From assembly GCA_965221125.1 (NCBI GenBank), contig CBDCRW010000007.1, forward strand, positions 224,001-288,000: a stretch of 64,000 nt of DNA. Reading direction: 5' to 3'. The translations under genes and the position numbers were made by a program. This DNA comes from Alphaproteobacteria bacterium. GTDB lineage: Bacteria; Pseudomonadota; Alphaproteobacteria; UBA828. This document shows, one piece after another, positions 1-64,000 of the stretch (positions within the stretch are counted from its first letter, which is position 1; every line of letters begins with the position of its first letter). The notes under the pieces are model-generated. The model was not told where the DNA came from. It saw nothing but the letters and a program-made list of their open reading frames with translations, and did no database searches.

Positions 1-1427
1 TCAACCGCATCGGCAAGAACGCCGTCATGGCGCTGCGCGAGCCGAGCCTCGGCCCCTGCTTCGGTGTGAAGGGCGGCGCGGCCGGCGGCGGCTACGCGCA
101 AGTGGTGCCGATGGAGGACATCAACCTCCACTTCACAGGCGACTTCCACGCCATCGGCGCGGCCAACAATCTGCTGGCGGCGATGGTGGACAACCACATC
201 TACTGGGGCAACAAAGCCGGCATCGACCCGCGCCGCGTGAGCTGGCGCCGCGTCGTCGACATGAACGACCGCGCGCTTCGTTCCGTGGTCTCCTCGCTGG
301 GCGGCGTCGCCAACGGCTTCCCGCGCGAGGACGGCTTCGATATCACCGTCGCCTCCGAGGTGATGGCGATCTTCTGCCTCTCGCGCGATCTCGACGACCT
401 GCGCGCGCGCCTCGGCAACATCGTGGTGGGGCTCACGCGCGAGCGCGAGCCCGTGCGCGCCAGCGCGGTCAACGCCGACGGCGCCATGACCGCCCTGCTC
501 AAGGACGCGCTCGCGCCCAACCTGGTGCAGACGCTGGAGAACAACCCGGCGCTGATCCACGGCGGCCCCTTCGCCAACATCGCGCACGGCTGCAACTCGG
601 TGATCGCGACCAGGGCCGCGCTCAAGCTCGCCGACTACGTGGTGACCGAGGCCGGCTTCGGCGCCGACCTGGGCGCGGAAAAATTCTTCGACATCAAGTG
701 CCGCAAGGCGGGGCTCGCGCCGGACTGCGCGGTCATCGTCGCCACCATCCGCGCGCTCAAGATGCACGGCGGCGTCGCGCGGAAGGACCTCGGCGCCGAG
801 AACCTCGAGGCGCTGGCCGCGGGCATGGATAACCTCGCCCGCCACGTCGGCAACGTGCAGGGCTACGGCGTGCCGACGGTGGTCGCGATCAACCGCTTCT
901 CCGCCGATACCGAGGCCGAGCGCGCGCTGGTGGCGGAGCGCTGCGCCGAGATGGGTGTCCGGGCGGTGGAGTGCGACCACTGGGCCATGGGCGGCGCCGG
1001 CTGCGAGGCGCTGGCGCACGAGGTGGTGAGCACGATCGAGACGAAGCCCTCCTCCTTCCAGCCCCTCTACCCGGACGATCTCACGCTGTGGGAGAAGATC
1101 GAGACCGTCGCCCGGCGAATCTACGGCGCCGACGGCATCACCGCGGACGACAAGGTGCGCCGGCAGCTCGACGACCTGCAAGCCGGCGGCTTCGGGCACT
1201 TCCCCGTCTGCATGGCAAAGACGCAGTACAGCTTCTCGGCCGATGCCGCGCTCAAGAATGCGCCGAGCGGCTTCGACGTGCCGGTCCGCGAGGTGCGGCT
1301 CTCCGGAGGCGCCGAGTTCGTGGTGGTGATCTGCGGCGCGATCATGACCATGCCGGGCCTGCCGCGCGTGCCTGCCGCCGACAACATCGCCGTCGACGAG
1401 AACGGCCACATCACCGGGCTGTTCTAG
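1..1427 (+). CDS. fhs: Formate--tetrahydrofolate ligase (5' end outside window)
   Basis: [53 protein letters not shown] and MTMPGLP motifs; frame is open back to the window start. Confidence 0.97.
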
Positions 1428-1503
1428 TTGGCGATCCATTGACGGAGGCGATAGCCTGACGAAGGAAGGTCATTCCGGCTGATTCTCGGACTGTCGGGAG
1501 GGA

Positions 1504-3840
1504 ATGATGCCGATCTATCCGCGACTCCACCGCTGCCTGTGGCGGCGGCACCGCCGCATTCCGCTTGCCGCAATTCCTCTTGGTCTCACGACCCTGATCC
1601 TCGCGTCTTGCGGTGGTTCGGGCGGCGAGCCATGCGTCGAGACCCATGACCAGGGTTGCGTTAGCGAAGCCGAATACGTGGCGCTGGCGGACGAGGTCGC
1701 GGGCGAGTACGCCGAGCGGACGAGCTTCCAGAACCAGTGGGGCCTTGAGGCGATCGGCGCGGATCAGGCCTACGCTAATCTGGAGCTGCGTTTCGGCCCC
1801 GGTGTCGCGGCCGGCGAGGGTGTTACCGTCGGCGTCCTGGATACGGGCATCGACACCAGGGACCCCGCGTTCGGTGACAGGATCGTCGCCGAGCAGTTCC
1901 TGTCGGGCGCGGCCGATGAGGACGGAAGCAGGTTCTCGCACGGCACGGCGGTGGCAAGCATTCTGGCGGGGGCGGAAGTTCCGGGTTACGAGCCTCAACC
2001 GCTCGGCGTGGCCTGGGGCGCTGACCTCGTAATGTTTGCGATTCCGCTAGGCGTAGCGCCTGACCTGTACGACCCGATCGAGGTGAGCGAGCTTCCAGGA
2101 ACGGGAGAGAGGTTTGCCGAAAGGTTCGAAGAGATACTCGCCTGGGAATTCGAGTCCGAGAGCATCGACTTCCTGAACCTGAGCCTCGGTGTCTCGGGAC
2201 TCATCGAGAACTACGGCGAAGAGGTGGCGCGCGAGCCCTTCGAGGCGATGGCTGCCGTGATCGCCCAGGAGGGCGTCGAGGACAAGGTCGTCTTCGTCTG
2301 GGCCGCGGGGAACGAGCACGGCACGGCGTGCGACATCCCGATACCCCAGTGCATCGATGGCGCGGTGGAGGCAAGCTCGCCTGCCCTGTTTGCTGGCTTG
2401 GCCGTGCGCTTCCCGGAGCTGCGCCAGAACACGGTCGCCGTCGTGGCCATACGTCCGGACGGCGAGATCGTCGACTTCTCCAACCGCTGCGGCATCGCCG
2501 CGGACTTCTGCCTGGCGGCGCCGGGCGACGATGTCGAGTTTTCCTATTTCGGCCCGCACCGGACGCTCGGTCCGGGCTTCCGGGGGGTCGGTACCGGAGG
2601 CGGCACGTCGTTCGCAGCACCGATGGTGACCGGCGGCCTCGCGCTCATGAAGCAGTATTTCAGGGGCCAGCTCTCCAACGTGGACCTGCTTGCGAGGCTC
2701 CTGGAGACGGCCAACCGGAGCGGTCTCTACGCCGACGCCGCGATCTACGGTCGCGGCCTCATGGACCTGGCCGCCGCGACCTCGCCCGTGGGCGCGCCGG
2801 TCGTCGCGATGGGCGATCGCGTGAATGGCTTCGGCGCATCAATCCAGGGCACGAGCCTGCAGGTCGGCCGCGCCTTCGGCGATTCGTTCGTCCATTCCCT
2901 CGCAAATCGCGAGATCGCCGCGTTCGACACCCTTGGGGCGCCGTTCTGGTACGACGCCGGGAGCCTCGTGACCGCGGCAACAGGGCCCTCGCTGCTGCAC
3001 CGGCTTCGTGACTTCGGACGCGCGTCGGCCCGCGCGCCGGATGCCTCTCCGACGGACCCGATCCGACTCCCGATCCTCGAGACGCCTGGCGCTCGGCAGG
3101 GTGCGGTCCCGGCCTTGTACCTTGCCGATTCCGGCGCGCCCGCCGCGAGGGCCGGTCACCTGGCGCTCGCCGGTCGCAGCCTGGTGGCGACCATGCCGGT
3201 TGGCGCCAACCTGAGCGCGATAGCGCTCACCACGGAAGGCCTGGCCGGGCAGGAGCCCGCGTCCGGTGCGACGCTGGCGTGGCGTGAGCCCGACGCCGCG
3301 CTCGGCGTGCGTGTCGGCTGGCTCGGCGAGCGAGAGACCCTGCTCGGAAGCTCGTCCGAGGGCGCTTTCGGCGACCTCGTGGCGAACGCGCTGTTCGCGG
3401 GCCTCGAGGCCGACGCGGATATCGGCCAGTGGCGCATCGGCGGCGCGGCGGAGATCGGCACCGTGAACGCGCGCACGCGCGACGGTCTCTTCGAAGGCGT
3501 GTCGCCGCTCGCCACCAGCGCGTTCGCGCTCCATGCCACCCGGCAGGGCGCGGAGGGCGACGTCGTTCGCGTGTCGCTGGCACAGCCGCTTCGCGTGGAG
3601 GACGGCGAGGCGCGCCTTGCCGTGCCGTCGGGGCGGACGACGGCGGGCGAGGTCATCCGCAGCGCCGTCGCTCTGAATGCCGAGCCGGGCGGCCGCCAGG
3701 TGGACCTCGCGGTGCAGTGGCGACGGCCGCTGGATGTCGGGCAGCTCAGCCTCGGCGCGACCCTCTCCCGCGAGCCCGGCCACGACAGGAGCGCGGACCC
3801 CGAGCTGATCCTGCTGTCAGGCTGGCGCCTCGCCTTCTGA
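1504..3840 (+). CDS. S8 (subtilisin-like) serine peptidase, probable lipoprotein with beta-strand-rich C-terminal domain
   Basis: Catalytic triad motifs VGVLDTG, SHGTAVA, GTSFAAP; oxyanion AAGN; lipobox-like LILASC; ends in WRLAF, like an outer-membrane barrel. Confidence 0.88.
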   Translation: MMPIYPRLHRCLWRRHRRIPLAAIPLGLTTLILASCGGSGGEPCVETHDQGCVSEAEYVALADEVAGEYAERTSFQNQWGLEAIGADQAYANLELRFGPGVAAGEGVTVGVLDTGIDTRDPAFGDRIVAEQFLSGAADEDGSRFSHGTAVASILAGAEVPGYEPQPLGVAWGADLVMFAIPLGVAPDLYDPIEVSELPGTGERFAERFEEILAWEFESESIDFLNLSLGVSGLIENYGEEVAREPFEAMAAVIAQEGVEDKVVFVWAAGNEHGTACDIPIPQCIDGAVEASSPALFAGLAVRFPELRQNTVAVVAIRPDGEIVDFSNRCGIAADFCLAAPGDDVEFSYFGPHRTLGPGFRGVGTGGGTSFAAPMVTGGLALMKQYFRGQLSNVDLLARLLETANRSGLYADAAIYGRGLMDLAAATSPVGAPVVAMGDRVNGFGASIQGTSLQVGRAFGDSFVHSLANREIAAFDTLGAPFWYDAGSLVTAATGPSLLHRLRDFGRASARAPDASPTDPIRLPILETPGARQGAVPALYLADSGAPAARAGHLALAGRSLVATMPVGANLSAIALTTEGLAGQEPASGATLAWREPDAALGVRVGWLGERETLLGSSSEGAFGDLVANALFAGLEADADIGQWRIGGAAEIGTVNARTRDGLFEGVSPLATSAFALHATRQGAEGDVVRVSLAQPLRVEDGEARLAVPSGRTTAGEVIRSAVALNAEPGGRQVDLAVQWRRPLDVGQLSLGATLSREPGHDRSADPELILLSGWRLAF

Positions 3841-3860
3841 CGCGGCAGCCCGCCCGACGC

Positions 3861-5075
3861 CTACCCCATCGCGGCGCGCAGCCGGCGGTCGATCGCGTCC
3901 AGAAAATCCTTGGAGTTGAGCCAGCCCTGGTCGGGACCGATCAGGATGGCGAGGTCCTTGGTCATCTCGCCGGCTTCCACGCACTCGATGCAGCAGCGCT
4001 CCAGCGTGTCGGCGAAGTCGGCGAGCGCCTGGTTGCCGTCGCGCCGGCCTCTGTGCTTGAGCCCGCGCGTCCAGGCGAAGATCGAGGCGATCGGGTTGGT
4101 CGAGGTCTCCTCGCCCCGCTGGTAGGCGCGGTAGTGCCGCGTCACCGTGCCGTGCGCGGCCTCGGCTTCGACCGTCTTGCCGTCGGGCGACATCAGCACC
4201 GAGGTCATGAGGCCGAGCGAGCCGAAGCCCTGCGCCACGGTGTCGGACTGCACGTCGCCGTCGTAGTTCTTGCAGGCCCAGATGAAGGCGCCCTCCCACT
4301 TGAGCGCGGCGGCCACCATGTCGTCGATCAGCCGGTGCTCGTAGCTCAGGCCGGCGTCGTCGAAGCGGTCCCTGAACTCGGCCTCGTAGATCTCCTCGAA
4401 CAGGTCCTTGAAGCGCCCGTCGTAGAACTTGAGGATCGTGTTCTTGGTCGACATGTAGACCGGCCAGCCGCGCTCCAGTCCGTAGTTCATGCAGGAGCGG
4501 GCGAAGTCGCGGATCGAATCGTCCAGGTTGTACATGGCGAGCGCGACGCCGCCGCCGGGGAAGTCGAACACCTCCCGCTCGATGGTCTCGCCGCCGTTCG
4601 CGGGCTCGAAGCGCACCGTGAGCTTGCCCTTGCCGGGCACGACGAAGTCGGTGGCGCGGTACTGGTCGCCGAAGGCGTGGCGGCCGATCACGATGGGGTG
4701 CTCCCAGCCCGGCACCAGGCGCGGCACGTTGCGGCAGATGATGGGCTCGCGGAACACCGTGCCGCCCAGGATGTTGCGGATCGTGCCGTTGGGCGAGCGC
4801 CACATCTTCTTGAGGCCGAACTCCTCGACGCGGGCTTCGTCCGGCGTGATGGTTGCGCACTTCACGCCGACGCCGATTTCCCTGATCGCCTCGGCGCTGT
4901 CGACCGTGACCCGATCGTCGGTGGCGTCGCGATGCTCGACGCCGAGGTCGTAGTAGACGAGGTCGATATCCAGGTAGGGCAGGATCAGCTGGTCCTTGAT
5001 CCACGCCCAGATGATTCGCGTCATCTCGTCGCCGTCGATCTCGACGACGGGGTTGGCGACCTTGATTTTCGCCAT
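3861..5075 (-). CDS. icd: NADP-dependent isocitrate dehydrogenase
   Basis: [67 protein letters not shown]; ATG at 5075. Confidence 0.97.
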
Positions 5076-5240
5076 GCGAAGCTCTCCAGGAATGCGTTGT
5101 GGGCAAGGGCCCCGGGAGACGGGTGTCGCGGCCGTCAGGGCCGCGCAAACGATTGTCGCGGCCGGCGGGGCCGCGCGCACCATATCAGCGCCGCCCCGGC
5201 GGTCAAGGTCGGGGCCGGCAGGCCGGAGGGAGGCTGCGTC

Positions 5241-5795
5241 TCAGGCCGCGCCGTTGTCGAGGACGCGGAACAGCTCGTCCGTCGAGCGCACGACGGTGGC
5301 GAGGCCGCTCACGGCCTTCGGCGCGAAGCCTTCGGCGCTCACGTGGTCGAGCAGGTCGAGCAGCGGCCCCCAAAAACCCTCGCTGTCGAGGACGACCACC
5401 GGCTTGTCGTGGAGCCCGAGCTGCTTCCAGGTCAGCACCTCGAAGAACTCGTCGAGGCTGCCGAAGCCGCCCGGCAGGACGACGAAGCCGTCCGCCCGGT
5501 CGATCATGATCCGCTTGCGCCGCAGCATGTCCTCGGTCACGACCTTCTCGGTCAGCGCCGCGTGCGCCACCTCGAGGCTTTCCAGGCTCTCGGGGATCAC
5601 GCCGACGGCCTTGCCGCCGCCCGCCAGCACCGCGTCCGCCACCACGCCCATCAGGCCGATGCCGCCGGCGCCGTAGACGAGCGTGATGCCGCGCCGGGCC
5701 ATGGCCGCGCCGAGGCTGCGGGCGGCCTCCGCATGAGCCGGATTCCGGCCCGTCTGGGCACCGCAAAAGACGCAAAGAGTCGCGACCGCCGCCAT
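5241..5795 (-). CDS. LOG family protein (cytokinin/nucleotide phosphoribohydrolase, TIGR00730-like)
   Basis: LCVFCGA, LVYGAGGIGLMG, RKRIM, LPGGFGSLDE motifs. Confidence 0.92.
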   Translation of the reverse strand: MAAVATLCVFCGAQTGRNPAHAEAARSLGAAMARRGITLVYGAGGIGLMGVVADAVLAGGGKAVGVIPESLESLEVAHAALTEKVVTEDMLRRKRIMIDRADGFVVLPGGFGSLDEFFEVLTWKQLGLHDKPVVVLDSEGFWGPLLDLLDHVSAEGFAPKAVSGLATVVRSTDELFRVLDNGAA

Positions 5796-5956
5796 CGCCG
5801 ATCCGATCCTGAGAGTGTGGCCGAGCGTTTGGGAGAGCCGCTCTTTAGCAGAGACCGCTGCGCACCGCCAGCCGTGCCCTCCGCCGCTCCGCCGGTTGCA
5901 ATGACCCGGGCAGCGACTATGTGCGACTATAACCCCCGGTGCCGGAGCAGGGTCGA

Positions 5957-6928
5957 ATGCCAAATCCCATGTCGCGGCTCAGCGCCCATTTCGCCGGTTG
6001 CGCAGCCGGGTTGCTGCTCGCGGCGGTGGCGAGCGCCTTGTTCGCGGCCGAATCGCTGGCGCTGGAGCCCGATCCGGCGAGCCCCGACCCGGCGGCGCGC
6101 GGCGCCTACGTCCTGCGCGCGGCAGGCTGCGCCACCTGCCACACCGACGTCGTCAACGGCGGCGCGTACCTCGCCGGCGGGCGCATGCTCTCCTCGCCCT
6201 GGGGGGCGATCGCCGCGCCCAACATCACGCCGGATGCGGAGACCGGCATCGGCGGCTGGTCCGACGAGGATTTCGTGCGCGCGCTCCGCGACGGCAAGTC
6301 GCCCGAGGGCCGCACCTACTATCCCGCGTTTCCCTATACCTCGTATGCCGGCATGCGGCGCGAGGACATGCTCGACCTCAAGGCCTATCTCAACACGGTG
6401 GAGCCGGTCGCCGCGCCCAACAAGCCGCACGAACTGCGGTTTCCGTTCAGCGTGCGCCTCTTCCTCCACCCCTGGCGCTGGCTCTTCTTCGATCGCGCGC
6501 CCGGCGCGGCCGACACCGCCCAGGACGAGCGCCTCGCGCGCGGGCGCTACCTCGTCGAGACCCTCGGCCACTGCGCCGAGTGCCACACGCCGCGCAACAT
6601 GCTGGGCGCGCTCAAGCCCGGCCAGCACATGGCGGGCTCCCGCTACGGGCCGGGCGGCGTTTCGGTCCCCAACATCACGCCCGACGCCGAGACCGGCATC
6701 GGCGCGTGGTCCGAGGTCGATCTGGCGTTCTTCCTCCGCACCGGCTTCACGCCCTACGGCGACGACGTGCAGGGCGAGATGCGCGAGACCATCGACGACG
6801 GGCTGCGCCACCTGAAGCAAGCGGATCTCGAGGCGATGGCCGCCTATCTCAAGGCGCTGCCGGCGATTCGCAACCCGGTGAGCACGTCTCCGTCGCCGCC
6901 TGCGTTCTCGTCGGGTGGAGACTGGTGA
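5957..6928 (+). CDS. Exported dihaem c-type cytochrome (dehydrogenase cytochrome c subunit-like)
   Basis: Signal peptide; two CxxCH motifs (CATCH, CAECH); duplicated PNITPDAETGIG motif; YPAFPYTSY. Confidence 0.9.
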   Translation: MPNPMSRLSAHFAGCAAGLLLAAVASALFAAESLALEPDPASPDPAARGAYVLRAAGCATCHTDVVNGGAYLAGGRMLSSPWGAIAAPNITPDAETGIGGWSDEDFVRALRDGKSPEGRTYYPAFPYTSYAGMRREDMLDLKAYLNTVEPVAAPNKPHELRFPFSVRLFLHPWRWLFFDRAPGAADTAQDERLARGRYLVETLGHCAECHTPRNMLGALKPGQHMAGSRYGPGGVSVPNITPDAETGIGAWSEVDLAFFLRTGFTPYGDDVQGEMRETIDDGLRHLKQADLEAMAAYLKALPAIRNPVSTSPSPPAFSSGGDW

Positions 6929-7002
6929 GGCGCCGGGCCGAACTGTCGCGCCTCGGCCGACTCGTGTATCGTGGCGCCACTCATGACTGCTAGGCGTAAC
7001 CA

Positions 7003-9594
7003 GTGAGCGAAACAGGGACGTTCACCAGCCGCGTGGCCGCCGTGCTGCGGCGGCGCGAGACGCTCCGCATCGGGGCGCCGGCCGCCGCGGCCGTCGTGGT
7101 CGTCGGCGTCCTGCTCGGCGTGTTCCTGACCGGCGGGTCCGATCCCGACGGATCGACGGGGCAGTCGGTCGACATTGCCGACCGCACGGCCGAGAGCCCG
7201 GACGCGAGCGTGACGCCCACTGAGGCGGCGCCCGATGCCGCCGATGGCGGCGTCACCACCCCAGACGCGCAGGAGCCCGAGGCGACGCCGGTGCCCGCCG
7301 ATGCCCCCGCGGAGCAGGACATGGCGGCAACCGCGGCGGATGACACCGCGCCATCGGTCGAAGCGCCGGGAGACGCCGACACGCCGGGAGACGCGGAAGC
7401 TGCCGACGCTGTTGCGGCGACCGATGACGATGCCGAGGCCGCTGCCGGACAGGACACGGCGGCTGCGACCGAAGAGGCGACATCGGAGAGCACGACAGAC
7501 GCTGACACCGTGGCGGCGTCCAGTGAGGCGTCCGCCACCGCCACCGGCGAGGGTGCGGCGAACGCGACTGACGCCGAAGCGGCGGACGACGCGGCCCGCG
7601 TCGACTCCATGGCGGAGACTGCCGACGATGCAACGACCGCTGCCGACGAGGATGCAGCGACGGCGGCTGACACCGAGGCAGCGGAAGACGAGGCTGGCGC
7701 CGACGTCATGGCGGGGTCCGACGTTGCCGCGTCCTCCACCGAGGATGACTCGGCAGCCGCGCCCGACGTAGGGACAACCGAGGACGAGGCCGGCACCGGC
7801 ACAATGGCGGAGACAGGCGACGCGGCCACCGCCACCGCCGACGAGGATGCGGCGGCTTCGCCTGATGCCGGGGCGACGGGCGAAGCGGCCGACACCGTGG
7901 CTGGGTCCGGCGAGGCAACCACAGTCACCGTAGTTGAGGATACAGAAGCTTCGAGTGACGTCGAGGCAATGGACGACGCGTCCGGCACCGACTCCGGCGC
8001 CATGACGGCGACCACCGACGATGCAGCGACCGCGACCGACAAGGATGCGGCGGCAGCGGCCGAGACAGGGGCGGCGGAAGACGCGGGCGAAACCGATGTT
8101 GCCGCAACGGCCGACGAAGGCGCCTCTGCCGCTGCCGAGCCGGATGCCGCAGACGACGTAGCGGCCGGCTCAGAGGCGGCGACGCCGGCTGAGCCCGGCA
8201 GCGACGACGCAACTGCATCGGTCGCCGACGACGAGCCCGCTTCCGAACAGGATGCGGCGGCTGCGGCAGCCGAGGGTACGAGCGACGCTGCTACTGCCGC
8301 CCCCCGCGACGAGCAGGCTGCGGTGGTCGAGGGAACCGCCGGGGCGGAGGAGGGGCCTCCCGAGGCGGAGGAACCCCTGGTCGAGACGCGCGTCGTCCCT
8401 GACGACCCGGTGGAAGCGGCGGACGAAGCGACGCCTGCGGTGATCCCGCCGAGCTTCGATACCGTGCGGATCACCCCGGACGGCCGCGCGGTGATCGCCG
8501 GCCGCGCCGCGCCCGAGGCCGAGGTCGCGGTGCGCAGCGAGACGGTCGACCTCGGCTCGGAGACCACCAACCGGGCGGGCGAGTGGACGCTGGTGCCGTA
8601 CATCGCCATTCCTCCCGGCCACCACGAGTTCCTGGCGATCGCGACCATGCCGGACGGCACGCAGGTGGAATCGGATCATGCGCTGATCGTGTCCGTCCCC
8701 GGCCCCGACGCGGAAGACGATTCGGTGCTTGCCGTCCTGGTGCCGCGCGACGGCATCGGCAGCAGCATCGTCGTGCAGAAGCCGGAGCCCAGGGACGAAG
8801 AGATCGACGTGGCCGCCCCGGCCGAGGATGCCGAGGACGAAGCTCCGGCCGACGAACTCGAATTGGCCGCCGTGGAGCCCGATCCGGCAGCCGCCGACGA
8901 GACCGCGCCTGCGACCGAGACCGATCCGGCAGTCACCGACGAAACCGCGCCCGCGGCAGAGACCGATCAGGCAGCCACGGGAGAAGCACCGGCCGCCGGG
9001 CCGGCGGGCGAGGTCGATGTCGCGGCCGCACCGACTCCGGAAGCCCAGGACGAGGGGGCAGCCGAAACGGCCACAGAGCCGGCGGTGGCCGAGGACGAGG
9101 GCCCCATCGTCGTGGACACGGTGGACTATGGCGAAGAAGGCGAAATGACCATCGCCGGCAAGGCCGAGCCCGAGGCGGACCTGAACGTCTACATCGACGA
9201 AGAGCACGTAGGGACCGTCGAGACCGACGATACGGGTGACTGGGAGGTCACGCCGGAGGAGGAGGTCGAGCCCGGCAGCTACACGCTCAGGATCGATCAG
9301 GTCGATCCCGCCGGCGTGGTCCTCGCGCGCATCGAGACCCCGCTGGTCCGGGCCCGGCCCGAGCTGCTCATGCTGGGCGATGCCATCGTCGTGGTGCAGC
9401 CCGGCAACAGCCTCTGGCGCATCGCCCGGCGCACCATGGGCGGCGGCATTCACTTCACCGAGATCTACGAGGCCAACCGCAGCCAGATCAAGGATCCGGC
9501 GCTGATCTATCCCGGCCAGATCTTCACCGTTCCGGGCCTCGAGAGCGAGCGGGCGCAGGCGTCCCCGTCGCCCGCCGCCGGCGAAGGGCAATAG
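7003..9594 (+). CDS. Membrane-anchored LysM peptidoglycan-binding protein with Ig-like domains and long acidic linker
   Basis: N-terminal TM helix; about 430 aa of A/D/E/T low complexity; PSFDTVRI..G.A.IAGRA.P and GSYTLRIDQVD Ig-like motifs; C-terminal LysM VVQPGNSLWRIA...IYEANRSQIKDPALIYPGQIF. Confidence 0.88.
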   Translation: MSETGTFTSRVAAVLRRRETLRIGAPAAAAVVVVGVLLGVFLTGGSDPDGSTGQSVDIADRTAESPDASVTPTEAAPDAADGGVTTPDAQEPEATPVPADAPAEQDMAATAADDTAPSVEAPGDADTPGDAEAADAVAATDDDAEAAAGQDTAAATEEATSESTTDADTVAASSEASATATGEGAANATDAEAADDAARVDSMAETADDATTAADEDAATAADTEAAEDEAGADVMAGSDVAASSTEDDSAAAPDVGTTEDEAGTGTMAETGDAATATADEDAAASPDAGATGEAADTVAGSGEATTVTVVEDTEASSDVEAMDDASGTDSGAMTATTDDAATATDKDAAAAAETGAAEDAGETDVAATADEGASAAAEPDAADDVAAGSEAATPAEPGSDDATASVADDEPASEQDAAAAAAEGTSDAATAAPRDEQAAVVEGTAGAEEGPPEAEEPLVETRVVPDDPVEAADEATPAVIPPSFDTVRITPDGRAVIAGRAAPEAEVAVRSETVDLGSETTNRAGEWTLVPYIAIPPGHHEFLAIATMPDGTQVESDHALIVSVPGPDAEDDSVLAVLVPRDGIGSSIVVQKPEPRDEEIDVAAPAEDAEDEAPADELELAAVEPDPAAADETAPATETDPAVTDETAPAAETDQAATGEAPAAGPAGEVDVAAAPTPEAQDEGAAETATEPAVAEDEGPIVVDTVDYGEEGEMTIAGKAEPEADLNVYIDEEHVGTVETDDTGDWEVTPEEEVEPGSYTLRIDQVDPAGVVLARIETPLVRARPELLMLGDAIVVVQPGNSLWRIARRTMGGGIHFTEIYEANRSQIKDPALIYPGQIFTVPGLESERAQASPSPAAGEGQ
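8881..8997 (+). repeat. 42-bp (14-aa) tandem repeat, about 2.8 copies, inside the LysM protein
   Basis: gatccggcagccgccgacgagaccgcgcctgcgaccgagacc / gatccggcagtcaccgacgaaaccgcgcccgcggcagagacc / gatcaggcagccacg... Confidence 0.8.
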
Positions 9595-9608
9595 CGCGCC
9601 CGACTCTT

Positions 9609-10097
9609 CTAGCTCAGCCGCGCCACCACGTAACCCAGCAGGCTGACGAGGCGCCTCTTCTCGTCGTCGGAGAGCCCGTGGGTGGCGAGCGCGTTGACCT
9701 CGAGTGCGGCGGGCACCAGCTCGCCGCAGAGCTCGCGCCCCCGCTCCGTCAGCACCACGCGGCGCCTGCGGTTGTCGTCCCGGTCCTGCACCCGGCGGAT
9801 CAGGCCGTCGCGCTCCATGCGCTGCAGCGTGCGCGCGGCCGTCGGCTCCTCGATCTGCTGGCGCCGGCTCAGCTCCTTCTGGGTGAGGCTCTCCTCCTCC
9901 CACAGCAGCAGCAGCATCGACCATTGCGCGACCGAGACGCCGTAGCGGCCCAGCCGCTCCTGCAGCGCACGGGTGAAGAGGCGCGATGCGAGCGAGACGA
10001 GGTGGGCGGCGCTCTCCTCGATCACGAACGGCACAGCACCGTCCGCCTCCGCTGCGCCGCGTGCCGCCGGCCGACGGCGTATGACGGCATATGACAC
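9609..10097 (-). CDS. MarR family transcriptional regulator (start uncertain)
   Basis: GVSVAQWSMLLLL..LTQKELS...EEPTAARTLQRMERDGLIRR..D.DDNRRRRVVLTERG winged helix. Confidence 0.9.
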   Translation of the reverse strand: MSYAVIRRRPAARGAAEADGAVPFVIEESAAHLVSLASRLFTRALQERLGRYGVSVAQWSMLLLLWEEESLTQKELSRRQQIEEPTAARTLQRMERDGLIRRVQDRDDNRRRRVVLTERGRELCGELVPAALEVNALATHGLSDDEKRRLVSLLGYVVARLS

Positions 10098-10239
10098 GGC
10101 GCGCGCTCCCCTGACAGCCCGCCGCAATCCTAGCCCGGTATTCCCGCGGAAAACCATTCAAACTCCCCGTCATCGCTGGCATAGTGCGCGCCGCGCAGCA
10201 GCGCGGATCGCCGGGCGCGCCGGCGAGACGAGGGGGGAC

Positions 10240-11565
10240 ATGACGCTCAAGGTTGCGATCGTCGGCTCCGGGCCGGCGGGTTTCTACACGGCGGATGCGC
10301 TGTTGAAGGCCGATTCCGCGTGCCAGGTCGACATCGTCGACCGGCTGCCGACGCCCTACGGGCTGATCCGCTTCGGCGTCGCACCCGACCACGAGAAGAC
10401 CAAGAACGTGATGCGCGGCTTCGCGCGCACGGCTGCGGACGAGCGCGTCAACTTCTACGGCGACGTCGATATCGGCGAGGCGCTCTCCCTCGACGAGCTG
10501 CGCGGGATGTACGACGCCGTCGTGCTCGCCGTCGGCGCTGCCCACGACCGCAAGCTGGGCCTGCCGGGCGAGGACAAGCCCGGCGTCGTCGGCTCGGCGA
10601 GCTTCGTCAACTGGTACAACGCCCACCCCGATTTCGTGGACAACACGCCCGATCTCGACACCTCCAGCGTGGTCATCATCGGCGCCGGCAACGTCGCCAT
10701 CGACGTGGCGCGCGTGCTGGTCAAGACGCCGGCGGAGATGGCGGCCACCGACCTGCCGGACTACGCCGCCCGCCCCATCCACGGCGCGCCGATCAACGAC
10801 GTCTACATGGTGGCGCGGCGAGGCCCGGTCGAGGCCAAGTTCACCAACGTCGAGCTGCGCGAGATGGGCCACCTCGAGCAGTGCGTGCCGCAGGTCGCCG
10901 CCGCCGACCTGCCCGACGAGGTCACCGGCGAGATGTCGCCGCGCGACCTGCGCGTGCGCGAGAAGAACCTCGAGACCCTCCGCGCTTTCACCGAGCGCGA
11001 GGCCGGCGAGAAGCCGAAGCGCGTGCACTTCGTGTTCTTCGCGAGCCCGGTCGAGATCCTGGGCGACGGCCGCGCGGAGGCCGTGCGCTTCGAGCGCACG
11101 CGGGTCGAGAACGGCCGCGCCGTCGGCACCGGCGAGCACTTCGAGATCGCCTGCGGCCTCGTGGTCGCCGCCGTCGGCTACCTCTCGCTCCCCGTGGACG
11201 GCGCGCCCTTCGACCACAGGAACGGCGTCGTCGTGAACGAGGACGGCCGCGTCGGGCCCGGCCTCTACGCAGCGGGCTGGATCAAGCGCGGGCCGACCGG
11301 CGTCATCGGAACCAACAAGGTCGACGGCAGGGATTGCGCCCGGCAGATCCTCGACGACCTCGGCGCGGAGGGCGGCGGCAAGCCGGGCCGCGAGGCGCTG
11401 GAGGCGCTGCTCCGCGCGCGCGGGCGCCGCTGGATCGATCTGGACGACTGGCAGCGGATCGAGGCGGCGGAGATCGACGCCGCGCCCGAGGGCGCGCCCC
11501 GCCGCAAGCTATACCGGCGCGAGGATTTCTACGCCGTCCTCGACGAGCACCGCGCCGCCGGCTGA
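10240..11565 (+). CDS. Ferredoxin--NADP+ reductase, adrenodoxin reductase/FprA type
   Basis: VAIVGSGPAGFY, PYGLIRFGVAPDH, IIGAGNVAIDVARVL, GWIKRGPTGVIGTN. Confidence 0.93.
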   Translation: MTLKVAIVGSGPAGFYTADALLKADSACQVDIVDRLPTPYGLIRFGVAPDHEKTKNVMRGFARTAADERVNFYGDVDIGEALSLDELRGMYDAVVLAVGAAHDRKLGLPGEDKPGVVGSASFVNWYNAHPDFVDNTPDLDTSSVVIIGAGNVAIDVARVLVKTPAEMAATDLPDYAARPIHGAPINDVYMVARRGPVEAKFTNVELREMGHLEQCVPQVAAADLPDEVTGEMSPRDLRVREKNLETLRAFTEREAGEKPKRVHFVFFASPVEILGDGRAEAVRFERTRVENGRAVGTGEHFEIACGLVVAAVGYLSLPVDGAPFDHRNGVVVNEDGRVGPGLYAAGWIKRGPTGVIGTNKVDGRDCARQILDDLGAEGGGKPGREALEALLRARGRRWIDLDDWQRIEAAEIDAAPEGAPRRKLYRREDFYAVLDEHRAAG

Positions 11566-11579
11566 GTTCCGCCTGCGCT

Positions 11580-13013
11580 CTACTCCTCGGCCAGCCGGGG
11601 CTTGCGGCCGATCCAGGGTCGCGCGGCTTCGAGCTGGGAAGCGAGGCGGAAGAGCGTGGCCTCGTCGCCGAAGCGGGCGATGGCCTGCACCGCGACGGGG
11701 AAGCCGCTCTCGGTCTGCCCGAGCGGAATCATCATCGCCGGCTGGCCGGTGAGGTTGAACCACACCGTGAACGGGCTGAAGCGGAACACGCGCCGCCAGT
11801 ATTCCTCGATATCCTCCATCATCATGTCGAGCCAGCCGAGTTTGGGCGGCAGGGTGCCGAGGCCGGGGGTGAGCAGCACGTCCCAATCCCGGTGGAACGC
11901 CGCCATCTGGCGGCCGAGCCGATGCGCGGTGTGGACCGCCGCCATGTAGCTCGCGCCGTCGATGTCTTCGGCCAGCGCCGCGCTCCTGGCGACCACAGTC
12001 TCGAGCTCGCCCGGCTGCGGCGTCCGGCCCGAGGGGTGCCCGCGCACCGTATAGAGGATGTTGACCGCGCTGAGCGTGCGGAAAATCGGCACCACGTCGG
12101 CGCCGTCGATCGCGGGGTCGGCCTCGTCCACCCGATGGCCGAGATCGGCGCAGAGCGACGCGGTCTCCTGCAGCACGCGGAGCGGATCGGCCTCCACGGG
12201 CGCGCCGTTGGGCGCCTTGCTGGTGACCGCGATGCGGAGCGTGCCTGGATCGGCGCCGACCTCGTCGAGGAACGGGCGGGCCGGTGGCAGCACGTAATAG
12301 GGATCGCCCGGGGCGGGGCCGTGAGTGGCATCGAGCAGCGCCGCATTGTCGCGTACCGTGAGCGACACCGCGTGCTCGATGGCAAGCCCCGCGAGCGCCT
12401 CGCCGAAGGCCGGCGCCAGGGTGTTGCGTGCGCGCGTCGGGCGCAGGCCCACCAGGCCGCAGGAGGCCGCCGGTGCGCGGATCGAGCCGAAGCCGTCCGA
12501 GGCATGGGCGATCGGCAGCATGCGGGCTGCCACAGCCGCACCCGCGCCGCCGCTGGAGCCTGCGGGCGTCCGCTCCAGGTCCCAGGGATTGCGCGAGGGG
12601 CCGTGGAGCTGCGGCTCGCAGGTGAGGCTGAGGCCCATCTCGCAACTGCTCGTCATGCCGTAGATCACCATGCCGGCCTGCTTGAGGCGCGTGACATGGA
12701 GGCTGTCCTCGGTGGCCGGCGGCAGATCGGCGAAGAAGCGGCTGCCGTGCGCGCACCTGACGCCGGCGACCGACGTGAAGAGAGCCTTGACCAGGTAGGG
12801 AACGCCGGCAAACGGCCCTTCCGGCAGGCCCGCCGCGATGGCCTGCGCGGCCTGGTCGTAGAGCTTCGTGACCACCGCATTGACCGCCGGATTGCGCGCT
12901 TCGACGCGCGCGATGGCGGCCTCCAGAACCTCCGCCGCGCTGACCTCCCCCGCCTTCATCAGCGCCGCGAGACCCAGCGCGTCGTACGACTCGTATTCCG
13001 CGAAGCCGCTCAT
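11580..13013 (-). CDS. Amidase signature family protein
   Basis: GPFAGVPYLVK, RNPWDLERTPAGSSGGAGAAVA, SDGFGSIRAPA. Confidence 0.92.
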   Translation of the reverse strand: MSGFAEYESYDALGLAALMKAGEVSAAEVLEAAIARVEARNPAVNAVVTKLYDQAAQAIAAGLPEGPFAGVPYLVKALFTSVAGVRCAHGSRFFADLPPATEDSLHVTRLKQAGMVIYGMTSSCEMGLSLTCEPQLHGPSRNPWDLERTPAGSSGGAGAAVAARMLPIAHASDGFGSIRAPAASCGLVGLRPTRARNTLAPAFGEALAGLAIEHAVSLTVRDNAALLDATHGPAPGDPYYVLPPARPFLDEVGADPGTLRIAVTSKAPNGAPVEADPLRVLQETASLCADLGHRVDEADPAIDGADVVPIFRTLSAVNILYTVRGHPSGRTPQPGELETVVARSAALAEDIDGASYMAAVHTAHRLGRQMAAFHRDWDVLLTPGLGTLPPKLGWLDMMMEDIEEYWRRVFRFSPFTVWFNLTGQPAMMIPLGQTESGFPVAVQAIARFGDEATLFRLASQLEAARPWIGRKPRLAEE

Positions 13014-13150
13014 CGCCACCCTCCCCTGGTGCGTCGTCACGTCCCTGGGGAACCATAGCGCGTCGCCAGGCAGAGCGCCGAGTCGCCCCCGCAACGCAAG
13101 CCAGCCGACGGGGTGCCCGGCAGGAAACGGGGGCGGGGGTACCCTAAATT

Positions 13151-13184
13151 CCTCCCGCCCGGTAGCGGTGAACCGGGCGGGAGG
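13151..13184 (-). terminator. GC-rich hairpin downstream of ABC binding-protein gene
   Basis: cctcccgcccggt-8nt-accgggcgggagg, 13-bp perfect stem; weak U-tract. Confidence 0.5.
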
Positions 13185-13194
13185 GTGACAGGCT

Positions 13195-14118
13195 CTACCT
13201 GAAGTCTTCGGCGTTTTCCGTGGTCACGAGGACCGTGCCCGTATCGATGACCGGCGGAAGCTCACCGCCGCCGAGCAGCGTCATGACGCTCTCGACCCCG
13301 ATTGCGCCCATGTTGTAGGGATTCTGCGCGACGGTTGCCGACATCTCGCCGGCCAGCACGCTCTCGGCCGCATCCGGGTTGGCGTCGAAGCCGACGACGA
13401 AGACCTGCTCCAGCATGTCCGCGTTCTTGAGCGCTTCGATCGCGCCCAGGCCCATGTTGTCGTTGCTGGCGAAGACGGCCTGGAGGTTCGGATTGCCGGT
13501 GATGATGTTCTCCATCACGGCCAGCCCTTTTGCCCGGTCCCATTCACCGGTCTGCTCGGCGACGATGTTGAGGCCGCAGGCGGCGAGCCCGGCGGCTGAG
13601 CCATCGGCCCGCGCCTTGCCGGTCGACTGCGTGACGATGCCCTGCAGGATGGCAACGTCGGATCCGGCGGCCACGTTCGCACAAATGTGCTCGGCGGCGA
13701 GAGCGGCGCCCACCTGGTTGTCGGTGCCGATATAGGTCACGCCGGCATTCGAGCCCTTCGTGTCGACGAACACCACCGGAACCCCGTCGGCGATCGCCTC
13801 GTCCACGACCGGCGCCAGTGCGTTCGGGTCGGTCGGCGCGAGCACGATGCCGCTCACGCCCTTGGCGAGCTGGTCCTCGATCTGCGCGATTTGCGCGGCG
13901 ACGTCGGATTCGCTCGGCGGCGCGAGCACGACGACGTTCACGCCGAGCTCGGCGCCCTTCTCCTCCGCGCCGCGCTCGACGGCGGCCCAGAACGGGTTGC
14001 CGGCGCCCGGGCCCTTCATGCTGACGAGAACCGTCTCTTCGGCCGCAGCCATCGAGGCGAGTCCGACCAGTACCGTTGCCGCGACCGCCGCGGCTATTCC
14101 ACCTCGTAGCATTTTCAC
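13195..14118 (-). CDS. Sugar ABC transporter substrate-binding protein (RbsB-like)
   Basis: Signal peptide; NPFW, YIGTDN, VFASNDNMGLGA, VVGFDA, ATVAQNP; AAGGAG RBS before GTG 14118. Confidence 0.92.
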   Translation of the reverse strand: MKMLRGGIAAAVAATVLVGLASMAAAEETVLVSMKGPGAGNPFWAAVERGAEEKGAELGVNVVVLAPPSESDVAAQIAQIEDQLAKGVSGIVLAPTDPNALAPVVDEAIADGVPVVFVDTKGSNAGVTYIGTDNQVGAALAAEHICANVAAGSDVAILQGIVTQSTGKARADGSAAGLAACGLNIVAEQTGEWDRAKGLAVMENIITGNPNLQAVFASNDNMGLGAIEALKNADMLEQVFVVGFDANPDAAESVLAGEMSATVAQNPYNMGAIGVESVMTLLGGGELPPVIDTGTVLVTTENAEDFR

Positions 14119-14215
14119 TGTCGTCTCCTTCCGATTTCTGTCTGCTGACATGATTGACGCAACGTCGCGAGCGCGGGTCGGTCAACCAAGTCCGAAGCAT
14201 TCATAACTACTGGCT

Positions 14216-15181
14216 CTAATGGCGCGTGCCAAGGTCGCGCCGCAGCACGTCGATGAACACCGCGAGCACGATGATCGCGCCGATCAGGATCTGCTGCCAG
14301 AACGAGCTGACATCGTTCAGGTTGAGGCCGTTCCTGATCAACCCCATGATCAGCACGCCGCCGAAGATGCCGAGCACCTGCCCGCGGCCGCCAAAAAAAC
14401 TCGCCCCGCCGATGATGACCGCGGCGATCGCTTCGAGCTCCATGCCCAGGCCCGCATTCGGAAACCCGGAATTGGTCCGCCCGGCCATGATCAGCCCGGC
14501 GATGCCGGCCATGAACCCGCATATGGAGTAGACGATGATCAACGTGCGGTCGACGTTGATTCCGCTGACCCTGGCCGCCTGCGGGTTGCCGCCGATCGCG
14601 TAGACGCGCCGGCCGAACACCGTGTGCTCAAGCAGGACCCAGAAAATCAGGTAAACCGCGACGGTAAAGAGAAAAACGACCGGCAGGTTGAATCGCGTTC
14701 CGTCGATTTCGCCGAGCAGAATACGGGCCGATCCGAGGAAGCGGACCGCGTCGGGCAGCCCCGAATAGGGCACACCGCCGGATATCAGGTTCGCCAATCC
14801 ACGGGCCATGAACAGCATGCCCAATGTCATGATGAACGGGTGCGGCATGCGCAGCTTCGTGATGCCGACGCCGTTCACGAAGCCCGCGGCAAGCCCCACC
14901 AGCGGCGACAGCACCAGCACCACCGGCCAGGGAACGCCGGACGCGCTGGTCACCGCGAGCGTCATCATGCCGAGCGCCAGGACCGAGCCGACGGACAGGT
15001 CGATGCCGGCGGTCAGGATCACCAGGAACATGCCGATCGACAGCATTCCGTTGGCTGCGGTCTGCTTGAAGATGTTGGTGATGTTGCGCCACGAGAAGAA
15101 GACGTCGGGTTGCAGCGCCCACAACACCACGCACATCACGATGATGACGATGAGGATTCCGTAACGGTCGAGGAACGGCAT
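14216..15181 (-). CDS. Sugar ABC transporter permease (RbsC-like)
   Basis: GIDLSVGS, PFIMTLG, FGRRVYAIGGNPQAARVSGI, ELEAIAAVIIGG. Confidence 0.93.
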   Translation of the reverse strand: MPFLDRYGILIVIIVMCVVLWALQPDVFFSWRNITNIFKQTAANGMLSIGMFLVILTAGIDLSVGSVLALGMMTLAVTSASGVPWPVVLVLSPLVGLAAGFVNGVGITKLRMPHPFIMTLGMLFMARGLANLISGGVPYSGLPDAVRFLGSARILLGEIDGTRFNLPVVFLFTVAVYLIFWVLLEHTVFGRRVYAIGGNPQAARVSGINVDRTLIIVYSICGFMAGIAGLIMAGRTNSGFPNAGLGMELEAIAAVIIGGASFFGGRGQVLGIFGGVLIMGLIRNGLNLNDVSSFWQQILIGAIIVLAVFIDVLRRDLGTRH

Positions 15182-15236
15182 GAGCCGGACCCGCAGCGAG
15201 TCCTTGTCTGCGAACTCCGGCTCGGCGCCGGCCGGA

Positions 15237-16040
15237 TCACCCGGTGCGGTGATGCGCCGGCTCCTTCGTGTTTTCCTTCGTTCCCATGACCCAGCCGATG
15301 ACTTCGCTGCGGGTCGTCTCGGCCAGGTTCGCCTCGGCGAAGTTCGTGCCGTGGTAGAGCGCCATGACCCGGTCGCAGACGTAGAATATGTCGTCCATGC
15401 GGTGGCTGATGATCACGACCGAAATGCCGCGTTTCTTCAGGCCGATGATGAGGTCGAGCACCTTGCCGACCTCCTTGACCGCAAGCGCGGCAGTCGGCTC
15501 GTCCATGATGACGACTCGCGCCTGGAAGGCGATCGAGCGCGCGATCGCGACCGCCTGCCTCTGGCCGCCCGACAGCTCCTCCACCTTCTGCTCCACGCTC
15601 TTCACGTGGATTTTCAGATTGTCGAGATGCTGTTTCGCCTTTTCGCGCCCGCCGCGATGGTCGAACAGCTGCACCAGCCCGCCGAGCAGCCTGCGCCTCG
15701 GCTCGCGGCCGAGATAGATGTTCTCGGCAATGTTCATGTTACCGGCCAGGGCCAGGTCCTGGTAAACCATCTCGATTCCGAGATCGCGGGCATCGCGCGG
15801 GCTGTGGAACTGAACCTGCCGGCCGTCGAAGATCAGCCGGCCCTCGCTCGGCGGGTGCAGGCCCGACAGGACTTTCATGAGGGTCGACTTGCCGGCGCCG
15901 TTGTCGCCCACGACACCCAGCACCTCGCCCGGCCAAAGCTCGAGATCGACGTCGCGCAGGGCCGTAACCGCACCGAAATACTTCCAAATTCCATGGGCCT
16001 CGAGCAACGGACCCGGCGCTTCTTCGGTGCGTTCCGTCAA
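15237..16040 (-). CDS. Sugar ABC transporter ATP-binding protein (single domain; start uncertain)
   Basis: GDNGAGKST, VYQDLAL, LSGGQRQ, VIMDEPTAAL. Confidence 0.92.
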   Translation of the reverse strand: MTERTEEAPGPLLEAHGIWKYFGAVTALRDVDLELWPGEVLGVVGDNGAGKSTLMKVLSGLHPPSEGRLIFDGRQVQFHSPRDARDLGIEMVYQDLALAGNMNIAENIYLGREPRRRLLGGLVQLFDHRGGREKAKQHLDNLKIHVKSVEQKVEELSGGQRQAVAIARSIAFQARVVIMDEPTAALAVKEVGKVLDLIIGLKKRGISVVIISHRMDDIFYVCDRVMALYHGTNFAEANLAETTRSEVIGWVMGTKENTKEPAHHRTG

Positions 16041-16231
16041 ATGTCCACCCGCGTGCGCGATAGGGGTTGGCCCACGCACGAACCATAGGTTGATCGCGTT
16101 TGAACCGTCAAGGCTGCCCCCGCCGCCGCCGGACATGCCCGAAAAGGTTGGACCACAACTAGACATCGCAGGCCGGTAGGAGTATCTCAATCCCACCGGC
16201 TCGTCCGGGCCTCACAGAGAACGACAGGGCT

Positions 16232-18100
16232 ATGGCAGAAGCAGCATTGACGCTTGAGGACGTGCCGCGCGAGGAGCTGGAATCGGCCGTGATCCGCTTC
16301 GCGGGAGATTCCGGCGACGGCATGCAGCTCACCGGCGGACGCTTTACCGAGACCACCGCGCTTGCCGGCAACGACCTCACCACCTTCCCCGATTTCCCGG
16401 CCGAGATCAGGGCGCCGATCGGCACCACCTACGGCGTCTCCGCCTTCCAGATCAACTTCGGCTCGCGCAACGTGATGACCTCCGGCGACGTGCCGGACGT
16501 ACTGGTCTGCATGAATCCCGCGGCGCTCAAGGTCAACATCGGCGACCTGCGCGAAGGCGGCCTCGTCATCGTCGATACCGGCACGTTTACCGACAAGAAC
16601 CTGCAGAAGGCCGGCTACGACGCCAACCCGCTCGACGACGAGAGCCTGTCCCGCTACCGCGTCATGGCGATCGACATCTCGAAGCTCACGCTGGAGGCGG
16701 TGAAGGAGTGCGACGTCTCCAAGAAGGAGGGGCTGCGCGCCAAGAACCTCTGGACCCTCGGCCTGATCTACTGGCTCTACGACCGCGACATCGTGGCGAC
16801 CGTGACCTGGCTCGACGCCAAGTTCAAGAAGCTGCCGAACATCGCCGCCGCTAACATCGCCTGCCTCAAGGCGGGCCACGCCTTCGGCGAGACGGCGGAG
16901 CTGCCCGACGGCGCGCTCGTCTACGAGATCAAGCCCGCGACCTTCCAGCCGGGGCTCTACCGCACCGTCACCGGGACGGAAGCGCTGGCCTGGGGCCTCG
17001 TGGCGGGCGCGAAGCTCGCCGACTTGCGGCTCGTGTTCAGCTCTTACCCCATCACGCCGGCCTCGTCGGTGCTGCACGTGCTGGCCCGGCTCAAGGCCTA
17101 CGACGTGGTGACCTTCCAGGCCGAGGACGAGATCGCCGCGGCAGGCGCCGCCATCGGCGCGTCCTACGCGGGCTCCCTCGGCGTGACCTCGAGCTCCGGC
17201 CCCGGCGTCGCGCTCAAGACCGAGGCGCTCGGCCTCGCGATCACCGCCGAGCTGCCGCTCATCCTCGTCAACTCCCAGCGCGCCGGGCCGTCCACCGGCA
17301 TGCCGACCAAGACCGAGCAGTCGGACCTCTACCTCGCCGTCTACGGCCGCAACGCGGACGCGCCGCTGGTGGTGCTCGCGGCGCGCTCCTCGGCGGACGC
17401 CTTCGACGTGGCCATCGAGGCGGTGCGCCTCGCCACCCGCTACATGACGCCGGTCGTCGTGCTGACCGACACCTTCATCGCCAACGCGGCCGAGCCCTGG
17501 CGGCTGCCGGATGTGAGCGCGCTCGCGCCCTTCCCCGTGGAGTTCCGCACCGAGACCGAGGGCTTCCAGCCCTATGAGCGCGACCCGGAGACGCTGGCCC
17601 GGCCCTGGGTGCGCCCCGGCACGCCCGGCCTCGAGCACCGCATCGGCGGGCTGGAGAAGGACTACGCCACGGGCAACGTCTCCTACGACCCCGAGAACCA
17701 CCAGCGCATGACCGACGTGCGGCACGAGAAGATCGCCCGCATCGCGAACGATATCCCCGAGCAGGCGGTCGATCAGGGGCCCGAGAGCGGCCCCCTCGCG
17801 GTGGTCGGCTGGGGCTCCACCTACGGGCCGATCAGCCGGGCCGTCGAGCGCAGCCGGAACGAGCGCGGCATCCCGGTCTCGCACATCCACCTGCGGCACC
17901 TGAGCCCGCTGCCGCGCAATCTCGGCGACCTGCTCGCCGGCTTCGACAAGGTGCTGGTGCCCGAGATGAACATGGGCCAGCTCACCACCGTGCTGCGCAG
18001 CCGCTACCTGGTGCCGGCGATAAGCCTGCCCAAGGTCACCGGCAAGCCCTTCAAGATCGTCGAGATCATGGACGCGATCCGCGCCCACTCGGAGGCATGA
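16232..18100 (+). CDS. korA: 2-oxoacid:ferredoxin oxidoreductase alpha subunit
   Basis: IRFAGDSGDGMQLTG, YPITPAS, QAEDEIAA, QRAGPSTGMPTKTEQSD, EMNMGQL. Confidence 0.93.
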   Translation: MAEAALTLEDVPREELESAVIRFAGDSGDGMQLTGGRFTETTALAGNDLTTFPDFPAEIRAPIGTTYGVSAFQINFGSRNVMTSGDVPDVLVCMNPAALKVNIGDLREGGLVIVDTGTFTDKNLQKAGYDANPLDDESLSRYRVMAIDISKLTLEAVKECDVSKKEGLRAKNLWTLGLIYWLYDRDIVATVTWLDAKFKKLPNIAAANIACLKAGHAFGETAELPDGALVYEIKPATFQPGLYRTVTGTEALAWGLVAGAKLADLRLVFSSYPITPASSVLHVLARLKAYDVVTFQAEDEIAAAGAAIGASYAGSLGVTSSSGPGVALKTEALGLAITAELPLILVNSQRAGPSTGMPTKTEQSDLYLAVYGRNADAPLVVLAARSSADAFDVAIEAVRLATRYMTPVVVLTDTFIANAAEPWRLPDVSALAPFPVEFRTETEGFQPYERDPETLARPWVRPGTPGLEHRIGGLEKDYATGNVSYDPENHQRMTDVRHEKIARIANDIPEQAVDQGPESGPLAVVGWGSTYGPISRAVERSRNERGIPVSHIHLRHLSPLPRNLGDLLAGFDKVLVPEMNMGQLTTVLRSRYLVPAISLPKVTGKPFKIVEIMDAIRAHSEA

Positions 18101-18101
18101 G

Positions 18102-19133
18102 ATGAACGATACGGTTGCGATCCCCGCGCTCACGGCGCAGGACTTCACCTCGGACCAGGAGGTCCGCTGGTGCCCCGGCTGCGGCGACTACGCCATCATC
18201 AAGGCGGTGCGCAAGGCGCTCGCCGAGATCGGCACGGACACCAAGGACGTGGTGTTCGTCTCCGGCATCGGCTGTGCCGCGCGCTTCCCCTACTACATGG
18301 CGACCTACGGCTTTCACACGATCCACGGCCGCGCGCCCGCCATCGCCACCGGGGTCAAGATCGCCAATCCCGAGCTCGACGTCTGGGTGGTCTCGGGCGA
18401 CGGCGACGGGCTCTCCATCGGCGGCAACCACACGCTGCATGCGCTGCGCCGCAACGTCGATCTCAACATCCTGCTCTTCAACAACGAGATCTACGGCCTC
18501 ACCAAGGGGCAGTACTCGCCGACCTCGCGCGAGGGCACGCGCTCGCCGTCGACGCCGCTGGGCTCGGTGGATCATCCGCTGTCCGCGACCCGCTTCGCGC
18601 TCGGCGCCGGCGCGCGCTTCGTCGCCCGCGCCATCGATACCGACCAGAAGCGCCTGCCGGACATCCTGAAGGCCGCGCACGCGCACAAGGGCACGTCGTT
18701 CCTCGAAATCTTCCAGAACTGCATCGTCTACAACGACGGCGCGTTCGACGCCTTCGCCGAGCGCAAGAACGCGCCCGAGACGCAGATCTTCCTGGAGCAC
18801 GGCAAGCCGCTGATCTTCGGCAAGGAGCGGAACCGCGGGCTCAGGCTCGCGCCCGGCACGTTCACCCTCGAGGTGGTGACGCTCGGCGAGGACGGCATCG
18901 AGGAGTCCGACCTCCTGGTGCACGACCAGACCAACCGGCCGCTCGCCGGCATCCTGGCGGAGATGGAGCCGCCGGACTTCCCCGTGGCGCTCGGCGTGCT
19001 CTTCTGCAGCCCGGAGGAGAGCTACGAGGCCTCGGTCTACACCCAGATCGACGCCGCCAAGTCGACCGCCGAGGCCCCCGGCATCGAAGCCCTGCTGCAG
19101 AGCGGCCACACCTGGACGGTCGAGGCGCGCTAG
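18102..19133 (+). CDS. korB: 2-oxoacid:ferredoxin oxidoreductase beta subunit
   Basis: WCPGCGDY, VSGIGC, HTIHGRA, GDGDGLSIGGNH, NNEIYGLTKGQYSPT. Confidence 0.93.
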   Translation: MNDTVAIPALTAQDFTSDQEVRWCPGCGDYAIIKAVRKALAEIGTDTKDVVFVSGIGCAARFPYYMATYGFHTIHGRAPAIATGVKIANPELDVWVVSGDGDGLSIGGNHTLHALRRNVDLNILLFNNEIYGLTKGQYSPTSREGTRSPSTPLGSVDHPLSATRFALGAGARFVARAIDTDQKRLPDILKAAHAHKGTSFLEIFQNCIVYNDGAFDAFAERKNAPETQIFLEHGKPLIFGKERNRGLRLAPGTFTLEVVTLGEDGIEESDLLVHDQTNRPLAGILAEMEPPDFPVALGVLFCSPEESYEASVYTQIDAAKSTAEAPGIEALLQSGHTWTVEAR

Positions 19134-19175
19134 GCGCCCGCCCGTTCCCGCCGGCGACGGTCGCTTGAGGCCGCG

Positions 19176-19892
19176 ATGATCGAGGCCCTGCTCTTCGACG
19201 TGTTCGGCACGGTGGTCGACTGGCGCACCGGCGTCGCCCGCGAGGTCGAGGCCTTCTTCGCGGGCTCGGAGCATGAGGTCGATTCCGTCGCCTTCGCCGA
19301 TTCATGGCGGGCGAAGTACCAGCCCTCGATGGAGGAGATCCGCTCCGGGCGGCGGGGCTACACGGTGCTCGACGTGCTCCATCGCGAGAACCTCGACGCG
19401 ACGCTTGCCGAGTTCGCCCTGGACGATGCGGTGGACGACGAGGGCCGCGCCCACCTCAACCGGGCGTGGGAGAAGCTCCCGCCCTGGCCCGACGCGGTGC
19501 CGGGCCTGGACGCCCTGCACGGCCGCTACCTCCTCGCGCCCTGCTCCAACGGCTCGATCGGGATGATGGCCCGGCTCGCGCGCTCCGCCGGCCTGCCCTG
19601 GGATGCCATCGTCGGCGCCGACATCGGCCGGGGCTACAAGCCGCAGAGGGAGGTCTACACCGCGTCCGCCGCCGCCCTCGGCCTCGCGCCGGAACAAGTC
19701 ATGATGGTCGCCGCCCACAACTTCGACCTCGCAGCCGCCCGCGAGGCGGGCCTGGCGACGGCCTTCGTGTCCCGCCCCGACGAGTACGGCGACGGGCCGG
19801 TCGGCAAACCCGATCCTGGCCCCAGCGACGATTGGGAGGCCGTGGTGCCCGACTTCCTGGCCCTCGCCCGGCAGATGGGCACGGACGGGTAG
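19176..19892 (+). CDS. Haloacid dehalogenase type II
   Basis: FDVFGTVVDWR, PWPDAVPGL, SNG, YKP, MMVAAHNFDL. Confidence 0.9.
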   Translation: MIEALLFDVFGTVVDWRTGVAREVEAFFAGSEHEVDSVAFADSWRAKYQPSMEEIRSGRRGYTVLDVLHRENLDATLAEFALDDAVDDEGRAHLNRAWEKLPPWPDAVPGLDALHGRYLLAPCSNGSIGMMARLARSAGLPWDAIVGADIGRGYKPQREVYTASAAALGLAPEQVMMVAAHNFDLAAAREAGLATAFVSRPDEYGDGPVGKPDPGPSDDWEAVVPDFLALARQMGTDG

Positions 19893-19909
19893 CTGCCCCG
19901 CTTACGTCG

Positions 19910-20671
19910 TCAGGGCTGCGGCGCGACGCCGTGGCGGGCTAGGAATTCCAGCACGTAGGTGGGGAGGCCGAACTCCATAAGGTCGGCGTGGTCGGCCTCG
20001 GGAATGAACACGGCCTCCTTGGGCTCGGCTGCACGCTTGAAGAGCCTGCGCGCCTGGCGCACCGGAATGGTGCGGTCGCGCTCGCCGTGCACGATCAGGA
20101 CCGGCGCTCTCACCTTGCCGATCTTGGCGGCGGAATCGAAGCGGTCGACGATCAGCGGCCGGACCGGCAGCAGCGGGAAGCGCCCGGCGGCGATGTCCGC
20201 GATCGAGCTGAAGGGCGCCTCCAGCACCAGCGCGGCGGGCGCGGCCTCGCGCGCGAGGTGCACCGCGACCCCGGTGCCGAGCGACTCGCCGTAGGGGATC
20301 TGGCGCTCGTCGCCGCAGCCGTGCGCGCGGAGGAAAGCACGGGCCGCGCGGCCGTCGGCATAGAGCCCGTCCTCCGTCGGCCGGCCGGGATTGCCGCTGT
20401 AGCCCCGCCAGGTCGTGAGCAGGACGCCGAGGCCGGCGTTGAGATAGGCCCGCACCTTGAAGCCCCGCATGCCGATATGGCCGGCGTTGCCGTGGAAGTA
20501 GGCGAGGGTGGGCGCGCCGGGCACGCGCGGAGGCGCGTACCACGCGAGCAGCGCGAGCCCGTCCTCGGTCTCGAGCGAGACGGGCGCGAGCTCCGGGACG
20601 TCGGAGTCGGCCGGTGTCGGCCGGGTGGCGTCGGGGAAGTAGGTGAGCGAGCGCTGAATCGCCGCGAGCAT
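19910..20671 (-). CDS. Alpha/beta hydrolase (BEM46/ABHD13-like)
   Basis: YFHGNAG, WRGYSGNPGRPTEDGL, GESLG nucleophile motif, HGERD, H in ADHAD. Confidence 0.9.
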   Translation of the reverse strand: MLAAIQRSLTYFPDATRPTPADSDVPELAPVSLETEDGLALLAWYAPPRVPGAPTLAYFHGNAGHIGMRGFKVRAYLNAGLGVLLTTWRGYSGNPGRPTEDGLYADGRAARAFLRAHGCGDERQIPYGESLGTGVAVHLAREAAPAALVLEAPFSSIADIAAGRFPLLPVRPLIVDRFDSAAKIGKVRAPVLIVHGERDRTIPVRQARRLFKRAAEPKEAVFIPEADHADLMEFGLPTYVLEFLARHGVAPQP

Positions 20672-20680
20672 TATCTGACG

Positions 20681-20713
20681 AAAAGGGCACCGGGCGTCGG
20701 CGGCCCGGTGCCC
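20681..20713 (-). terminator. Intrinsic terminator of the Bax inhibitor gene
   Basis: 11-bp stem gggcaccgggc/gcccggtgccc followed by TTTT on the minus strand. Confidence 0.65.
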
Positions 20714-20737
20714 GTCCGTCGCTGGCGGCCGGCGCGG

Positions 20738-21454
20738 CTATTCGCGCGCGGCGCCGAAGAGGTGCAGCAGCAGGATGAAGATGTTGATGAAGTTGAGGTA
20801 GAGCGAGAGCGCGCCCATCACCGACTTCTTCACCATCACGGCCTGCCCGTCGCTCTCCCGGTAGACGTCCTTGATCCGCTGCGTGTCGTAGGCGGTGAGC
20901 CCGAGGAACACCAGCACGCCGATCACCGAGATCACGAAGTGAAGCATCTCCGACTGCAGGAAGATGTTCACCACCATCGCGATGATGACGCCGATCAGGC
21001 CCATGAACAGGAACGAGCCCCACGAGACCAGCGAGCGCTTGGTCGTGTAGCCGTAGATGCTCATCGCGCCGAACATGCCCATGGTGATGAAGAACACCCG
21101 GACGATGCTCGTCGCCGTATAGGCCATGAAGATGTAGGAGAGCGAGGCCCCCATGAGGATTGAAAAGACCCAAAACAGCCACTGCGCCGTGGTGTGCTTC
21201 ATGGTCTGGATCTTGATGCCTAAGAAGAACACGATGCCGAGCGGGGCCAGCATGACGACGAAGCCGAGGCCCGAGCCGTAGAGCACGTTGAAGAGCCCGG
21301 TATTGGCGATCACGTAGGCGGTGATGCCGGTGAGCGCGAGGCCCGAGGCCATGTAGTTGTAGACCCGGAGCATGTAGCTCCGCAGACCTTCGTCGACCTG
21401 CGCCTGGGTCAGGGTCGTGCCGGCGAACGGCCGGCCTTGCGTTCCGAGTGCCAT
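20738..21454 (-). CDS. Bax inhibitor-1/YccA family membrane protein
   Basis: DEGLRSYMLRVYNYM, YGYTTKR, GLTAYDTQRIK, GALSLYLNFINIF; 7 TM. Confidence 0.93.
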   Translation of the reverse strand: MALGTQGRPFAGTTLTQAQVDEGLRSYMLRVYNYMASGLALTGITAYVIANTGLFNVLYGSGLGFVVMLAPLGIVFFLGIKIQTMKHTTAQWLFWVFSILMGASLSYIFMAYTATSIVRVFFITMGMFGAMSIYGYTTKRSLVSWGSFLFMGLIGVIIAMVVNIFLQSEMLHFVISVIGVLVFLGLTAYDTQRIKDVYRESDGQAVMVKKSVMGALSLYLNFINIFILLLHLFGAARE

Positions 21455-21574
21455 CGAAGCGTCCTCTGGTGCGGCGAACTGTCGGATTCGAGGATAGATA
21501 TTAGGAAGCCCGCGGCCCACTTTCAATGCCTCTGCGCTATCGAAGACTCCGATAGCGGGCCGCAGACGGGCCGC

Positions 21575-22339
21575 TCAGGTATCGTTCGCGGGCGTTGAAG
21601 CGGTCCCGAACGCAGGCGCGCTCGGCGTGAGCTTGCGGTAGGCGACCGTGACCACGGCCACCGGAACGCCGACGGTGAGGAAGGTGAGCGCGTTGAAGAA
21701 GGACACCATCGCGCCGGGGCCGAAGGTGGCGAGCACCAGCGAGCCCAGCACGCCGCCCAGCAGGAAGAGCAGCACCGTGATCGCCACGAAGGAGAGCAGG
21801 ATCGCGCCCACGAGCTGAAGCGTGGCCCCGCGCAGCCGGCGCCGCGCGGCCATGAGCCCCTGGTAGTTGTCGACCGCCATCGCCGGGAAGGCCAGCGCGA
21901 ACGGGGCCGCGACGAAGAGCGTGATCAGCAGCAGCACCAGGACCAGCAGCAGGTCCTGCGCCTGCATCGCGACGAGCAGGATCTCCTGCGGCAGCAGGAA
22001 GAGGACGAGGCGGGCGAAATACCTGACATCCCGCGCGCCCGGCCAGAACTGGATCGGCACGTTCGTATCGCGCGTCCCCAGCAGCAGGTAGCGGTGCCAG
22101 GCCACCGCGAAGACCGAGAGCAGGAAGAGCCGCGCGATTGCGTGGATGATGAGCTGCACGGAGGACGCGTCGGTCTGGAGGTCGAGCCGCATCACCGCTG
22201 GCAGCAGCACCGCCAGCACCATGGGCGCCAGCGCCAGGCCCAGCATGGTGCGGAAATTGCGGAAGGTGAGGCGGAAGGCCTCTCCCACCGTCTCGTACAC
22301 CCTGAGCCTGGGCGGCGAGGGGGCTCCGTGGCCGTACAT
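21575..22339 (-). CDS. Hypothetical multi-pass membrane protein
   Basis: About 6 hydrophobic segments; AVAWHRYLLLG motif seen in alphaproteobacterial membrane proteins; abuts the upstream permease. Confidence 0.7.
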   Translation of the reverse strand: MYGHGAPSPPRLRVYETVGEAFRLTFRNFRTMLGLALAPMVLAVLLPAVMRLDLQTDASSVQLIIHAIARLFLLSVFAVAWHRYLLLGTRDTNVPIQFWPGARDVRYFARLVLFLLPQEILLVAMQAQDLLLVLVLLLITLFVAAPFALAFPAMAVDNYQGLMAARRRLRGATLQLVGAILLSFVAITVLLFLLGGVLGSLVLATFGPGAMVSFFNALTFLTVGVPVAVVTVAYRKLTPSAPAFGTASTPANDT

Positions 22340-24862
22340 CTATTCCACTCGCAGGAGGGGCGCCGCCTTGCGGCCGAGCGCACGCCATGTGCTCGCGAAT
22401 CCGAGTACGAGCGTCATGGTTATACAGGCAGCGGCCGTCACCGCCACATATTCGGGCAGGAAGCGCCATTGCAGGTCGAGCACCTGCGTCACGAAGGCCC
22501 AGGCGGCGAGCGTGCCGATGCCGATGGCGAGCCCGGCGATGGCGCAGCCGAGCAGGATGTGCTCGGCGAGGAAGGCGCGCAGCAGGTCGCCGCGTCTGGC
22601 GCCCAGCACCTTGAAGACGACCGCGTCGTGAACGCGGCGCTCGTGCCCGGCTGCAGTCGCGCCCGCCAGCACCAGCAGGCCCGCCGCCACGGTGAGCCCG
22701 GCCACCGCCTGGATCGCCAGGCCAATCCGCCCCATGAGTTCGTCCAAGGCCTCGATGATCGCGCGTATGGGAACCGCCGTGATGTTGGCGAAGCGCTCCG
22801 TCACCGCGCGCTCGAGCACGGATTCCGCCTCCGGCGTCGCGCGCGCGGTGGCGAGCTGCGTCTGCGGCGCTCCCTCAAGGAGTCCGGGTGAGAATATCAC
22901 GACGAAGTTGATATCGAAGGCTGTCCAGTCGACCCGGCGCAGGCTCGCGACCTCGGCCGTGAACTCGCGCCCCAGCACGTTGATCGAGAGCGTGTCGCCG
23001 AGGCCGAGGCCGAAATCGCGCGCCACCTCTTCCGTCAGCGAGACCAGCGGCGGCCCGTCGTGGTCGGCGGCCCACCATTCGCCGGCGACGATCTCCGCGT
23101 TGGGCGGCGGTTCGGCGGCGTAGGAGAGGCCGATGTCGCTCTGCACCACCCACTCCGAGCCCTGCGCGACCTTGGCGTCCCGCACCGGCACGCCGTCGAT
23201 GCGGACGACCCGGCCCCGCAGCATCGGCACGCGGCGGCCGTAATCGGCGCCTGCGGTCTCGTTCACCAGCCGCTCGAAGGGCGCGATCTGGTGCTTCTGG
23301 ATGTCGAGGAAGAAGAAGGCCGGCCGCTCGCCCTCGCGCTGCTCGCTGATCTGCGCGCCGAGGTTGCCCTCGACCAGCGCGATCGCCACCAGCACCGCGA
23401 GCCCGGTGCCGAGCGACATGGCGACCGGCACCGTGGGCGCGCCCGGCCGGCCCAGGTTGGCGAGGCCGAGCCGGAGCGCGGGCAGCCGCCTGGGGCGCGT
23501 CCTGCGCGCCAGGACGACCACCAGCGCTGCCGCCGCCCTGAAGATTGCGAGCGCCGCCGGCGCGCCGAGCACGAAGCCGAGCGCGATGTCGGGGCGGGGC
23601 GCGGTGGCGACCGCGATGCCGGCGAGCGCGCAGGCCGCGAGCACCGTGCCTGCGACTGCCGCCAGCGGCGGCCAGCCCGAGGCCGGCGCGGCAGCGCCGC
23701 GGAACAGCACGCCGGGCCGGGTCCGCGCGGCCCGGCCCAGGGGCCAGAGCGAGAAGGCGAGCATCGTGAGCGCGCCATAGGCCGCCGCGAGGCCTAACGG
23801 CGCGCCGTGGATCAGTCCCGCGAGCGGCACCGGCAGGGTATCGCCCATGATGGCGGAGAGGATGGGCGGGGTCGCAGCGCCGATGACGAGGCCCGCCGCG
23901 ATGGCGCCTAGCCCCAGCGCGCCGAGCTGCAGCAGGAAGGCGCGCTGCACCGTGCCGCGCGTGGCGCCCACGCACTTGAGCGCCGCGATGGTGTGCAGCT
24001 TGCCGTGCAGATGGCTGGAGACGGCGCTCGCGACGCCGATTCCGCCGACGAGCAGCGCCGCGAGCCCGGCGAGGGTGAGGAACAGGCCGACGCGGTCGAG
24101 CTGGCGCCGGAGCGAGGGGTTGGCGTCGCGCACGTCGCGCAGCCGCCAGACGCCGTCGGGGAACGCCGCCTCCAGCCCGGCGGTCCAGTCCGCGACCGCC
24201 GTGCCCTCCGGTATCAGGACGCGGTAGCGCTGCCGCACCAGGGCGCCCGGCTGCATCAGGCCGGTCGTCTCCAGCGCTGCGTGATCCATCATCAGCCGGG
24301 GGCCGAGCGCGAACCCCGAGGTGAGCTTGTCCGGCTCGCGCGCGAGCACGGCGCGCACCGTGAGCAGCGCCGTGCCCACCCGCAGCCTGTCGCCGATCCC
24401 GATCGCGAGCCGGTCGAGCAGGCTCTTCTCGACCGCGATACCGCCGCCGGCCAGGGCGTCTGCGAGCGGCATTCCGCCCTCGAGGCGCGCGCGGCCCACC
24501 AGCGGATAGGCGCCGTCCACCGCCTTGAGCTCGACCAGCGAGCGGCCGGCGCTGTCCTCAGTATGGGCCATGCCGCGCATGGTGACGACGTGGGAGAGCG
24601 CGGCGGCGTTCGCCTCCAGGTAGTCCGTCACCTCTTGCGCGAGCGGCTGCGAGAACTGCACCAGCTCCACGTCGCCGCCGAGTATCATGCGTGCGTCGCG
24701 GGCGAGGCCGGCCTTGAGCGCTTCGCCGAGGGAGCCGACGGCGGCCGTCGTCGCGACCCCCAGCACCAGGCAGGCGAGGAAGACGCGGAAGCCCCGCACG
24801 CCGCCCCGCAGTTCGCGCCGGGCGATGCGCCACGCCGTGCCGACCTCGCGAATTGCCGTCAA
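22340..24862 (-). CDS. ABC transporter permease, FtsX-like (YbbP type)
   Basis: ARRELRGG, LGGD, VELKAVDGAYPL, IAALKCVGA, FFFLDIQ, FKVLGA; 840 aa. Confidence 0.9.
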   Translation of the reverse strand: MTAIREVGTAWRIARRELRGGVRGFRVFLACLVLGVATTAAVGSLGEALKAGLARDARMILGGDVELVQFSQPLAQEVTDYLEANAAALSHVVTMRGMAHTEDSAGRSLVELKAVDGAYPLVGRARLEGGMPLADALAGGGIAVEKSLLDRLAIGIGDRLRVGTALLTVRAVLAREPDKLTSGFALGPRLMMDHAALETTGLMQPGALVRQRYRVLIPEGTAVADWTAGLEAAFPDGVWRLRDVRDANPSLRRQLDRVGLFLTLAGLAALLVGGIGVASAVSSHLHGKLHTIAALKCVGATRGTVQRAFLLQLGALGLGAIAAGLVIGAATPPILSAIMGDTLPVPLAGLIHGAPLGLAAAYGALTMLAFSLWPLGRAARTRPGVLFRGAAAPASGWPPLAAVAGTVLAACALAGIAVATAPRPDIALGFVLGAPAALAIFRAAAALVVVLARRTRPRRLPALRLGLANLGRPGAPTVPVAMSLGTGLAVLVAIALVEGNLGAQISEQREGERPAFFFLDIQKHQIAPFERLVNETAGADYGRRVPMLRGRVVRIDGVPVRDAKVAQGSEWVVQSDIGLSYAAEPPPNAEIVAGEWWAADHDGPPLVSLTEEVARDFGLGLGDTLSINVLGREFTAEVASLRRVDWTAFDINFVVIFSPGLLEGAPQTQLATARATPEAESVLERAVTERFANITAVPIRAIIEALDELMGRIGLAIQAVAGLTVAAGLLVLAGATAAGHERRVHDAVVFKVLGARRGDLLRAFLAEHILLGCAIAGLAIGIGTLAAWAFVTQVLDLQWRFLPEYVAVTAAACITMTLVLGFASTWRALGRKAAPLLRVE

Positions 24863-24866
24863 GGGA

Positions 24867-25550
24867 TCAGCCCTCGGCGGATGCGACGATCCGCCCGTCC
24901 GCGATGTGCACCATGCGGTCGCACTGCGCGGCGAGTTCGTGATCGTGGGTGACGAGGATCAGCGTCGAGCCCCGTTCGGCGCGGAGGCGGAAAAGCTCGC
25001 CCATCACTGCGCTTCCAGTCTCGCCGTCGAGGTTGCCGGTGGGCTCGTCGGCCAGCAGCACGTCCGGCCGGGGCACGAAGGCCCGCGCCATCGCGACGCG
25101 CTGCTGCTCCCCACCGGAAAGTTGGCTCGGATAGTGCTGCAGGCGCTCAGCAAGCCCGACGGTCTCCAGCGCCTCCCGCGCCGCGCCGAAGGGGTCGGCG
25201 TGGGTGCCGAGCTCCAGGGGCAGCGCCACGTTCTCCAGCGCCGTCATGGTCGGGATCAGGTGGAAGGCCTGGAACACGATGCCGACGGCGCGCCGCCTGA
25301 ACGCCGCGAGCGCGCTTTCCCCCAGCCCGCCGATGTCCGTGCCGCTCACGATGACGCTGCCGCTGTCCGCCCGCTCCAGGCCCGCGACGATGGCGAGCAG
25401 CGTCGACTTGCCCGCGCCCGAGGGCCCGAGCACGGCGATGCTCTCGTCCCGCTGGGCAGTAAACGAGAGCCCGCGCAGGATGTTGACGGGGCCTGCCTTG
25501 CTGGTCAGGGTGAGGTGCACGTCATCCAGCACCACCGCCGGATCGCTCAT
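24867..25550 (-). CDS. ABC transporter ATP-binding protein (YbbA type)
   Basis: [46 protein letters not shown]. Confidence 0.92.
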
Positions 25551-26205
25551 GTCACCCCGCCGCTTCCCCGGCCGCGCGATATCGTGGGCCGCGGCCGCCC
25601 TCTGCGCGCTGCTGTTGCCATGCGCATCGCCCGCTGCCGCAGGCGAGCCCCGCATCGCCGTCCTCGGCGACAGCCTGACGGCGGGCTTCGGGCTCGCGCG
25701 GGAGGACGCCTTCCCGGCGCGTCTCGAAGCCGCGCTCCGGGCGGAGGGCCACGGGTGGCAGGTGATCGACGCCGGGGTCTCGGGCGACACCAGCGCCGGC
25801 GGGCGCGCCCGGCTCGACTGGGTGCTCGCCGATCGGCCGGAGATCGTGATCGTGGAGCTTGGCGCCAACGACGGCCTGCGCGGCCTGCCGACCGACCGGA
25901 TGGAGGCCAATCTCGACGCCATCCTCGCCGGAGTCGCCGGATCGGGCGCGTCGATTCTGCTCGCCGGCATGCGCGCGCCGGCCAACTTCGGCGCCGACTA
26001 TGCGGCCGCGTTCCGCGCGGTGTACGAGCGCCTCGCCGCCAGGCATCGTGTGGCCTTCTATCCGTTCTTCCTGGACGGGGTCGCCATAGTGCCCGCACTC
26101 AACCAGCCGGACGGCATCCATCCCAACGCGGCGGGCGTGGCCGAGATCGTGCGCCGCATCCTGCCCCATGTGGTGGCGCTCATCGCGCGCCGCAAGGGCG
26201 GCTGA
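25549..26205 (+). CDS. tesA: Arylesterase/acyl-CoA thioesterase I (SGNH hydrolase)
   Basis: GDSLTAG, AGVSGDTS, ELGANDGLRG, QPDGIHPN; divergent from YbbA, with the two starts sharing CATG at 25548-25551. Confidence 0.9.
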   Translation: MSPRRFPGRAISWAAAALCALLLPCASPAAAGEPRIAVLGDSLTAGFGLAREDAFPARLEAALRAEGHGWQVIDAGVSGDTSAGGRARLDWVLADRPEIVIVELGANDGLRGLPTDRMEANLDAILAGVAGSGASILLAGMRAPANFGADYAAAFRAVYERLAARHRVAFYPFFLDGVAIVPALNQPDGIHPNAAGVAEIVRRILPHVVALIARRKGG

Positions 26206-26229
26206 GGGGGAGGGGAGCGGGAACGCCCG

Positions 26230-26796
26230 ATGATCCGCCTCTTCGTCGCTCTCGCCCTGCCCGAGGACGTGCGCCGCCGGCTCGAGCTGCTGCATGGCGG
26301 CATTCCCGGCGCGCGCTGGCAGAGCGCGGAGCAAATGCACCTCACGCTCCGCTTCATCGGCGAGGTCGACGGCCCCGCCTTCCGCGAGATCATGGACGCG
26401 CTTGCGGACATCGAGGCCGGGGCCTTCACGCTCGCGCTGGAGGGCGTGGGCCACTTCCCGCCGCGCGGCCGGGCGCGCATCCTCTGGGCCGGCGTCGCGC
26501 CGAACCCTTCCCTCATGCGCCTGCAGGAGCGCACCGAGGCCGTCATCACCGGCCTCGGCCACGCGCCCGACGGCCGCAACTATGCGCCGCACGTCACCCT
26601 CGCGCGCTTCGCCTCGCGGGTGCCCCAGAACCGGCTTCAGGAGTTCGTGTCCTATCACGGCCCGTTCAGCAGCGGGCCGTTTCCGGTGCGCTCGTTCGAG
26701 CTGTTCTCGAGCCACCTCGGCGCCGGCGGCGCGCATTACGAGGTGGAGGCGCGCTATCCGCTGGCGCCGCCGCCGCTAGCGGACGACGACGCTTAG
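26230..26796 (+). CDS. thpR: RNA 2',3'-cyclic phosphodiesterase (2H family)
   Basis: RLFVAL, HLTLRFIG, PHVTLAR. Confidence 0.92.
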   Translation: MIRLFVALALPEDVRRRLELLHGGIPGARWQSAEQMHLTLRFIGEVDGPAFREIMDALADIEAGAFTLALEGVGHFPPRGRARILWAGVAPNPSLMRLQERTEAVITGLGHAPDGRNYAPHVTLARFASRVPQNRLQEFVSYHGPFSSGPFPVRSFELFSSHLGAGGAHYEVEARYPLAPPPLADDDA

Positions 26797-26808
26797 GCGC
26801 TGCCTGCC

Positions 26809-27207
26809 TCATCCGGTGGCCTCGATCCGCTCCATGTCCTCGTCCGAGAGGCCGAAGTGGTGGCCGATCTCGTGGATCAGCACGTGGCGGACGACCTCCT
26901 CCAGGCTGTTGCCGGTCTCGACCCAGTAGTCCAGCAGCGGCCGGCGGTAGAGGAAGATCAGGTCCACGTCCTCGCGCACGTCGTGGACCCCGCTCTGGTC
27001 GAGTGAGACGCCCTGATAGAGGCCGAGCAGGTCGTAGGGGCTCTCCAGCTCCATGTCCTCCTGCACCTCCTCGCTGGGGAAGTCCACGACGCGGATCATC
27101 ACCGGATCGACCCGCGCGCGCAGGAATTCCGGGATGCGGTGGTACTCGCGATCGGCGATCAGCTCGATGTCGGCCGCGCTCGGCGCATGGGTTTTCCGCC
27201 CGCTCAT
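26809..27207 (-). CDS. Zincin-like metallopeptidase
   Basis: LLGLYQG, IFLYRRP, HVLIHEIGHHFGLSD (HExxH). Confidence 0.88.
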   Translation of the reverse strand: MSGRKTHAPSAADIELIADREYHRIPEFLRARVDPVMIRVVDFPSEEVQEDMELESPYDLLGLYQGVSLDQSGVHDVREDVDLIFLYRRPLLDYWVETGNSLEEVVRHVLIHEIGHHFGLSDEDMERIEATG

Positions 27208-27330
27208 GGCGCCAAGCCTAAAGCCAATGGAACCTCAGAGAAATCGCGCGGTGTGGCGGCACGGGTGTGTCCACCTGCGGGGGCGCTATACTGCGCCGCT
27301 TCGACAATCGGAGGCGGGGAGGCCGGAAGG

Positions 27331-28161
27331 GTGAACAACAGGGAAGCGCTGCTGCGCGAGCTGCGCGAGCACGCGCTGCAGATCAGGCGCAACACGTGGC
27401 GGGCGCTGCGTGCGGCGGGCTCCGGCCACATGGGCGGCTCGCTGTCTGCGGCCGACCTGCTCGCCGCGCTCTATTTCCACTACCTGAGGCTCCGCCCCGA
27501 CGAGCCCGACTGGCCGGAGCGCGACCGCTTCGTGCTCTCAAAGGGCCACGCCAACACGGCGCTCGGCGCGGTGCTGGCCCAGGCCGGCTTCGTCGACGAC
27601 GGCTTCATCGACACCTTCTATGGCTTCGAATCCCTCTTCGGCATGCACCCGGACATCAAGGTCCCCGGCGTCGAGATGTCGACCGGCGGCCTCGGTCACG
27701 GCCTCTCCATCGCCCTCGGCATGGCGCTCGGCGCCCGGCTGCAGCAGAACGGCGCGCGCACCGTGGTGATGCTGGGCGACGGCGAGCTGCAGGAAGGCTC
27801 CAACTGGGAGGCGGCGATGGCGGCCGCGCACCTCGCGCCGCTCTCGCTCACCGCCATCGTCGACTACAACAAGGTGCAGCAGAGCGCCCACGTCGCCGAC
27901 CTGCTGGGGCTGGAGCCGCTGGCCGACAAGTGGCGCGCCTTCGGCTGGCAGGTGAGCGAGTGCGACGGGCACGACATGGAGGCCATCGTCGATGCCCTCG
28001 ACGCGCTGCCCACCGCCCCCGACAAGCCCGCGCTCCTCATCGCCCATACGGTGAAGGGCAAGGGCACGAGCTTCGCCGAGGACACCTACCTCTGGCACAA
28101 CAACGCGGTGAGCGAAGAGACCTACGAGAAGGCCATGGCCGAGCTGGGAGGGCAAGCATGA
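27331..28161 (+). CDS. Transketolase, N-terminal (TPP-binding) subunit
   Basis: GHMGGSLS, RDRFVLSKGH, STGGLGHG, GDGELQEGSNWEA, HTVKGKG. Confidence 0.92.
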   Translation: MNNREALLRELREHALQIRRNTWRALRAAGSGHMGGSLSAADLLAALYFHYLRLRPDEPDWPERDRFVLSKGHANTALGAVLAQAGFVDDGFIDTFYGFESLFGMHPDIKVPGVEMSTGGLGHGLSIALGMALGARLQQNGARTVVMLGDGELQEGSNWEAAMAAAHLAPLSLTAIVDYNKVQQSAHVADLLGLEPLADKWRAFGWQVSECDGHDMEAIVDALDALPTAPDKPALLIAHTVKGKGTSFAEDTYLWHNNAVSEETYEKAMAELGGQA

Positions 28162-29138
28162 GCGCGCCGCAGCCGGGCAACGGGGCCGAGCCCGCCTGGG
28201 TCAAGGCGGCGGCCGATCAGTCGCGCCTCGCCTTCGGGCTCGCGGTGACCGAGCTGGGGCGTCGCGACGAGCGCGTGGTGGCGGTCTCCGCCGACACACT
28301 CGACCTGATCGGGCTGCGGGGCTTCATCGACCATGCGCCCGAGCGCGTCATCGACGTCGGCATCGCCGAGCAGAACGCCATGGGCGTGGCCGCCGGCCTC
28401 GCCACCACCGGGCTCCGCCCCTTCGTCTGCGGCTACGCGCCCTTCATCTCGGCGCGCTCCATGGAGCAGGTGCGGAACGAGGTCGCCTACGCCGACCAGC
28501 GCGTGGTGATCGGCGCGGCCGCGAGCGGAGTCTCGCTCGCCGTCTCGGGCGGCACCCACCATGCGCTGGAGGACCTCGCGCTGATGCGGAGCTTCCCCAA
28601 CATGACGGTGCTGGTGCCGGCGGACGCCCACGAGGCGTGGCACGCGACGCTCGCGACCGACGAGATCGACGGCCCCGTCTACCTCCGCCTCGGCGGACGC
28701 GTGCCGGAGCGCCCGGTGACGCCGGTCGATGCGCCCTTCAGCCTGGGCAGGGCCACGCGGCTCGCCGAGGGCTCGGACGTCGCCATCGTCGCCTGCGGCG
28801 CCCTGGTGCCGCAGGCCGTGGATGCGGCGGCCACGCTCGCCGATCAGGGCGTGGGCGCGCGGGTGCTCAACATGTCCACCATCAAGCCCTTGGACGAAGA
28901 CGCCATCCTCGCCGCTGCCGAGGAGACGCGGGGCATCGTGACCGCCGAGGAGCACCACCTCACCGGCGGGCTCGGCGGCGCGGTGGCGGAGCTTCTCGCC
29001 GTGCGCCGGCCGACGCCCATGCGCATGGTCGGCATGCCCGACGAGTTCGCGTGCGTGGGCCCCACCGACAGGATCCGCGCGCGCTACGGCATGAGCGCCG
29101 GGCACATCGTCGACGCCTGCCTCGACCTCTTGGGCTGA
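28158..29138 (+). CDS. Transketolase, C-terminal subunit
   Basis: DVGIAEQN, GGTHHALED, GPVYLRL, TIKPLD, EEHHLTGGLG; ATGA overlap with the upstream gene. Confidence 0.92.
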   Translation: MSAPQPGNGAEPAWVKAAADQSRLAFGLAVTELGRRDERVVAVSADTLDLIGLRGFIDHAPERVIDVGIAEQNAMGVAAGLATTGLRPFVCGYAPFISARSMEQVRNEVAYADQRVVIGAAASGVSLAVSGGTHHALEDLALMRSFPNMTVLVPADAHEAWHATLATDEIDGPVYLRLGGRVPERPVTPVDAPFSLGRATRLAEGSDVAIVACGALVPQAVDAAATLADQGVGARVLNMSTIKPLDEDAILAAAEETRGIVTAEEHHLTGGLGGAVAELLAVRRPTPMRMVGMPDEFACVGPTDRIRARYGMSAGHIVDACLDLLG

Positions 29139-29254
29139 CCCGCCCGCTCCGGCCGCGCCCTGCTTGCGTCGGCTGCGCGATGGAATGAGAATGGCGGGCG
29201 TTGCCGGGCTGGCTGCCGCGCCATGCCGGCACAATCGGCGTGCGGGAGGCCGGA

Positions 29255-30754
29255 ATGTCGGAGATGCTCGAGCGTTCCGAGTGGTACGACATCGCGCGGG
29301 ACACCAACTGGACGCCCTCCTACGTCTCGCACGAGGAGCTGTTCCCGCCCCAGATGGGGGATCCCTACGACATCCCCGTCGAGGAGTGGGAGACCTTCGA
29401 CGAGCCCTACAAGGTCTCCTACCGCGAGTACGTCAACATCCAGCGCGAGAAGGATTCGGCCGCCTATTCGGTGAAGGCGGCGCTGGCGCGCTCGAAATTC
29501 TACGACCAGGCCGACGAGGGCTGGGCGAGCGTGCTCAAGCTGCACTACGGCGCCGTCGCGCTCACCGAGTACCAGGCCTGCCAGTTCCAGGCGCGGATGT
29601 CCCGCTTCGGCCCGTCGCCGGCCATGCGCAACATGTCGGTCTACGGCATGCTCGACGAGATGCGGCACACCCAGCTGCAGCTCTTCTTCCCGCACGAGCT
29701 GGTCCATCTCGACCGCCAGTACGACTGGGCCCACCAGGCGCAGCACTCCAAGAACTGGGCGGTGCTCGGCGGCCGTCACGCGATGGACGACATCATGATG
29801 ACGCGGGATGCCATCACGTCCTCAGTCATGGTCTCGTTCGCCTTCGAGACCGCGCTCACCAACCTGCAGATGATCGGGCTCTCCACCGACGCCGCCAACC
29901 TGGGCGATCACACCTTCTCGAACCTGATCACCAGCATCCAGTCGGACGAGGCCCGCCACGCCCAGCTCGGCACCCCCACCATCGAGATCATGATCCGCAA
30001 CGGCCGCAAGGAGGAAGCGCAGCAGGCCATGGACATCGCGCTCTGGCGCGTCTGGCGGCTCTTCGCGATCACCGTCGGCATCCCGATGGACTACTACATC
30101 CCGCTCGCGCAGCGGCACATGTCCTTCAAGGAGTTCATGCACGAGTGGGTCATCGACCAGTGGGAGCGGCAGGTGCAGGACCTCGGCCTGGAGCGACCGA
30201 GGTACTGGGACATCTTCCTCCTCGACATCGACAACCACCACCACTGCCAGCAGGGCGGCATCTGGTCCTGGCGGCCGACGGTGTGGTGGAATCCGCCGGG
30301 CGCCGTCGGGCCTGCGGAGCGCGAATGGCTCGAGGAGAAGTACCCCGGCTGGAACGAGAGCTACGGCAGCTACTGGGACGTGATCACCAACAACCTGCTC
30401 CAGGGCCACGAGGAAAAGACGCATCCCCAGTGCATCCCGATCATCTGCAACATGTGCCAGATCCCGATCTCGCACCGGCCGGGGCCGGAATGGGGCGCGC
30501 GGGCGTATCAGCGCGAGTACGGCGAGCGGCGCTACAACTTCTGCACCGAGGTCTGCCGCTGGATCTTCGATACCGACCCGGAGCGCTACAAGGACCACGA
30601 GACCATCGTGGACCGCATGTATTCGGGCGAGATCGACCCGCCGACGCTGGACAACGTGCTCACGTACATGGGCATCGGCGTCATCAGCGAGGGCGGCCGC
30701 GACGGCTACGACTACCGCTGGGTCGAGGGTTTTCGGGCCCAGGCGGCGGAATAG
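29255..30754 (+). CDS. tmoA: Soluble di-iron monooxygenase hydroxylase alpha subunit, toluene-4-monooxygenase (TmoA/TouA) type
   Basis: WYDIARDTNWTPSYV, YVNIQREKD; iron ligands E (LTEY), DEMRH, FET, DEARH; WLEEKYPGW; 499 aa. Confidence 0.9.
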   Translation: MSEMLERSEWYDIARDTNWTPSYVSHEELFPPQMGDPYDIPVEEWETFDEPYKVSYREYVNIQREKDSAAYSVKAALARSKFYDQADEGWASVLKLHYGAVALTEYQACQFQARMSRFGPSPAMRNMSVYGMLDEMRHTQLQLFFPHELVHLDRQYDWAHQAQHSKNWAVLGGRHAMDDIMMTRDAITSSVMVSFAFETALTNLQMIGLSTDAANLGDHTFSNLITSIQSDEARHAQLGTPTIEIMIRNGRKEEAQQAMDIALWRVWRLFAITVGIPMDYYIPLAQRHMSFKEFMHEWVIDQWERQVQDLGLERPRYWDIFLLDIDNHHHCQQGGIWSWRPTVWWNPPGAVGPAEREWLEEKYPGWNESYGSYWDVITNNLLQGHEEKTHPQCIPIICNMCQIPISHRPGPEWGARAYQREYGERRYNFCTEVCRWIFDTDPERYKDHETIVDRMYSGEIDPPTLDNVLTYMGIGVISEGGRDGYDYRWVEGFRAQAAE

Positions 30755-30787
30755 CCGGGCGGCATCGGTCGGGTTGTCGAGAGCGGC

Positions 30788-31057
30788 ATGAGCGCGTTCC
30801 CCATCCTGTCGCGCTTCCAGCAGGACGCGCACATCAAGACGGTCGAGATCGAGCCCGGCCAGACCATGGACGAGGTGGCGGCGACCTGCGCCTTCCACTC
30901 GATCGACCTGCACGTGGCGGACAGGCCGGGGCGGACGCTCCGCGTGCGGCCCACCACCGACGACGATTCCGCGCCGCCCTGGCCGCGCGACCTCACCGTA
31001 GAGCGAGCGGGTATCCGCTTCTACGACTGCATCGACATCTATTTCGAAGAGCCCTAG
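30788..31057 (+). CDS. tmoB: Toluene monooxygenase gamma subunit (TmoB type)
   Basis: MSAFP..F..D, TMDEVA..AFHS, PRDLTV..AG, DIYFEE; size and position. Confidence 0.82.
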   Translation: MSAFPILSRFQQDAHIKTVEIEPGQTMDEVAATCAFHSIDLHVADRPGRTLRVRPTTDDDSAPPWPRDLTVERAGIRFYDCIDIYFEEP

Positions 31058-31101
31058 GCGCTCGCGCGCCGGGGATGCGCGCACCGGAGATGGAGTGACG
31101 C

Positions 31102-31437
31102 ATGGCGTTCAAGAAGGCCTGCACGCTGGACGACATCTGGGAAGGCGACATGGAGACCTTCGACGTGGACGGCACCGAGGTGCTGCTCGTCCACGTCAAA
31201 GACGAGGGCATTCACGCGATCCAGGCCCAGTGCCCGCATCAGGAGGTCGACCTCGTGGACGGCGACCTCGACGGCCGGGTGCTGACCTGCATGATGCACC
31301 TCTGGGAGTTCGACGTGGTGGCTGGCAAGGGGGTCAACCCCGACCATGCCGAGATCGCCCAATACCCGGTCAGGATCGAGGGCGAGGACGTCCTGGTCGA
31401 CGTCGAGGGCATCGAGCCCAAGCACGCCAAGCCCTGA
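31102..31437 (+). CDS. tmoC: Rieske [2Fe-2S] ferredoxin (TmoC type)
   Basis: CPHQ...TCMMHLWEFD, GKGVNP. Confidence 0.88.
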   Translation: MAFKKACTLDDIWEGDMETFDVDGTEVLLVHVKDEGIHAIQAQCPHQEVDLVDGDLDGRVLTCMMHLWEFDVVAGKGVNPDHAEIAQYPVRIEGEDVLVDVEGIEPKHAKP

Positions 31438-31471
31438 CGGCCGGCGGCGGGTCGAGGGGGAAGGAGCGGCG

Positions 31472-31777
31472 ATGAGCGGTGACGGCGCGGCCCGCAAGAA
31501 CATGGTGGGCCCAGTGCTGCGCGTCGGCGAGGTCGCCGATGCCGTGGTCGAGGCCCTGCGGGAGGACAATCCGGATAAGGACTTCGTGGTCGAGGACCGC
31601 GTCGCCTACGTCCGCGCCGAGACCGAGGGCGAATGCGTGGTCCGCGCCGAAACCGTGGCGCAGGTGCTCGGCCGGCCCTTCAGGATCGCCGAGCTGGAGG
31701 TGAACCTCACCTCCTTCTCCGGCCGGATCGAGACCACCGACGACACCATGCGCTTCTACTTCGAGAAGAGGTTGTAG
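31472..31777 (+). CDS. tmoD: Monooxygenase effector/coupling protein (MmoB/DmpM/TmoD family)
   Basis: NMVGPVLR, DNP, AYVR, LGRPF, LEVNLTSFSGRI; RBS AAGGAG. Confidence 0.88.
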   Translation: MSGDGAARKNMVGPVLRVGEVADAVVEALREDNPDKDFVVEDRVAYVRAETEGECVVRAETVAQVLGRPFRIAELEVNLTSFSGRIETTDDTMRFYFEKRL

Positions 31778-31824
31778 TGGCCCGCGCGAAAGGCTTGCGT
31801 GCTCTCGCGCTCTGCCCCTTCCAC

Positions 31825-31917
31825 GTCATGGCCGGGCTTGTCCCGGCCATCCACGGGCCCGAACGGCCTCGGGAGGTCATCGCTGCGCTGGATGCGCGGA
31901 ACAAGTCCGCGCATGAC
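31825..31917. repeat. Alphaproteobacterial REP-like palindromic element
   Basis: GTCATGGCCGGGCTTGTCCCGGCCATCCAC ... TGGATGCGCGGAACAAGTCCGCGCATGAC: two internal hairpins within terminal inverted GTCATG/CATGAC. Confidence 0.75.
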
Positions 31918-31954
31918 GGCGTGGGGAGCGGCCGGGTTGCGGTCGGGGTACGGC

Positions 31955-32269
31955 ATGGCGGGTGAGGTGCAAGGCGGGCCGGTGCAGGCCGGGCCGGTCC
32001 AGACCGTCATCCGGCGCAAGCTGAGCGCGGCGCTGGCGCCCAGCCGCCTCGACATCGTGGACGATTCCGGGCGCCACGCCGGCCACGTCGGCGCGCGGCC
32101 CGAGGGCGAGACTCACTTCATCGTCGAGATCGCGTCCGCTCAGTTCGCGGGCCTCTCGCGCGTCGCCCGCCAGCGCCTGGTCCACAAGGTGCTCGAAGAC
32201 GAGCTGCAGGACAGGGTCCACGCGCTCGCGCTGAAGACCGTGACGCCGGAGGAAGACTCCGCCGGGTAG
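31955..32269 (+). CDS. bolA: BolA family protein
   Basis: DDSGRHAGH, GETHF, FAGLSRVARQRLV, VHAL. Confidence 0.92.
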   Translation: MAGEVQGGPVQAGPVQTVIRRKLSAALAPSRLDIVDDSGRHAGHVGARPEGETHFIVEIASAQFAGLSRVARQRLVHKVLEDELQDRVHALALKTVTPEEDSAG

Positions 32270-32427
32270 AGCGCGTCCGTCCTTGGACGGGCGCGCGACA
32301 GGCCGCGACAGCGGCCCGCCGCGTATGCGGCGCGCCCGCGCAGGCGCTGGCCGAAGGCCAGCTGCCGTGAGCGATAAAGACTCGGAGCGTTTTCGTGCAA
32401 GACGGAAACGCTCTGACTCGGGAGGCC

Positions 32428-33357
32428 TTACGCTGCCATCAGCGCTTCGACGTGGGCCGCGGCGCTGGCGCCCAGCGCGCGGAGGTCGTAGCCGCCTTCC
32501 AGCGTGGAGACGACGCGGCCGTCGCAGAGCTCGCCTGCGAGGCGCACGAGTTCGGTCGTGATCCAGGTATAGTCGTCCTCCACCAGCTCCAGGTTCGCGA
32601 GCGGATCGTCGCGGTGCGCGTCGAAGCCGGCCGAGATCAGGATCATCTCCGGCCGGTGCGCGCGGAGCGCCGGCAGCACGCGGCTCTCCATCGCGTCGCG
32701 GAAGCCGGCCGAGCCCGTGCCGGCTGAGAGCGGCGCGTTGACGATGTTGCCGACGCCCGTCTCTCTCGCCGCTCCAGTGCCCGGATAAAGTGGGGACTGA
32801 TGGGTGGACGCGAAGAAGAGATCGCCGTCCTTCTCGAACGCGGCCTGCGTGCCGTTGCCGTGATGGACATCGAAGTCGACCACGGCGACGCGCGTGAGCC
32901 CGTGGCTGCGCCGCGCCCGCTCGGCGCCGATCACGACGTTGTTGAAAAGGCAGAACCCCATCGGCCGGCGCGGCTCGGCGTGGTGGCCGGGCGGGCGCAC
33001 CGCGCAGAAGGCGTTGTCCGCCTCGCCGCCCATCACCGCGTCCACCGCTGCGCTCACCGCGCCCGCCGCGCGCAGGGCGGCCTCGCCGGAGGCCGGCGAC
33101 ATGACCGTGTCGGCGTCGATCGCGACCCGCCCTTCGTCTGGCACGTTCTCGAGAATGGCGTCGACCAGCCGCTTGTCGTGCGCCCAGGCGATGCTCTCGG
33201 TCTCGCCGACCGGCGCCTCGCGGCGCTCGAGGTCGGCAAACGACTCGGCCGCGAGCGCCTTCTCGATCGCCCCGAGCCGCGCCCCCGATTCGGGGTGCTG
33301 CGCGCCGGGGTCGTGCTCCGCGCACACGGGATGGCTGTAGAAGACTGTCCTGGCCAC
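32428..33357 (-). CDS. Histone deacetylase family protein (Zn-dependent amidohydrolase)
   Basis: HPES, RPPGHHA, MGFCLFNN, DFDVHHGNGTQ, SAGFDAH, LEGGY. Confidence 0.93.
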   Translation of the reverse strand: MARTVFYSHPVCAEHDPGAQHPESGARLGAIEKALAAESFADLERREAPVGETESIAWAHDKRLVDAILENVPDEGRVAIDADTVMSPASGEAALRAAGAVSAAVDAVMGGEADNAFCAVRPPGHHAEPRRPMGFCLFNNVVIGAERARRSHGLTRVAVVDFDVHHGNGTQAAFEKDGDLFFASTHQSPLYPGTGAARETGVGNIVNAPLSAGTGSAGFRDAMESRVLPALRAHRPEMILISAGFDAHRDDPLANLELVEDDYTWITTELVRLAGELCDGRVVSTLEGGYDLRALGASAAAHVEALMAA

Positions 33358-33504
33358 GGCCTCACCTCCTGCTGCGCGCAGCGTAGCACGGGCTCACGTC
33401 AGGCGTGGCCATATGCCGCTCGCGCAAATTTGAGCCGCATTGGGGCTGGACCTGCGCCCTTCTTATTCGCCACATTGGGGCCGGAAGATTCCAGGGAGAG
33501 ATCG

Positions 33505-34884
<1,380 letters not shown>

Positions 34885-34930
34885 CCCGGCGCCGCAGCGG
34901 CCGCGCCGGCCCGGCTCCGCGCCCGCGCGC

Positions 34931-35698
34931 TCAGGCGGCGGCGTGCGCGCGGATGGGGCCCTCGGCCCGCTGGTTGATCAGCTGGTCGAGGTAGGCGTTG
35001 CCGCTCTCGTCGATGTCGCCGGCAGCGCCCTGCCAGAGGATCGCGCCGTCGTGCAGCATCGCCAGCCGGTCGAAGCTCCGCCGCGCGATGCCCATGTCGC
35101 TCGTCACCGTGAGCGCCGTCGCGCCGGTCCGCGCGATGGCGTCCCGGATGAGGGTCACGATGGCGCCGGTGAGAATCGGGTCGAGGCCGGCGGTCGGGTC
35201 GTCGAGCACGAGGAAGCGGGGCTCGGCGCAGATCGCGCGGCCGAGCGCCACGCGCTTCTGCATGCCGCCGGAAAGCTCGGCCGGCGAGAGGTCGGCCACG
35301 TCCGGTCTCAGGCCGACGGCGACGAGAATCTCCATGGCCCGTTGCCTGGCGGCGCGCCGGGCCATGCCGTGGCCGTGGATCAGGGTGAAGGCCACGTTCT
35401 CCCACACGCTCAGGCTGTCGAAGAGCGCGTTCTGCTGGAACAGCACGCCGATGCCGCGCATCAGCTCTTCGAGCCCGCCCTTGTCGAGGGTTGCCAGGTC
35501 GGTGTCGCCGAAGCGGACGCTGCCGCCCTCCATCGGCAAGAGCCCGAGCAGGCACTTGAGCAGCACCGACTTGCCGCCGGACGAGGGGCCGACGAGCACG
35601 GTCGACTGCCCTTGCGGCACATCGAGATCGACTCCGCGCAGCACGGGCCTGCCGTCGAACGCCTTGACCACGCCGCGCGCCGTGACCGTAATGCTCAT
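34931..35698 (-). CDS. ABC transporter ATP-binding protein, MlaF/Ttg2A type
   Basis: GPSSGGKS, LFQQNALFDSLSVWENV, ELSGGMQKRVALGRA; Walker B reads LVLDDP. Confidence 0.85.
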   Translation of the reverse strand: MSITVTARGVVKAFDGRPVLRGVDLDVPQGQSTVLVGPSSGGKSVLLKCLLGLLPMEGGSVRFGDTDLATLDKGGLEELMRGIGVLFQQNALFDSLSVWENVAFTLIHGHGMARRAARQRAMEILVAVGLRPDVADLSPAELSGGMQKRVALGRAICAEPRFLVLDDPTAGLDPILTGAIVTLIRDAIARTGATALTVTSDMGIARRSFDRLAMLHDGAILWQGAAGDIDESGNAYLDQLINQRAEGPIRAHAAA

Positions 35699-35765
35699 GG
35701 GCCGTCTCTAGCCCGGTTCTCTCCCCCATGTCACGGCCTGCGGCCAGCCAACGAGGTCTTCCACG

Positions 35766-37022
35766 ATGTCTGACGACACGCTGCTCGAACGCCGCCACCG
35801 GCTGCTCGGCGCCGGTGCGCCGCTCTTCTACGACCGCCCGCTCCACCTGGTGAGGGGGGAGGGGAGCAAGGTGTGGGACGGCGACGGCCGCGTCTATCTC
35901 GACGCCTACAACAACGTGCCGCACGTGGGCCACTGCCACCCGCACGTGGTGGAGGCGCTGGCGGACCAGGCCGCCCGCCTCAATCTCTCGACCCGCTACC
36001 TGGATGCGCGCATCCTCGACTACGGCGAGGCGCTGACCGCGACCTTCGCGGATGAGCTCTCCCGCGTCTCGCTCACGTGCTCGGGCACCGAGGCGAGCGA
36101 GCTTGCGCTCAGGATCGCCCGCGCGTGCACCGGCAACGAGGGCGTCATCGTCACCGACTTCTGCTACCACGGGAACTCCGCCGTGGTCGCCGGGCTCTGC
36201 ACCGCCTTTGCCACGCCCGAAGGCATCGACCCCAGGGTGCGCACCGTCAGGGTGCCCGAGGCCGAAGACGACGCAGACGAGGCCGCGGCCGAGGTCGAGG
36301 CCGCCATCGCTTCGATGGCCGAGGCCGGCATGAAGCCCGCCGCGATCTTCTTCGACACGATCTTCGCGACCGAGGGCATGCCGGCGGTGCCGGCCGGCTA
36401 CGTGGAACGCGCGGTGGCACTCACCCGCACGGCCGGCGGCCTCTACATCGCGGACGAAGTTCAGCCCGGCCTCGGGCGCACGGGCGCCGGCATGTGGGGG
36501 CACCAGCTCTACGACGCGGTGCCGGACCTCGTGACCCTCGGCAAGCCGCTCGGCAACGGCCATCCGCTGGCGGGCGTCGTCGCCCGCGCGGACCTGATCG
36601 ACGGGTTCGCGGCCAAGGCGATGTACTTCAACACCTTCGGCGGCAACCCGGTCTCCTGCGCGGTGGGGCACGCGGTGCTCGAGGTCATCGAGGAGGAGGG
36701 CCTCGTGGAGAACGCGCGCAGGGTGGGCGCGCGGCTGCACGAGGGCCTGTCCGCGCTCGGCAACAAGCACGCCATGATCGGCGCGCCACGCGGGCGGGGC
36801 TTCTTCACCGGCGTCCCCTTCCTCTCCAGCGAGGACGGCGAGACGCCGGCGCCGGCGCTCGCCAAGGCCGCGGTGAACGGGATGCGCGAGCGGGGCGTGC
36901 TGATCAGCCGCACCGGGCGCCACGACCATGTGCTCAAGATCCGCCCGCCCATGCCGTTCTCCGCCAAGGACGCGGATCAGCTTCTCGCCGCCCTCGACGA
37001 AACCCTCGATTCGCTGGCGTGA
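35766..37022 (+). CDS. Class III PLP enzyme, phospho-lyase (AGXT2L/ETNPPL-like) subfamily
   Basis: YLDAYNNVPHVGHCHP, YHG, ADEVQPGLGRTG, TLGKPLGNGHP, YFNTFGGNPVS, VLKIRPP. Confidence 0.85.
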   Translation: MSDDTLLERRHRLLGAGAPLFYDRPLHLVRGEGSKVWDGDGRVYLDAYNNVPHVGHCHPHVVEALADQAARLNLSTRYLDARILDYGEALTATFADELSRVSLTCSGTEASELALRIARACTGNEGVIVTDFCYHGNSAVVAGLCTAFATPEGIDPRVRTVRVPEAEDDADEAAAEVEAAIASMAEAGMKPAAIFFDTIFATEGMPAVPAGYVERAVALTRTAGGLYIADEVQPGLGRTGAGMWGHQLYDAVPDLVTLGKPLGNGHPLAGVVARADLIDGFAAKAMYFNTFGGNPVSCAVGHAVLEVIEEEGLVENARRVGARLHEGLSALGNKHAMIGAPRGRGFFTGVPFLSSEDGETPAPALAKAAVNGMRERGVLISRTGRHDHVLKIRPPMPFSAKDADQLLAALDETLDSLA

Positions 37023-38053
37023 CCGCGCCCGTGAGCGATTTCTACGGCCTGCCGCTCGACGAGCGGGCGGAGCGCCTGCGCGCGCTCGCGACCACGGCGC
37101 TCGTCCGCTGGGGCGTGCGCGACGGCGAGCCCGAGATGCTCAAGGTCCGCGAGAACGCCGTGTTCCGCGTGCAGACAGCGGACGGGCAGGACGCGGTGCT
37201 CCGCGTTCACCGCCACGATTACCACAGCGACGCGGCGCTCCGGTCCGAGCTTGCCTGGCTGGAGGCGCTGCACGCTGACGGCATCGCGGTGCCGGCGGTG
37301 ATCCCGAGCGCTGCCGGCGCGGCGTTCGAGACCGTGCAGGCTGCGGGCGTGCCGGAGCCCCGCCAGGTGGACATGCTCACCTGGATGCCTGGCGTCCCCA
37401 TCGGCACGATCGAGGAGGGGCTGAATCCCCAGATTGCGGACGTGCATGCGGTCTTCGAGGCCGTCGGGCGGCTCGCCGCGCGGCTCCACAACCAGACCGG
37501 CGCGTGGCCGCAGCCCGCCGGATTCATCCGCCATGCCTGGGACCGCGACGGGCTGGTCGGCCCCGAGCCGCTCTGGGGGCGGTTCTGGGAGGCTGCCGTG
37601 CTCGGCGCCGGGGAGCGCCGCCTGATCGACCGTGCCAGGGCGCAGGTCCACGACGAGCTCACCGCCTACGGCCGCCCGCCCCGGCGCTACGGCCTGATCC
37701 ACGCCGACCTCAACCTCGACAACATGCTCTTCGACGGCGAGCGGGTGATCGTGCTCGACTTCGACGACTGCGGCTTCGGCTGGCACCTCTTCGACCTGTC
37801 CACGGTCTGGACGCTGTTCCACGGCAGCGACCTCGCCGAGGCGATGCGGGCCGGCGTCGTCGCCGGCTACCGCCGCGAGCGCGACTTGCCGGACGAGGAG
37901 CTCGCCCACATGCCGCTCTTCGAGCTGGGCCGCGCGTTCAGCTATCTGGGCTGGGTCCACACGCGCTCGGAAACCGCGAGCGCGCAGGCGCTTGCGCACG
38001 AGGTCGCGGAACTGGTCTGCACCCTCGCGGAGGCGTACCTGCGCGGCAAGTAA
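37019..38053 (+). CDS. APH/choline-kinase-like phosphotransferase
   Basis: RENAVFRV, VLRVHR, SELAWL, LIHADL..DNML, LDFDDCGFGW; GTGA overlap with the upstream gene. Confidence 0.85.
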   Translation: MTAPVSDFYGLPLDERAERLRALATTALVRWGVRDGEPEMLKVRENAVFRVQTADGQDAVLRVHRHDYHSDAALRSELAWLEALHADGIAVPAVIPSAAGAAFETVQAAGVPEPRQVDMLTWMPGVPIGTIEEGLNPQIADVHAVFEAVGRLAARLHNQTGAWPQPAGFIRHAWDRDGLVGPEPLWGRFWEAAVLGAGERRLIDRARAQVHDELTAYGRPPRRYGLIHADLNLDNMLFDGERVIVLDFDDCGFGWHLFDLSTVWTLFHGSDLAEAMRAGVVAGYRRERDLPDEELAHMPLFELGRAFSYLGWVHTRSETASAQALAHEVAELVCTLAEAYLRGK

Positions 38054-38062
38054 GCCGCGGGC

Positions 38063-39178
38063 CTACGGGAAAAGGGTGAGGACGCCGGTGTAGCCGTAGA
38101 GCCGGTTGTGCGAGATCTCGCCGTTGCAGAAGAAGCCCACCAGCGGCACGTCGCCGAGGGTGCGCTCGATCAGCCGCAGCTCCTCCGACGCCTCGCCGAA
38201 CATGTTGGGGCCGCGCGCGAGGCAGGTGAAGTAGAGCGCGCCGCGCGGCTCGGCGCCGGCCCGCCGCTTGACCGAATCGACCATGCGGCCGAGATCCTGC
38301 TCGGCGGCGTCCGCGTCCCGGCGGCAGAACTGCACCAGCGCGCCGCGCTCCACCAGCTCGCCGATGCCGATCAGCCCGCGGTCCACGTCGAAGCCCATGA
38401 TGTTGCGCACCAGGTAGTCGCCGGTGTCGCTGCCGGAGACGGGCAGGGCGGCGAAGATGAGGCCGCCGACGCGGCGCAGGTCTCCCGCCAGCTCCTCGCC
38501 GATCTCCTCCTTGAAGACGTCGAGCGCCGGGCGGCCGTCGAGTTCGACGATGACGTTGGCCTGGCAGTCGGTGATCTGGTGGCCCGGCCCGATCGGCATG
38601 CAGCTCTGGCTGAGCGCGGTGGCGACAGCGACGGATTCGGAGAGAAGCACGCCGGAGACTCCGCCCTCCGTCACTCCGCCCGCGATCTGGGCCGGCACCG
38701 CGCGCGACGACGAGAGGCCGCCCACCAGGAAGCCCTCCAGCTCGTCGGCGAGGTCGGCGACGATGTCGCCCGTCCGCTGGTTGCGCGGGTCCGCGTGGAC
38801 GATGCCGAAGCGGGCCGGCGCCCTGGCGATCCAGGCCCCGTTGTCGCGGCTGAACTCGCCGAGGTCGTCATGGATGGTCTCGAAGACCCGGTAGCTCGTC
38901 TGGTCGAGGTCGGCGATCATCACCGCGGCGGCGGGCTCGTCGAAGTACTCCCGCCCGGTGGCGCAGATGCCGATGCCGACCGAGCCCACCCACTCGTCGA
39001 TGCCGGTTGCGCGCTTGAGCCGGTCCAGCGCGGCCGGCAGGTGATCGCCGATCGCGTCGGTGACGTAGAGCATCCCGAGCCCGTTGTGCGGCAGCGTCGG
39101 CCCGAGCTTCTCGATGCAGGCCTCGATCGCGGCGTCGCCGCTCGGCCCGCCGGCATGGGCGTAGTGAAATCGCGTCAT
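38063..39178 (-). CDS. FIST domain protein
   Basis: LVGGLSS, SQSCMPIG, ELDGRPAL, YLVRN, CLARG, PLVGFFCNGEI, GYTGVL. Confidence 0.9.
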   Translation of the reverse strand: MTRFHYAHAGGPSGDAAIEACIEKLGPTLPHNGLGMLYVTDAIGDHLPAALDRLKRATGIDEWVGSVGIGICATGREYFDEPAAAVMIADLDQTSYRVFETIHDDLGEFSRDNGAWIARAPARFGIVHADPRNQRTGDIVADLADELEGFLVGGLSSSRAVPAQIAGGVTEGGVSGVLLSESVAVATALSQSCMPIGPGHQITDCQANVIVELDGRPALDVFKEEIGEELAGDLRRVGGLIFAALPVSGSDTGDYLVRNIMGFDVDRGLIGIGELVERGALVQFCRRDADAAEQDLGRMVDSVKRRAGAEPRGALYFTCLARGPNMFGEASEELRLIERTLGDVPLVGFFCNGEISHNRLYGYTGVLTLFP

Positions 39179-39227
39179 TCTCTGCGTCCCGGCGCCATGT
39201 CACGCGCGCAAGCGCCCAATGGTGCGC

Positions 39228-40571
39228 TCACGGGCGCGCCTCCTGCAAGCGGGCGGCGCACCAGGCGGCGGCCCGCAGCGTGGTTGCGTCGGCGCCGTAG
39301 CGCCCCACCACCTGGAGGCCGAGCGGCAGGCCGCCCACGGCAAGCACGGGAACGTTGACCGCCGGCACGCCGAGCATGGTCCAGAGCATGGTCTGCAAGC
39401 GGCTGCCGGTAAAGGCCAGGCCCTCCGGCGCGCCGCCGGGGGCGGCAGGGGTGAGCGCCGCATCGTAGGGCCGCATGGCCTGCTCGAAGGCGCGTCGCAT
39501 CGCGTCCGCCGCATCGAGCAGGGAGAGATAGGCATCGGCATCGATCGCCCGCCCGCCTTCGATGTGCGCGCGCACGACATCGGAAAGCCGGGCCTCGCCC
39601 CGCGCGACCCAGGCTGCGAACGCGTGGGCGACCTCGCGCCGCATGATGCCGAGATGCACGGCCCGCGCGTCCGCGAATTCCGGGCCGAGGGCAAGGGGCG
39701 CGGCGCCGAGCGCGGCCGCCGCATCCTCGTAGGCCGCCGCCGCCTCCGGCTCCACCTCGTTCCAGGCCGGCGCGCGCACGAATGCGAGGCGCGGTTGGCC
39801 GAGCGGCAGGGCGAGCGCTGCGGCGAGGCGGGTGGCGGCCCGGCCGGCGCAGGCCTGATCCAGCCCGTCGTTGCCCGAGAGCACGTCGATGCCGAGCGCC
39901 ACGTCCTCCGCCGAGCCCGCGAGCACGCCGACGTGGTCGAGCGTCCGCGCGAGCCGCGTGACCCCGGTACGCGGGATCGCCCCAAAACTCGGCTTCATGC
40001 CCCAGACGCCGCAGAACGCGGCCGGCCGCACCACGGAGCCTGCGGTCTGGCTGCCGAGCGCGAGCGGCACGCCGCCGGCGGCCACGGTCGCGGCCGAGCC
40101 CGAGGATGACCCCCCCGGCGTGTGCCCGAGCGCGTGCGGGTTGCGGGTCTCGTTGGCGGCGCCGCAGGCGAGCTCAGTGGTCACCGTCTTGCCCAGGATG
40201 AGCGCGCCGGCCGCGCGCAGGCGTCGCACGGCCGTGGCGTCCGCATCCGGCCTGCGGCCTGCGTCGAGCGGTGTACCGTTCTCTGTGGGCTGATCGGAGG
40301 TGTCGAAGATGTCCTTGACGGCGACGGGCACGCCCGCGAGCGCCCCGGCCGGGCCGGCGTCGTCGATCGCCCGCGCCTGCTCCAGCGCGTGTGCCGCATC
40401 GAGGTGGGCCCACGCGTGGACCTCCGATTCAGTCTCGGCGATGCGTGCCAGCGCCGCGGCGCAGGCCTCCGCCGCGCTCTCCCGTCCGGCGCGGACGTTG
40501 GCCGCGATATCGACCCCACGCGGGCATTTCGGCAGCGCCGGGGCCGCCCTCGCGCTTCCACTAGCCGTCAT
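39228..40571 (-). CDS. Amidase signature family protein
   Basis: LAGVPVAVKD, GKTVTTE, HTPGGSSSGSAA, SQTAGSVVRPAAFCG. Confidence 0.92.
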   Translation of the reverse strand: MTASGSARAAPALPKCPRGVDIAANVRAGRESAAEACAAALARIAETESEVHAWAHLDAAHALEQARAIDDAGPAGALAGVPVAVKDIFDTSDQPTENGTPLDAGRRPDADATAVRRLRAAGALILGKTVTTELACGAANETRNPHALGHTPGGSSSGSAATVAAGGVPLALGSQTAGSVVRPAAFCGVWGMKPSFGAIPRTGVTRLARTLDHVGVLAGSAEDVALGIDVLSGNDGLDQACAGRAATRLAAALALPLGQPRLAFVRAPAWNEVEPEAAAAYEDAAAALGAAPLALGPEFADARAVHLGIMRREVAHAFAAWVARGEARLSDVVRAHIEGGRAIDADAYLSLLDAADAMRRAFEQAMRPYDAALTPAAPGGAPEGLAFTGSRLQTMLWTMLGVPAVNVPVLAVGGLPLGLQVVGRYGADATTLRAAAWCAARLQEARP

Positions 40572-40675
40572 CGCCGTCTCCTCGTCGCTCCGCCCTCTAG
40601 CCCAAGCATACAGCGGGGTCCCGGATGTTGCGCTGTTCCTTGGCAAGCCCTGCGGGCAGGGCTATAAGCCGGGGC

Positions 40676-41710
40676 ATGCTGGTCACCTTGGTCGACGACT
40701 CCATTCCGTTCAACGGGATGACACCGGCCTATCAACCCATCGGCGGCGCCGAGAAGGCGTTCGCCAGCCTGCCGGCGGCGCTCGCGCGCCAGGGCCACGT
40801 GGTGCGCGCGGTCAACCGGAGTCCGAACAGCCTGGGCTTCGAGAACGTGAGCTGGATCCACTGGGACGGCCGCAAGCCGCCCATCACCGAGGTGCTGATC
40901 GCCTTCCGCAAGCCGGCCCTGCTCGAGTTCACGCGGGCGACCAGGGCGCGTATCCTCTGGGTCACCGGGCCGCCGGACTACCTCCATCGCCCCGCGGTCC
41001 ACGAGGTGCTGAGCCGCACCGACGCCAAGCTCGTGTTCCTGGGCAACAAGCATTCCGAAGCGTATCGGACGGAGGGGGAGAACGCCGTCTACTACCGCTC
41101 CATCGCGCCCGGCGTGCGCGAGGAATACCGCAGCGGCGAAGAGATGTCGCCGGAGGAGCCGCCGACCGCGGTGGTGACCACGCACCCCAAGCACGATCTC
41201 GACTGGCTGCTGGATCTCTGGATCGAGCGGATCCGCCCCGAGGCGCCCAACGCCCAGCTGCAGGTCTATTCGGCCGCGTTCAAGCGCGCGCAGACGGGCG
41301 ATGCGCTGGCCGACGATCTCATGCCGGTCTTCGAGAAGGCCCGCGGTGCCGCCGATCACGGCGTGGTCATCATGGCGCCCGCCGGCGACAGGGACATGGC
41401 GAAGGCATATGCCCGGGCGCGGGTGCATCTCTATCCCGGCTCCGAGCGCGAGATGTACTGCTCGACTCTGGCGGAATCGCAGGCGGTCGGCCTGCCGGCG
41501 GTGGCCCGGCCCGTGGGCGCGGTGAAGGAGCGCTTCACCGATCGCCAGTCCGGCTTCCTCGCGCCCGACGACGATGCCTTCGTCGAGAACGCGCTCGCCA
41601 TGCTCAAGGACGACGAAGCCTTCGAGAAGGCGAGCAAGACGGCCCGGCGCACTGGCCGCAACCGGAGCTGGGATACCGCAGCAAGCGAGTTCGAGATGCT
41701 CTTCCGTTGA
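40676..41710 (+). CDS. Glycosyltransferase (GT-B, family 4-like)
   Basis: IGGAEKAF, LYPG..EMYCSTLAESQAVGLP..GAVKER (E-x7-E motif). Confidence 0.82.
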   Translation: MLVTLVDDSIPFNGMTPAYQPIGGAEKAFASLPAALARQGHVVRAVNRSPNSLGFENVSWIHWDGRKPPITEVLIAFRKPALLEFTRATRARILWVTGPPDYLHRPAVHEVLSRTDAKLVFLGNKHSEAYRTEGENAVYYRSIAPGVREEYRSGEEMSPEEPPTAVVTTHPKHDLDWLLDLWIERIRPEAPNAQLQVYSAAFKRAQTGDALADDLMPVFEKARGAADHGVVIMAPAGDRDMAKAYARARVHLYPGSEREMYCSTLAESQAVGLPAVARPVGAVKERFTDRQSGFLAPDDDAFVENALAMLKDDEAFEKASKTARRTGRNRSWDTAASEFEMLFR

Positions 41711-41738
41711 ATATCGCCCTGGTCGCCGGACCGGGACC

Positions 41739-42395
41739 CTACATCACGCCGTATTTCTCCCAAGCCTCGGTGGTCGAGAGGCCGCCCTCGATCTCCCTGG
41801 CGATGATCGTTTCCATGCGGCGTTTTTCCAGCGCCTTCTCCACGCATTCCGCCGCGACCTCGCTCGGCACCACGAGCACGCCGTCGTCGTCGCCCACGAT
41901 CAGGTCGCCCGGCTTGACCGCAACCTCGGCGATCCGCACCGGCTCGCGGTAGGCCACCACCCGGCCCCGGCCGCGCTGGTCCTGTGCGTAGGAGCCGCGG
42001 GCGAAGACCGGCAGCGTCATCGCGCGAATCTCCCGCGAATCCCGCATGTAGCCGTCGAGCACGGCGCCAGCCGCACCCTGCGCCAGCGCGCGGGTAGTCA
42101 TCAGCTCGCCCCAGAGCGCGAAGGGCGGGGCGCCGGCGGCGGCGACGTACACCTCGCCCGCCCTGAGCGAATCGAGGGCCTCGAACATGAGGCCGAAGCT
42201 GTGGTCGTCCGGCGTGGCCGCGACCTCCAGCAGCGGCATCGCCCGGCCGGCGAGCCGCGCGCCCGGCACGGCCGGCTGAATGGCCGGCGGCAGGAACTGG
42301 TGGCGGCGGCCAAGGGTGTCGAGCACGTCGCCGAGCTGCGCGGTGGAGAGCTCCGTCCGCACCGTGGCGAGAAGCGTGTCGGGAACCTGGGTCAT
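41739..42395 (-). CDS. RraA/HMG-aldolase family protein
   Basis: LAGRA, WGELMT, GAVLDGYMRD, VKPGDLIVGDDDGV. Confidence 0.88.
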   Translation of the reverse strand: MTQVPDTLLATVRTELSTAQLGDVLDTLGRRHQFLPPAIQPAVPGARLAGRAMPLLEVAATPDDHSFGLMFEALDSLRAGEVYVAAAGAPPFALWGELMTTRALAQGAAGAVLDGYMRDSREIRAMTLPVFARGSYAQDQRGRGRVVAYREPVRIAEVAVKPGDLIVGDDDGVLVVPSEVAAECVEKALEKRRMETIIAREIEGGLSTTEAWEKYGVM

Positions 42396-43303
42396 GGCGT
42401 TTCTTCCTCCGGCGGGGTGGGGCGTTTGCGGCCGATCAGGGTCGCGATGACGGGATGGTAGCGCGCGCCCAGCCCGCTCGCGATGGCTTCGGCGAACAGC
42501 GCCTTGACCAGCGCGGCGCCCTCGGCGTCGATGCCTGATTCTTCAGCGATATCGAGCGCGTAGTCGAGATCCTTCATGGCGTAGGTGAGGGGGAAGGCGC
42601 CTTCGGGGAAGTGTTCCGGGAGGATCGCCTTCTTGCCGTGGTTCTGCAGCGCGAAGCTGTCGCCCGAGCTGCGGCCCACCGCCTCCAGGAAGGTCTCGGG
42701 CAGGATCCCCTGGCGGCGCGCGATGGCGAGGCCCTCGGCAAGCGCGCGGACGTTCTGAAAGAGGATCATGTTGTTGAGGATCTTCACCGCCTGTCCGCTG
42801 CCGACCGGCCCGCAGTGGGTCACGTCCTGGGCGATGTGGGCGAGCAGGGGGCGCAGCCGCGCGACCAGCGCCGCGTCGCCGCCCACCATGATGCTGAGCG
42901 TGCCGTCGATGGCGGCCTGGCGCGTGCGCGCGATCGGCGCATCGGCGAAGGCGATGCCGCGCGCGGCGAAGGCGCCCGCGATCTCGCGGGCGAGCGCCGG
43001 CGGGGCGGTGCTGGTGTCGACCACGGTGCGCCCAGGGGACACGTGCTCGATCAGCCCGCCGTCGCCGAGGCAGACCGCCCGCACCTCGCGGCCCGAGGGG
43101 AGCGAGAGGAAGATCAGATCGGCCGTCTGGGCGAGCGCCGCGACGGAGGGTGCAATTTCTGCGCCGTCCTCCGCGAGGCGGGCCAGCGGCGCGGGGTCGA
43201 GGTCGTAGGCCGCGACCGGCCCGTCGTGCTTGCGCGCGAGGTTGCGGCACATGGGCTCGCCCATGACGCCCGTGCCGATGAAGCCGATGCGCTCGGCCGT
43301 CAT
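42392..43303 (-). CDS. NAD(P)-dependent beta-hydroxyacid dehydrogenase (3-hydroxyisobutyrate dehydrogenase family)
   Basis: GFIGTGVMG, VDTST, FADAPI, GTLSIMVGG, GQAVKILNN. Confidence 0.9.
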   Translation of the reverse strand: MTAERIGFIGTGVMGEPMCRNLARKHDGPVAAYDLDPAPLARLAEDGAEIAPSVAALAQTADLIFLSLPSGREVRAVCLGDGGLIEHVSPGRTVVDTSTAPPALAREIAGAFAARGIAFADAPIARTRQAAIDGTLSIMVGGDAALVARLRPLLAHIAQDVTHCGPVGSGQAVKILNNMILFQNVRALAEGLAIARRQGILPETFLEAVGRSSGDSFALQNHGKKAILPEHFPEGAFPLTYAMKDLDYALDIAEESGIDAEGAALVKALFAEAIASGLGARYHPVIATLIGRKRPTPPEEETP

Positions 43304-44814
43304 CGGTCGCGGCCCTCACGAGCGAACAGGGCGGCGCCGGCGCCGGCGAGGCGGCCGAAGACCGCGCCAGAGACCAGGCCCGTGCCGCCCGGATAGTTGC
43401 CGTAGAAGAGCCCGCCCACCAGCTCGCCCGCGGCGAAGAGGCCGGGGATCGGCGCGCCCGAGACCGCCTGCACCCGCGCCTCCGGGTCGATGGCGAGCCC
43501 GCCGAAGGTAAACGTAATCCCGCAGGTGACGGCATAGGCCTCGAAGGGCGGCGTCTCGATCCGGTTGGCCCAGTTGGATTTTTGGGGGGCGATGCCGCGC
43601 GTGCCGCGGCCGTCCTTCACCGTCGGGTCGAAGGGCACCTGCGTCATCACGGCGTCGTTGTAGGCCCGCACGGTCTCGAGGAAACGCGCGCCGTCGATGC
43701 CCTCCATCCGCGCGGCGAGACCCTCCAGCGTGTCCGCCTTCGCCCTGGTCACCTGGCGGATGCGGTACTCGTCCCGCAGCAGGTGCGTCACCTGCGAGTC
43801 GAACACCTGCCACGCGACCTGTCCGGGCTGCTCCAGCACCCGGCGGCCGTAGGCGGCGTAGGTGTAGTTCCGAAAATCCGCGCCCTCGTCGACGAAGCGC
43901 TCGCCCGCCGCGTTGACGACGATCGCGAAGGGGTAGCTGTGCTTCTGGAAGCCGTCGCCCACGGAAAGGTCGCCGAAGGCGGGCGCGTTCCGGTCCCAGG
44001 CTACTGCGTGGCAGCCGGACCAGTGGCCGGCTGGCATCGCGCCGGCTTCCAGCGCCATGCGGATGCCGTCGCCCTGGTTGAAGCGGGTGCCGCGCACCTT
44101 GGCGAGGTCCCAGCCCGGCCCGAGATAGCGCGCGCGCCACGCGGCGTTGGCCTCGAAGCCGCCGCAGGCGAGCACCACCGCGGGCGCCCGGACTTCGACC
44201 GTGCGCCCCTCGATTCGCGCGCGGACGCCACGCACGCCGGCGTCGTCGGTAACGAGCGAGAGGGCCTGCGCCCGGTAGTGGACGGCGACACCCGCTTCCG
44301 CCGCGGCCTTGTAGAGCGCGGCGACGAGGCCGGGCCCCCCGCCCCAGGCCTCGACCGCAAGCCCGCCCCAGAAGCGGAAGCGGCCGTCCTCTCGCTTGAA
44401 AGCCTGGCGGCCGTAGCTCGGCTGCAGGCGCACGCCCTTCTCGCGCAGCCACAGCAGGGTCGGGTGGCTGCGCGTCACAAGCTGCTCGACCAGGTCCGGC
44501 TCGGCGCGGTACTGGGTGAGCCGCGCCATGTCGTCGTAGTAGTCGGCCTCGGTGTAGGCGCCGAAGTCGGTCTCCGCCAGCTCGCGGTCGGAGAGGTCGG
44601 GCATCAGCGCACGCAGCGCTTCCGCCCCGTCGAAGACCACCCGCATGGCGCCGGCGGTGTACGTGCTGTTGCCGCCGCGCTCCTCCTCCGGCGCGGCTTC
44701 GAGCAGAGCCACGCGGGCGCCGCCCTCGGCCGCGGCGAGCGCTGCCGTGAGCGCGGCGTTGCCGCCGCCCACGACCGCGACATCGGCCGCCAGCGTCTCG
44801 CCCATTCCATTCAT
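43300..44814 (-). CDS. tcuA: FAD-dependent tricarballylate dehydrogenase-like flavoprotein
   Basis: VVGGGNAAL, RGGNS, GGFEAN, VRGTRFNQGDG, RFVDEG, GITFTFGG, GLFAAGE, NYPGGTGL. Confidence 0.8.
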   Translation of the reverse strand: MNGMGETLAADVAVVGGGNAALTAALAAAEGGARVALLEAAPEEERGGNSTYTAGAMRVVFDGAEALRALMPDLSDRELAETDFGAYTEADYYDDMARLTQYRAEPDLVEQLVTRSHPTLLWLREKGVRLQPSYGRQAFKREDGRFRFWGGLAVEAWGGGPGLVAALYKAAAEAGVAVHYRAQALSLVTDDAGVRGVRARIEGRTVEVRAPAVVLACGGFEANAAWRARYLGPGWDLAKVRGTRFNQGDGIRMALEAGAMPAGHWSGCHAVAWDRNAPAFGDLSVGDGFQKHSYPFAIVVNAAGERFVDEGADFRNYTYAAYGRRVLEQPGQVAWQVFDSQVTHLLRDEYRIRQVTRAKADTLEGLAARMEGIDGARFLETVRAYNDAVMTQVPFDPTVKDGRGTRGIAPQKSNWANRIETPPFEAYAVTCGITFTFGGLAIDPEARVQAVSGAPIPGLFAAGELVGGLFYGNYPGGTGLVSGAVFGRLAGAGAALFAREGRDR

Positions 44815-44890
44815 GCGGCAGGGTTCATGTCGGGATCATCCCGGTTGACGGCGGTCGACGCTGGCGCCATTTGTGTTGTATCGTGTCAAC

Positions 44891-45142
44891 ATGCCTCGGG
44901 CCAAGCATCCGAAGCAGGAGGTCGAGAGTGCCCTACGCGATGCCGAACGTGCCGGTTGGACCGTAACGCCGACTCGCGCCGGGCATCGCTGGGGCGTGGC
45001 GACATGCGGCGTGGCGGGTCCGTCCGCTTGTCAGATATCAATCTGGTCCACGCCCCGCAACACCGGCAACCACGCCAGGCAGTTGCGGCGATTCATCGCG
45101 CGCTGCCCGCATACGGGGGCCGAGCGATCGGGAGACGGCTGA
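44891..45142 (+). CDS. Small basic protein, putative HicA-like toxin
   Basis: 83 aa; AL..AE..GW, GH.WG, IWSTP motifs; directly upstream of an HTH partner. Confidence 0.6.
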   Translation: MPRAKHPKQEVESALRDAERAGWTVTPTRAGHRWGVATCGVAGPSACQISIWSTPRNTGNHARQLRRFIARCPHTGAERSGDG

Positions 45143-45143
45143 C

Positions 45144-45704
45144 ATGTCCACGTTTCACTTCACGCTGATCGTCGAGGGACCGGACCTTCAGGATGCGGCG
45201 TGCATCGACGCGCTGTTCGAGGCCGGGTGCGACGACGCGGCCATCGGCCGGAGCGACGGAGTCCAGTTCGTCGACTTCGACCGGGAGGCAGGCACGCTCG
45301 ACCGGGCCATCCTGTCGGCAGTGGACGACCTGGAGACGCTGGCAGGCGTCGAGGTCGTGCGCATCGCCGACGCCGGTCTTGCGTCTCTGGCGGATATCGC
45401 CGCCCGCCTCGGCCGCACACGGGAGAGCGTTCGATTGCTGGTGAGCGGTGCGCGCGGCCCCGGCGGGTTTCCCAAGCCGGTCACCGACCCGCGCGGCCGC
45501 TATCGGCTGTGGCGCTGGTCCGACGTGGAGCGCTGGTGCGTGGAAGAGCTGGGCGAGGCGCTGCCGATTTCGCAGGACGACGTCACGGCGGCCATCAGCG
45601 CCGCGCTGGAACTCCGCCATTTTCGCCGTGCAAAGGCGCCCGCAAGCCCGGTCACGCTGCGGGAGCTAGTCGGCATCGAGGAGCAGCGGGCGTCTTCGGA
45701 ATAG
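45144..45704 (+). CDS. Putative antitoxin / DNA-binding protein (HicB-like N-terminus plus HTH)
   Basis: FTL..DALFEAGCDDA..VDFDREA..AILSAV; HTH SLADIAARLGRTRESVRLL..G.RGPGGFPKP..LWRWSDV. Confidence 0.7.
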   Translation: MSTFHFTLIVEGPDLQDAACIDALFEAGCDDAAIGRSDGVQFVDFDREAGTLDRAILSAVDDLETLAGVEVVRIADAGLASLADIAARLGRTRESVRLLVSGARGPGGFPKPVTDPRGRYRLWRWSDVERWCVEELGEALPISQDDVTAAISAALELRHFRRAKAPASPVTLRELVGIEEQRASSE

Positions 45705-46114
45705 GGGCGCCGAGCGCGGCGTGAGCCTTCCGCGAAGGGCCGGTGTACTATCCCGCCAGCCATGCACGGGAGGGACCGAATGAGCGCAGCCGCAGCCGAG
45801 GGAAATCAGTCCGCGTCCGAGCTTCGCCTAGTGTGCACTATTATTGACGGTCAGTAGGCGAAAACACTGTGACGTAAGGGTCGCTTGTTCCTCCTGTATC
45901 GGGATTACGCTACAATGGGTTAGGATCGATGTCAAGGACAGATGAAGCGGGGTTGGAGAACACATGGGCTGATCCTGTGTCTCTGGGGAGTTGCACGAGG
46001 GGAACCGGGTTGTGGTGTTTGCTGTGGAGCACTGGTATGGTTCTGATGATGGACATGGACCTCTCTGCGAGGACACAATGGCGGCATATATTATCGGGCG
46101 CGAGGAACGCCATA

Positions 46115-46167
46115 GGAATATATTGACATATTCCAGTATGTCACGGAGCTGCGTGTCTCTGTGGTTT
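46115..46167 (+). promoter_or_regulatory. Promoter/operator, possibly oriT, upstream of the RHH genes
   Basis: TTGACA at 46123; inverted repeats GGAATAT/ATATTCC and TGACATA/TATGTCA; followed by TGCGTGTCTCTGTGGT. Confidence 0.4.
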
Positions 46168-46193
46168 CGGGGCCCTACGGACGGCTGCCCGCG

Positions 46194-46556
46194 ATGAGGG
46201 AGGATGCCGGCGGACGCCGCCAGCGCGCGGTCATGGCCACCGATGCGGAGTGGGAGCGGATCGGCCGGGCGGCTGCGGCGAGCGGCATGGACCTGTCGCG
46301 CTTCGTGATCCATCGCGCTCTTGATCGGGAGCCTCTGCCGCCGGAGGTCCTGCGCCGGGCGGTGCGCGAGATGCTGGTGCTGTCCAGACTGGAGGAAAGG
46401 CGGCTGCGCGGGGCGGGCGCCGGTGCGGCCTGGGAGGACGCCTGCGACGCGGTGGACGAATGGATCGACCGCGAGGGCATGCTCGACCGGCTCACCGATC
46501 CAGGTGCTGCGAACCGCTGGAAGGCGGCGGGGTCGACCGGGGAGGACCGATCGTGA
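46194..46556 (+). CDS. Ribbon-helix-helix protein (MobC/NikA-like) 1
   Basis: RRQRAVMATDAEWERIGRAAAASGMDLSRFVIHRAL. Confidence 0.7.
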   Translation: MREDAGGRRQRAVMATDAEWERIGRAAAASGMDLSRFVIHRALDREPLPPEVLRRAVREMLVLSRLEERRLRGAGAGAAWEDACDAVDEWIDREGMLDRLTDPGAANRWKAAGSTGEDRS

Positions 46557-46864
46557 CTGAGGAGCCTGCGCGGCCCCTAAGACGTCAGCGGAGCCTGCAC
46601 TGCAAGCCGGCTGAACAGGCGATGATCCGGGAGCGCGCTGAGGCGGCGGACAAGACCGTGTCGCGCTATATTCTGGAGCTCGCGCTCGCCGACGATCCGG
46701 ACCGCCATCCCCTGGTGCTGACGGAAGCGGAACAGGTGGAGCAGAGGGACGGGGTACGGGAGTTGCAGGCATTCGTAAGGGCTCTGCGGCGCGAGCTTCC
46801 GGGGGGCAGCGGGCTCAGCCTGCTGAGCGCGATCTCCGTCCTTGCGCGGGAGCGTTCGTCGTGA
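46553..46864 (+). CDS. Ribbon-helix-helix protein (MobC/NikA-like) 2
   Basis: RRQRSLHCKPAEQAMIRERAEAADKTVSRYILELAL; GTGA overlap. Confidence 0.7.
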   Translation: MTEEPARPLRRQRSLHCKPAEQAMIRERAEAADKTVSRYILELALADDPDRHPLVLTEAEQVEQRDGVRELQAFVRALRRELPGGSGLSLLSAISVLARERSS

Positions 46865-47433
46865 GACGGACGCGGCGTCGGCGGAAGGCGCGCCGGCCGA
46901 GCCGGCACATCTCGATCTCGGCGACGGACGCGGATTGGGAGGTGGTTCGCAGCAACGCGGAGCGGCGCGGCCTGTCGATCGCGCGCTACCTGCTGGAGCT
47001 GGTGGAACGGGACAGTGAGGAAGAGGACGCAGGTCCCGAACTGGCGCTTGCCAAGGAAGAGCAGCGTGAGCAGCTGGAGGCGCTGCAGGAGGTCCGCGCG
47101 CTGATGCTGGAGGCGGAGGCGGAGGATGCAGGTCCGCTTGTACGCGATATGCAGGAGCGGATCGCGGTGATGTTCGCAGCCTGGGCGTCTGCGATGGCCG
47201 GGTCGGGCCGCTCGGAGGAGCTGCGGCTGGCGCTCGCCTCGGTGCTTGGCGAGGAGCGGGCGCGTATCGCTGCGGCCTCGGTCGTACCAACCTCGGTCGT
47301 ACCAACCTCGGTTGTGCCGGCCTCGGCCGCGGTCTCGACCGCGGTCTCGACCGAGGCGCCGGCCGCGCAGCAGGAGGTCGCGCCTCAGGCCCCTGACGGG
47401 GAGACGGACCCCGGCCAGGACCGCCTGCTGTGA
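46861..47433 (+). CDS. Ribbon-helix-helix protein (MobC/NikA-like) 3
   Basis: RHISISATDADWEVVRSNAERRGLSIARYLLELV; GTGA overlap. Confidence 0.7.
   Translation: MRRTRRRRKARRPSRHISISATDADWEVVRSNAERRGLSIARYLLELVERDSEEEDAGPELALAKEEQREQLEALQEVRALMLEAEAEDAGPLVRDMQERIAVMFAAWASAMAGSGRSEELRLALASVLGEERARIAAASVVPTSVVPTSVVPASAAVSTAVSTEAPAAQQEVAPQAPDGETDPGQDRLL
47276..47353 (+). repeat. In-frame minisatellites: 15-bp x3 (SVVPT) and 12-bp x2 (AVST)
   Basis: cctcggtcgtaccaa cctcggtcgtaccaa cctcggttgtgccgg; ccgcggtctcga x2. Confidence 0.85.
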
Positions 47434-47665
47434 GGCGCTCACCATGTGCGCCGCCGGCATGAACGAGGTGCGCGAGGCCGACCGAACTAGGAGAAAGATG
47501 GCGTGATGGCGCGATGCGGCGGCAGAAGAAAAGGGGAACGCCACAGGCCTGCGAAGGGGAGACGGATTCCCGCCGGGAAAGGTGTCCGTGAGACGGCCTC
47601 CATGTGCGCCGCTGGCATGAATGAGGTGCACGAGGTGGACCACACGAGGGGACAATTGGCGTGAC
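47351..47665 (+). repeat. Diverged tandem duplication, 158-bp period
   Basis: ggggagacgga at 47398/47556; ccatgtgcgccgc(c/t)ggcatgaa(c/t)gaggtgc at 47442/47600; tggcgtga ending 47506/47664. Confidence 0.8.
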
Positions 47666-48037
47666 TGCTGTTGTTTTCCGGTCTAGCCGGATAGAAGCAC
47701 GGGTTTTTTTCTCACTTTGATTGGTTGGTGGATTTCCCGGGATGGTGGCCGAGTGCGGGAAGGACGCTGCCTGCGGCATTTTTTTGATCCTCAGCAGAAT
47801 CCTCATTGCTGTTGAAGCTGTGGAGCGGTGGGCGCGAGATCGGCGAGTGTGGTCAGGCGGTGGGCAAGCGCCAGCTTGTCCACGGGCTGTCCACACGGTC
47901 CGCAGGACGCCGATCGGTCCGCAGGACGCGTCCACGGCTCCACAGCTTGGCGGCGGCGGGGAGCGTCCGTAATCTTGGCCTCTCACTGAACGACAAAGAG
48001 AGGCCCGGGGGACGGAACTCCCGCCGGGCCAGGGCCG

Positions 48038-48673
48038 GTGCAGCTTCGCTACGAAACGGGGCTCACCAGCGAGGAATACGTTAAGACCGAGGCGTGGCGC
48101 GACGCAAGGCTTGAGCGCTGCCCGAATCACCCGCACGGCGGATGTTCTGTGGCAAGCCACGGCACCTACGAGCGGAAGACCCCGCCCGGCGCAAGGGTTC
48201 CTCGCTGGTATTGCCGTGAGAGCCATACGACCATCGGCCTGCTGGCCGACTGTCTGGCGGCGCGGCTGCCGGGCACGCTCGATGCGCTGGAAGCGGTTGT
48301 TGTCGTGGCGGAGGAGGCCGGCAGCCTGGAGGAGGCAGCGGACGAGGTGCGCTGCCCCGAGGACGAGGACGCCATCGAGCTTCCCGGCGCCGTGCGTTGG
48401 ATCCGCCGCAGGCTGAAGCTTGTGCACGACGCGCTTGTGCGCGTCATCGGCCTGATCCCCGACCTGCTCGCGGGCTGCGCGCCCACCATGAGCGCGGTGC
48501 GCGAGCGTCTGAAGAGCGACAGCGCGTTGATGGAACTGCGCGGCCTGGTCGCCGGGCAGCTCCGGACGCTACCCGCGCCTCTGGGCTTCCAACCCCACGG
48601 CATCGACGTGGGGAATCGCAAACCGCAGTTCCAACAACGGGCGGGGCCGGACCCGCCGCCGGAGAGTTCGTAG
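48038..48673 (+). CDS. Zn-finger-like transposon accessory protein
   Basis: CPNHPHGGC..HGTYERK..RWYC..HTTIGLL.DCL, followed by a helical/HTH-like region. Confidence 0.7.
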   Translation: MQLRYETGLTSEEYVKTEAWRDARLERCPNHPHGGCSVASHGTYERKTPPGARVPRWYCRESHTTIGLLADCLAARLPGTLDALEAVVVVAEEAGSLEEAADEVRCPEDEDAIELPGAVRWIRRRLKLVHDALVRVIGLIPDLLAGCAPTMSAVRERLKSDSALMELRGLVAGQLRTLPAPLGFQPHGIDVGNRKPQFQQRAGPDPPPESS

Positions 48674-48718
48674 CGTGACGATCCCGGGGCCAGGGAGTCC
48701 CTGAACGAGGATCGCACC

Positions 48719-50047
48719 ATGAACAGCTCAGACGACGACCTTCGCCAACAGATCGCGCTCTTCCGATACGACGTCATCGCCGATCTGGTGCATCTGCCCG
48801 TGGGTGCACCGGGTGCCGGCGCGATGATGCGCGCCAAAGCCGAGAAGACCTACACGATCCCCGGAACCACCAGGACCCGGGTCGCCGCCGAGACCATGCG
48901 GCGCTGGATCAAGGACTACCGCTACGGCGGCTTCGACGCGCTCTACCCCAAGCCCCGCACCGACCGGGGGAAGCCCCGGCGGCTGCCGCCCGAGGTCGCC
49001 GAGCGCCTCATCGCGCTGAAGACCGAGAACGACGCATTGTCGGTTCGCGCCATCATCCAGAAGGTCAAGGAGGAGGGTATCGACCACCCGCTCGCCTCGT
49101 CCACCGTGCACCGCCTCTTCAGCCGCGAGGGCCTGTTCGACAAGAAGCCGCCCGACGGGGCGGATCGCCGCCGCTTCGCCTTCCGGCATGCCGGCGAGAT
49201 GTGGATGAGCGACGTCATGCACGGACCCAAGGTCCGGCACGGCCGAACCCGGCGCAAGACCTACCTGATCGCCTTCATCGACGACGCCACCCGCGTCATC
49301 CCGTTCGCCGCCTTCGCCATGGCGGAGAACACTGCGGCGTTCCTGCCGGTGTTCAAGGACGCGCTGATCCGGCGCGGCCTCCCGGCCCGCTTGTACGTCG
49401 ACAACGGAAGCGCCTACCGCTCCCGTCATCTCTCCCTGGTCTGCGCCAGGCTCGGCGTTGCGTTGATTCACGCAAGGGCGTTCCAGCCAGCGGGAAAGGG
49501 TAAGATCGAGCGCTTCTTCCGCACCCTCCGGGCCGGCTGGCTCCGCCACCTCGGCGATGACGTCGACAGCCTGGAGGCGCTCAACCGCAGCCTCTGGGCC
49601 TGGATCGAGGGGGAGTATCACAACAGCCCGCATCGTGGCCTCGACGAGGGGCGCACCCCGCTTGAGCAGTGGGCGCTGGCCTCGGCCGGCGTGCGCTATC
49701 CCGACGCCACCATGGACCTCGACGATCTGTTCCTCTTCGAGGCCAGGCGCCGTGTCTACAAGGACCGCACCGTTAGTCTGAACGGCCGCGTCTACGAGGT
49801 CGACGCCCTCCTGGTGGGTCAGAACGTCATCCTGCGCTACGACCCGGCCGCGCCGCCCTCGCGCCCTCTCGACGTGGTCCATGACGGCAAGCCGGCCGGC
49901 AAGGCCAGCCCTCTCGACGCCTACGCCAATACCGCCGTCAGGCGCACCTACCCGGCCAGGGAGATCGAGGCCGAAGATCCGGCGCCCGAGCCTCCGCCCT
50001 CGCCGCTGGCCATGCGCAACCTCAAGGACAAGAAGGAGGACGAGTGA
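48719..50047 (+). CDS. DDE transposase/integrase (rve core, N-terminal HTH, Mu-transposase-like C-terminus)
   Basis: WMSD (D), YVDNGSAY (D), GKGKIERFFRT (E), YHNSPHRGL, RRVYKDRTVSLNGRVYEV. Confidence 0.93.
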   Translation: MNSSDDDLRQQIALFRYDVIADLVHLPVGAPGAGAMMRAKAEKTYTIPGTTRTRVAAETMRRWIKDYRYGGFDALYPKPRTDRGKPRRLPPEVAERLIALKTENDALSVRAIIQKVKEEGIDHPLASSTVHRLFSREGLFDKKPPDGADRRRFAFRHAGEMWMSDVMHGPKVRHGRTRRKTYLIAFIDDATRVIPFAAFAMAENTAAFLPVFKDALIRRGLPARLYVDNGSAYRSRHLSLVCARLGVALIHARAFQPAGKGKIERFFRTLRAGWLRHLGDDVDSLEALNRSLWAWIEGEYHNSPHRGLDEGRTPLEQWALASAGVRYPDATMDLDDLFLFEARRRVYKDRTVSLNGRVYEVDALLVGQNVILRYDPAAPPSRPLDVVHDGKPAGKASPLDAYANTAVRRTYPAREIEAEDPAPEPPPSPLAMRNLKDKKEDE

Positions 50048-50847
50048 TGTACCTGCGCCACTTCGCCTTCACCCGCCTGCCCTTCGAGACCCCGGCAGAG
50101 ACCGACGAGCTGTTCGAGTCCAACGCGCGCCGCGAGGCCGAGGCCAGGCTCGGCCACCTCATCGACCTGCGCGGCATCGGCCTGCTCACCGGCGAGGTGG
50201 GCTCCGGCAAGACCACCGTGTGCCGGCATCTGACCGCGCAGCTTCATCCAGGCCTCTACCGGGTCCACTACGTCTCGCTGACCACGGGCAACGTGCTCGA
50301 CATGTACAAGGCGATCGCGTGGGAGATCGGCCTGCCCATCGAGCGCTCCCGCGCCTCGGCCTATCAGGCCATCCGAAACGAGATCTCCCGCCTCGTCACC
50401 GAGGCCAAGCAGCTGCCGGTCCTCGTCATCGACGAGGCCCATCATCTGCGCAACGACGTCCTTGAGGACCTGCGCCTGCTCACCAACTTCGCCATGGATG
50501 CAGAGCAGCGCCTGTGCCTCGTCCTCGTCGGTCTGACCGAGCTCAGGCGCCGCCTGGCCATGGCCATGCACGAATCCCTCAGCCAGCGCCTCGTCGTCCG
50601 CCACCACCTGAGCGGTCTCGACCGCGACGAGGTCGACGCTTACATCAAGCACCGCCTCAGGCTCGCGGGATGCGAACTGCCGCTGTTCGAAGAGCCCGCC
50701 GTCGAGGCCCTGTTCCAGGGCGCGCGCGGCCTGCCGCGCCAGATCAACCGCATCGCCCACTACGCGCTCTCCGCCGCCGCTCTCGACGAGGCGAGGACCG
50801 TCAGTGCCGACCACCTGCAGCACGCGCTCGAGGAACTGCGGCCATGA
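50044..50847 (+). CDS. ExeA-type AAA+ ATPase (transposase helper)
   Basis: YLRHFAFTRLPF, GEVGSGKTT, VLVIDEAHHL, LVLVG, GLPRQIN. Confidence 0.92.
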   Translation: MMYLRHFAFTRLPFETPAETDELFESNARREAEARLGHLIDLRGIGLLTGEVGSGKTTVCRHLTAQLHPGLYRVHYVSLTTGNVLDMYKAIAWEIGLPIERSRASAYQAIRNEISRLVTEAKQLPVLVIDEAHHLRNDVLEDLRLLTNFAMDAEQRLCLVLVGLTELRRRLAMAMHESLSQRLVVRHHLSGLDRDEVDAYIKHRLRLAGCELPLFEEPAVEALFQGARGLPRQINRIAHYALSAAALDEARTVSADHLQHALEELRP

Positions 50848-51884
50848 CCGGCTTCCCGACCCGCGCCCCGATCGAGCTGGAGGAGCGGCCGCGCGAGCAG
50901 CAATGGCTGGTGGACACGCTATGGGGCGAGCAGGCCGTCGGCATCGTCGGCGGCGAGCCGAAGTGCGGCAAGTCCATCCTGGCGCTGGACCTCGCGGTCG
51001 CAGTCGCCGCCGGCGTCCCATGCCTGCGGCACTTCGCCCCGGCCCGGCCTGGCCCGGTCCTGCTGTTCGCCGCAGAAGACGCCGGCCACCTCGTGCGCAA
51101 GCGCCTGCAGGGGATCGCCCGCGCCGCAGGCGCCCGCTTCGAGACCCTCGACATCGCCGTCATCGACGTGCCCACACTGCGCCTCGACCATCTCGACGAC
51201 CGCCGCCGCCTGCAGCAGACCGTGGAGCGCATCGCACCGCGCCTCGTGGTCCTCGACCCCCTGGTCCGCCTGCACGGCGTGGACGAGAACACGGTTGCGG
51301 ACGTCGCCCCGATCCTCGGCTTCCTGCGCGACCTGCAACGCCGCTTCGAGACCGCCGTCCTCCTCGTCCACCACGCCCGCAAGAGCGGGGCCACGAGGCC
51401 GGGGCAGGCCCTGCGGGGCAGCAGTGAGCTGCACGCCTGGGGGGACTCGAACCTCTACCTGCGCCGCCGGGACCGGCAGACCCTCATGACCGTCGAGCAT
51501 CGCGCCGCACGCGGTCTCGACGACATCGAGATCGAGCTCAAGGAAGACGGAGAGGAGCCCTCCTTCCGGCTGCGCCAGCCGCCCACGGCCGGCGGCGGGG
51601 CGCCTCAGCCCGAAACACCCGAATGCCGCGTTCTCAAGGCGCTCGCCGACGCCGGGGCGCCGCTCTCGCAACGCCAGATCCGGGAACGCGCCGCGACCCG
51701 GCACAAGACCGTCGGCGTAATCTTGCAAAAGCTCGTCCAGGAGGGTCGCGTCGCGCGCAACGCCGAGGGCGGCTACAGCGTCGTCGCAGGCGCAGCGGAC
51801 AAGCGGGCGGCGGCCGCCGCCGCCAACGGCAGCAGTCGGCCGCAGGCCCCGCGGTTCCCGGAGCCCGGTTCCGCCAACGCCTAG
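50844..51884 (+). CDS. RepA-like (AAA_25, RecA-fold) helicase/ATPase with C-terminal winged HTH
   Basis: QWLVDTLW, GGEPKCGKS, LFAAED, LVVLDPL, VDEN, LVHHARK, RGSSELHAWGD; C-terminal LSQRQIRE..LQKLVQEG; ATGA overlap. Confidence 0.85.
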   Translation: MTGFPTRAPIELEERPREQQWLVDTLWGEQAVGIVGGEPKCGKSILALDLAVAVAAGVPCLRHFAPARPGPVLLFAAEDAGHLVRKRLQGIARAAGARFETLDIAVIDVPTLRLDHLDDRRRLQQTVERIAPRLVVLDPLVRLHGVDENTVADVAPILGFLRDLQRRFETAVLLVHHARKSGATRPGQALRGSSELHAWGDSNLYLRRRDRQTLMTVEHRAARGLDDIEIELKEDGEEPSFRLRQPPTAGGGAPQPETPECRVLKALADAGAPLSQRQIRERAATRHKTVGVILQKLVQEGRVARNAEGGYSVVAGAADKRAAAAAANGSSRPQAPRFPEPGSANA

Positions 51885-52232
51885 GGGTTCGAGCCGGAAC
51901 CGCCGTCGGGAACCACCCTTCCCCAACGGTCCGGAAGGCGCTGCGCCTCCACCGGGATACTACGTCAGGTGAGCGGCCAGTCCGTGGCCGGAAGCTTGCT
52001 TCAGGCCATGGCAGCACTTCGTCGTGTGGACGGTGGCGAGTCACCCGAAGGGCCGAAGCGAAGCGCAGGAGCGGCGCAGCCGCTTGACGCGCCGACGGCC
52101 GCGCGACACCTCGTCAGCTCTCCTCAAGCACCAGTCCAAACCTCAATCAGACAGCGACCCCGGACCGCCCGCAGAGACCATGAGCTCCTACGCTTCGATC
52201 CGGAAAAGACCGAGCAATCTGGGAAATCAGGG

Positions 52233-53685
52233 GGTTGTGTCCCCAGACGTGGTGTAGGAGCTCCCGCTACCCCCGGTAGCTGTGGGTAACCGGCTTGGCG
52301 CCGCGACCGCCCTCGAGTCTGGTGGCGCCAAGCCGGTTATCCACAGCGGGGTGGCCATCGCGGTTCCGGTTTAGGGTTTGGGTGAATCCGAATCGACCCG
52401 AGCCTAAGGAGAACCACGATGACCGATGACAAGCTTACCCTGCGGACGCTGTTGGAGAAGAGCTCTGACGCCGATCTGCTGCGTGAGATGATCGCCTTCT
52501 CTGCGCAGCGCCTTATGGAGCTGGAAGTCGAGGGCCTGACCGGCGCCGAGCATGGCGCGCGGACGCCGGAGCGGATCAACCAGCGCAACGGCTACCGCGA
52601 TCGGCCTTGGGAGACCCGGGCCGGCACGGTCGACCTGAAGATTCCGAAGCTCAGGAAGGGGAGCTACTTCCCCGGCTTCCTGGAGCCCCGACGGACGGCG
52701 GAGAAGGCGCTCACGGCGGTGATCCAGGAGGCCTACATCCAGGGGGTATCGACCCGCTCGGTCGACGAACTGGTTCAGGCCATGGGCATGAGCGGGATAT
52801 CGAAGAGCCAGGTCTCGCGCCTTTGCGGGGAGATAGACGACAAGATCCGCAGCTTCCTCGACCGCCCGCTCGAAGGCGACTGGCCCTATCTCTGGCTGGA
52901 TGCGACTTACGTGAAGGTGCGCGAGGCCGGGCGCATCGTCCCGGTCGCGGTCACCGTGGCCGTCGCGGTCAACGACCAGGGCCGGCGCGAGATCCTCGGC
53001 ATGGCGATCGGCGCCTCCGAGGCCGAGACCTTCTGGACCGAGTTCCTGCGCTCGCTGACCAGGCGCGGCCTGCGCGGCGTGCAGCTGGTGATCTCCGACG
53101 ACCACAAGGGCCTGAAGGCCGCCACCACCCGGATCCTCGGCGCCACCTGGCAGAGATGCCGCGTCCACTTCATGCGCAACCTGCTGGCCCATGCCGGCAA
53201 GCAGGGCCGGCGCGTCGTCTCCGCCTTCGTCGCCACCGCCTTCGCCCAGGACGATGCCGAGGCCGCTGCCGCCCAGTGGCGCCTGATCGCCGACCAGCTC
53301 AGGCCCAAGGCCTCCAAGCTGGCGGCCCTCATGGACGAGGCCCAGCACGACGTCCTCGCCTACATGAGCTTCCCCAAGGAGCACCGGGTCAAGCTTCACT
53401 CGACCAACCCGCTCGAACGCGTCAACGGCGAGATCAAGCGACGCACCAACGTCGTCGGCATCTTCCCCAACGAGGACGCCATCACCCGCCTCGTCGGCGC
53501 CGTGCTGCTCGAGCAGAACGACGAATGGACCGTCGGAAGGAGGTACATGACGCTGGAATCGATCGCTCCCCTGAGCGACAATCCCACGATCAAGCTGTCC
53601 GCTGTGGCAGCCTGAATAACCCGGCCCTACCCGCCGGATGCCGCGTAAAGCGCGACGCTCTTACACCACTCCTCGGGACACGATC
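52233..53685 (+). mobile_element. IS256 family insertion sequence, 8-bp target duplication AATCAGGG
   Basis: 28-bp IRs GGTTGTGTCCCCAGACGTGGTGTAGGAG / rc GATCGTGTCCCGAGGAGTGGTGTAAGAG; AATCAGGG at 52225-52232 and 53686-53693. Confidence 0.95.
52419..53615 (+). CDS. IS256 family (Mutator-type) transposase
   Basis: [60 protein letters not shown]. Confidence 0.97.
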
Positions 53686-53737
53686 AATCAGGGCAGCGAT
53701 CACGTCAAATAATCTGGGAGATTCGGCGTCAAATAAC

Positions 53738-54409
53738 GTGCGAAACAACACTGCAGAGGGCGACGGCAAGAGCGGGCGGACGGGCCAGCCGGACTTGCTG
53801 GCAAGCCTGCCGCCGGAAGGGCCACCCGCTTCGCCACCAGCGCCCGGTATCGATCCTGCCGTGGTCGAGGAATTGCTCACCGAAGTGCGAGAACTGCGGG
53901 AACAGGTGGCCGGACTGAAGGAAGCGGTAGCCGCCGCGCGGCCCGCGCCAGGGCCTGAGGCGGTACCTGAGGTGCTGACGCAGGAGGCTCTCGAGGCCTG
54001 GGGCGACAACTTCTTGGCCCGCGTGGCCGAGATCGCGCGAGCCGAGGCCGCGCCAAGGGGCGACGCGGCGGCGACCGTCGCAGCCCATGCCGCCAAGATC
54101 GAGGAAGCGGCGGCGAAGGCGGCAGCGGCGGCAGACCGTGTCGACCGGGGTATGGCGACTACCGCGGACCGGGTCGCGGCCGAGATCGAGGGGGCCGTGA
54201 CCAGAATCGAAAAGGGCCTTGCGGCGACGCGCTCCCAGGTCATCGAGCATTCCGGTTCGATCCGTGGGCTTCTCTATGACGTCCTCACGCAAACGGCTGG
54301 ACCGAAGTTCGGCCTGAAGACGCTTCTTGTGGGCCTGATCGTCCTGATCTTCGGCATGCTGATCGAGAGCCGCGCGCACTTGCTCTACAAATGGCTGTGG
54401 TCCGGTTGA
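53738..54409 (+). CDS. Hypothetical coiled-coil protein with C-terminal TM helix (5' end possibly disrupted)
   Basis: LLTEVRELREQVAGLKE coiled coil; Ala-rich helices; LLVGLIVLIFGMLI TM; frame is open back to the IS256 end. Confidence 0.6.
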   Translation: MRNNTAEGDGKSGRTGQPDLLASLPPEGPPASPPAPGIDPAVVEELLTEVRELREQVAGLKEAVAAARPAPGPEAVPEVLTQEALEAWGDNFLARVAEIARAEAAPRGDAAATVAAHAAKIEEAAAKAAAAADRVDRGMATTADRVAAEIEGAVTRIEKGLAATRSQVIEHSGSIRGLLYDVLTQTAGPKFGLKTLLVGLIVLIFGMLIESRAHLLYKWLWSG

Positions 54410-54496
54410 GCCGGCGGCGTCCCGCCTCTCCGCTCCGGCGTCCCGTCTCCCTGCGTCCGCCGCGCACCGACGCGCCCATGCGTGGGGCCTGAGCCG

Positions 54497-57400
54497 ATGG
54501 TCGCCACGGTGGTGGAGCTCCGCTCGTCCGCCATGGCGGTGACCTATTACGAGCGCGACGGCTACTACGCAAAGAACGACCCCGAGCACCGCCAGGCGAG
54601 CTTCTGGTACGGGGACGCGGCGAAGGCGCTGGGGCTCAAGGCCCATGTGCGTCCCTCGCGCTTCGAATCGGTGCTGTCGGGATACGTGCCGGGGACGGAC
54701 CTGCGTCTCGGCCGGATGCGCGAGGGGGAGCACGATCACCGGCCCGGCTGGGACATCACCCTGTCGGCTCCGAAGTCGGTATCGCTGGAGGCGCTGGTGA
54801 TGGGAGACCGCCGGGTGATCCGGGCTCACGACGAGGCGGTGCGCGCGACGCTGGCGTTCGTGGAGGCGGAGCTTCTTCAGACCCGGGGCTGGGACCCCGC
54901 GACCAGGCGCCGTCCCCGGGTGCAGGCGGAGGGCATGGTGGTGGCGGGGTTCCGTCATCTCGCGAGCCGCGACCAGGACCCGCAGCTGCACACTCACTGC
55001 GTGCTGGCCAACATGACGCGGAATGCCTCAGGCGAGTGGCGGAGCGTGGAGCCGACGAAGATCCGCCGCAGCGAGAAGCTGATCGGAGCATTTTACCGGA
55101 ACGAGCTCGCGCTGCGTCTCCAGGCTTTGGGTATGGCCGTCTCGCCGACCCTGGTGGGACGGGTGCCGGGGTTCGAGCTCGCGGGCTACGACCGCGCCTT
55201 CCTGGACGCGTTCTCGGGCAGGCGCCGCGAGATTCTCGCGTACCTGGAACGCCAGGACCTGTCCTATACGGCGAAGCACACGCAGATGGCGGCGCTGCAC
55301 ACGCGCCGGCGCAAGGAGGACAAGGGCCTTGCGGACCTGGTGCCGGAATGGCGCGCGCGGGCGCGGGCGCTGGGTCTGGTCCGGGAGAAGACGGCCCTCA
55401 GGCCGCCCCGCCCGCTCGACCCGGTGACCGGCGAGCGGGTGGGGTTGCCGCACGTGCCCCCACCCGACCTGCCGGCCAACGAGATCCGCAGCCTGAAGCG
55501 TGCGCCGGCGCTGCCGAAGCTGCCGGAGCAGCCCAGCAATGACATTGCCGAACGCGCGGGCACGCGTCCCGAGCCCTCCCGCTCACCGGCGCCGGCGGAG
55601 CTGTCGCAGGAGCCCGAGCGGGGCGTCCTGGAGGCGGTGGCGCGGGCTGTGGCGCACGTTGCTGAGAGGCGCACCGCGATCCCGGAGGCCGAGATCCGGG
55701 CGGTGGCGCTGGGCCATGCGCCGGGGCGCTACACCCTGGCCGAGGTCGACGGGGCGATCGCACGGCTGGTGTCCGGCGGCGAGCTGATCGAGGCGGAACG
55801 CCGGGGCATGGACCGGGCCTTCGTCACCGACCGGGCGGTGAAGGCCGAACGCCAGGTGCTGGCGTCGATGCGGGCGGGGCGCTCACGGGGAATGGCGCTG
55901 GCCGGCGCGGATGCCGTCGAGGTGCGGCTCGACGCGTCGCGTCTCACCAAGGGCCAGAGGGAGGCGGTCCGCACGGTGCTGCTGTCGAACGATCTCACGG
56001 TCGGCGTGCAGGGCCACGCCGGGAGCGGCAAGACCACCATGCTGAGGGAGGTGAAGGCGCTTCTCGGGGACAGGACGATACAGGGCCTTGCGCCCTCTGC
56101 CGCCGCCGCACGGGTTCTCGCCAGGGAGGCGGACATCCCCTCACGGACGCTGCAGCACTTCCTGACCCGCTTCAACGATCTCTCGGACCCGGCGCGGCTG
56201 GCGCGGGGCCGGGAGGAGTACGGGGGCGCGGTGCTGGCGGTGGACGAGGCCTCGATGATCGACACCGTGCGCATGGAGGCGCTGCTGCGCATCGCGCGCG
56301 ATCTGAATGTGGCGCGTGTCGCGCTGGTGGGCGACACGGCGCAGCTGAGGGGGGTGGATGCTGGAGAACCCTTCCGTCTGCTGCAGAAGGCGGGCATGGC
56401 GACGGCGACCATGGACGAGGTGCTGCGCCAGCGCGACCCGGCGCTGCGCGCGACGGTAGGCCGCGTCAGGGAGGGGGAGCCGGGCGCGGCGATCGCGGCG
56501 CTGGGCAACCGGGTGCGCGAAGTGCGGCGCGAGGAGCTCGGCATCGAGGCGGCGCGGCGCTGGCTCGCGCTGGCGCCTGTGCAGCGGGCGGACACCCTGA
56601 TCCTCGCGCCGACGCACGCCATTCGCCGGCAGGCGAACGAGGCGGCGCGCGAAGGGCTCGCGGAGGAAGGGGTCTTGCGGGGCCGCACGCTCGCCGTCGA
56701 CCGCCTGGTAAATCGGCGGCTCACCCGCGCGCTGGCCTCCGACATACGGAGCTACGAGCCCGGCGACACTATAGTGTTCCACCGCGACGTCTTCGGCTGC
56801 CGCGTCAACGACGTCTGCACCGTGATGGGCCACGACGGCGGCAGGGTCGTACTGGCGCATGCGGACGGCGAGCGCCGGTTCCGGCCCTCGGGCAATGCGG
56901 CGCGCTATCTGGGCCTCTACGACACCGAGCGGATCGAGCTGCGCGCCGGCGACCAAATCCGCTGGACGCGCAACCGCAAGGCCCCGCCCGCCCGCGGCAG
57001 GCATCCCCAGGCACCGGACCTGGTCAATGGCGGCGAGGCGAAGATCGTGGAGATCGGCTATGAGCGGGTGCGCTTCCGCGAGGGCGGCCGGGAGTTCGGC
57101 CTCTCGCTTACCGACCCACAGCTGCGCCATCTCGATCATGCGTACTGCTCCACCGTGCATTCTGCGCAGGGCCGGACGGCGCGGGCGGCGATCGCGGTGC
57201 TGGACGCGGGCGGCTGGGTCGACCGCGAGCTGTTCCATGTCGAGCTCAGCCGGGTCTCGGAAGAGTTCCTGCTGCTGACCGACGACCGCGACGCGCTCAT
57301 CGAGAGCATGGCATACGACCGGAGCGAGGACGGTGCGCTGGAGGCGCTGGGGATCGACCTTTCCGAGCCCCCCGTGGTGGACCCCGAAGAGTTCACGGCG

Positions 57401-59356
57401 CTGGCGGCGGACTGGCGGGCACTTCTGCGGAAGAGCGAGGAGACGAACACGATTCCATTTTTCCTGTCGGGCTACCGGGACACGATGGCCCAGGCTGCGG
57501 CGCTCGCGCAGATCGAGGATCTGCCGGAGGACATGCGCCGCCTCACCGACACCATGCTGGCGAAACACGAGGAGCATCTTGCGCATGACCGGGAAGTGCA
57601 GGGCCTCGTCGAGGGCATCCGGGACCATTGGCGGCGCTGGCCGGAGTTGGGCTGGGCGGCCTCCGCGCAGGGCGTGCCTGTAGAGAAACTTCCCGCACAC
57701 GCTGCCTGGCGCGAGGAAGGGGCGGCGCTCCTGGAGGCGGGCCGCAGCCTGGTGGAGGCGGAGGGCGGGGCGGCCCACCGCGTGGCGGCACACCATGAGG
57801 TGGTACACCGCCAGGTGGTACACCGCCAGGTGGTACACCGCGATGTGGCCCACCACCTCCATGCCATGCCGGGCGGGCGCGCCGGTCTGGAAGACGCCGT
57901 CGTTATGCTTGAACGCACGCGGCTCCTCGACGATGCCGGGCGCTTCGAACGCGCGTGGCACGCGCTTCGCGAGCGAGCGACGGAGAGCGTCGTCCCGGAG
58001 ATTTACGCGCCGGGCTACCGGCAGGTGGCGGCGCTTGGCCAAAAGCTCGTGCTCGCCGATCAGGGGCTCGATGAGCGCGCGCAGCGCGCGGTGGCGGAAT
58101 GGCGGGAGATCGGTACGGCGCAGAGGGCGCTGGCGGAAGAGGTGCGCGCCCTGCCCGGCCGTATCGCGGCGTGGCTGTCAGCGGACCTGCCGCAGGACGA
58201 GCCCGGCGGGCTCGATCCTGACCATCCCGTGCGGCAGTCCTGGCGCGGGGAAGGCGCCAGGATGCAAGCCATGGCCGGGGACATGCTGCGCCCCGAAGAC
58301 GCCCACGCGCCCTACCTGGACGCCGAACCGGGCGGGCGCGAGGCTGTCCGGCAGGCGGCCGAAGAGGTCGCCGACGCGCTCCGGCACGACGGCTACCGGG
58401 CATTCGGGTGGCTGACGAAGGAGGTGAACCGGCAGGCGCAAGAAACCCGGACCGAAGCGTTCCACGTGCCGCGCTACGGCGAGCTGGTCGCACAGGCCGA
58501 GGCGCTCTCCGTGCAGGCGGCGCTGCCGGCGCGCACGCAGGAGGTCGTCGCATCATGGCTCGGCTACCATGCCAGGTGCGAACCGCTCTGCCGGCAGATC
58601 CGGGAATGGCCCGCACTGCTGGACGCGCTCACGGCGGACTGCCCCGAACGTCCCGCGAGGCTCGACGCCCTGACTGACTGGCGGCAGCGGGCGGAGCCCC
58701 TGCTCGCCGAGGCCCGAACGATGATGGCGGAGGACGCCCCTCACGCGCCCCATCTGGACGCCATTCCGGGCGAGCGCAAGGCGCTGGCCGAGGGAACGGG
58801 CCGCCTCGACCGCGCGCTGATCGAGGTCGAGGCGCGGGAGACGGTCGTGCTGTCATCGGTCGTACAGAAGTGGGCTAACGAGACGGGCGGGATCGGCTTC
58901 GACAGCCGCGCCTATGACGCGCTGATGGAGCGCGCGCGTTCTCTCGATGCCAGGCCGCATCTGCCGGAGGATTTGCGCGGCACGGTCGACGGCCTTCTCG
59001 CCAGGGACGAACGCTGGGCGCTCGACAGGGATCGGGTCCAAGCATTCCTCGTGCGGGCCGCGGAGTTCGAGCGCGCGCGGAACGCTCTGACGCAGATGGA
59101 CGTCACGACCAACTCGTTCGAGGAGCGTCGACAGGCCCGGCAGGACTGCGAGCGGAAAGAGAAGGAGGTTCTCGACGAAGCGGTGGCAATCAGGAAGAAC
59201 ATGCCGCAACACGAGCTCGCCGCTCATCTGGCCGCCGCCGGCGCAGGCTCGGACACGGTCCGTGAGCGCGAAGAGGAGATCCGCAACAGGATCGCCCGGG
59301 AACAGGAAAGGCAGGCCGCCCTGCGAATGAGCCGCGACCGGGGAATGTCGATGTAG
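54497..59356 (+). CDS. MOB_F conjugative relaxase-helicase (TrwC/TraI-like) with long repetitive C-terminal extension
   Basis: TYYERDGYY tyrosines, DITLSAPKSVS, RAHDEAV, FRHLASRDQDPQLHTH, FSGRR; helicase GHAGSGKTT, VDEASM, VGDTAQL, LRQ, HAYCSTVHSAQGRT; terminal SRDRGMSM. Confidence 0.95.
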   Translation: MVATVVELRSSAMAVTYYERDGYYAKNDPEHRQASFWYGDAAKALGLKAHVRPSRFESVLSGYVPGTDLRLGRMREGEHDHRPGWDITLSAPKSVSLEALVMGDRRVIRAHDEAVRATLAFVEAELLQTRGWDPATRRRPRVQAEGMVVAGFRHLASRDQDPQLHTHCVLANMTRNASGEWRSVEPTKIRRSEKLIGAFYRNELALRLQALGMAVSPTLVGRVPGFELAGYDRAFLDAFSGRRREILAYLERQDLSYTAKHTQMAALHTRRRKEDKGLADLVPEWRARARALGLVREKTALRPPRPLDPVTGERVGLPHVPPPDLPANEIRSLKRAPALPKLPEQPSNDIAERAGTRPEPSRSPAPAELSQEPERGVLEAVARAVAHVAERRTAIPEAEIRAVALGHAPGRYTLAEVDGAIARLVSGGELIEAERRGMDRAFVTDRAVKAERQVLASMRAGRSRGMALAGADAVEVRLDASRLTKGQREAVRTVLLSNDLTVGVQGHAGSGKTTMLREVKALLGDRTIQGLAPSAAAARVLAREADIPSRTLQHFLTRFNDLSDPARLARGREEYGGAVLAVDEASMIDTVRMEALLRIARDLNVARVALVGDTAQLRGVDAGEPFRLLQKAGMATATMDEVLRQRDPALRATVGRVREGEPGAAIAALGNRVREVRREELGIEAARRWLALAPVQRADTLILAPTHAIRRQANEAAREGLAEEGVLRGRTLAVDRLVNRRLTRALASDIRSYEPGDTIVFHRDVFGCRVNDVCTVMGHDGGRVVLAHADGERRFRPSGNAARYLGLYDTERIELRAGDQIRWTRNRKAPPARGRHPQAPDLVNGGEAKIVEIGYERVRFREGGREFGLSLTDPQLRHLDHAYCSTVHSAQGRTARAAIAVLDAGGWVDRELFHVELSRVSEEFLLLTDDRDALIESMAYDRSEDGALEALGIDLSEPPVVDPEEFTALAADWRALLRKSEETNTIPFFLSGYRDTMAQAAALAQIEDLPEDMRRLTDTMLAKHEEHLAHDREVQGLVEGIRDHWRRWPELGWAASAQGVPVEKLPAHAAWREEGAALLEAGRSLVEAEGGAAHRVAAHHEVVHRQVVHRQVVHRDVAHHLHAMPGGRAGLEDAVVMLERTRLLDDAGRFERAWHALRERATESVVPEIYAPGYRQVAALGQKLVLADQGLDERAQRAVAEWREIGTAQRALAEEVRALPGRIAAWLSADLPQDEPGGLDPDHPVRQSWRGEGARMQAMAGDMLRPEDAHAPYLDAEPGGREAVRQAAEEVADALRHDGYRAFGWLTKEVNRQAQETRTEAFHVPRYGELVAQAEALSVQAALPARTQEVVASWLGYHARCEPLCRQIREWPALLDALTADCPERPARLDALTDWRQRAEPLLAEARTMMAEDAPHAPHLDAIPGERKALAEGTGRLDRALIEVEARETVVLSSVVQKWANETGGIGFDSRAYDALMERARSLDARPHLPEDLRGTVDGLLARDERWALDRDRVQAFLVRAAEFERARNALTQMDVTTNSFEERRQARQDCERKEKEVLDEAVAIRKNMPQHELAAHLAAAGAGSDTVREREEEIRNRIAREQERQAALRMSRDRGMSM
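57798..57841 (+). repeat. 15-bp tandem repeat x3 (VVHRQ) in the relaxase
   Basis: aggtggtacaccgcc aggtggtacaccgcc aggtggtacaccgc. Confidence 0.9.
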
Positions 59357-59733
59357 GGAAGTATAGCTAAGGGCTCACCGCGACAGTTGATCTTATGTAT
59401 CCAATACTATAGTTTCAGTCCCGCAACATCAATCAAGCTCGCTTTACTAGGACGTGTACTCACTAACGTGGCAGCTGCTTGAATGCATGAGGTTTTCATC
59501 AGCTGGTCGGTTGAGACACATTTGGGAAAATCATTGTTTGAACAGAACTTTCTGCAGTAACGAGTACAGAACCTTAGGTTGCCCGCTGAATACGACAGCC
59601 TTTACCCGGTGCTAGGTAGCTCCCCACGCTTGGCGATTAAGTGGATCTTTTGCTATTCCTGAGTGACACTGCAACACGGCCCGCGCCGACGATCTCAACT
59701 AACATGGAAGTGATGAAGAATGCATACCCGTAA

Positions 59734-60348
59734 GTGCCCACAATGAAGTTTCCAAGAACGGACAATGTCTTGCCCGCACGCCGCACGGCCACGAACAACG
59801 CCAGTTACTACCAAGACCTACATGAGACGTCCGAAGGATACCAGAATAATAACTGGCTTGTTGGAGAAAGACTCCTTCTGGAAATGACTTGTGGGAGGAC
59901 TGTCATCGAGATCGGTTGCGGAAACGGGCGGTTTTTGAGGGAAGCGTCCAAGATCGCCAGGAGTGTCCACGGCATCGATTGGGCGATCAGCTCATGTATG
60001 GACGGGTTACCTCCGAATGTAACTTTCTCCCAGGCGGATTTGTTGTCAGAACCGATCCCGAAAGCAGATGTTCTTTGCTCAGGCGACGTGCTGGAGCACT
60101 TCCCCGAGGACGTACTGGATGCGCTAATCGAAAAAATATTGCTTGCGGCACCCCTTCAATATCACGTCATTGCGTGCTTTGACGACAACCACAGCCATTT
60201 GACGATCAAGAAGCCGGATTGGTGGTTGCGCAGGTTCCAGGAGATCGGAAACCGGAAATTCCATTGCGAGTCGCGTTACAGAAAACGCAAACGCATTTTC
60301 GGACGCAATCGGCAAATTGCAATAGTCTACTCGCCAGGGGTGATTTAA
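59734..60348 (+). CDS. Class I SAM-dependent methyltransferase (low-GC cargo)
   Basis: VIEIGCGNGRF, HGIDW, DVLEHFP, HLTIKKPDWW. Confidence 0.8.
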   Translation: MPTMKFPRTDNVLPARRTATNNASYYQDLHETSEGYQNNNWLVGERLLLEMTCGRTVIEIGCGNGRFLREASKIARSVHGIDWAISSCMDGLPPNVTFSQADLLSEPIPKADVLCSGDVLEHFPEDVLDALIEKILLAAPLQYHVIACFDDNHSHLTIKKPDWWLRRFQEIGNRKFHCESRYRKRKRIFGRNRQIAIVYSPGVI

Positions 60349-60726
60349 CGAACGTGCAGCGCTTGTATTCTTGGATGGTCAAGAAATTGGTCCCGATTAT
60401 CTGATGGGCGTTGGTGGGAACACTTCCATCCACATGAGAGGACTGGCTCAATCGAATTATTGCGATCTTACCTCCCTTACAGACCGGGCGTAATCTACAT
60501 GTCTCGCATGAGGTTCGGCAGTTATGGGAATTTCGGCTGTGGCTCTCTTTCGGGCGACATAGTCTCCGCATTGAAACCGAGGATCGCCAGGTCGATCTCT
60601 TTCGGCAAAGCATCTGTCAGCGATAGTGCTACACCCTACGTGCTCTTCGATCCCGTAATAATCGCTCTCCTAAATTGGTTGTTCTTCCTTGCTCAATTAT
60701 TCTATTTTTCTGAGAACATGGAACCC

Positions 60727-61269
60727 TTACTTGACTCTGATGATGAAAATTACTTCATGGTACGGTGGCACTAGGTCAATCTCTTGGCCTGGAATCGTCC
60801 CTTCCGAAATCAGAGGGTGCCACTGGTTGCTTCCCCAGCCTTGATTACGTTCCGGTCCGCCAACAGGGTGCCGTGTGACCGGGTCATTCACCCACCCAGT
60901 ACCGTAGACTTGGATGCTCAGGTTCTCAATGACATGAGACAGTCGACCTCCCGTAGTCTCGACATCAGGGTGTTCACCTCTCAAAAAGCGACCTCTCAAA
61001 TCAGGAGTGCCATTGGTACCATCGCATACCGCCCAGCCTTCTGGCAGTTCTCCTGATTCTGCTGTCCGATGCCAAGCAACTATCGTCCCTAAAGGGAGTA
61101 GTCTAGTTATGTGTGCAGGGACAGCTTTCTGCATTGCAGCATCTATTTTGGCGTCAATCTCTTCACCGATACCGTGCGCTCGACTCTCAACAGTAATCCC
61201 CCAGCCGACAATACCGGCGATGATGGTGCCCAAGACGACCATCTCCGTGAGGCTAAGATTGAAACGCAT
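60727..61269 (-). CDS. Membrane-anchored protein with phage tail-collar-like domain
   Basis: N-terminal TM; LPLGTIVAW..LPEGWAVCDGTNGTPDLRGRFLRG; C-terminal PPYHEVIFIIRVK. Confidence 0.75.
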   Translation of the reverse strand: MRFNLSLTEMVVLGTIIAGIVGWGITVESRAHGIGEEIDAKIDAAMQKAVPAHITRLLPLGTIVAWHRTAESGELPEGWAVCDGTNGTPDLRGRFLRGEHPDVETTGGRLSHVIENLSIQVYGTGWVNDPVTRHPVGGPERNQGWGSNQWHPLISEGTIPGQEIDLVPPYHEVIFIIRVK

Positions 61270-61537
61270 AACTTATCTCCTTTATTACGTAGGTAGGTTG
61301 AAGTAGGACGGAGGCGTTTTTCTGCTCAGCACAGTTGCATCAACCTCCACAAGGCCATAATCGCCGGGTTCACCACTTCTCGCAAGCCTGTGGTCCGCGG
61401 TATGTGCGTTGTGGCGTTTTTTGACAGCACGACGCTGATCTTTGGCGGCCGGATATCGACTGCCCGACCTCCACCGGGTGAGCAGAATGCAGCGCTTTGA
61501 CGCGAGAATGGGACATTACGGGAACATGATGACACAG

Positions 61538-62312
61538 ACGGCGAAGCACACGCAGATGGCGTCGCTTCACACGCGCCGGCGCAAGGAGGACAAGGGTCTC
61601 GCGGACTTGGTGCCGGAATGGCGCGAACGGGCGCGGGCACTGGGGCTGGTCCGGGAGAAGACGGCCCTCGCGCCGTCCCGGCCGCTCGACCCGGTGATTG
61701 GGCGAGCGGGTGACTGTGCCGCGTGTGCCCGCGCCCCGACCTGCCGGCCAACGAGATCCGCAGCCTGAAGCGCGCGCCGGCGCTGCCGAGGCTGCCTCGT
61801 GACGACGTTGCCGCGTTGGCGGGGGTGAACCCCACGCACCCTCGCTCTCCGGCGCCGGCGGAGCTGTCGCAGGAGCGCGCGCAAGGCGTCCTGGAGGCGG
61901 TGGCGCGTGCGGTGACGCACGTTGCGGAGAGGCGCACCGCGATCCCGGAGGCCGAGATCAGGGCGGTGGCGCTGGGCCATGCGCCGGGGCGCTACACCCT
62001 GGCCCAGGTCGACGCGGCGATCGCACGGCTGGTGTCCGGCGGCGAGCTGATCGAGGCGGAACGCCGAGGCATGGACCGGGCCTTCGTCACCGACCGGGCG
62101 GTGAAGGCCGAACGCCAGGTGCTGGCGTCGATGCGGGCAGGACGGGGCAAGGGAGCGGCGCTTGCCGGCGCGGATGCCGTCGAGGCGCGGCTCGGGGCGT
62201 CGCGTCTCACGCAGGGCAAGAGGGAGGCGGTCCGCACGGTGCTGCTGTCGAACGATCTCACGGTCGGCGTGCAGGGCCATGCAGGCAGCGGAAAGACCAC
62301 CATGCTGAGGGA
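61538..62312 (+). pseudogene. Frameshifted internal fragment of the relaxase (paralogous to 55268-56049)
   Basis: Very similar sequence from acggcgaagcacacgcagatgg to catgctgaggga; indels near 61700-61735; lacks the HUH N-terminus and most of the helicase. Confidence 0.9.
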
Positions 62313-62355
62313 CCGTGCATGCTCATTCCCTTGGCGGTTGCGCCATAAAGTTGAA

Positions 62356-63381
62356 TCTGCTTATCCGTGACACTCCGTCAGAAGGAGCGTATGTTCTCAG
62401 TATGTTCCTTAGGCGGAGGTCACGCATATGGCGTTCAAGGTGGCATCGCGCGTGCGCGGGATGAGCGACGAGGCCTTTCGCAAGGCCTTCGGCAGAGAGG
62501 AGCAGTGCCGCGCGGCGCTGGTCCGGCAGCGCTGGCCCGACGGCTTCGTCTGTCCCGCTTGCGGCCATCGCGGGCATTGTGAGCTGGCGGGCCGGGGGCT
62601 CTATCAGTGCAACCGCTGCAAGAGGCAGACCTCGCCCACGGCGGGCACCATCTTCCATTCGACCAAGCTGCCGCTGACACTGTGGTTCGCGGCCATCCAC
62701 CTGATCGTGACGGCGAAGAACGGCGTCTCGTCGGTGGAACTCGGCCGGCGGCTGGGGGTGAAGCAGCCGACGGCCTGGGCCATGAAGCACAAGATCATGG
62801 CGGTGATGGCCCGGCGCGAGGGCGAGACGCGGCTCTCGGGACGGGTGGAGATGGACGACGCCTATCTCGGCGGCAGGCGTTCCGGTGGCAAGCGGGGCCG
62901 GGGTGCAGCCGGCAAGACGCCCTTCGTCGCCGCAGTCTCGACCGGCCCCGAGGGGCGCCCGCGCAAGCTGAAGCTGTCGCCGGTCAGAGGCTTCCGCAAG
63001 CGCGAGATCGCGCGCGGCGCACCGCGCTGGCTGGCGCCCGGATCGGAGGTCGTGACAGACGGCCTCGGCTGCTGGAACGCGTTCGACGAGGGTGCTTACA
63101 GCCATCGGGCGATCCGCACCGGCGCAGGCCCCAAGGCGGCTCGCGTGACCGCGTTCAAATGGGTCAACACAACGCTGGGCAACATCAAGAGCGCGATCAC
63201 AGGGACCTACCGCAAGATCGGCCCCGACCATGCCGAGCGCTACCTCGCCAGCTTCGCCTGGCGCTACAACCGGCGCTATCAACTCCAGACCATGATCCCG
63301 CGATTCGTCCATAGCGCCGCACGAACCGACCCGATGCCCTATCAGATCCTCGTCGCAGGATGAGGATCAGGGATAAGCAGG
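62356..63381 (+). mobile_element. IS1595 family insertion sequence, 8-bp target duplication AAGTTGAA
   Basis: Ends TCTGCTTATCC / rc CCTGCTTATCC; AAGTTGAA at 62348-62355 and 63382-63389. Confidence 0.92.
62428..63363 (+). CDS. IS1595 family transposase
   Basis: RWPDGFVCPACG..YQCNRC Zn ribbon; GTIFHSTKLPL; VEMDDAYLGG; VVTDG; WVNTTLGNIK; RYLASF.WRYNRR. Confidence 0.95.
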   Translation: MAFKVASRVRGMSDEAFRKAFGREEQCRAALVRQRWPDGFVCPACGHRGHCELAGRGLYQCNRCKRQTSPTAGTIFHSTKLPLTLWFAAIHLIVTAKNGVSSVELGRRLGVKQPTAWAMKHKIMAVMARREGETRLSGRVEMDDAYLGGRRSGGKRGRGAAGKTPFVAAVSTGPEGRPRKLKLSPVRGFRKREIARGAPRWLAPGSEVVTDGLGCWNAFDEGAYSHRAIRTGAGPKAARVTAFKWVNTTLGNIKSAITGTYRKIGPDHAERYLASFAWRYNRRYQLQTMIPRFVHSAARTDPMPYQILVAG

Positions 63382-63661
63382 AAGTTGAATGCCCGCGTCA
63401 CGGCTCAGGTTCGTGGCGATGATCCTGACCAAGAACACCGCCGCTGTAGTGACTCCATGATCTCTCACGGCTCGCCGTTATCGCACCGTCCCGCCTCTCG
63501 AATCGTGCAGGCCGGGGCGCGCCTGGCAGCGTCCAGTCACGATAGACTTGTCAGGCGGCGAGCAGGCCGAGCGAAACCGATGGAGAGAGGCGCACCATTT
63601 CTCCGTCGACACTCCCACGGTAGAATTCGATGGGTGGTTGTCAGGGAAAGGACGAAGGGAC

Positions 63662-64000
63662 ATGCATTGTGCCCGGAACGCTCTGCTTGTTTTGACTCTG
63701 CTTGCTGCATCGTGGACCCTCACCACTCCGCTTGACGCGCGAGACCTGCAAGTTGTCGAGGCAGACCCTCCATCCGAAGTGGTACAGGAGGCCCAGGCCT
63801 TGCTGACGGCGCTGGGCTACGAGCCCGGTTCGACCGAAGACGGCTCCTGGAACGAACGCCTTTCGACAGCCTATCTCGCTTTCCTTCGCGACGTCGCTTT
63901 TCCGCCATCGAAGGTGCTTACGCCGCTGGGTCTACGCCGTCTTCGCGAGGTGGCTCAGTCTGAGGGCGTGGCAGGCGCCTGGGCATCCAATGAGACAGTA
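63662..64000 (+). CDS. Secreted protein with peptidoglycan-binding-like domain (runs off window end; absent from ORF track)
   Basis: Manual translation MHCARNALLVLTLLAASWTLTTPLDA (signal-like)..VQEAQALLTALGYEPGSTEDGSWNERLSTAYLAFLRD; GAAGGGA RBS upstream. Confidence 0.65.
   Translation, partial: MHCARNALLVLTLLAASWTLTTPLDARDLQVVEADPPSEVVQEAQALLTALGYEPGSTEDGSWNERLSTAYLAFLRDVAFPPSKVLTPLGLRRLREVAQSEGVAGAWASNETV

Follow-up and report, generated by a model that had tools for sequence, protein, structure and literature searches.

A multicopy Mu-type transposon with a gene for a RepA-like predicted helicase in an accessory slot: primase-like genes at the same spot in related elements suggest that such transposons may bring their own replication starters

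The 64,000-nucleotide stretch of alphaproteobacterial DNA analysed here (the window; from contig CBDCRW010000007.1) contains a Mu-like transposon with a gene for a RepA-like predicted helicase located between its AAA+ ATPase gene and its right end. In relatives of the element this position is taken by primase-like genes, a pattern suggesting that such transposons come equipped with genes to start their own replication. The window element is a variant of an established kind, built on a TnsB-type transposase and a TnsC-type ATPase, and the new element class for which it had originally been put forward as a candidate is not needed. It has multiplied recently and is very active in the source genome, where 20 copies at 100% identity are present, 17 of them uninterrupted and three cut by the same IS256-family insertion sequence.

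Copies, ends and insertion sites

Comparison of the genome copies defines an intact transposon of 4,621 bp that begins and ends with TGTTG...CAACA and has a target duplication of 5 bp, which is perfect in 13 of the 18 copies analysed. The window copy spans 47669-53750 (Table 1) and is split by the IS256-family insertion, itself flanked by an 8-bp duplication, AATCAGGG, at 52225-52232 and 53686-53693. This insertion (Pfam Transposase_mut, 7.3e-122) is present in 14 copies in the genome. The boundaries are common to the genome copies, and the left end at 47669 differs by only 3 nt from the 47666 given in the original prediction. The predicted right end, 52216, falls within the element, amid terminus-like inner repeats; the true right end is 53750, because the 1,453-bp IS256-family element splits the window copy 57 bp from its end.

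Table 1. Features of the window copy of the transposon and of the insertion sequence that splits it
Feature	Position	Strand	Details
Target duplication, left copy	47665..47668		CTGC, 4 bp here versus 5 bp in most copies; flanks ...actgc/element/ctgca...
Left end	47669..47724	+	Terminus TGTTGTTTTC and two transposase-site-like 17-mers, element positions 6-22 and 40-56
Zinc-ribbon protein, divergent DUF6431-like, Cys/His-rich	48038..48673	+	211 aa; invariant C28, C36, H41 and C59 (alignment)
DDE transposase, TnsB/MuA-like	48719..50047	+	442 aa; HTH_32, rve and Mu-transpos_C
AAA+ ATPase, MuB/TnsC-like ("ExeA-type")	50044..50847	+	267 aa; AAA_22, 5.7e-27
RepA(RSF1010)/DnaB-fold ATPase, accessory slot gene	50844..51884	+	346 aa; AAA_25 and C-terminal MarR-like winged helix-turn-helix
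Conserved block of ~150 nt with hairpin potential	51938..52091	+	3' of slot gene; from alignments
Inner right-end transposase-site-like repeats	52191..52232	-	Offsets 64 and 83 from terminus; minus-strand matches at element positions 4558 and 4539; run to the IS insertion point
IS256-family element, not part of the transposon	52233..53685	+	1,453 bp; transposase gene 52419-53615
Last 57 bp of the transposon	53694..53750	-	Two terminal transposase-site-like repeats and terminus ...GAAACAACA
Target duplication, right copy	53751..53754		CTGC

Both ends carry arrays of terminal-like sites, at offsets 6 and 40 on the left and 6, 30, 64 and 83 on the right, and the layout is the same in loci L016, L050 and L025. 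The sites were located with a weight matrix derived from 15 other elements, whose termini were used without the TGTTG tip; a matrix with the tip mainly returned termini. RNA contigs of run X18 reach no further than the two element ends and a short stretch within the transposase gene, too little to serve as a sign of expression.

No insertion-site motif was found within 40 bp of the 18 insertion sites, and target preference is weak, namely a C at duplication position 2 in 11 of 13 duplications. Swapped flanks, as expected of an intramolecular replicative event, occur in one pair of copies only, and since homologous recombination explains the pair equally well it is not decisive. Together with the copy number and the absence of TnsA, this pair is an indirect sign of replicative transposition through a strand-transfer intermediate. 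The original prediction also allowed for amplification of an excised circle. No head-to-tail junction of right end to left end, as in a circle or tandem, is present in the assembly or among the joints listed for Logan contigs; such contigs drop rare forms, thus the latter is weak evidence against circles.

Core genes and classification

The four co-oriented genes with named domains were recovered as first described (ORFs, Pfam/NCBIfam), including the 4-nt overlaps that join the last three (50044/50047 and 50844/50847). Likewise, the helicase-like gene is within the mobile unit in all 20 copies, with the right end beyond it.

The transposase has the rve (PF00665, 1.2e-10) and Mu-transpos_C (PF09299, 1.7e-07) domains and matches TnsB structures in the PDB (5.2e-07) as well as PHROG 310 transposase (3.2e-49). 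Its best NCBIfam models are IS481 and IS3, the former at 201.9 bits, below the cut-off of 224. The best NCBIfam match of the AAA+ ATPase is an ExeA-like PEP-CTERM ATPase; further matches are to MuB in the PDB (8xvb, 1e-3) and to PHROG 296 "DNA transposition protein" (1.4e-29). The zinc protein has no Pfam match, even at E 10, to the DUF6431 model PF20020. A profile of 14 homologues aligns with the DUF6431 protein of pGS18 (hhalign probability 95.6%, E 1.3e-8), and the gene occupies the position of the DUF6431 genes in plasmid relatives. These three genes are syntenic down to ~46% transposase identity (79 loci), and the DUF6431-like zinc protein is a third core gene beside the transposase and the AAA+ ATPase.

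By its sequence features the element can be classed as a "TnsBC"-type transposon of the Mu/Tn552/Tn7 superfamily, without TnsA, TniQ or resolvase. Features of this form include TGT...ACA termini, the 5-bp duplication and arrays of roughly 20-bp subterminal sites at both ends. No TnsA or TniQ domain was found in the four ORFs (Pfam, NCBIfam), and, leaving aside the transposase of the IS256-family insertion, 47669-53750 contains no resolvase or recombinase ORF. Relatives of the transposase on Streptomyces plasmids, at about 38-39% identity, likewise belong to the TnsBC kind.

Several other assignments were considered and rejected. For IS21, the NCBIfam model reaches 43.1 bits versus a cut-off of 160 and the helper ATPase is of the AAA_22 family; IstB is absent from the 17 Pfam families listed at E <=0.01. 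IS481 was set aside on its sub-threshold score as well as the Mu C-terminal domain, the helper ATPase and the two further genes. The TnsA endonuclease and TniQ/TnsD selector of Tn7-like elements are absent, and membership of Tn5053/Tn402 and Tn552 is contradicted by the absence of a resolvase gene (and of the TniQ of Tn5053).

The slot protein and its conserved 3' block

The product of the fourth gene matches RepA of RSF1010 (1g8y), with E 9.6e-10 when the single sequence is used and 4.6e-18 with a profile. Its AF2 model (pLDDT 89.6) retrieves DnaB and RepA in Foldseek, with a TM of 0.72 for 1g8y. In the alignment of the slot-protein profile to 1g8y the RepA motifs GKS (Walker A), AED, LDxxxR (Walker B), HHxxK and RGSS all align. 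The protein thus retains the RecA-fold core and all catalytic motifs of a RepA/DnaB-type hexameric helicase, and helicase function is predicted. Values of dN/dS are 0.08-0.31 for the slot gene versus 0.17-0.29 for the transposase, with similar dS; judged from these ratios, purifying selection acts on the slot gene, which has diverged in step with the core genes.

Relatives of the slot protein are numerous, mostly metagenomic, forming 478 clusters (50% identity) at E <=1e-30. They make up a very large pool of unannotated "AAA family ATPase" genes, for which a context and a likely role can now be given. Among 400 sampled genomes of the source's class there was one 49%-identical partial match, the others being at or below 36%. 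No match was found in the 72,556 plasmids of PLSDB (tblastn at 1e-5) or among the PADLOC defence models.

Downstream of the slot gene is the ~150-nt block with hairpin potential (-47.9 kcal/mol, four pairs with compensatory changes), which moves between transposon families together with the slot gene. Its covariance model, R1, matches only seven loci of this slot-gene lineage among 85 sources searched, these being the sequences from which R1 was built and their twins. As nothing further was found, the block is a lineage-specific and not a general feature. No Rfam family matches it; Rfam's sole matches are two sub-threshold microRNA-like ones on a hairpin within the IS256 element.

The winged helix at the C-terminus of the slot protein, together with the block as a candidate binding site, could point to a regulatory role. 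Under this reading, which we consider rather unlikely, the protein would bind DNA and use ATP to regulate transposition, whether by choosing targets, by conferring target immunity or by repression, in place of TniQ, TnsD or TnsE. Varied accessory genes, for which targeting or maintenance roles are proposed, are carried by TnsBC elements without TniQ according to a preprint (10.1101/2024.11.13.623437). However, the protein has the full set of catalytic motifs known from hexameric helicases, no motif is conserved around the insertion sites, and the partners of the cassette described below are only 26-29% identical, which argues against a tight protein-protein fit. Nor would a targeting role explain the unrelated primase families that fill the same slot elsewhere.

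Distribution and exchange of the slot gene

A set of 80 metagenome loci was chosen via distant relatives of the slot protein. In this set an AAA_22 gene is directly upstream in 72 loci with the window proteins as probe and in 77 with a probe from that distant family, the other three having no room upstream. In a tree (FastTree only) the transposon-borne slot proteins (87 rows) cluster together with support 94, and the 17 other AAA_25 proteins fall outside this cluster. On this evidence the clade is almost confined to the position behind transposon AAA+ genes, often with 4-nt overlaps.

In the element at locus L071 the transposase is only 26-29% and the AAA+ protein 28% identical to those of the window, versus 79.6% for the slot protein, and nucleotide homology between the two elements is confined to the slot gene and ~230 bp. 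Such a pattern indicates that the slot gene is exchanged as a cassette between transposon families with ~26%-identical transposases. This second family, whose ends were fixed from genome copies, has TG..CA ends, 4-5-bp duplications and at least 35 copies. Because the metagenome loci were picked by the slot protein, they cannot show that the second family always carries the gene. A search of 400 genomes of the phylum with the second-family transposase gave three genomes, all with short contigs; one transposase-selected contig (L198), with 484 bp after the AAA+ gene and no slot-gene match, appears to lack it.

Within the window's own transposase lineage (quick IQ-TREE) the AAA_25 gene is an exception. 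The original prediction treated the helicase as a coupled core gene and not cargo, and a majority of relatives without it had been named beforehand as the finding that would speak against this. Such a majority was found: the gene is present in 8 of the 56 relatives of the transposase and ATPase that could be judged, and 33 have nothing comparable. The coupling stands, seen in the 4-nt overlap, purifying selection, co-divergence and a clade dedicated to transposons, and the core status falls. As most relatives lack it, the slot gene is an acquired accessory in this lineage. It is also dispensable, since three-gene elements without it multiply too, reaching 3 to 6 or more identical copies per genome.

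A variable slot sits between the AAA+ gene and the right-end array. Its content differs among relatives. A DUF3991 and Toprim gene is in the same slot in 14 loci from nine assemblies, and a RepB primase gene in one (L088); homologues of the latter immediately follow AAA_22 genes in 13 of 25 loci, eight of which are identical copies in one genome. All slot genes of at least 260 aa nameable with Pfam are of helicase or primase type, in three unrelated families. Homology between the window element and locus L014 ends precisely with the stop codon of the AAA+ gene and picks up again over the final 95 bp.

This exchange hot spot, the many relatives without a slot gene, and the frequency of AAA_25 domains in phage primase-helicases would suit a passenger without a role in transposition, e.g. 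a remnant of plasmid or satellite replication, or a factor interfering with replication of competing plasmids or phages, settled in a permissive cargo slot. We regard this as improbable: selection on the gene is as strong as on the transposase, the transposon-borne proteins are a clade of their own nearly always behind the AAA+ gene, the nameable occupants are all replication-type, and the plasmid and PADLOC searches gave no match.

Proposed role in replication of the transposition intermediate

The best reading, offered tentatively and at somewhat less than an even chance, is that a helicase or primase encoded by the element initiates replication of the transposition intermediate. As there is no TnsA-type nuclease, the transposase would join only the 3' ends to the target, producing forked junctions as in Mu. 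The helicase (a primase in sister lineages) would load at these forks and start DNA synthesis through the element, and copying would then lean less on the host PriA/DnaB/DnaG restart machinery. The helicase would be a helper and not a requirement, as three-gene relatives also multiply. A replication role gains support from the Toprim/DUF3991 or RepB'-type primases in the same slot of sister lineages.

Some observations weigh against the best reading. As no resolvase is encoded, simple insertions via a replicative route would need host recombination, and a separate direct duplication flanks 13 of the 18 copies. Regulation could, as above, be indicated by the winged helix and by the block that travels with the gene. 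Furthermore, the transposase scores best on the IS481 and IS3 models, families that use a copy-out, paste-in route.

These same simple insertions with direct 5-bp duplications, the lack of a resolvase and the IS481 (201.9 bits) and IS3 matches would fit such a route here. The transposase would make a single-strand bridge between the ends, the element's helicase or primase would drive replication releasing a double-stranded circle, and the circle would integrate; the slot genes fit the need for replication. The Mu-transpos_C domain, MuB/TnsC-like partner and multi-site end arrays are, however, hallmarks of the Mu/Tn7 group, and no right-to-left end junction was seen in the assembly or, as weaker evidence, among the Logan contig joints listed. 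Copy-out, paste-in is judged unlikely.

The broader proposal that a large undescribed group of Mu-type (TnsB+TnsC) transposons carries a replication starter (RepA-like helicase or Toprim/RepB'-type primase) in a fixed slot before the right end is possible but less likely than not. The strand-transfer intermediate or a copied-out circle would be replicated without the host restart primosome, and the modules would be cassettes interchangeable across distant families.

Bacterial replicative DNA transposons are thought to borrow host machinery for replication restart at the transposition intermediate, Mu being the textbook case. The present data describe small Mu-type transposons of several divergent lineages with a plasmid-type helicase- or primase-like gene in the same position, genes that selection maintains and that are exchanged as cassettes. 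Should their products act on this intermediate, the elements would be the first compact, tractable DDE transposons to supply their own replisome-loading step. It could then be tested how a transpososome hands replication to the replisome, why elements can reach 20-35 identical copies in a burst, and whether a wider host range is gained through the modules.

Comparison with known systems

The element resembles phage Mu in its DDE transposase with Mu C-terminal domain, AAA+ target activator, multi-site TG..CA ends and 5-bp duplication. Mu copies itself by replication of the strand-transfer product and uses host ClpX, PriA, DnaB and DnaG to start it. Unlike Mu, the window element encodes its own helicase-like protein (primase-like in relatives), is 4.6 kb long and has no phage genes.

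Tn552, Tn5053/Tn402 and Tn7-like elements have a homologous transposase (rve and Mu-transpos_C) and AAA+ partner. Matches to the transposase in 408 Staphylococcus plasmid records are presumably due to Tn552. Benler et al. 2021 (PMC8649781) describe arrays of subterminal sites in these families. The window element differs by having no resolvase/res (Tn552, Tn5053), TniQ (Tn5053, Tn7) or TnsA (Tn7), and instead a DUF6431-like protein and a replication-type slot gene.

The closest described kind is that of the TnsBC elements (TnsB and TnsC, no TnsA/TniQ), named in a bioRxiv preprint (10.1101/2024.11.13.623437). Like the window element, they combine a TnsB-type transposase with a downstream AAA+ regulator and have TGT/ACA ends with a 5-bp duplication; they are often near conjugation genes, and replicative Mu-like transposition is assumed. 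The published elements carry serine recombinases, telomere genes, sbcCD or type I-E CRISPR, whereas the window element has no resolvase. In the passages of the preprint covered here there is no mention of a RepA-like ATPase, Toprim, RepB' primase or DUF6431 for TnsBC elements. In agreement with the original impression that the arrangement is not a named family, no catalogue entry or describing paper was found in a search extending to Benler et al. 2021 and the preprint apart from their supplements, which may list such cargo.

Likeness to RSF1010 (IncQ) is seen in the RepA motifs and fold of the slot protein and in the RepB_primase-family protein in the slot of another lineage. The context here is a transposon and not a plasmid, the slot protein has an extra C-terminal winged helix, and no RepC-like initiator or iterons were seen in the window element.

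In casposons, Polintons and Helitrons, some of the machinery for DNA synthesis is encoded by the transposable element itself. These elements rely on Cas1, retroviral-type integrases or HUH nucleases together with their own polymerase or Pif1-type helicase. In contrast, the window element is a Mu-type DDE/AAA+ machine with a RepA-type helicase-like gene or, in its relatives, a primase.

Organization, boundaries and copies of the element

The window element is comprised of four co-oriented genes, with 4-nt overlaps between genes two and three and between genes three and four, as originally predicted and as borne out by ORF coordinates and Pfam domains. The first-gene product aligns with the DUF6431 protein of pGS18 (probability 95.6%, using a profile of 14 homologues).

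Features of the window element and its surroundings
Feature	Position	Remarks
NikA-like ORFs (two)	46161-47433	upstream of the transposon
Direct repeat, 126 nt	47381-47506 / 47539-47664	75% identity, spacing 158 nt
Left end of window copy	47669	
ORF 1, zinc protein	48038-48673	co-oriented; no Pfam family
30-mer related to the direct repeat	48476-48505	third related stretch, within the zinc-protein gene
ORF 2, transposase	48719-50047	co-oriented; HTH_32 + rve + Mu-transpos_C
ORF 3, AAA+ ATPase	50044-50847	co-oriented; AAA_22, weak TniB match
ORF 4, RepA-like ATPase	50844-51884	co-oriented; AAA_25 + MarR-like winged helix
Conserved 150-nt block	51938-52091	3' of ORF 4; hairpin potential
IS256-family element	52233-53685	1,453 bp; 8-bp duplication
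Inverted repeat, 24 nt	52279-52347	near-perfect (96%); just inside left end of IS256-family element
IS256-family transposase gene	52419-53615	
Last 57 bp of window copy	53694-53750	parted from the rest by the IS256-family element
TrwC-relaxase/AAA_30 gene	54482-59356	1,624 aa; downstream of the transposon

By genome search the stretch recurs many times in its own genome at 100% identity. Using blastn (query 47669-52232), 20 copies in total are found, 18 as full-length matches and two cut by another element. Identity in the 17 uninterrupted copies continues 57 bp further at the right, thus the intact element is 4,621 bp long, with ends TGTTGTTTTC...GAAACAACA. The right end first placed at 52216 falls among inner repeats resembling the terminus and must be moved to the last 57 bp beyond the IS256-family element. 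That element is present in 14 copies, three of which lie inside copies of the transposon, itself no more than about 2% of the genome. The inverted repeat of the IS256-family element gives rise to two microRNA-like Rfam hits, both sub-threshold. The 126-nt direct repeat stops 4 nt short of the left end of the transposon. In the window element, a weight matrix based on the termini of another 15 elements (score 6 or more) picks out site-like 17-mers at offsets 6 and 40 on the left and 6, 30, 64, and 83 on the right. Of 10 hits at or above threshold, eight point inward and lie no more than 130 bp from an end, and the same layout is displayed by elements at loci L016, L050, and L025.

Among the 18 copies analysed for target duplications, 13 have a perfect 5-bp duplication, two (including the window copy, CTGC) a 4-bp match, and one a match at four of five positions. 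No insertion-site motif is seen in the flanks of these copies beyond a weak preference for C at duplication position 2 (11 of 13). The remaining two copies are inverted, lie 40 kb apart and have exchanged flanks, for which either homologous recombination between copies or a one-step replicative inversion fits, the two being indistinguishable. This pair, C4:672017-676580 and C4:716887-721450 in the window's genome, has its flanking 5-mers swapped (cgggg/ccctc) and the intervening segment inverted. For the copy on C6 of this genome (L003:1502-6129) the empty target site was found in contigs of the probable source sample (sequencing run X1), as a joint skipping 4,626 bp with five ambiguous letters and a depth of 54.5 vs about 62 for the flanks. 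The same joint occurs in a sponge metagenome, the runs with the joint being X1 and X8. Since contigs hold the uninterrupted site, this insertion is polymorphic and much of the sequenced population lacks it, consistent with recent activity.

A three-gene core and an exchange slot

The core of the element is three genes. Zinc protein, transposase and AAA+ ATPase genes remain syntenic as a trio until transposase identity falls to about 46%, in a survey of 79 loci drawn from species-representative genomes (range of transposase identity 98-34%). Relatives on Cupriavidus pBB2, a Streptomyces linear plasmid, and Geobacillus pGS18 (transposase about 38-40% identical) have a DUF6431 gene, transposase and AAA ATPase and lack an AAA_25 gene. 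Three-gene elements, as delimited by copy comparison and end searches, are 3.1-3.6 kb, with 300-500 bp from the AAA+ stop codon to the right end.

This stretch after the AAA+ gene, the slot, varies in content and was hand-coded for the 79 loci. A RepA-like (AAA_25) gene occupies it in 8 loci (6 assemblies), a Toprim/DUF3991 gene in 14 (9 assemblies), a RepB-primase gene in one (one assembly), and nothing comparable in 33 (21 assemblies); 23 loci (23 assemblies), in which the contig ends too soon, were left unjudged. The helicase had been proposed as a coupled core gene, a view not upheld by these counts, as close homologues mostly lack it. All loci with the RepA-like gene have a transposase identity of 78% or more. 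Among loci just as close, L014 (79%) and L029/L030 (76%) are without it, as is every more distant locus. In a quick IQ-TREE of transposase plus AAA+ (54 rows), it is restricted to a 10-row subclade (support 99). Four rows of this subclade are without the gene, so its history would be either a single gain followed by losses or a pair of gains. Between the window element and L014, homology breaks off precisely at the AAA+ stop codon, restarting in the last 95 bp; the stretch in between is an exchange slot.

The Toprim/DUF3991 elements (4.0-4.4 kb, in nine assemblies) encode a DUF3991 + Toprim_2 protein of 270-310 aa right after the AAA+ gene. Hosts include Bryobacterales, Paracoccaceae, Arenicellales, Verrucomicrobiae, and others; 5-bp duplications were verified for several elements, and in the same tree these rows form a basal grade of the main clade. 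The RepB_primase protein lies in the slot on a Desulfocicer contig; of 301 genomes of the class, 19 encode homologues. An AAA_22 gene is directly upstream of the homologue in 13 of 25 loci, two more look alike, and one genome has eight identical copies; the adjacent AAA+ proteins range from 94% to 23% identity. Mu-type transposons have thus recruited three unrelated families (RecA-fold helicase, Toprim, and RepB'-type primase) to one and the same position. All three have roles in the initiation of DNA replication.

The RepA-like protein and a second transposon family

The RepA-like protein aligns with RSF1010 RepA (1g8y) at E 4.6e-18, using a profile of 74 homologues, with the motifs GKS, AED, LDxxxR, EN, HHxxK, and RGSS in register. 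Its AlphaFold model (pLDDT 89.6) resembles DnaB and RepA (1g8y TM 0.72). With an E cut-off of 1e-3 the protein has 37,302 matching cluster representatives, a number that falls to 478 with a cut-off of 1e-30. The 120 clusters nearest to it, sharing at least 69% identity, derive almost exclusively from metagenome assemblies, and many lie on contigs only a few kb long. Close relatives of the complete element, helicase-like gene included, are present in marine and sponge metagenomes.

More distant relatives were sampled as 80 metagenome-contig loci, picked with an alignment of proteins about 48% identical to the window's RepA-like protein. With the window's proteins as probes, an AAA_22 gene is directly upstream in 72 of 80, the others having 620 bp or less of room. 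Probes derived from L130, one of these loci, detect the AAA+ gene in 77 and the transposase gene in 66 of the 80; a first gene of Cys-rich + HTH type is present in 41 of the 42 loci that have room for it. All four L130 genes overlap or abut, like those of the window element. Identity to the window's proteins is 23-30% for transposases, 25-33% for AAA+ proteins and 47-57% for RepA-like proteins. These elements constitute a second transposon family, distant from that of the window but alike in the order of its four genes. The RepA-like clade thus lives in transposons; because the loci were chosen by this protein, the sample is no measure of the gene's constancy in the second family. A transposase-selected contig, L198, is seemingly without it. 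Proteins P0004 (597 aa) and P0255 (405 aa) and locus L054 join AAA_22 and AAA_25 genes, either as natural fusions or as deletion chimeras, and such fusions are further signs of fixed adjacency.

By FastTree, also a quick method, transposon-borne RepA-like proteins (87 rows) cluster apart from 17 other AAA_25 proteins (support 94), and the six of the window's lineage form one clade. One alphaproteobacterial MAG (G1075) has at least 35 copies of a second-family element (L071) and at least three of a window-family element (L025/L026), and the helicase-like genes of the two are closely related. The L071 element (4,421 bp, ends TGAGAG...GCTCA) has duplications of 5 bp in three and 4 bp in two of five copies. 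Its transposase is 26-29%, its AAA+ protein 28% and its RepA-like protein 79.6% identical to those of the window, and nucleotide homology with the window-family element covers only the RepA-like gene and the 230 bp or so that follow. Three copies in another genome have a common right boundary about 150 bp past the RepA-like gene. The gene has been exchanged as a cassette between transposon families. The conserved 150-nt block moved together with it; the block has hairpins and four compensatory pairs, matches no Rfam family, and occurs only with the RepA-like gene lineage of the window, including in L071. A Spirochaetia MAG contains a second-family element with four genes (L032:9074-13344) that lies about 470 bp from an oppositely oriented three-gene window-family element and is abutted by a repeat of about 360 bp, present in 14 copies.

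Possible role of the slot gene

Without a TnsA-type nuclease the transposase would transfer 3' ends only, as Mu does, leaving forks that would need replicating. An element-encoded helicase or primase may load at these forks and start synthesis, by which host restart proteins might be less needed by the element. This replication-helper reading is tentative, at slightly under an even chance. Against it, spread does not require the helicase-like gene, as relatives with three genes also attain several identical copies; most insertions are simple with no resolvase; and no cointegrate, circle or tandem junction is seen in the assembly or among the contig joints listed. Less likely alternatives are a copy-out route of transposition, a regulatory or target-related role of the RepA-like protein and an unrelated passenger function. 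No PADLOC model matches the protein, as might be sought for a defence role. The dN/dS of the gene is 0.08-0.31 vs related loci L012, L013, L023, L025, and L015, that of the transposase is 0.17-0.29, and dS is similar for both; the RepA-like gene is not ordinary cargo.

Relationship to known transposons

The transposase matches TnsB structures (5.2e-07), the PADLOC TnsB model and a PHROG of transposable-phage transposases (3.2e-49), and scores under the cut-offs of the NCBIfam IS481, IS3, IS21, and ISNCY models. The AAA+ protein matches MuB (8xvb, 1e-3) and the PHROG 'DNA transposition protein' (1.4e-29). With these matches, the sub-cut-off IS scores, and no TnsA, TniQ or resolvase encoded in it, the window element fits a simple TnsB+TnsC transposon, or 'TnsBC element', as named in a 2024 preprint (10.1101/2024.11.13.623437). 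That preprint presents TnsBC elements as replicative and Mu-like; their ends are TGT/ACA, their duplications are 5 bp long, and conjugation genes are often close by. The window copy, flanked by NikA-like ORFs and a TrwC relaxase gene, lies within a conjugative-transfer (relaxosome) region, as reported for basal TnsBC elements.

Follow-up and report, generated by a model that had tools for sequence, protein, structure and literature searches.

The phiX174-type primosome assembly sites, the G4-type sites, RSF1010 ssiA/B and F Frpo are structured single-stranded DNA (ssDNA) signals, placed so that a displaced strand can be primed. The binding word of the host initiator can also be found in a transposable element, since the outside end of IS50/Tn5 contains a DnaA box. 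The consensus of this box is TTATCCACA.

The word TTATCCACA is quoted as 'DnaA box R1' in PMC6127211. As summarised there with reference to Masai 1990 and Masai & Arai 1995, DnaA, once bound to an ssDNA hairpin that contains a DnaA box, brings in DnaB-DnaC, and primase comes next; this assembly is the ABC primosome, and its hairpin is called an A site. Strand-specific hairpins are also described for insertion sequences (IS). According to PMC6006769, the subterminal hairpins of IS200/IS605 elements act in ssDNA on the lagging-strand template.

Other elements are described as moving by copy-out-paste-in transposition, in which a 3'OH at one end primes the synthesis of a circular copy (bioRxiv 10.1101/2023.06.07.543989). 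IS21 and IS256 are listed by the same source among the families with circular intermediates, which presumably use this mechanism. Finally, the account of the CH34 genome in PMC2864759 gives Tn6049 as a 3.5-kb element present in 12 copies, each with a 'gspA' ATPase gene.

The locus compared with these systems here is a branched hairpin near one end of a transposon. It lies in the window, which is the whole 64,000-nucleotide stretch of DNA that was analysed. The host transposon is 4621 bp long and occupies positions 47669-52232 and 53686-53750. Its own genome contains 20 copies at 99.2-100% identity, 19 of them with an intact left end; in one copy, the IS256-family IS that is also present in the window copy sits inside the hairpin. 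The ends of the transposon read TGTTGTTT...AAACAACA. An exact 5-bp direct repeat flanks 13 of the 17 copies examined, four of five positions match in two others, and no repeat was found at the last two.

The combination of a DDE transposase, a GspA/ExeA-like ATPase, many copies and defined ends places the element in a Tn6049-like class. Both it and the Tn6049 of Cupriavidus metallidurans CH34 are multi-copy elements with a gspA-like ATPase gene, a likeness by description and not by alignment. Unlike Tn6049, with its 3.5 kb, the element in the window measures 4.6 kb and has a fourth gene, for an AAA_25 ATPase, as well as the hairpin module. Its main parts are listed below.

47669..47807, + strand: left end of the transposon, with the terminus TGTTGTTT, conserved subterminal words such as GGATTTCCCGGGATGGTGG, and then a spacer (20 own-genome copies; conservation across lineages)
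48038..48673, + strand: ORF1, a conserved protein rich in Cys and His that matched no Pfam or NCBIfam family
48719..50047, + strand: ORF2, a DDE transposase (HTH_32, rve, Mu-transpos_C), whose best NCBIfam match is IS481 at 201.9 bits, below the cut-off of 224
50044..50847, + strand: ORF3, an AAA_22 ATPase, TniB/ExeA/GspA-like (Pfam and NCBIfam)
50844..51884, + strand: ORF4, a RecA-fold AAA_25 ATPase with a MarR-type winged helix, the 'helicase' module (domain matches)
52233..53685, + strand: IS256-family IS (Transposase_mut) of 1453 bp in the right part of the transposon, with an 8-bp duplication, AATCAGGG
53686..53750, + strand: right end of the transposon, ending in GTGCGAAACAACA (own-genome copies)

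The hairpin starts 147 nt inside the left end. A previous reading of the window, made from its sequence alone (the sequence-only reading), had placed it at the left end of a transposon, and the own-genome copies, which set the start of the element at 47669, bear this out. No structure was found in the region toward the right end (51880-52232, fold z 0.15). The hairpin and its parts are as follows.

47808..47955, + strand: branched hairpin module (match to covariance model R1 of 168.9 bits; folds, covariation, strand asymmetry)
47876..47895, + strand: two DnaA-box-like words in the 3' arm, TTGTCCACG at 47876-84 and CTGTCCACA at 47887-95, each with 7/9 positions matching TTATCCACA
47898..47908, + strand: side arm 1, GTCC-GCA-GGAC (RNA and DNA folds), which in homologues reads GCCC-GCA-GGGC or GUCC-GUA-GGAC or contains a 26-nt inserted hairpin
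47917..47927, + strand: side arm 2, GTCC-GCA-GGAC (RNA and DNA folds), with GAA, GCAA or GCA loops in homologues and a 26-nt insert in locus L138

The core of the hairpin spans 47815-47948 on the + strand, and 47808-47955 is the extended module. In the outer stem, 47815-47826 pairs with 47937-47948. Further inward follow the stems gtgggcgcg/cgcgtccac, which has one G.T, gatcggcg/cgccgatc and gtgtgg/ccacac. The apical stem (47860-47883) joins gtgggcaagc at 47860-69 to gcttgtccac at 47874-83 around a GCCA loop at 47870-73. The 3' arm also holds two identical inserts, ggtccgcaggacgc, which form the side arms. All the pairings, and the two identical GTCC-GCA-GGAC inserts, had been noticed in the sequence-only reading and were found where it had placed them.

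Folds were computed on 47805-47960, for the + strand as RNA and as DNA, each against 200 shuffles. As RNA, the + strand folds at -107.9 kcal/mol, with a shuffle mean of -71.5 (z -8.60); as DNA, it folds at -58.7 kcal/mol (z -8.26). In neither case was any of the 200 shuffles as good, so that the comparison with shuffled sequence proposed earlier came out strongly for a real structure in both forms. Several G.U pairs of the + strand become A.C on the - strand, which folds less well (-80.2 kcal/mol as RNA, z -5.18, for the same 47805-47960).

A search of 44000-52000 against the curated families of Rfam, also proposed earlier, gave no match at E <= 1. Three other readings of the hairpin were dropped. 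A coding reading of the ORFs at 47721-47972 and 47806-48084 fails because homologues differ by indels of 1-26 nt, a 6S-RNA-like reading because the 5' strand has no open bubble, and a bridge-RNA-like reading because no IS110-type recombinase is present.

Evidence for selection on a fold can be provided by homologues in which both sides of a pair have changed. Covariance model R1 was built from 10 sequences and then searched against the loci. Eleven metagenome loci, found with a conserved 24-letter pattern, were added, giving 17 distinct hairpins; the sample holds about eight independent sequence types of this big hairpin. Changes on both sides are seen in 25 of the 58 pairs. Standard pairs fill 95.4% of the cells, compared with 84.5% in shuffles, and none of 500 shuffles reaches the observed value, in an alignment of the 17 hairpins that was fitted to the model and therefore leans toward structure. 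As a control, the partner of each pair was slid by 1-3 columns, after which only 33-47% of cells were paired. An independent run of MAFFT and RNAalifold on the first 10 sequences gave compensatory changes in 20/58 pairs. The covariation proposed as a check with the sequence-only reading is thus seen in the 17 homologues.

The deviations from Watson-Crick pairing point to one strand. Across the 17 homologues, 81 such cells are G.U and 7 are A.C. Many of the 81 are inherited from a few columns, so the fairer figure is the number of pair positions with any G.U (24) as opposed to any A.C (6). Model R1 likewise gives 118-170 bits on the folding strand and 30-34 bits on the opposite strand. Together, the covariation and the excess of G.U over A.C (81 to 7) show that the fold is under selection in the + strand as a single strand, either as sense RNA or as + strand DNA. 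The single-strand fold claimed before is thus supported, for one strand.

Within the fold, the side-arm loops vary only as GCA, GAA, GUA and GCAA, and an extra hairpin of 26 nt is possible in either arm. Stem segments without box words covary as well, for instance GATCGGCG/CGCCGATC in some homologues and GGCGCGCG/CGCGCGCC in others. The hairpin is 96-100% identical between lineages whose left flanks are 76-81% identical.

The stems had also been said to repeat words that resemble degenerate DnaA boxes. Scored against TTATCCACA, the window copy agrees with this in part. Box-like words occur four times in the 3' arm; the two listed above match at 7/9 positions each, and a third, GGCTCCACA at 47936-44, at 6/9. 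The first, TTGTCCACG, pairs with GTGGGCAA through a G.T wobble, and this pair (58:80) is GU in all 17 homologues. The apical helix GTGGGCAA/TTGTCCAC keeps this G.U in 17/17, and a second G.U is kept in 12/17. Its 8-bp core, GTGGGYAA/TTRTCCAC, amounts to a DnaA box in which one G.T wobble is fixed.

Variants of the box helix can be found among the homologues. In the L091-type hairpin the two arms have changed places, so that TTATCCAC lies on the 5' side and GTGGATAA on the 3' side. Its box matches 8/9, and the wobble is still on the + strand despite the swap. One box has become TGTCCCCAC in L098 and L129, where a second change compensates for it, and in L079 a G-C pair replaces the wobble. Weight is added to the likeness by the L091-type TTATCCAC/GTGGATAA and by a perfect TTATCCACA box in a second, smaller hairpin.

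This sibling hairpin was found by scanning the own genome for TTATCCACA, one mismatch being allowed. Among the 193 matches, TTATCCACA and TTACCCACA recur as a pair 56 nt apart, and this pair lies in the IS256-family IS.

52279..52347, + strand: sibling hairpin GCTGTGGGTAA...TTATCCACAGC, 47-115 nt inside the left end of the IS; its 3' arm contains a perfect DnaA box, and the G.T wobble recurs

The sibling reads GCTGTGGGTAACCGGCTTGGCGCC, then 21 nt, then GGCGCCAAGCCGGTTATCCACAGC, and folds as DNA at -37.7 kcal/mol (z -7.38). Rfam gave only three miRNA-precursor matches here (at 52266-52355), far below the gathering score. Both hairpins have the outer word AGCTGTGG/CCACAGC and the helix GTGGGYAA/TTRTCCAC, in which the G.T has the same position. 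They differ in this helix at one pair only, C-G in one and T-A in the other, which is itself compensatory.

In 10 homologues of the sibling, the 11 basal pairs that hold the box are nearly invariant in sequence. Locus L159 changes two of these pairs and keeps the pairing, and the G.U is kept in 9/10. The box matches 9/9 in six of the homologues and 8/9 in three more. The middle stem covaries (8/26 pairs), and the loop is conserved. The sibling can be found in the left ends of IS256-family elements (L152-L156, with a diverged form in L157), after an opposite-strand istB in L158, an IS21-family element from a different genus (IstB E 5e-77), and in L161, where an IS91-family gene lies 280 nt before it and an HTH+rve ORF downstream.

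The big hairpin is not private to the Tn6049-like transposon either. Among seven distinct metagenome hairpins, four lie outside Tn6049-like elements; the hairpin is thus a portable module, an accessory that insertion sequences carry. In L128 it comes after the stop codon of an opposite-strand IstB_IS21 gene (E 2.4e-54), about 250 nt from repeated CGATTCC words that resemble an IS21 end, and an identical hairpin is present in L133 and L136. In L130 and L131 it follows an opposite-strand rve ORF (a weak match, E 1.3e-4), about 150 nt from the place at which the contigs cease to match each other. In L129 it follows an opposite-strand ORF like the C-terminal part of Mu transposase (also weak, E 1.6e-3).

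The arrangement is similar throughout. The hairpin lies 50-250 nt inside one end of its host element, the ends in L128-L130 having been taken from repeats and from the divergence point of the two contigs. In the window element, L128, L129 and L130/L131, the folding strand runs 5' to 3' inward from the nearest end. What all the host elements have in common is the subterminal position, the inward folding strand and the box helix. The inward strand is both the strand copied into RNA by incoming transcription and the strand displaced by an entering fork.

Relatives of ORF1 were found in 9 of the 20 other genomes of the genus; with this query, none were found in 23 genomes of the family's other genera or in five of the order's other family. 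A scan of contigs gave 56 ORF1 loci in records from Alpha-, Gamma- and Betaproteobacteria, a large share of which are uncultured. Presence of the hairpin among these lineages is patchy. The big hairpin is present at 99, 89, 85 and 76% ORF1 identity and absent at 86, 83, 81, 80 and 72%, where there is a short hairpin or none. It is present again in the more distant L105, L098, L111 and L117 (ORF1 56-78% identical), and L083, L085 and L079 have shortened versions.

At the 'empty' site of L013, the final 10 nt or so of the 3' arm are still present, which suggests that the hairpin was deleted and not excised. Elements that lack it have nevertheless multiplied, with 32 ORF1 matches in genome G041 and 10 in G040, and the module is therefore dispensable. 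Across 21 genomes of the genus, full matches to the hairpin lie only inside element copies, in five of the genomes (that of the window, G000, included), and two partial fragments were found besides. Its core pattern was absent from the 400 other alphaproteobacterial genomes searched. An independent MITE- or REP-like repeat was rejected on the ground that the 21 genomes hold no full solo copies and only the two fragments.

The sequence-only reading had tied the hairpin to the helicase of the element. This tie does not hold, as the presence of one does not correlate with the presence of the other. ORF4 occurs without the hairpin in L140 (87% identical) and L141 (77%). Conversely, the hairpin occurs without an ORF4 in the approximately 800 nt after ORF3 in L105, L083, L091, L095 and L079. 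A further hairpin-bearing copy without ORF4 (L139, in G043) is truncated in ORF3 and was left out of this count. Relatives of ORF4 are also present in dozens of copies at sites without ORF1 in G032, G034 and G041.

Further features lie next to the hairpin.

47765..47785, + strand: small GC hairpin followed by a T7 run, terminator-like by eye only
47947..47975, + strand: promoter-like motif, with -35 TTGGCG (47947-52), a 17-nt spacer and -10 TAATCT (47970-75), proposed from conservation in 21 lineages
47976..48037, + strand: conserved leader, with a purine-rich SD-like tract and a hairpin GGCCCG..CCGGGCC before the GTG start of ORF1 (kept in all lineages; fold z -2.47)

In the alignment of 21 left ends, the pattern TTGnnn, about 17 nt, TAnnnT is kept in lineages with and without the hairpin. 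In the second hexamer only T1, A2 and T6 never change, as is typical of -10 elements. At its 3' foot, the hairpin shares 2 nt with the -35-like hexamer. The hairpin would thus lie upstream of the promoter-like motif and, as far as this pattern marks the promoter, outside the operon's own mRNA. A scan of 47600-48200 with consensus promoters (on both strands) and terminators, which is stricter than the conservation pattern, gave none.

Several regulatory candidates were discarded. The small hairpin with its T7 run folds no better than shuffles (47755-47795, z 0.09), and the terminator scan is empty there. The big hairpin is no intrinsic terminator, since it is followed by TTGGCGGCGG, the scan is empty, and no homologue has a T run after it. 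An ssDNA promoter of the Frpo type was rejected for want of a -35/-10-like pair in 47600-48200 on either strand.

Taken together, these observations can be explained, tentatively, by a signal for helicase loading or priming on ssDNA, of the A-site type found in the ABC primosome. This falls somewhat short of a probable reading. The claim of an ssDNA signal had been made before from the sequence; it remains the best single reading, with a fold selected in one strand, and it has lost its link to the helicase of the element. A stable ssDNA hairpin, as expected of the A-site type, is predicted by the DNA fold (z -8.26), the covariation and the asymmetry. The perfect box of the sibling, the L091-type box and the likely position of the hairpin outside the mRNA also suggest such a signal, as do its portability, its inward orientation and its slow change relative to the left flank.

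The host elements belong or are related to families with a replicative 'copy-out' or Mu-like step, and a mechanism can be proposed on this basis. Replication would enter from the nearest end, so that the inward strand is displaced and becomes a lagging-strand template. The displaced strand would then fold into the hairpin. DnaA, or another primosome protein, would bind the box helix in the stem and load the replicative helicase and primase, and the displaced strand would thereby be copied. In the other strand, the G.T wobbles would appear as A.C mismatches, making the signal strand-specific. The fold, its covariation and strand asymmetry, the portability, the inward geometry and the box words were observed; exposure of the module as ssDNA, its binding by DnaA and any effect on transposition are inferred.

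The boxes of the window copy speak against an ssDNA signal by their degeneracy (7, 7 and 6 of 9), and so does the alteration of a box or of the wobble in L098, L129 and L079. The module is dispensable, and lineages without it have multiplied. The G.U frequency and the loops of GNRA type (GUGA, GCAA) and GNA type fit RNA equally well. Finally, the left end, hairpin and beginning of ORF1 are represented in contigs from RNA libraries, and transcripts may accordingly cross the hairpin.

The main alternative, though a rather unlikely one, is that the hairpin acts as RNA, in transcripts that enter from outside or start at an unrecognised promoter just upstream. As a barrier or an RNase III-type processing site, it could keep expression of the genes independent of outside transcription; it could also stabilise a transcript from the 5' end, or be a small RNA. 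The + strand asymmetry is equally expected of a sense RNA, folding is far stronger as RNA than as DNA (-107.9 vs -58.7 kcal/mol), the loops are of GNRA or GNA type, and the inward geometry suits an incoming transcript in every host element. A weak hint is given by contigs of four RNA libraries from three studies, in which the left end and hairpin are found together with the beginning of ORF1. In library X15, pieces nearly identical to the window run from the flank to 47888 and from 47859 to 48280, with ORF2-4 almost uncovered; being contigs, these libraries give no strand, starts, ends or level, and the uncovered parts in X15, X17 and X18 carry no weight. One RNA-library variant has a paired insertion (C after 47867, G after 47875). 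Against RNA stands the absence of a U-tract after the hairpin in any lineage, so that it is no intrinsic terminator. No sigma-70-like promoter was found before it (scan of 47600-48200), and no Rfam family matches it. The sibling's perfect, sequence-invariant DnaA box has no obvious reason at the RNA level. The narrower proposal of a structured 5' leader, raised in the sequence-only reading, is weakened by the promoter-like motif downstream of the hairpin, and it cannot hold in the IS21-family and other rve elements, where the module is antisense to the genes; read-through RNA from outside may still contain it.

It is improbable that the module works as double-stranded DNA, that is, as an array of DnaA boxes or of sites for other host or element proteins directly upstream of the -35, which would regulate the transposition operon or aid transpososome assembly, in the manner of the DnaA box at the IS50 end, its palindromy being incidental or serving the binding of dimers. 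The hairpin does abut the proposed -35, box-like words are repeated four times in its 3' arm, and the sibling has a perfect box. Duplex recognition does not lead one to expect the asymmetry of G.U and A.C, however, nor the free covariation of the box-free stem segments (GATCGGCG/CGCCGATC vs GGCGCGCG/CGCGCGCC) and of the sibling's middle stem, and in other host elements the module follows a convergent gene instead of lying beside a promoter. Very improbable, finally, is a selfish or neutral palindrome with no function for its host, such as a hitch-hiking MITE- or REP-like repeat that inserts into IS ends, or a palindrome that processes at the DNA level keep uniform. Homogenisation of this kind would yield no strand asymmetry, and the hairpin evolves more slowly than its flanks. 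The patchy presence among close lineages, the partial deletions in L083, L085 and L079 and the occurrence in unrelated IS families would suit a hitch-hiker; within the genus, however, the hairpin lies only inside element copies (5/21 genomes, G000 included) apart from the two fragments, and the 3'-arm remnant at the L013 site indicates deletion and not excision.

The A-site-like reading can be extended, more doubtfully, to a class of alternative 'replication booster' cassettes. These would comprise the big hairpin, the small IS256/IS21-type hairpin and possibly the RepA/DnaB-like helicase gene as a separately exchangeable part. The hairpins, with their DnaA boxes, would be exchangeable single-strand origins; folded in the displaced strand alone, they would bring in the host initiator for helicase loading. 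Such cassettes would be traded among IS families that need a replication step.

The assembly of the replisome on intermediates of copy-out-paste-in and related transposition is poorly understood. If the hairpins are DnaA-dependent, strand-specific loading sites, they would offer a concrete cis-acting handle on this step, testable by mutation. They would also be a natural, widespread class of A-site-like signals outside plasmids, and IS elements would be seen to exchange replication signals as cassettes. If they act as RNA instead, they would be an uncatalogued structured RNA motif common to several IS families. With either reading, the covariance model and the rule that the hairpin points inward can be reused for annotation.

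A literature search on DnaA-box hairpin modules of insertion sequences gave, judging by titles and the beginnings of abstracts, no paper about such a module. Among known systems, the subterminal hairpins of IS200/IS605 and of IS91/ISCR ends, as far as the sources cited above describe them, are similar in being strand-specific and just inside a transposon end. Those hairpins are recognised and cut by HUH transposases, whereas the host elements here encode DDE transposases and carry the hairpin 50-250 nt from the terminus, not at a cleavage site. A transposase-recognised hairpin of the IS200/IS605 type was rejected for the window element, which encodes an rve DDE transposase and no HUH (Y1) enzyme.

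The ssi signals of plasmids and phages (phiX174, G4, RSF1010 ssiA/B, F Frpo) can be likened to the hairpin by description. They differ in that the window hairpin lies in a chromosomal multi-copy IS and has no -35/-10 pair in its stem. The outside end of IS50/Tn5 is similar in that the end of a transposable element carries the binding word of the host initiator. Unlike the window hairpin, its box is a single duplex box in the terminal repeat, without a hairpin or strand asymmetry.

The closest likeness is to the A site of the ABC primosome as outlined in PMC6127211, where the stem of an ssDNA hairpin contains a DnaA box; the sibling box matches 9/9, and the fold is selected in one strand. The A sites described there come from plasmids and were used in phage-vector assays, whereas the window hairpin belongs to an insertion sequence, is about 134 nt long and branched, and has several degenerate boxes and a fixed G.T wobble. 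The plasmid A site is therefore the nearest known thing, and a strand-specific DnaA-box hairpin cassette common to several IS families would be a new form of it.

The transposon, a Tn6049-like element, is judged from its neighbours to be located in a conjugative-element or plasmid-like region. This is because a TrwC-type relaxase/helicase gene lies beside it and is partly repeated: parts of the gene (55268-55737) recur about 6.27 kb downstream at 84-97% identity (61538-62000). The surroundings of the element contain the following features (window coordinates).

46861-47433: weak NikA-like open reading frame, in the region of the 126-nt direct repeat
47381-47506 and 47539-47664: direct repeat of 126 nt, 75% identical, immediately outside the transposon left end
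54482-59356: TrwC-type relaxase/helicase gene, 1624 aa, adjoining the transposon

Within the element, ORF1, encoding a Cys/His-rich protein, is preceded by a structured leader and followed closely by the transposase gene, ORF2.

47976-48037: ORF1 leader, with a purine-rich SD-like tract, then the hairpin GGCCCG..CCGGGCC, then the GTG start
48671-48721: ORF1-ORF2 junction, in a common frame, with one stop codon and 15 codons between

The leader hairpin is kept in all lineages. It could bring the SD and the ORF1 start codon close together, or it could gate translation. Given the common frame at the junction, read-through of the stop codon would result in an ORF1-ORF2 fusion.

Relatives of ORF4, the AAA_25 RecA-fold ATPase or helicase module, are found without ORF1 nearby in four other genomes of the genus (G032, G034, G040, and G041), at 69-78% identity; each of these genomes has from 12 to more than 30 of them. 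This suggests that further multi-copy elements bearing the helicase module exist there. In G032, and in some of the relatives in G040, a long frame of about 720-800 aa contains one in-frame TGA or TAG.

The branched hairpin just inside the transposon left end varies among homologues. In five of them (L111, L132, L135, L138, and L083) a side arm holds an additional hairpin of 26 nt, GAGCCTGCCCYCAGCTTGACTGGGG. The insertion is found in arm 1 of some of these homologues and in arm 2 of the rest, which gives it the look of a separate sub-module. Elsewhere in the same genome (contig C6, 190559-196590), one transposon copy has its branched hairpin split, at a point equivalent to 47840-47847, by the same IS256-family insertion sequence that interrupts the window copy; the two halves overlap by 8 bp.

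The IS256-family insertion sequence within the transposon carries a smaller sibling hairpin.

52279-52347: hairpin of 24 bp that includes a perfect DnaA box, TTATCCACA

Its loop, GCGACCGCC..GAGTCTGGCG, is conserved, and 9 of 10 homologues have a GANTC word there, GAGTC. In alphaproteobacteria, GANTC is the sequence that CcrM methylates.
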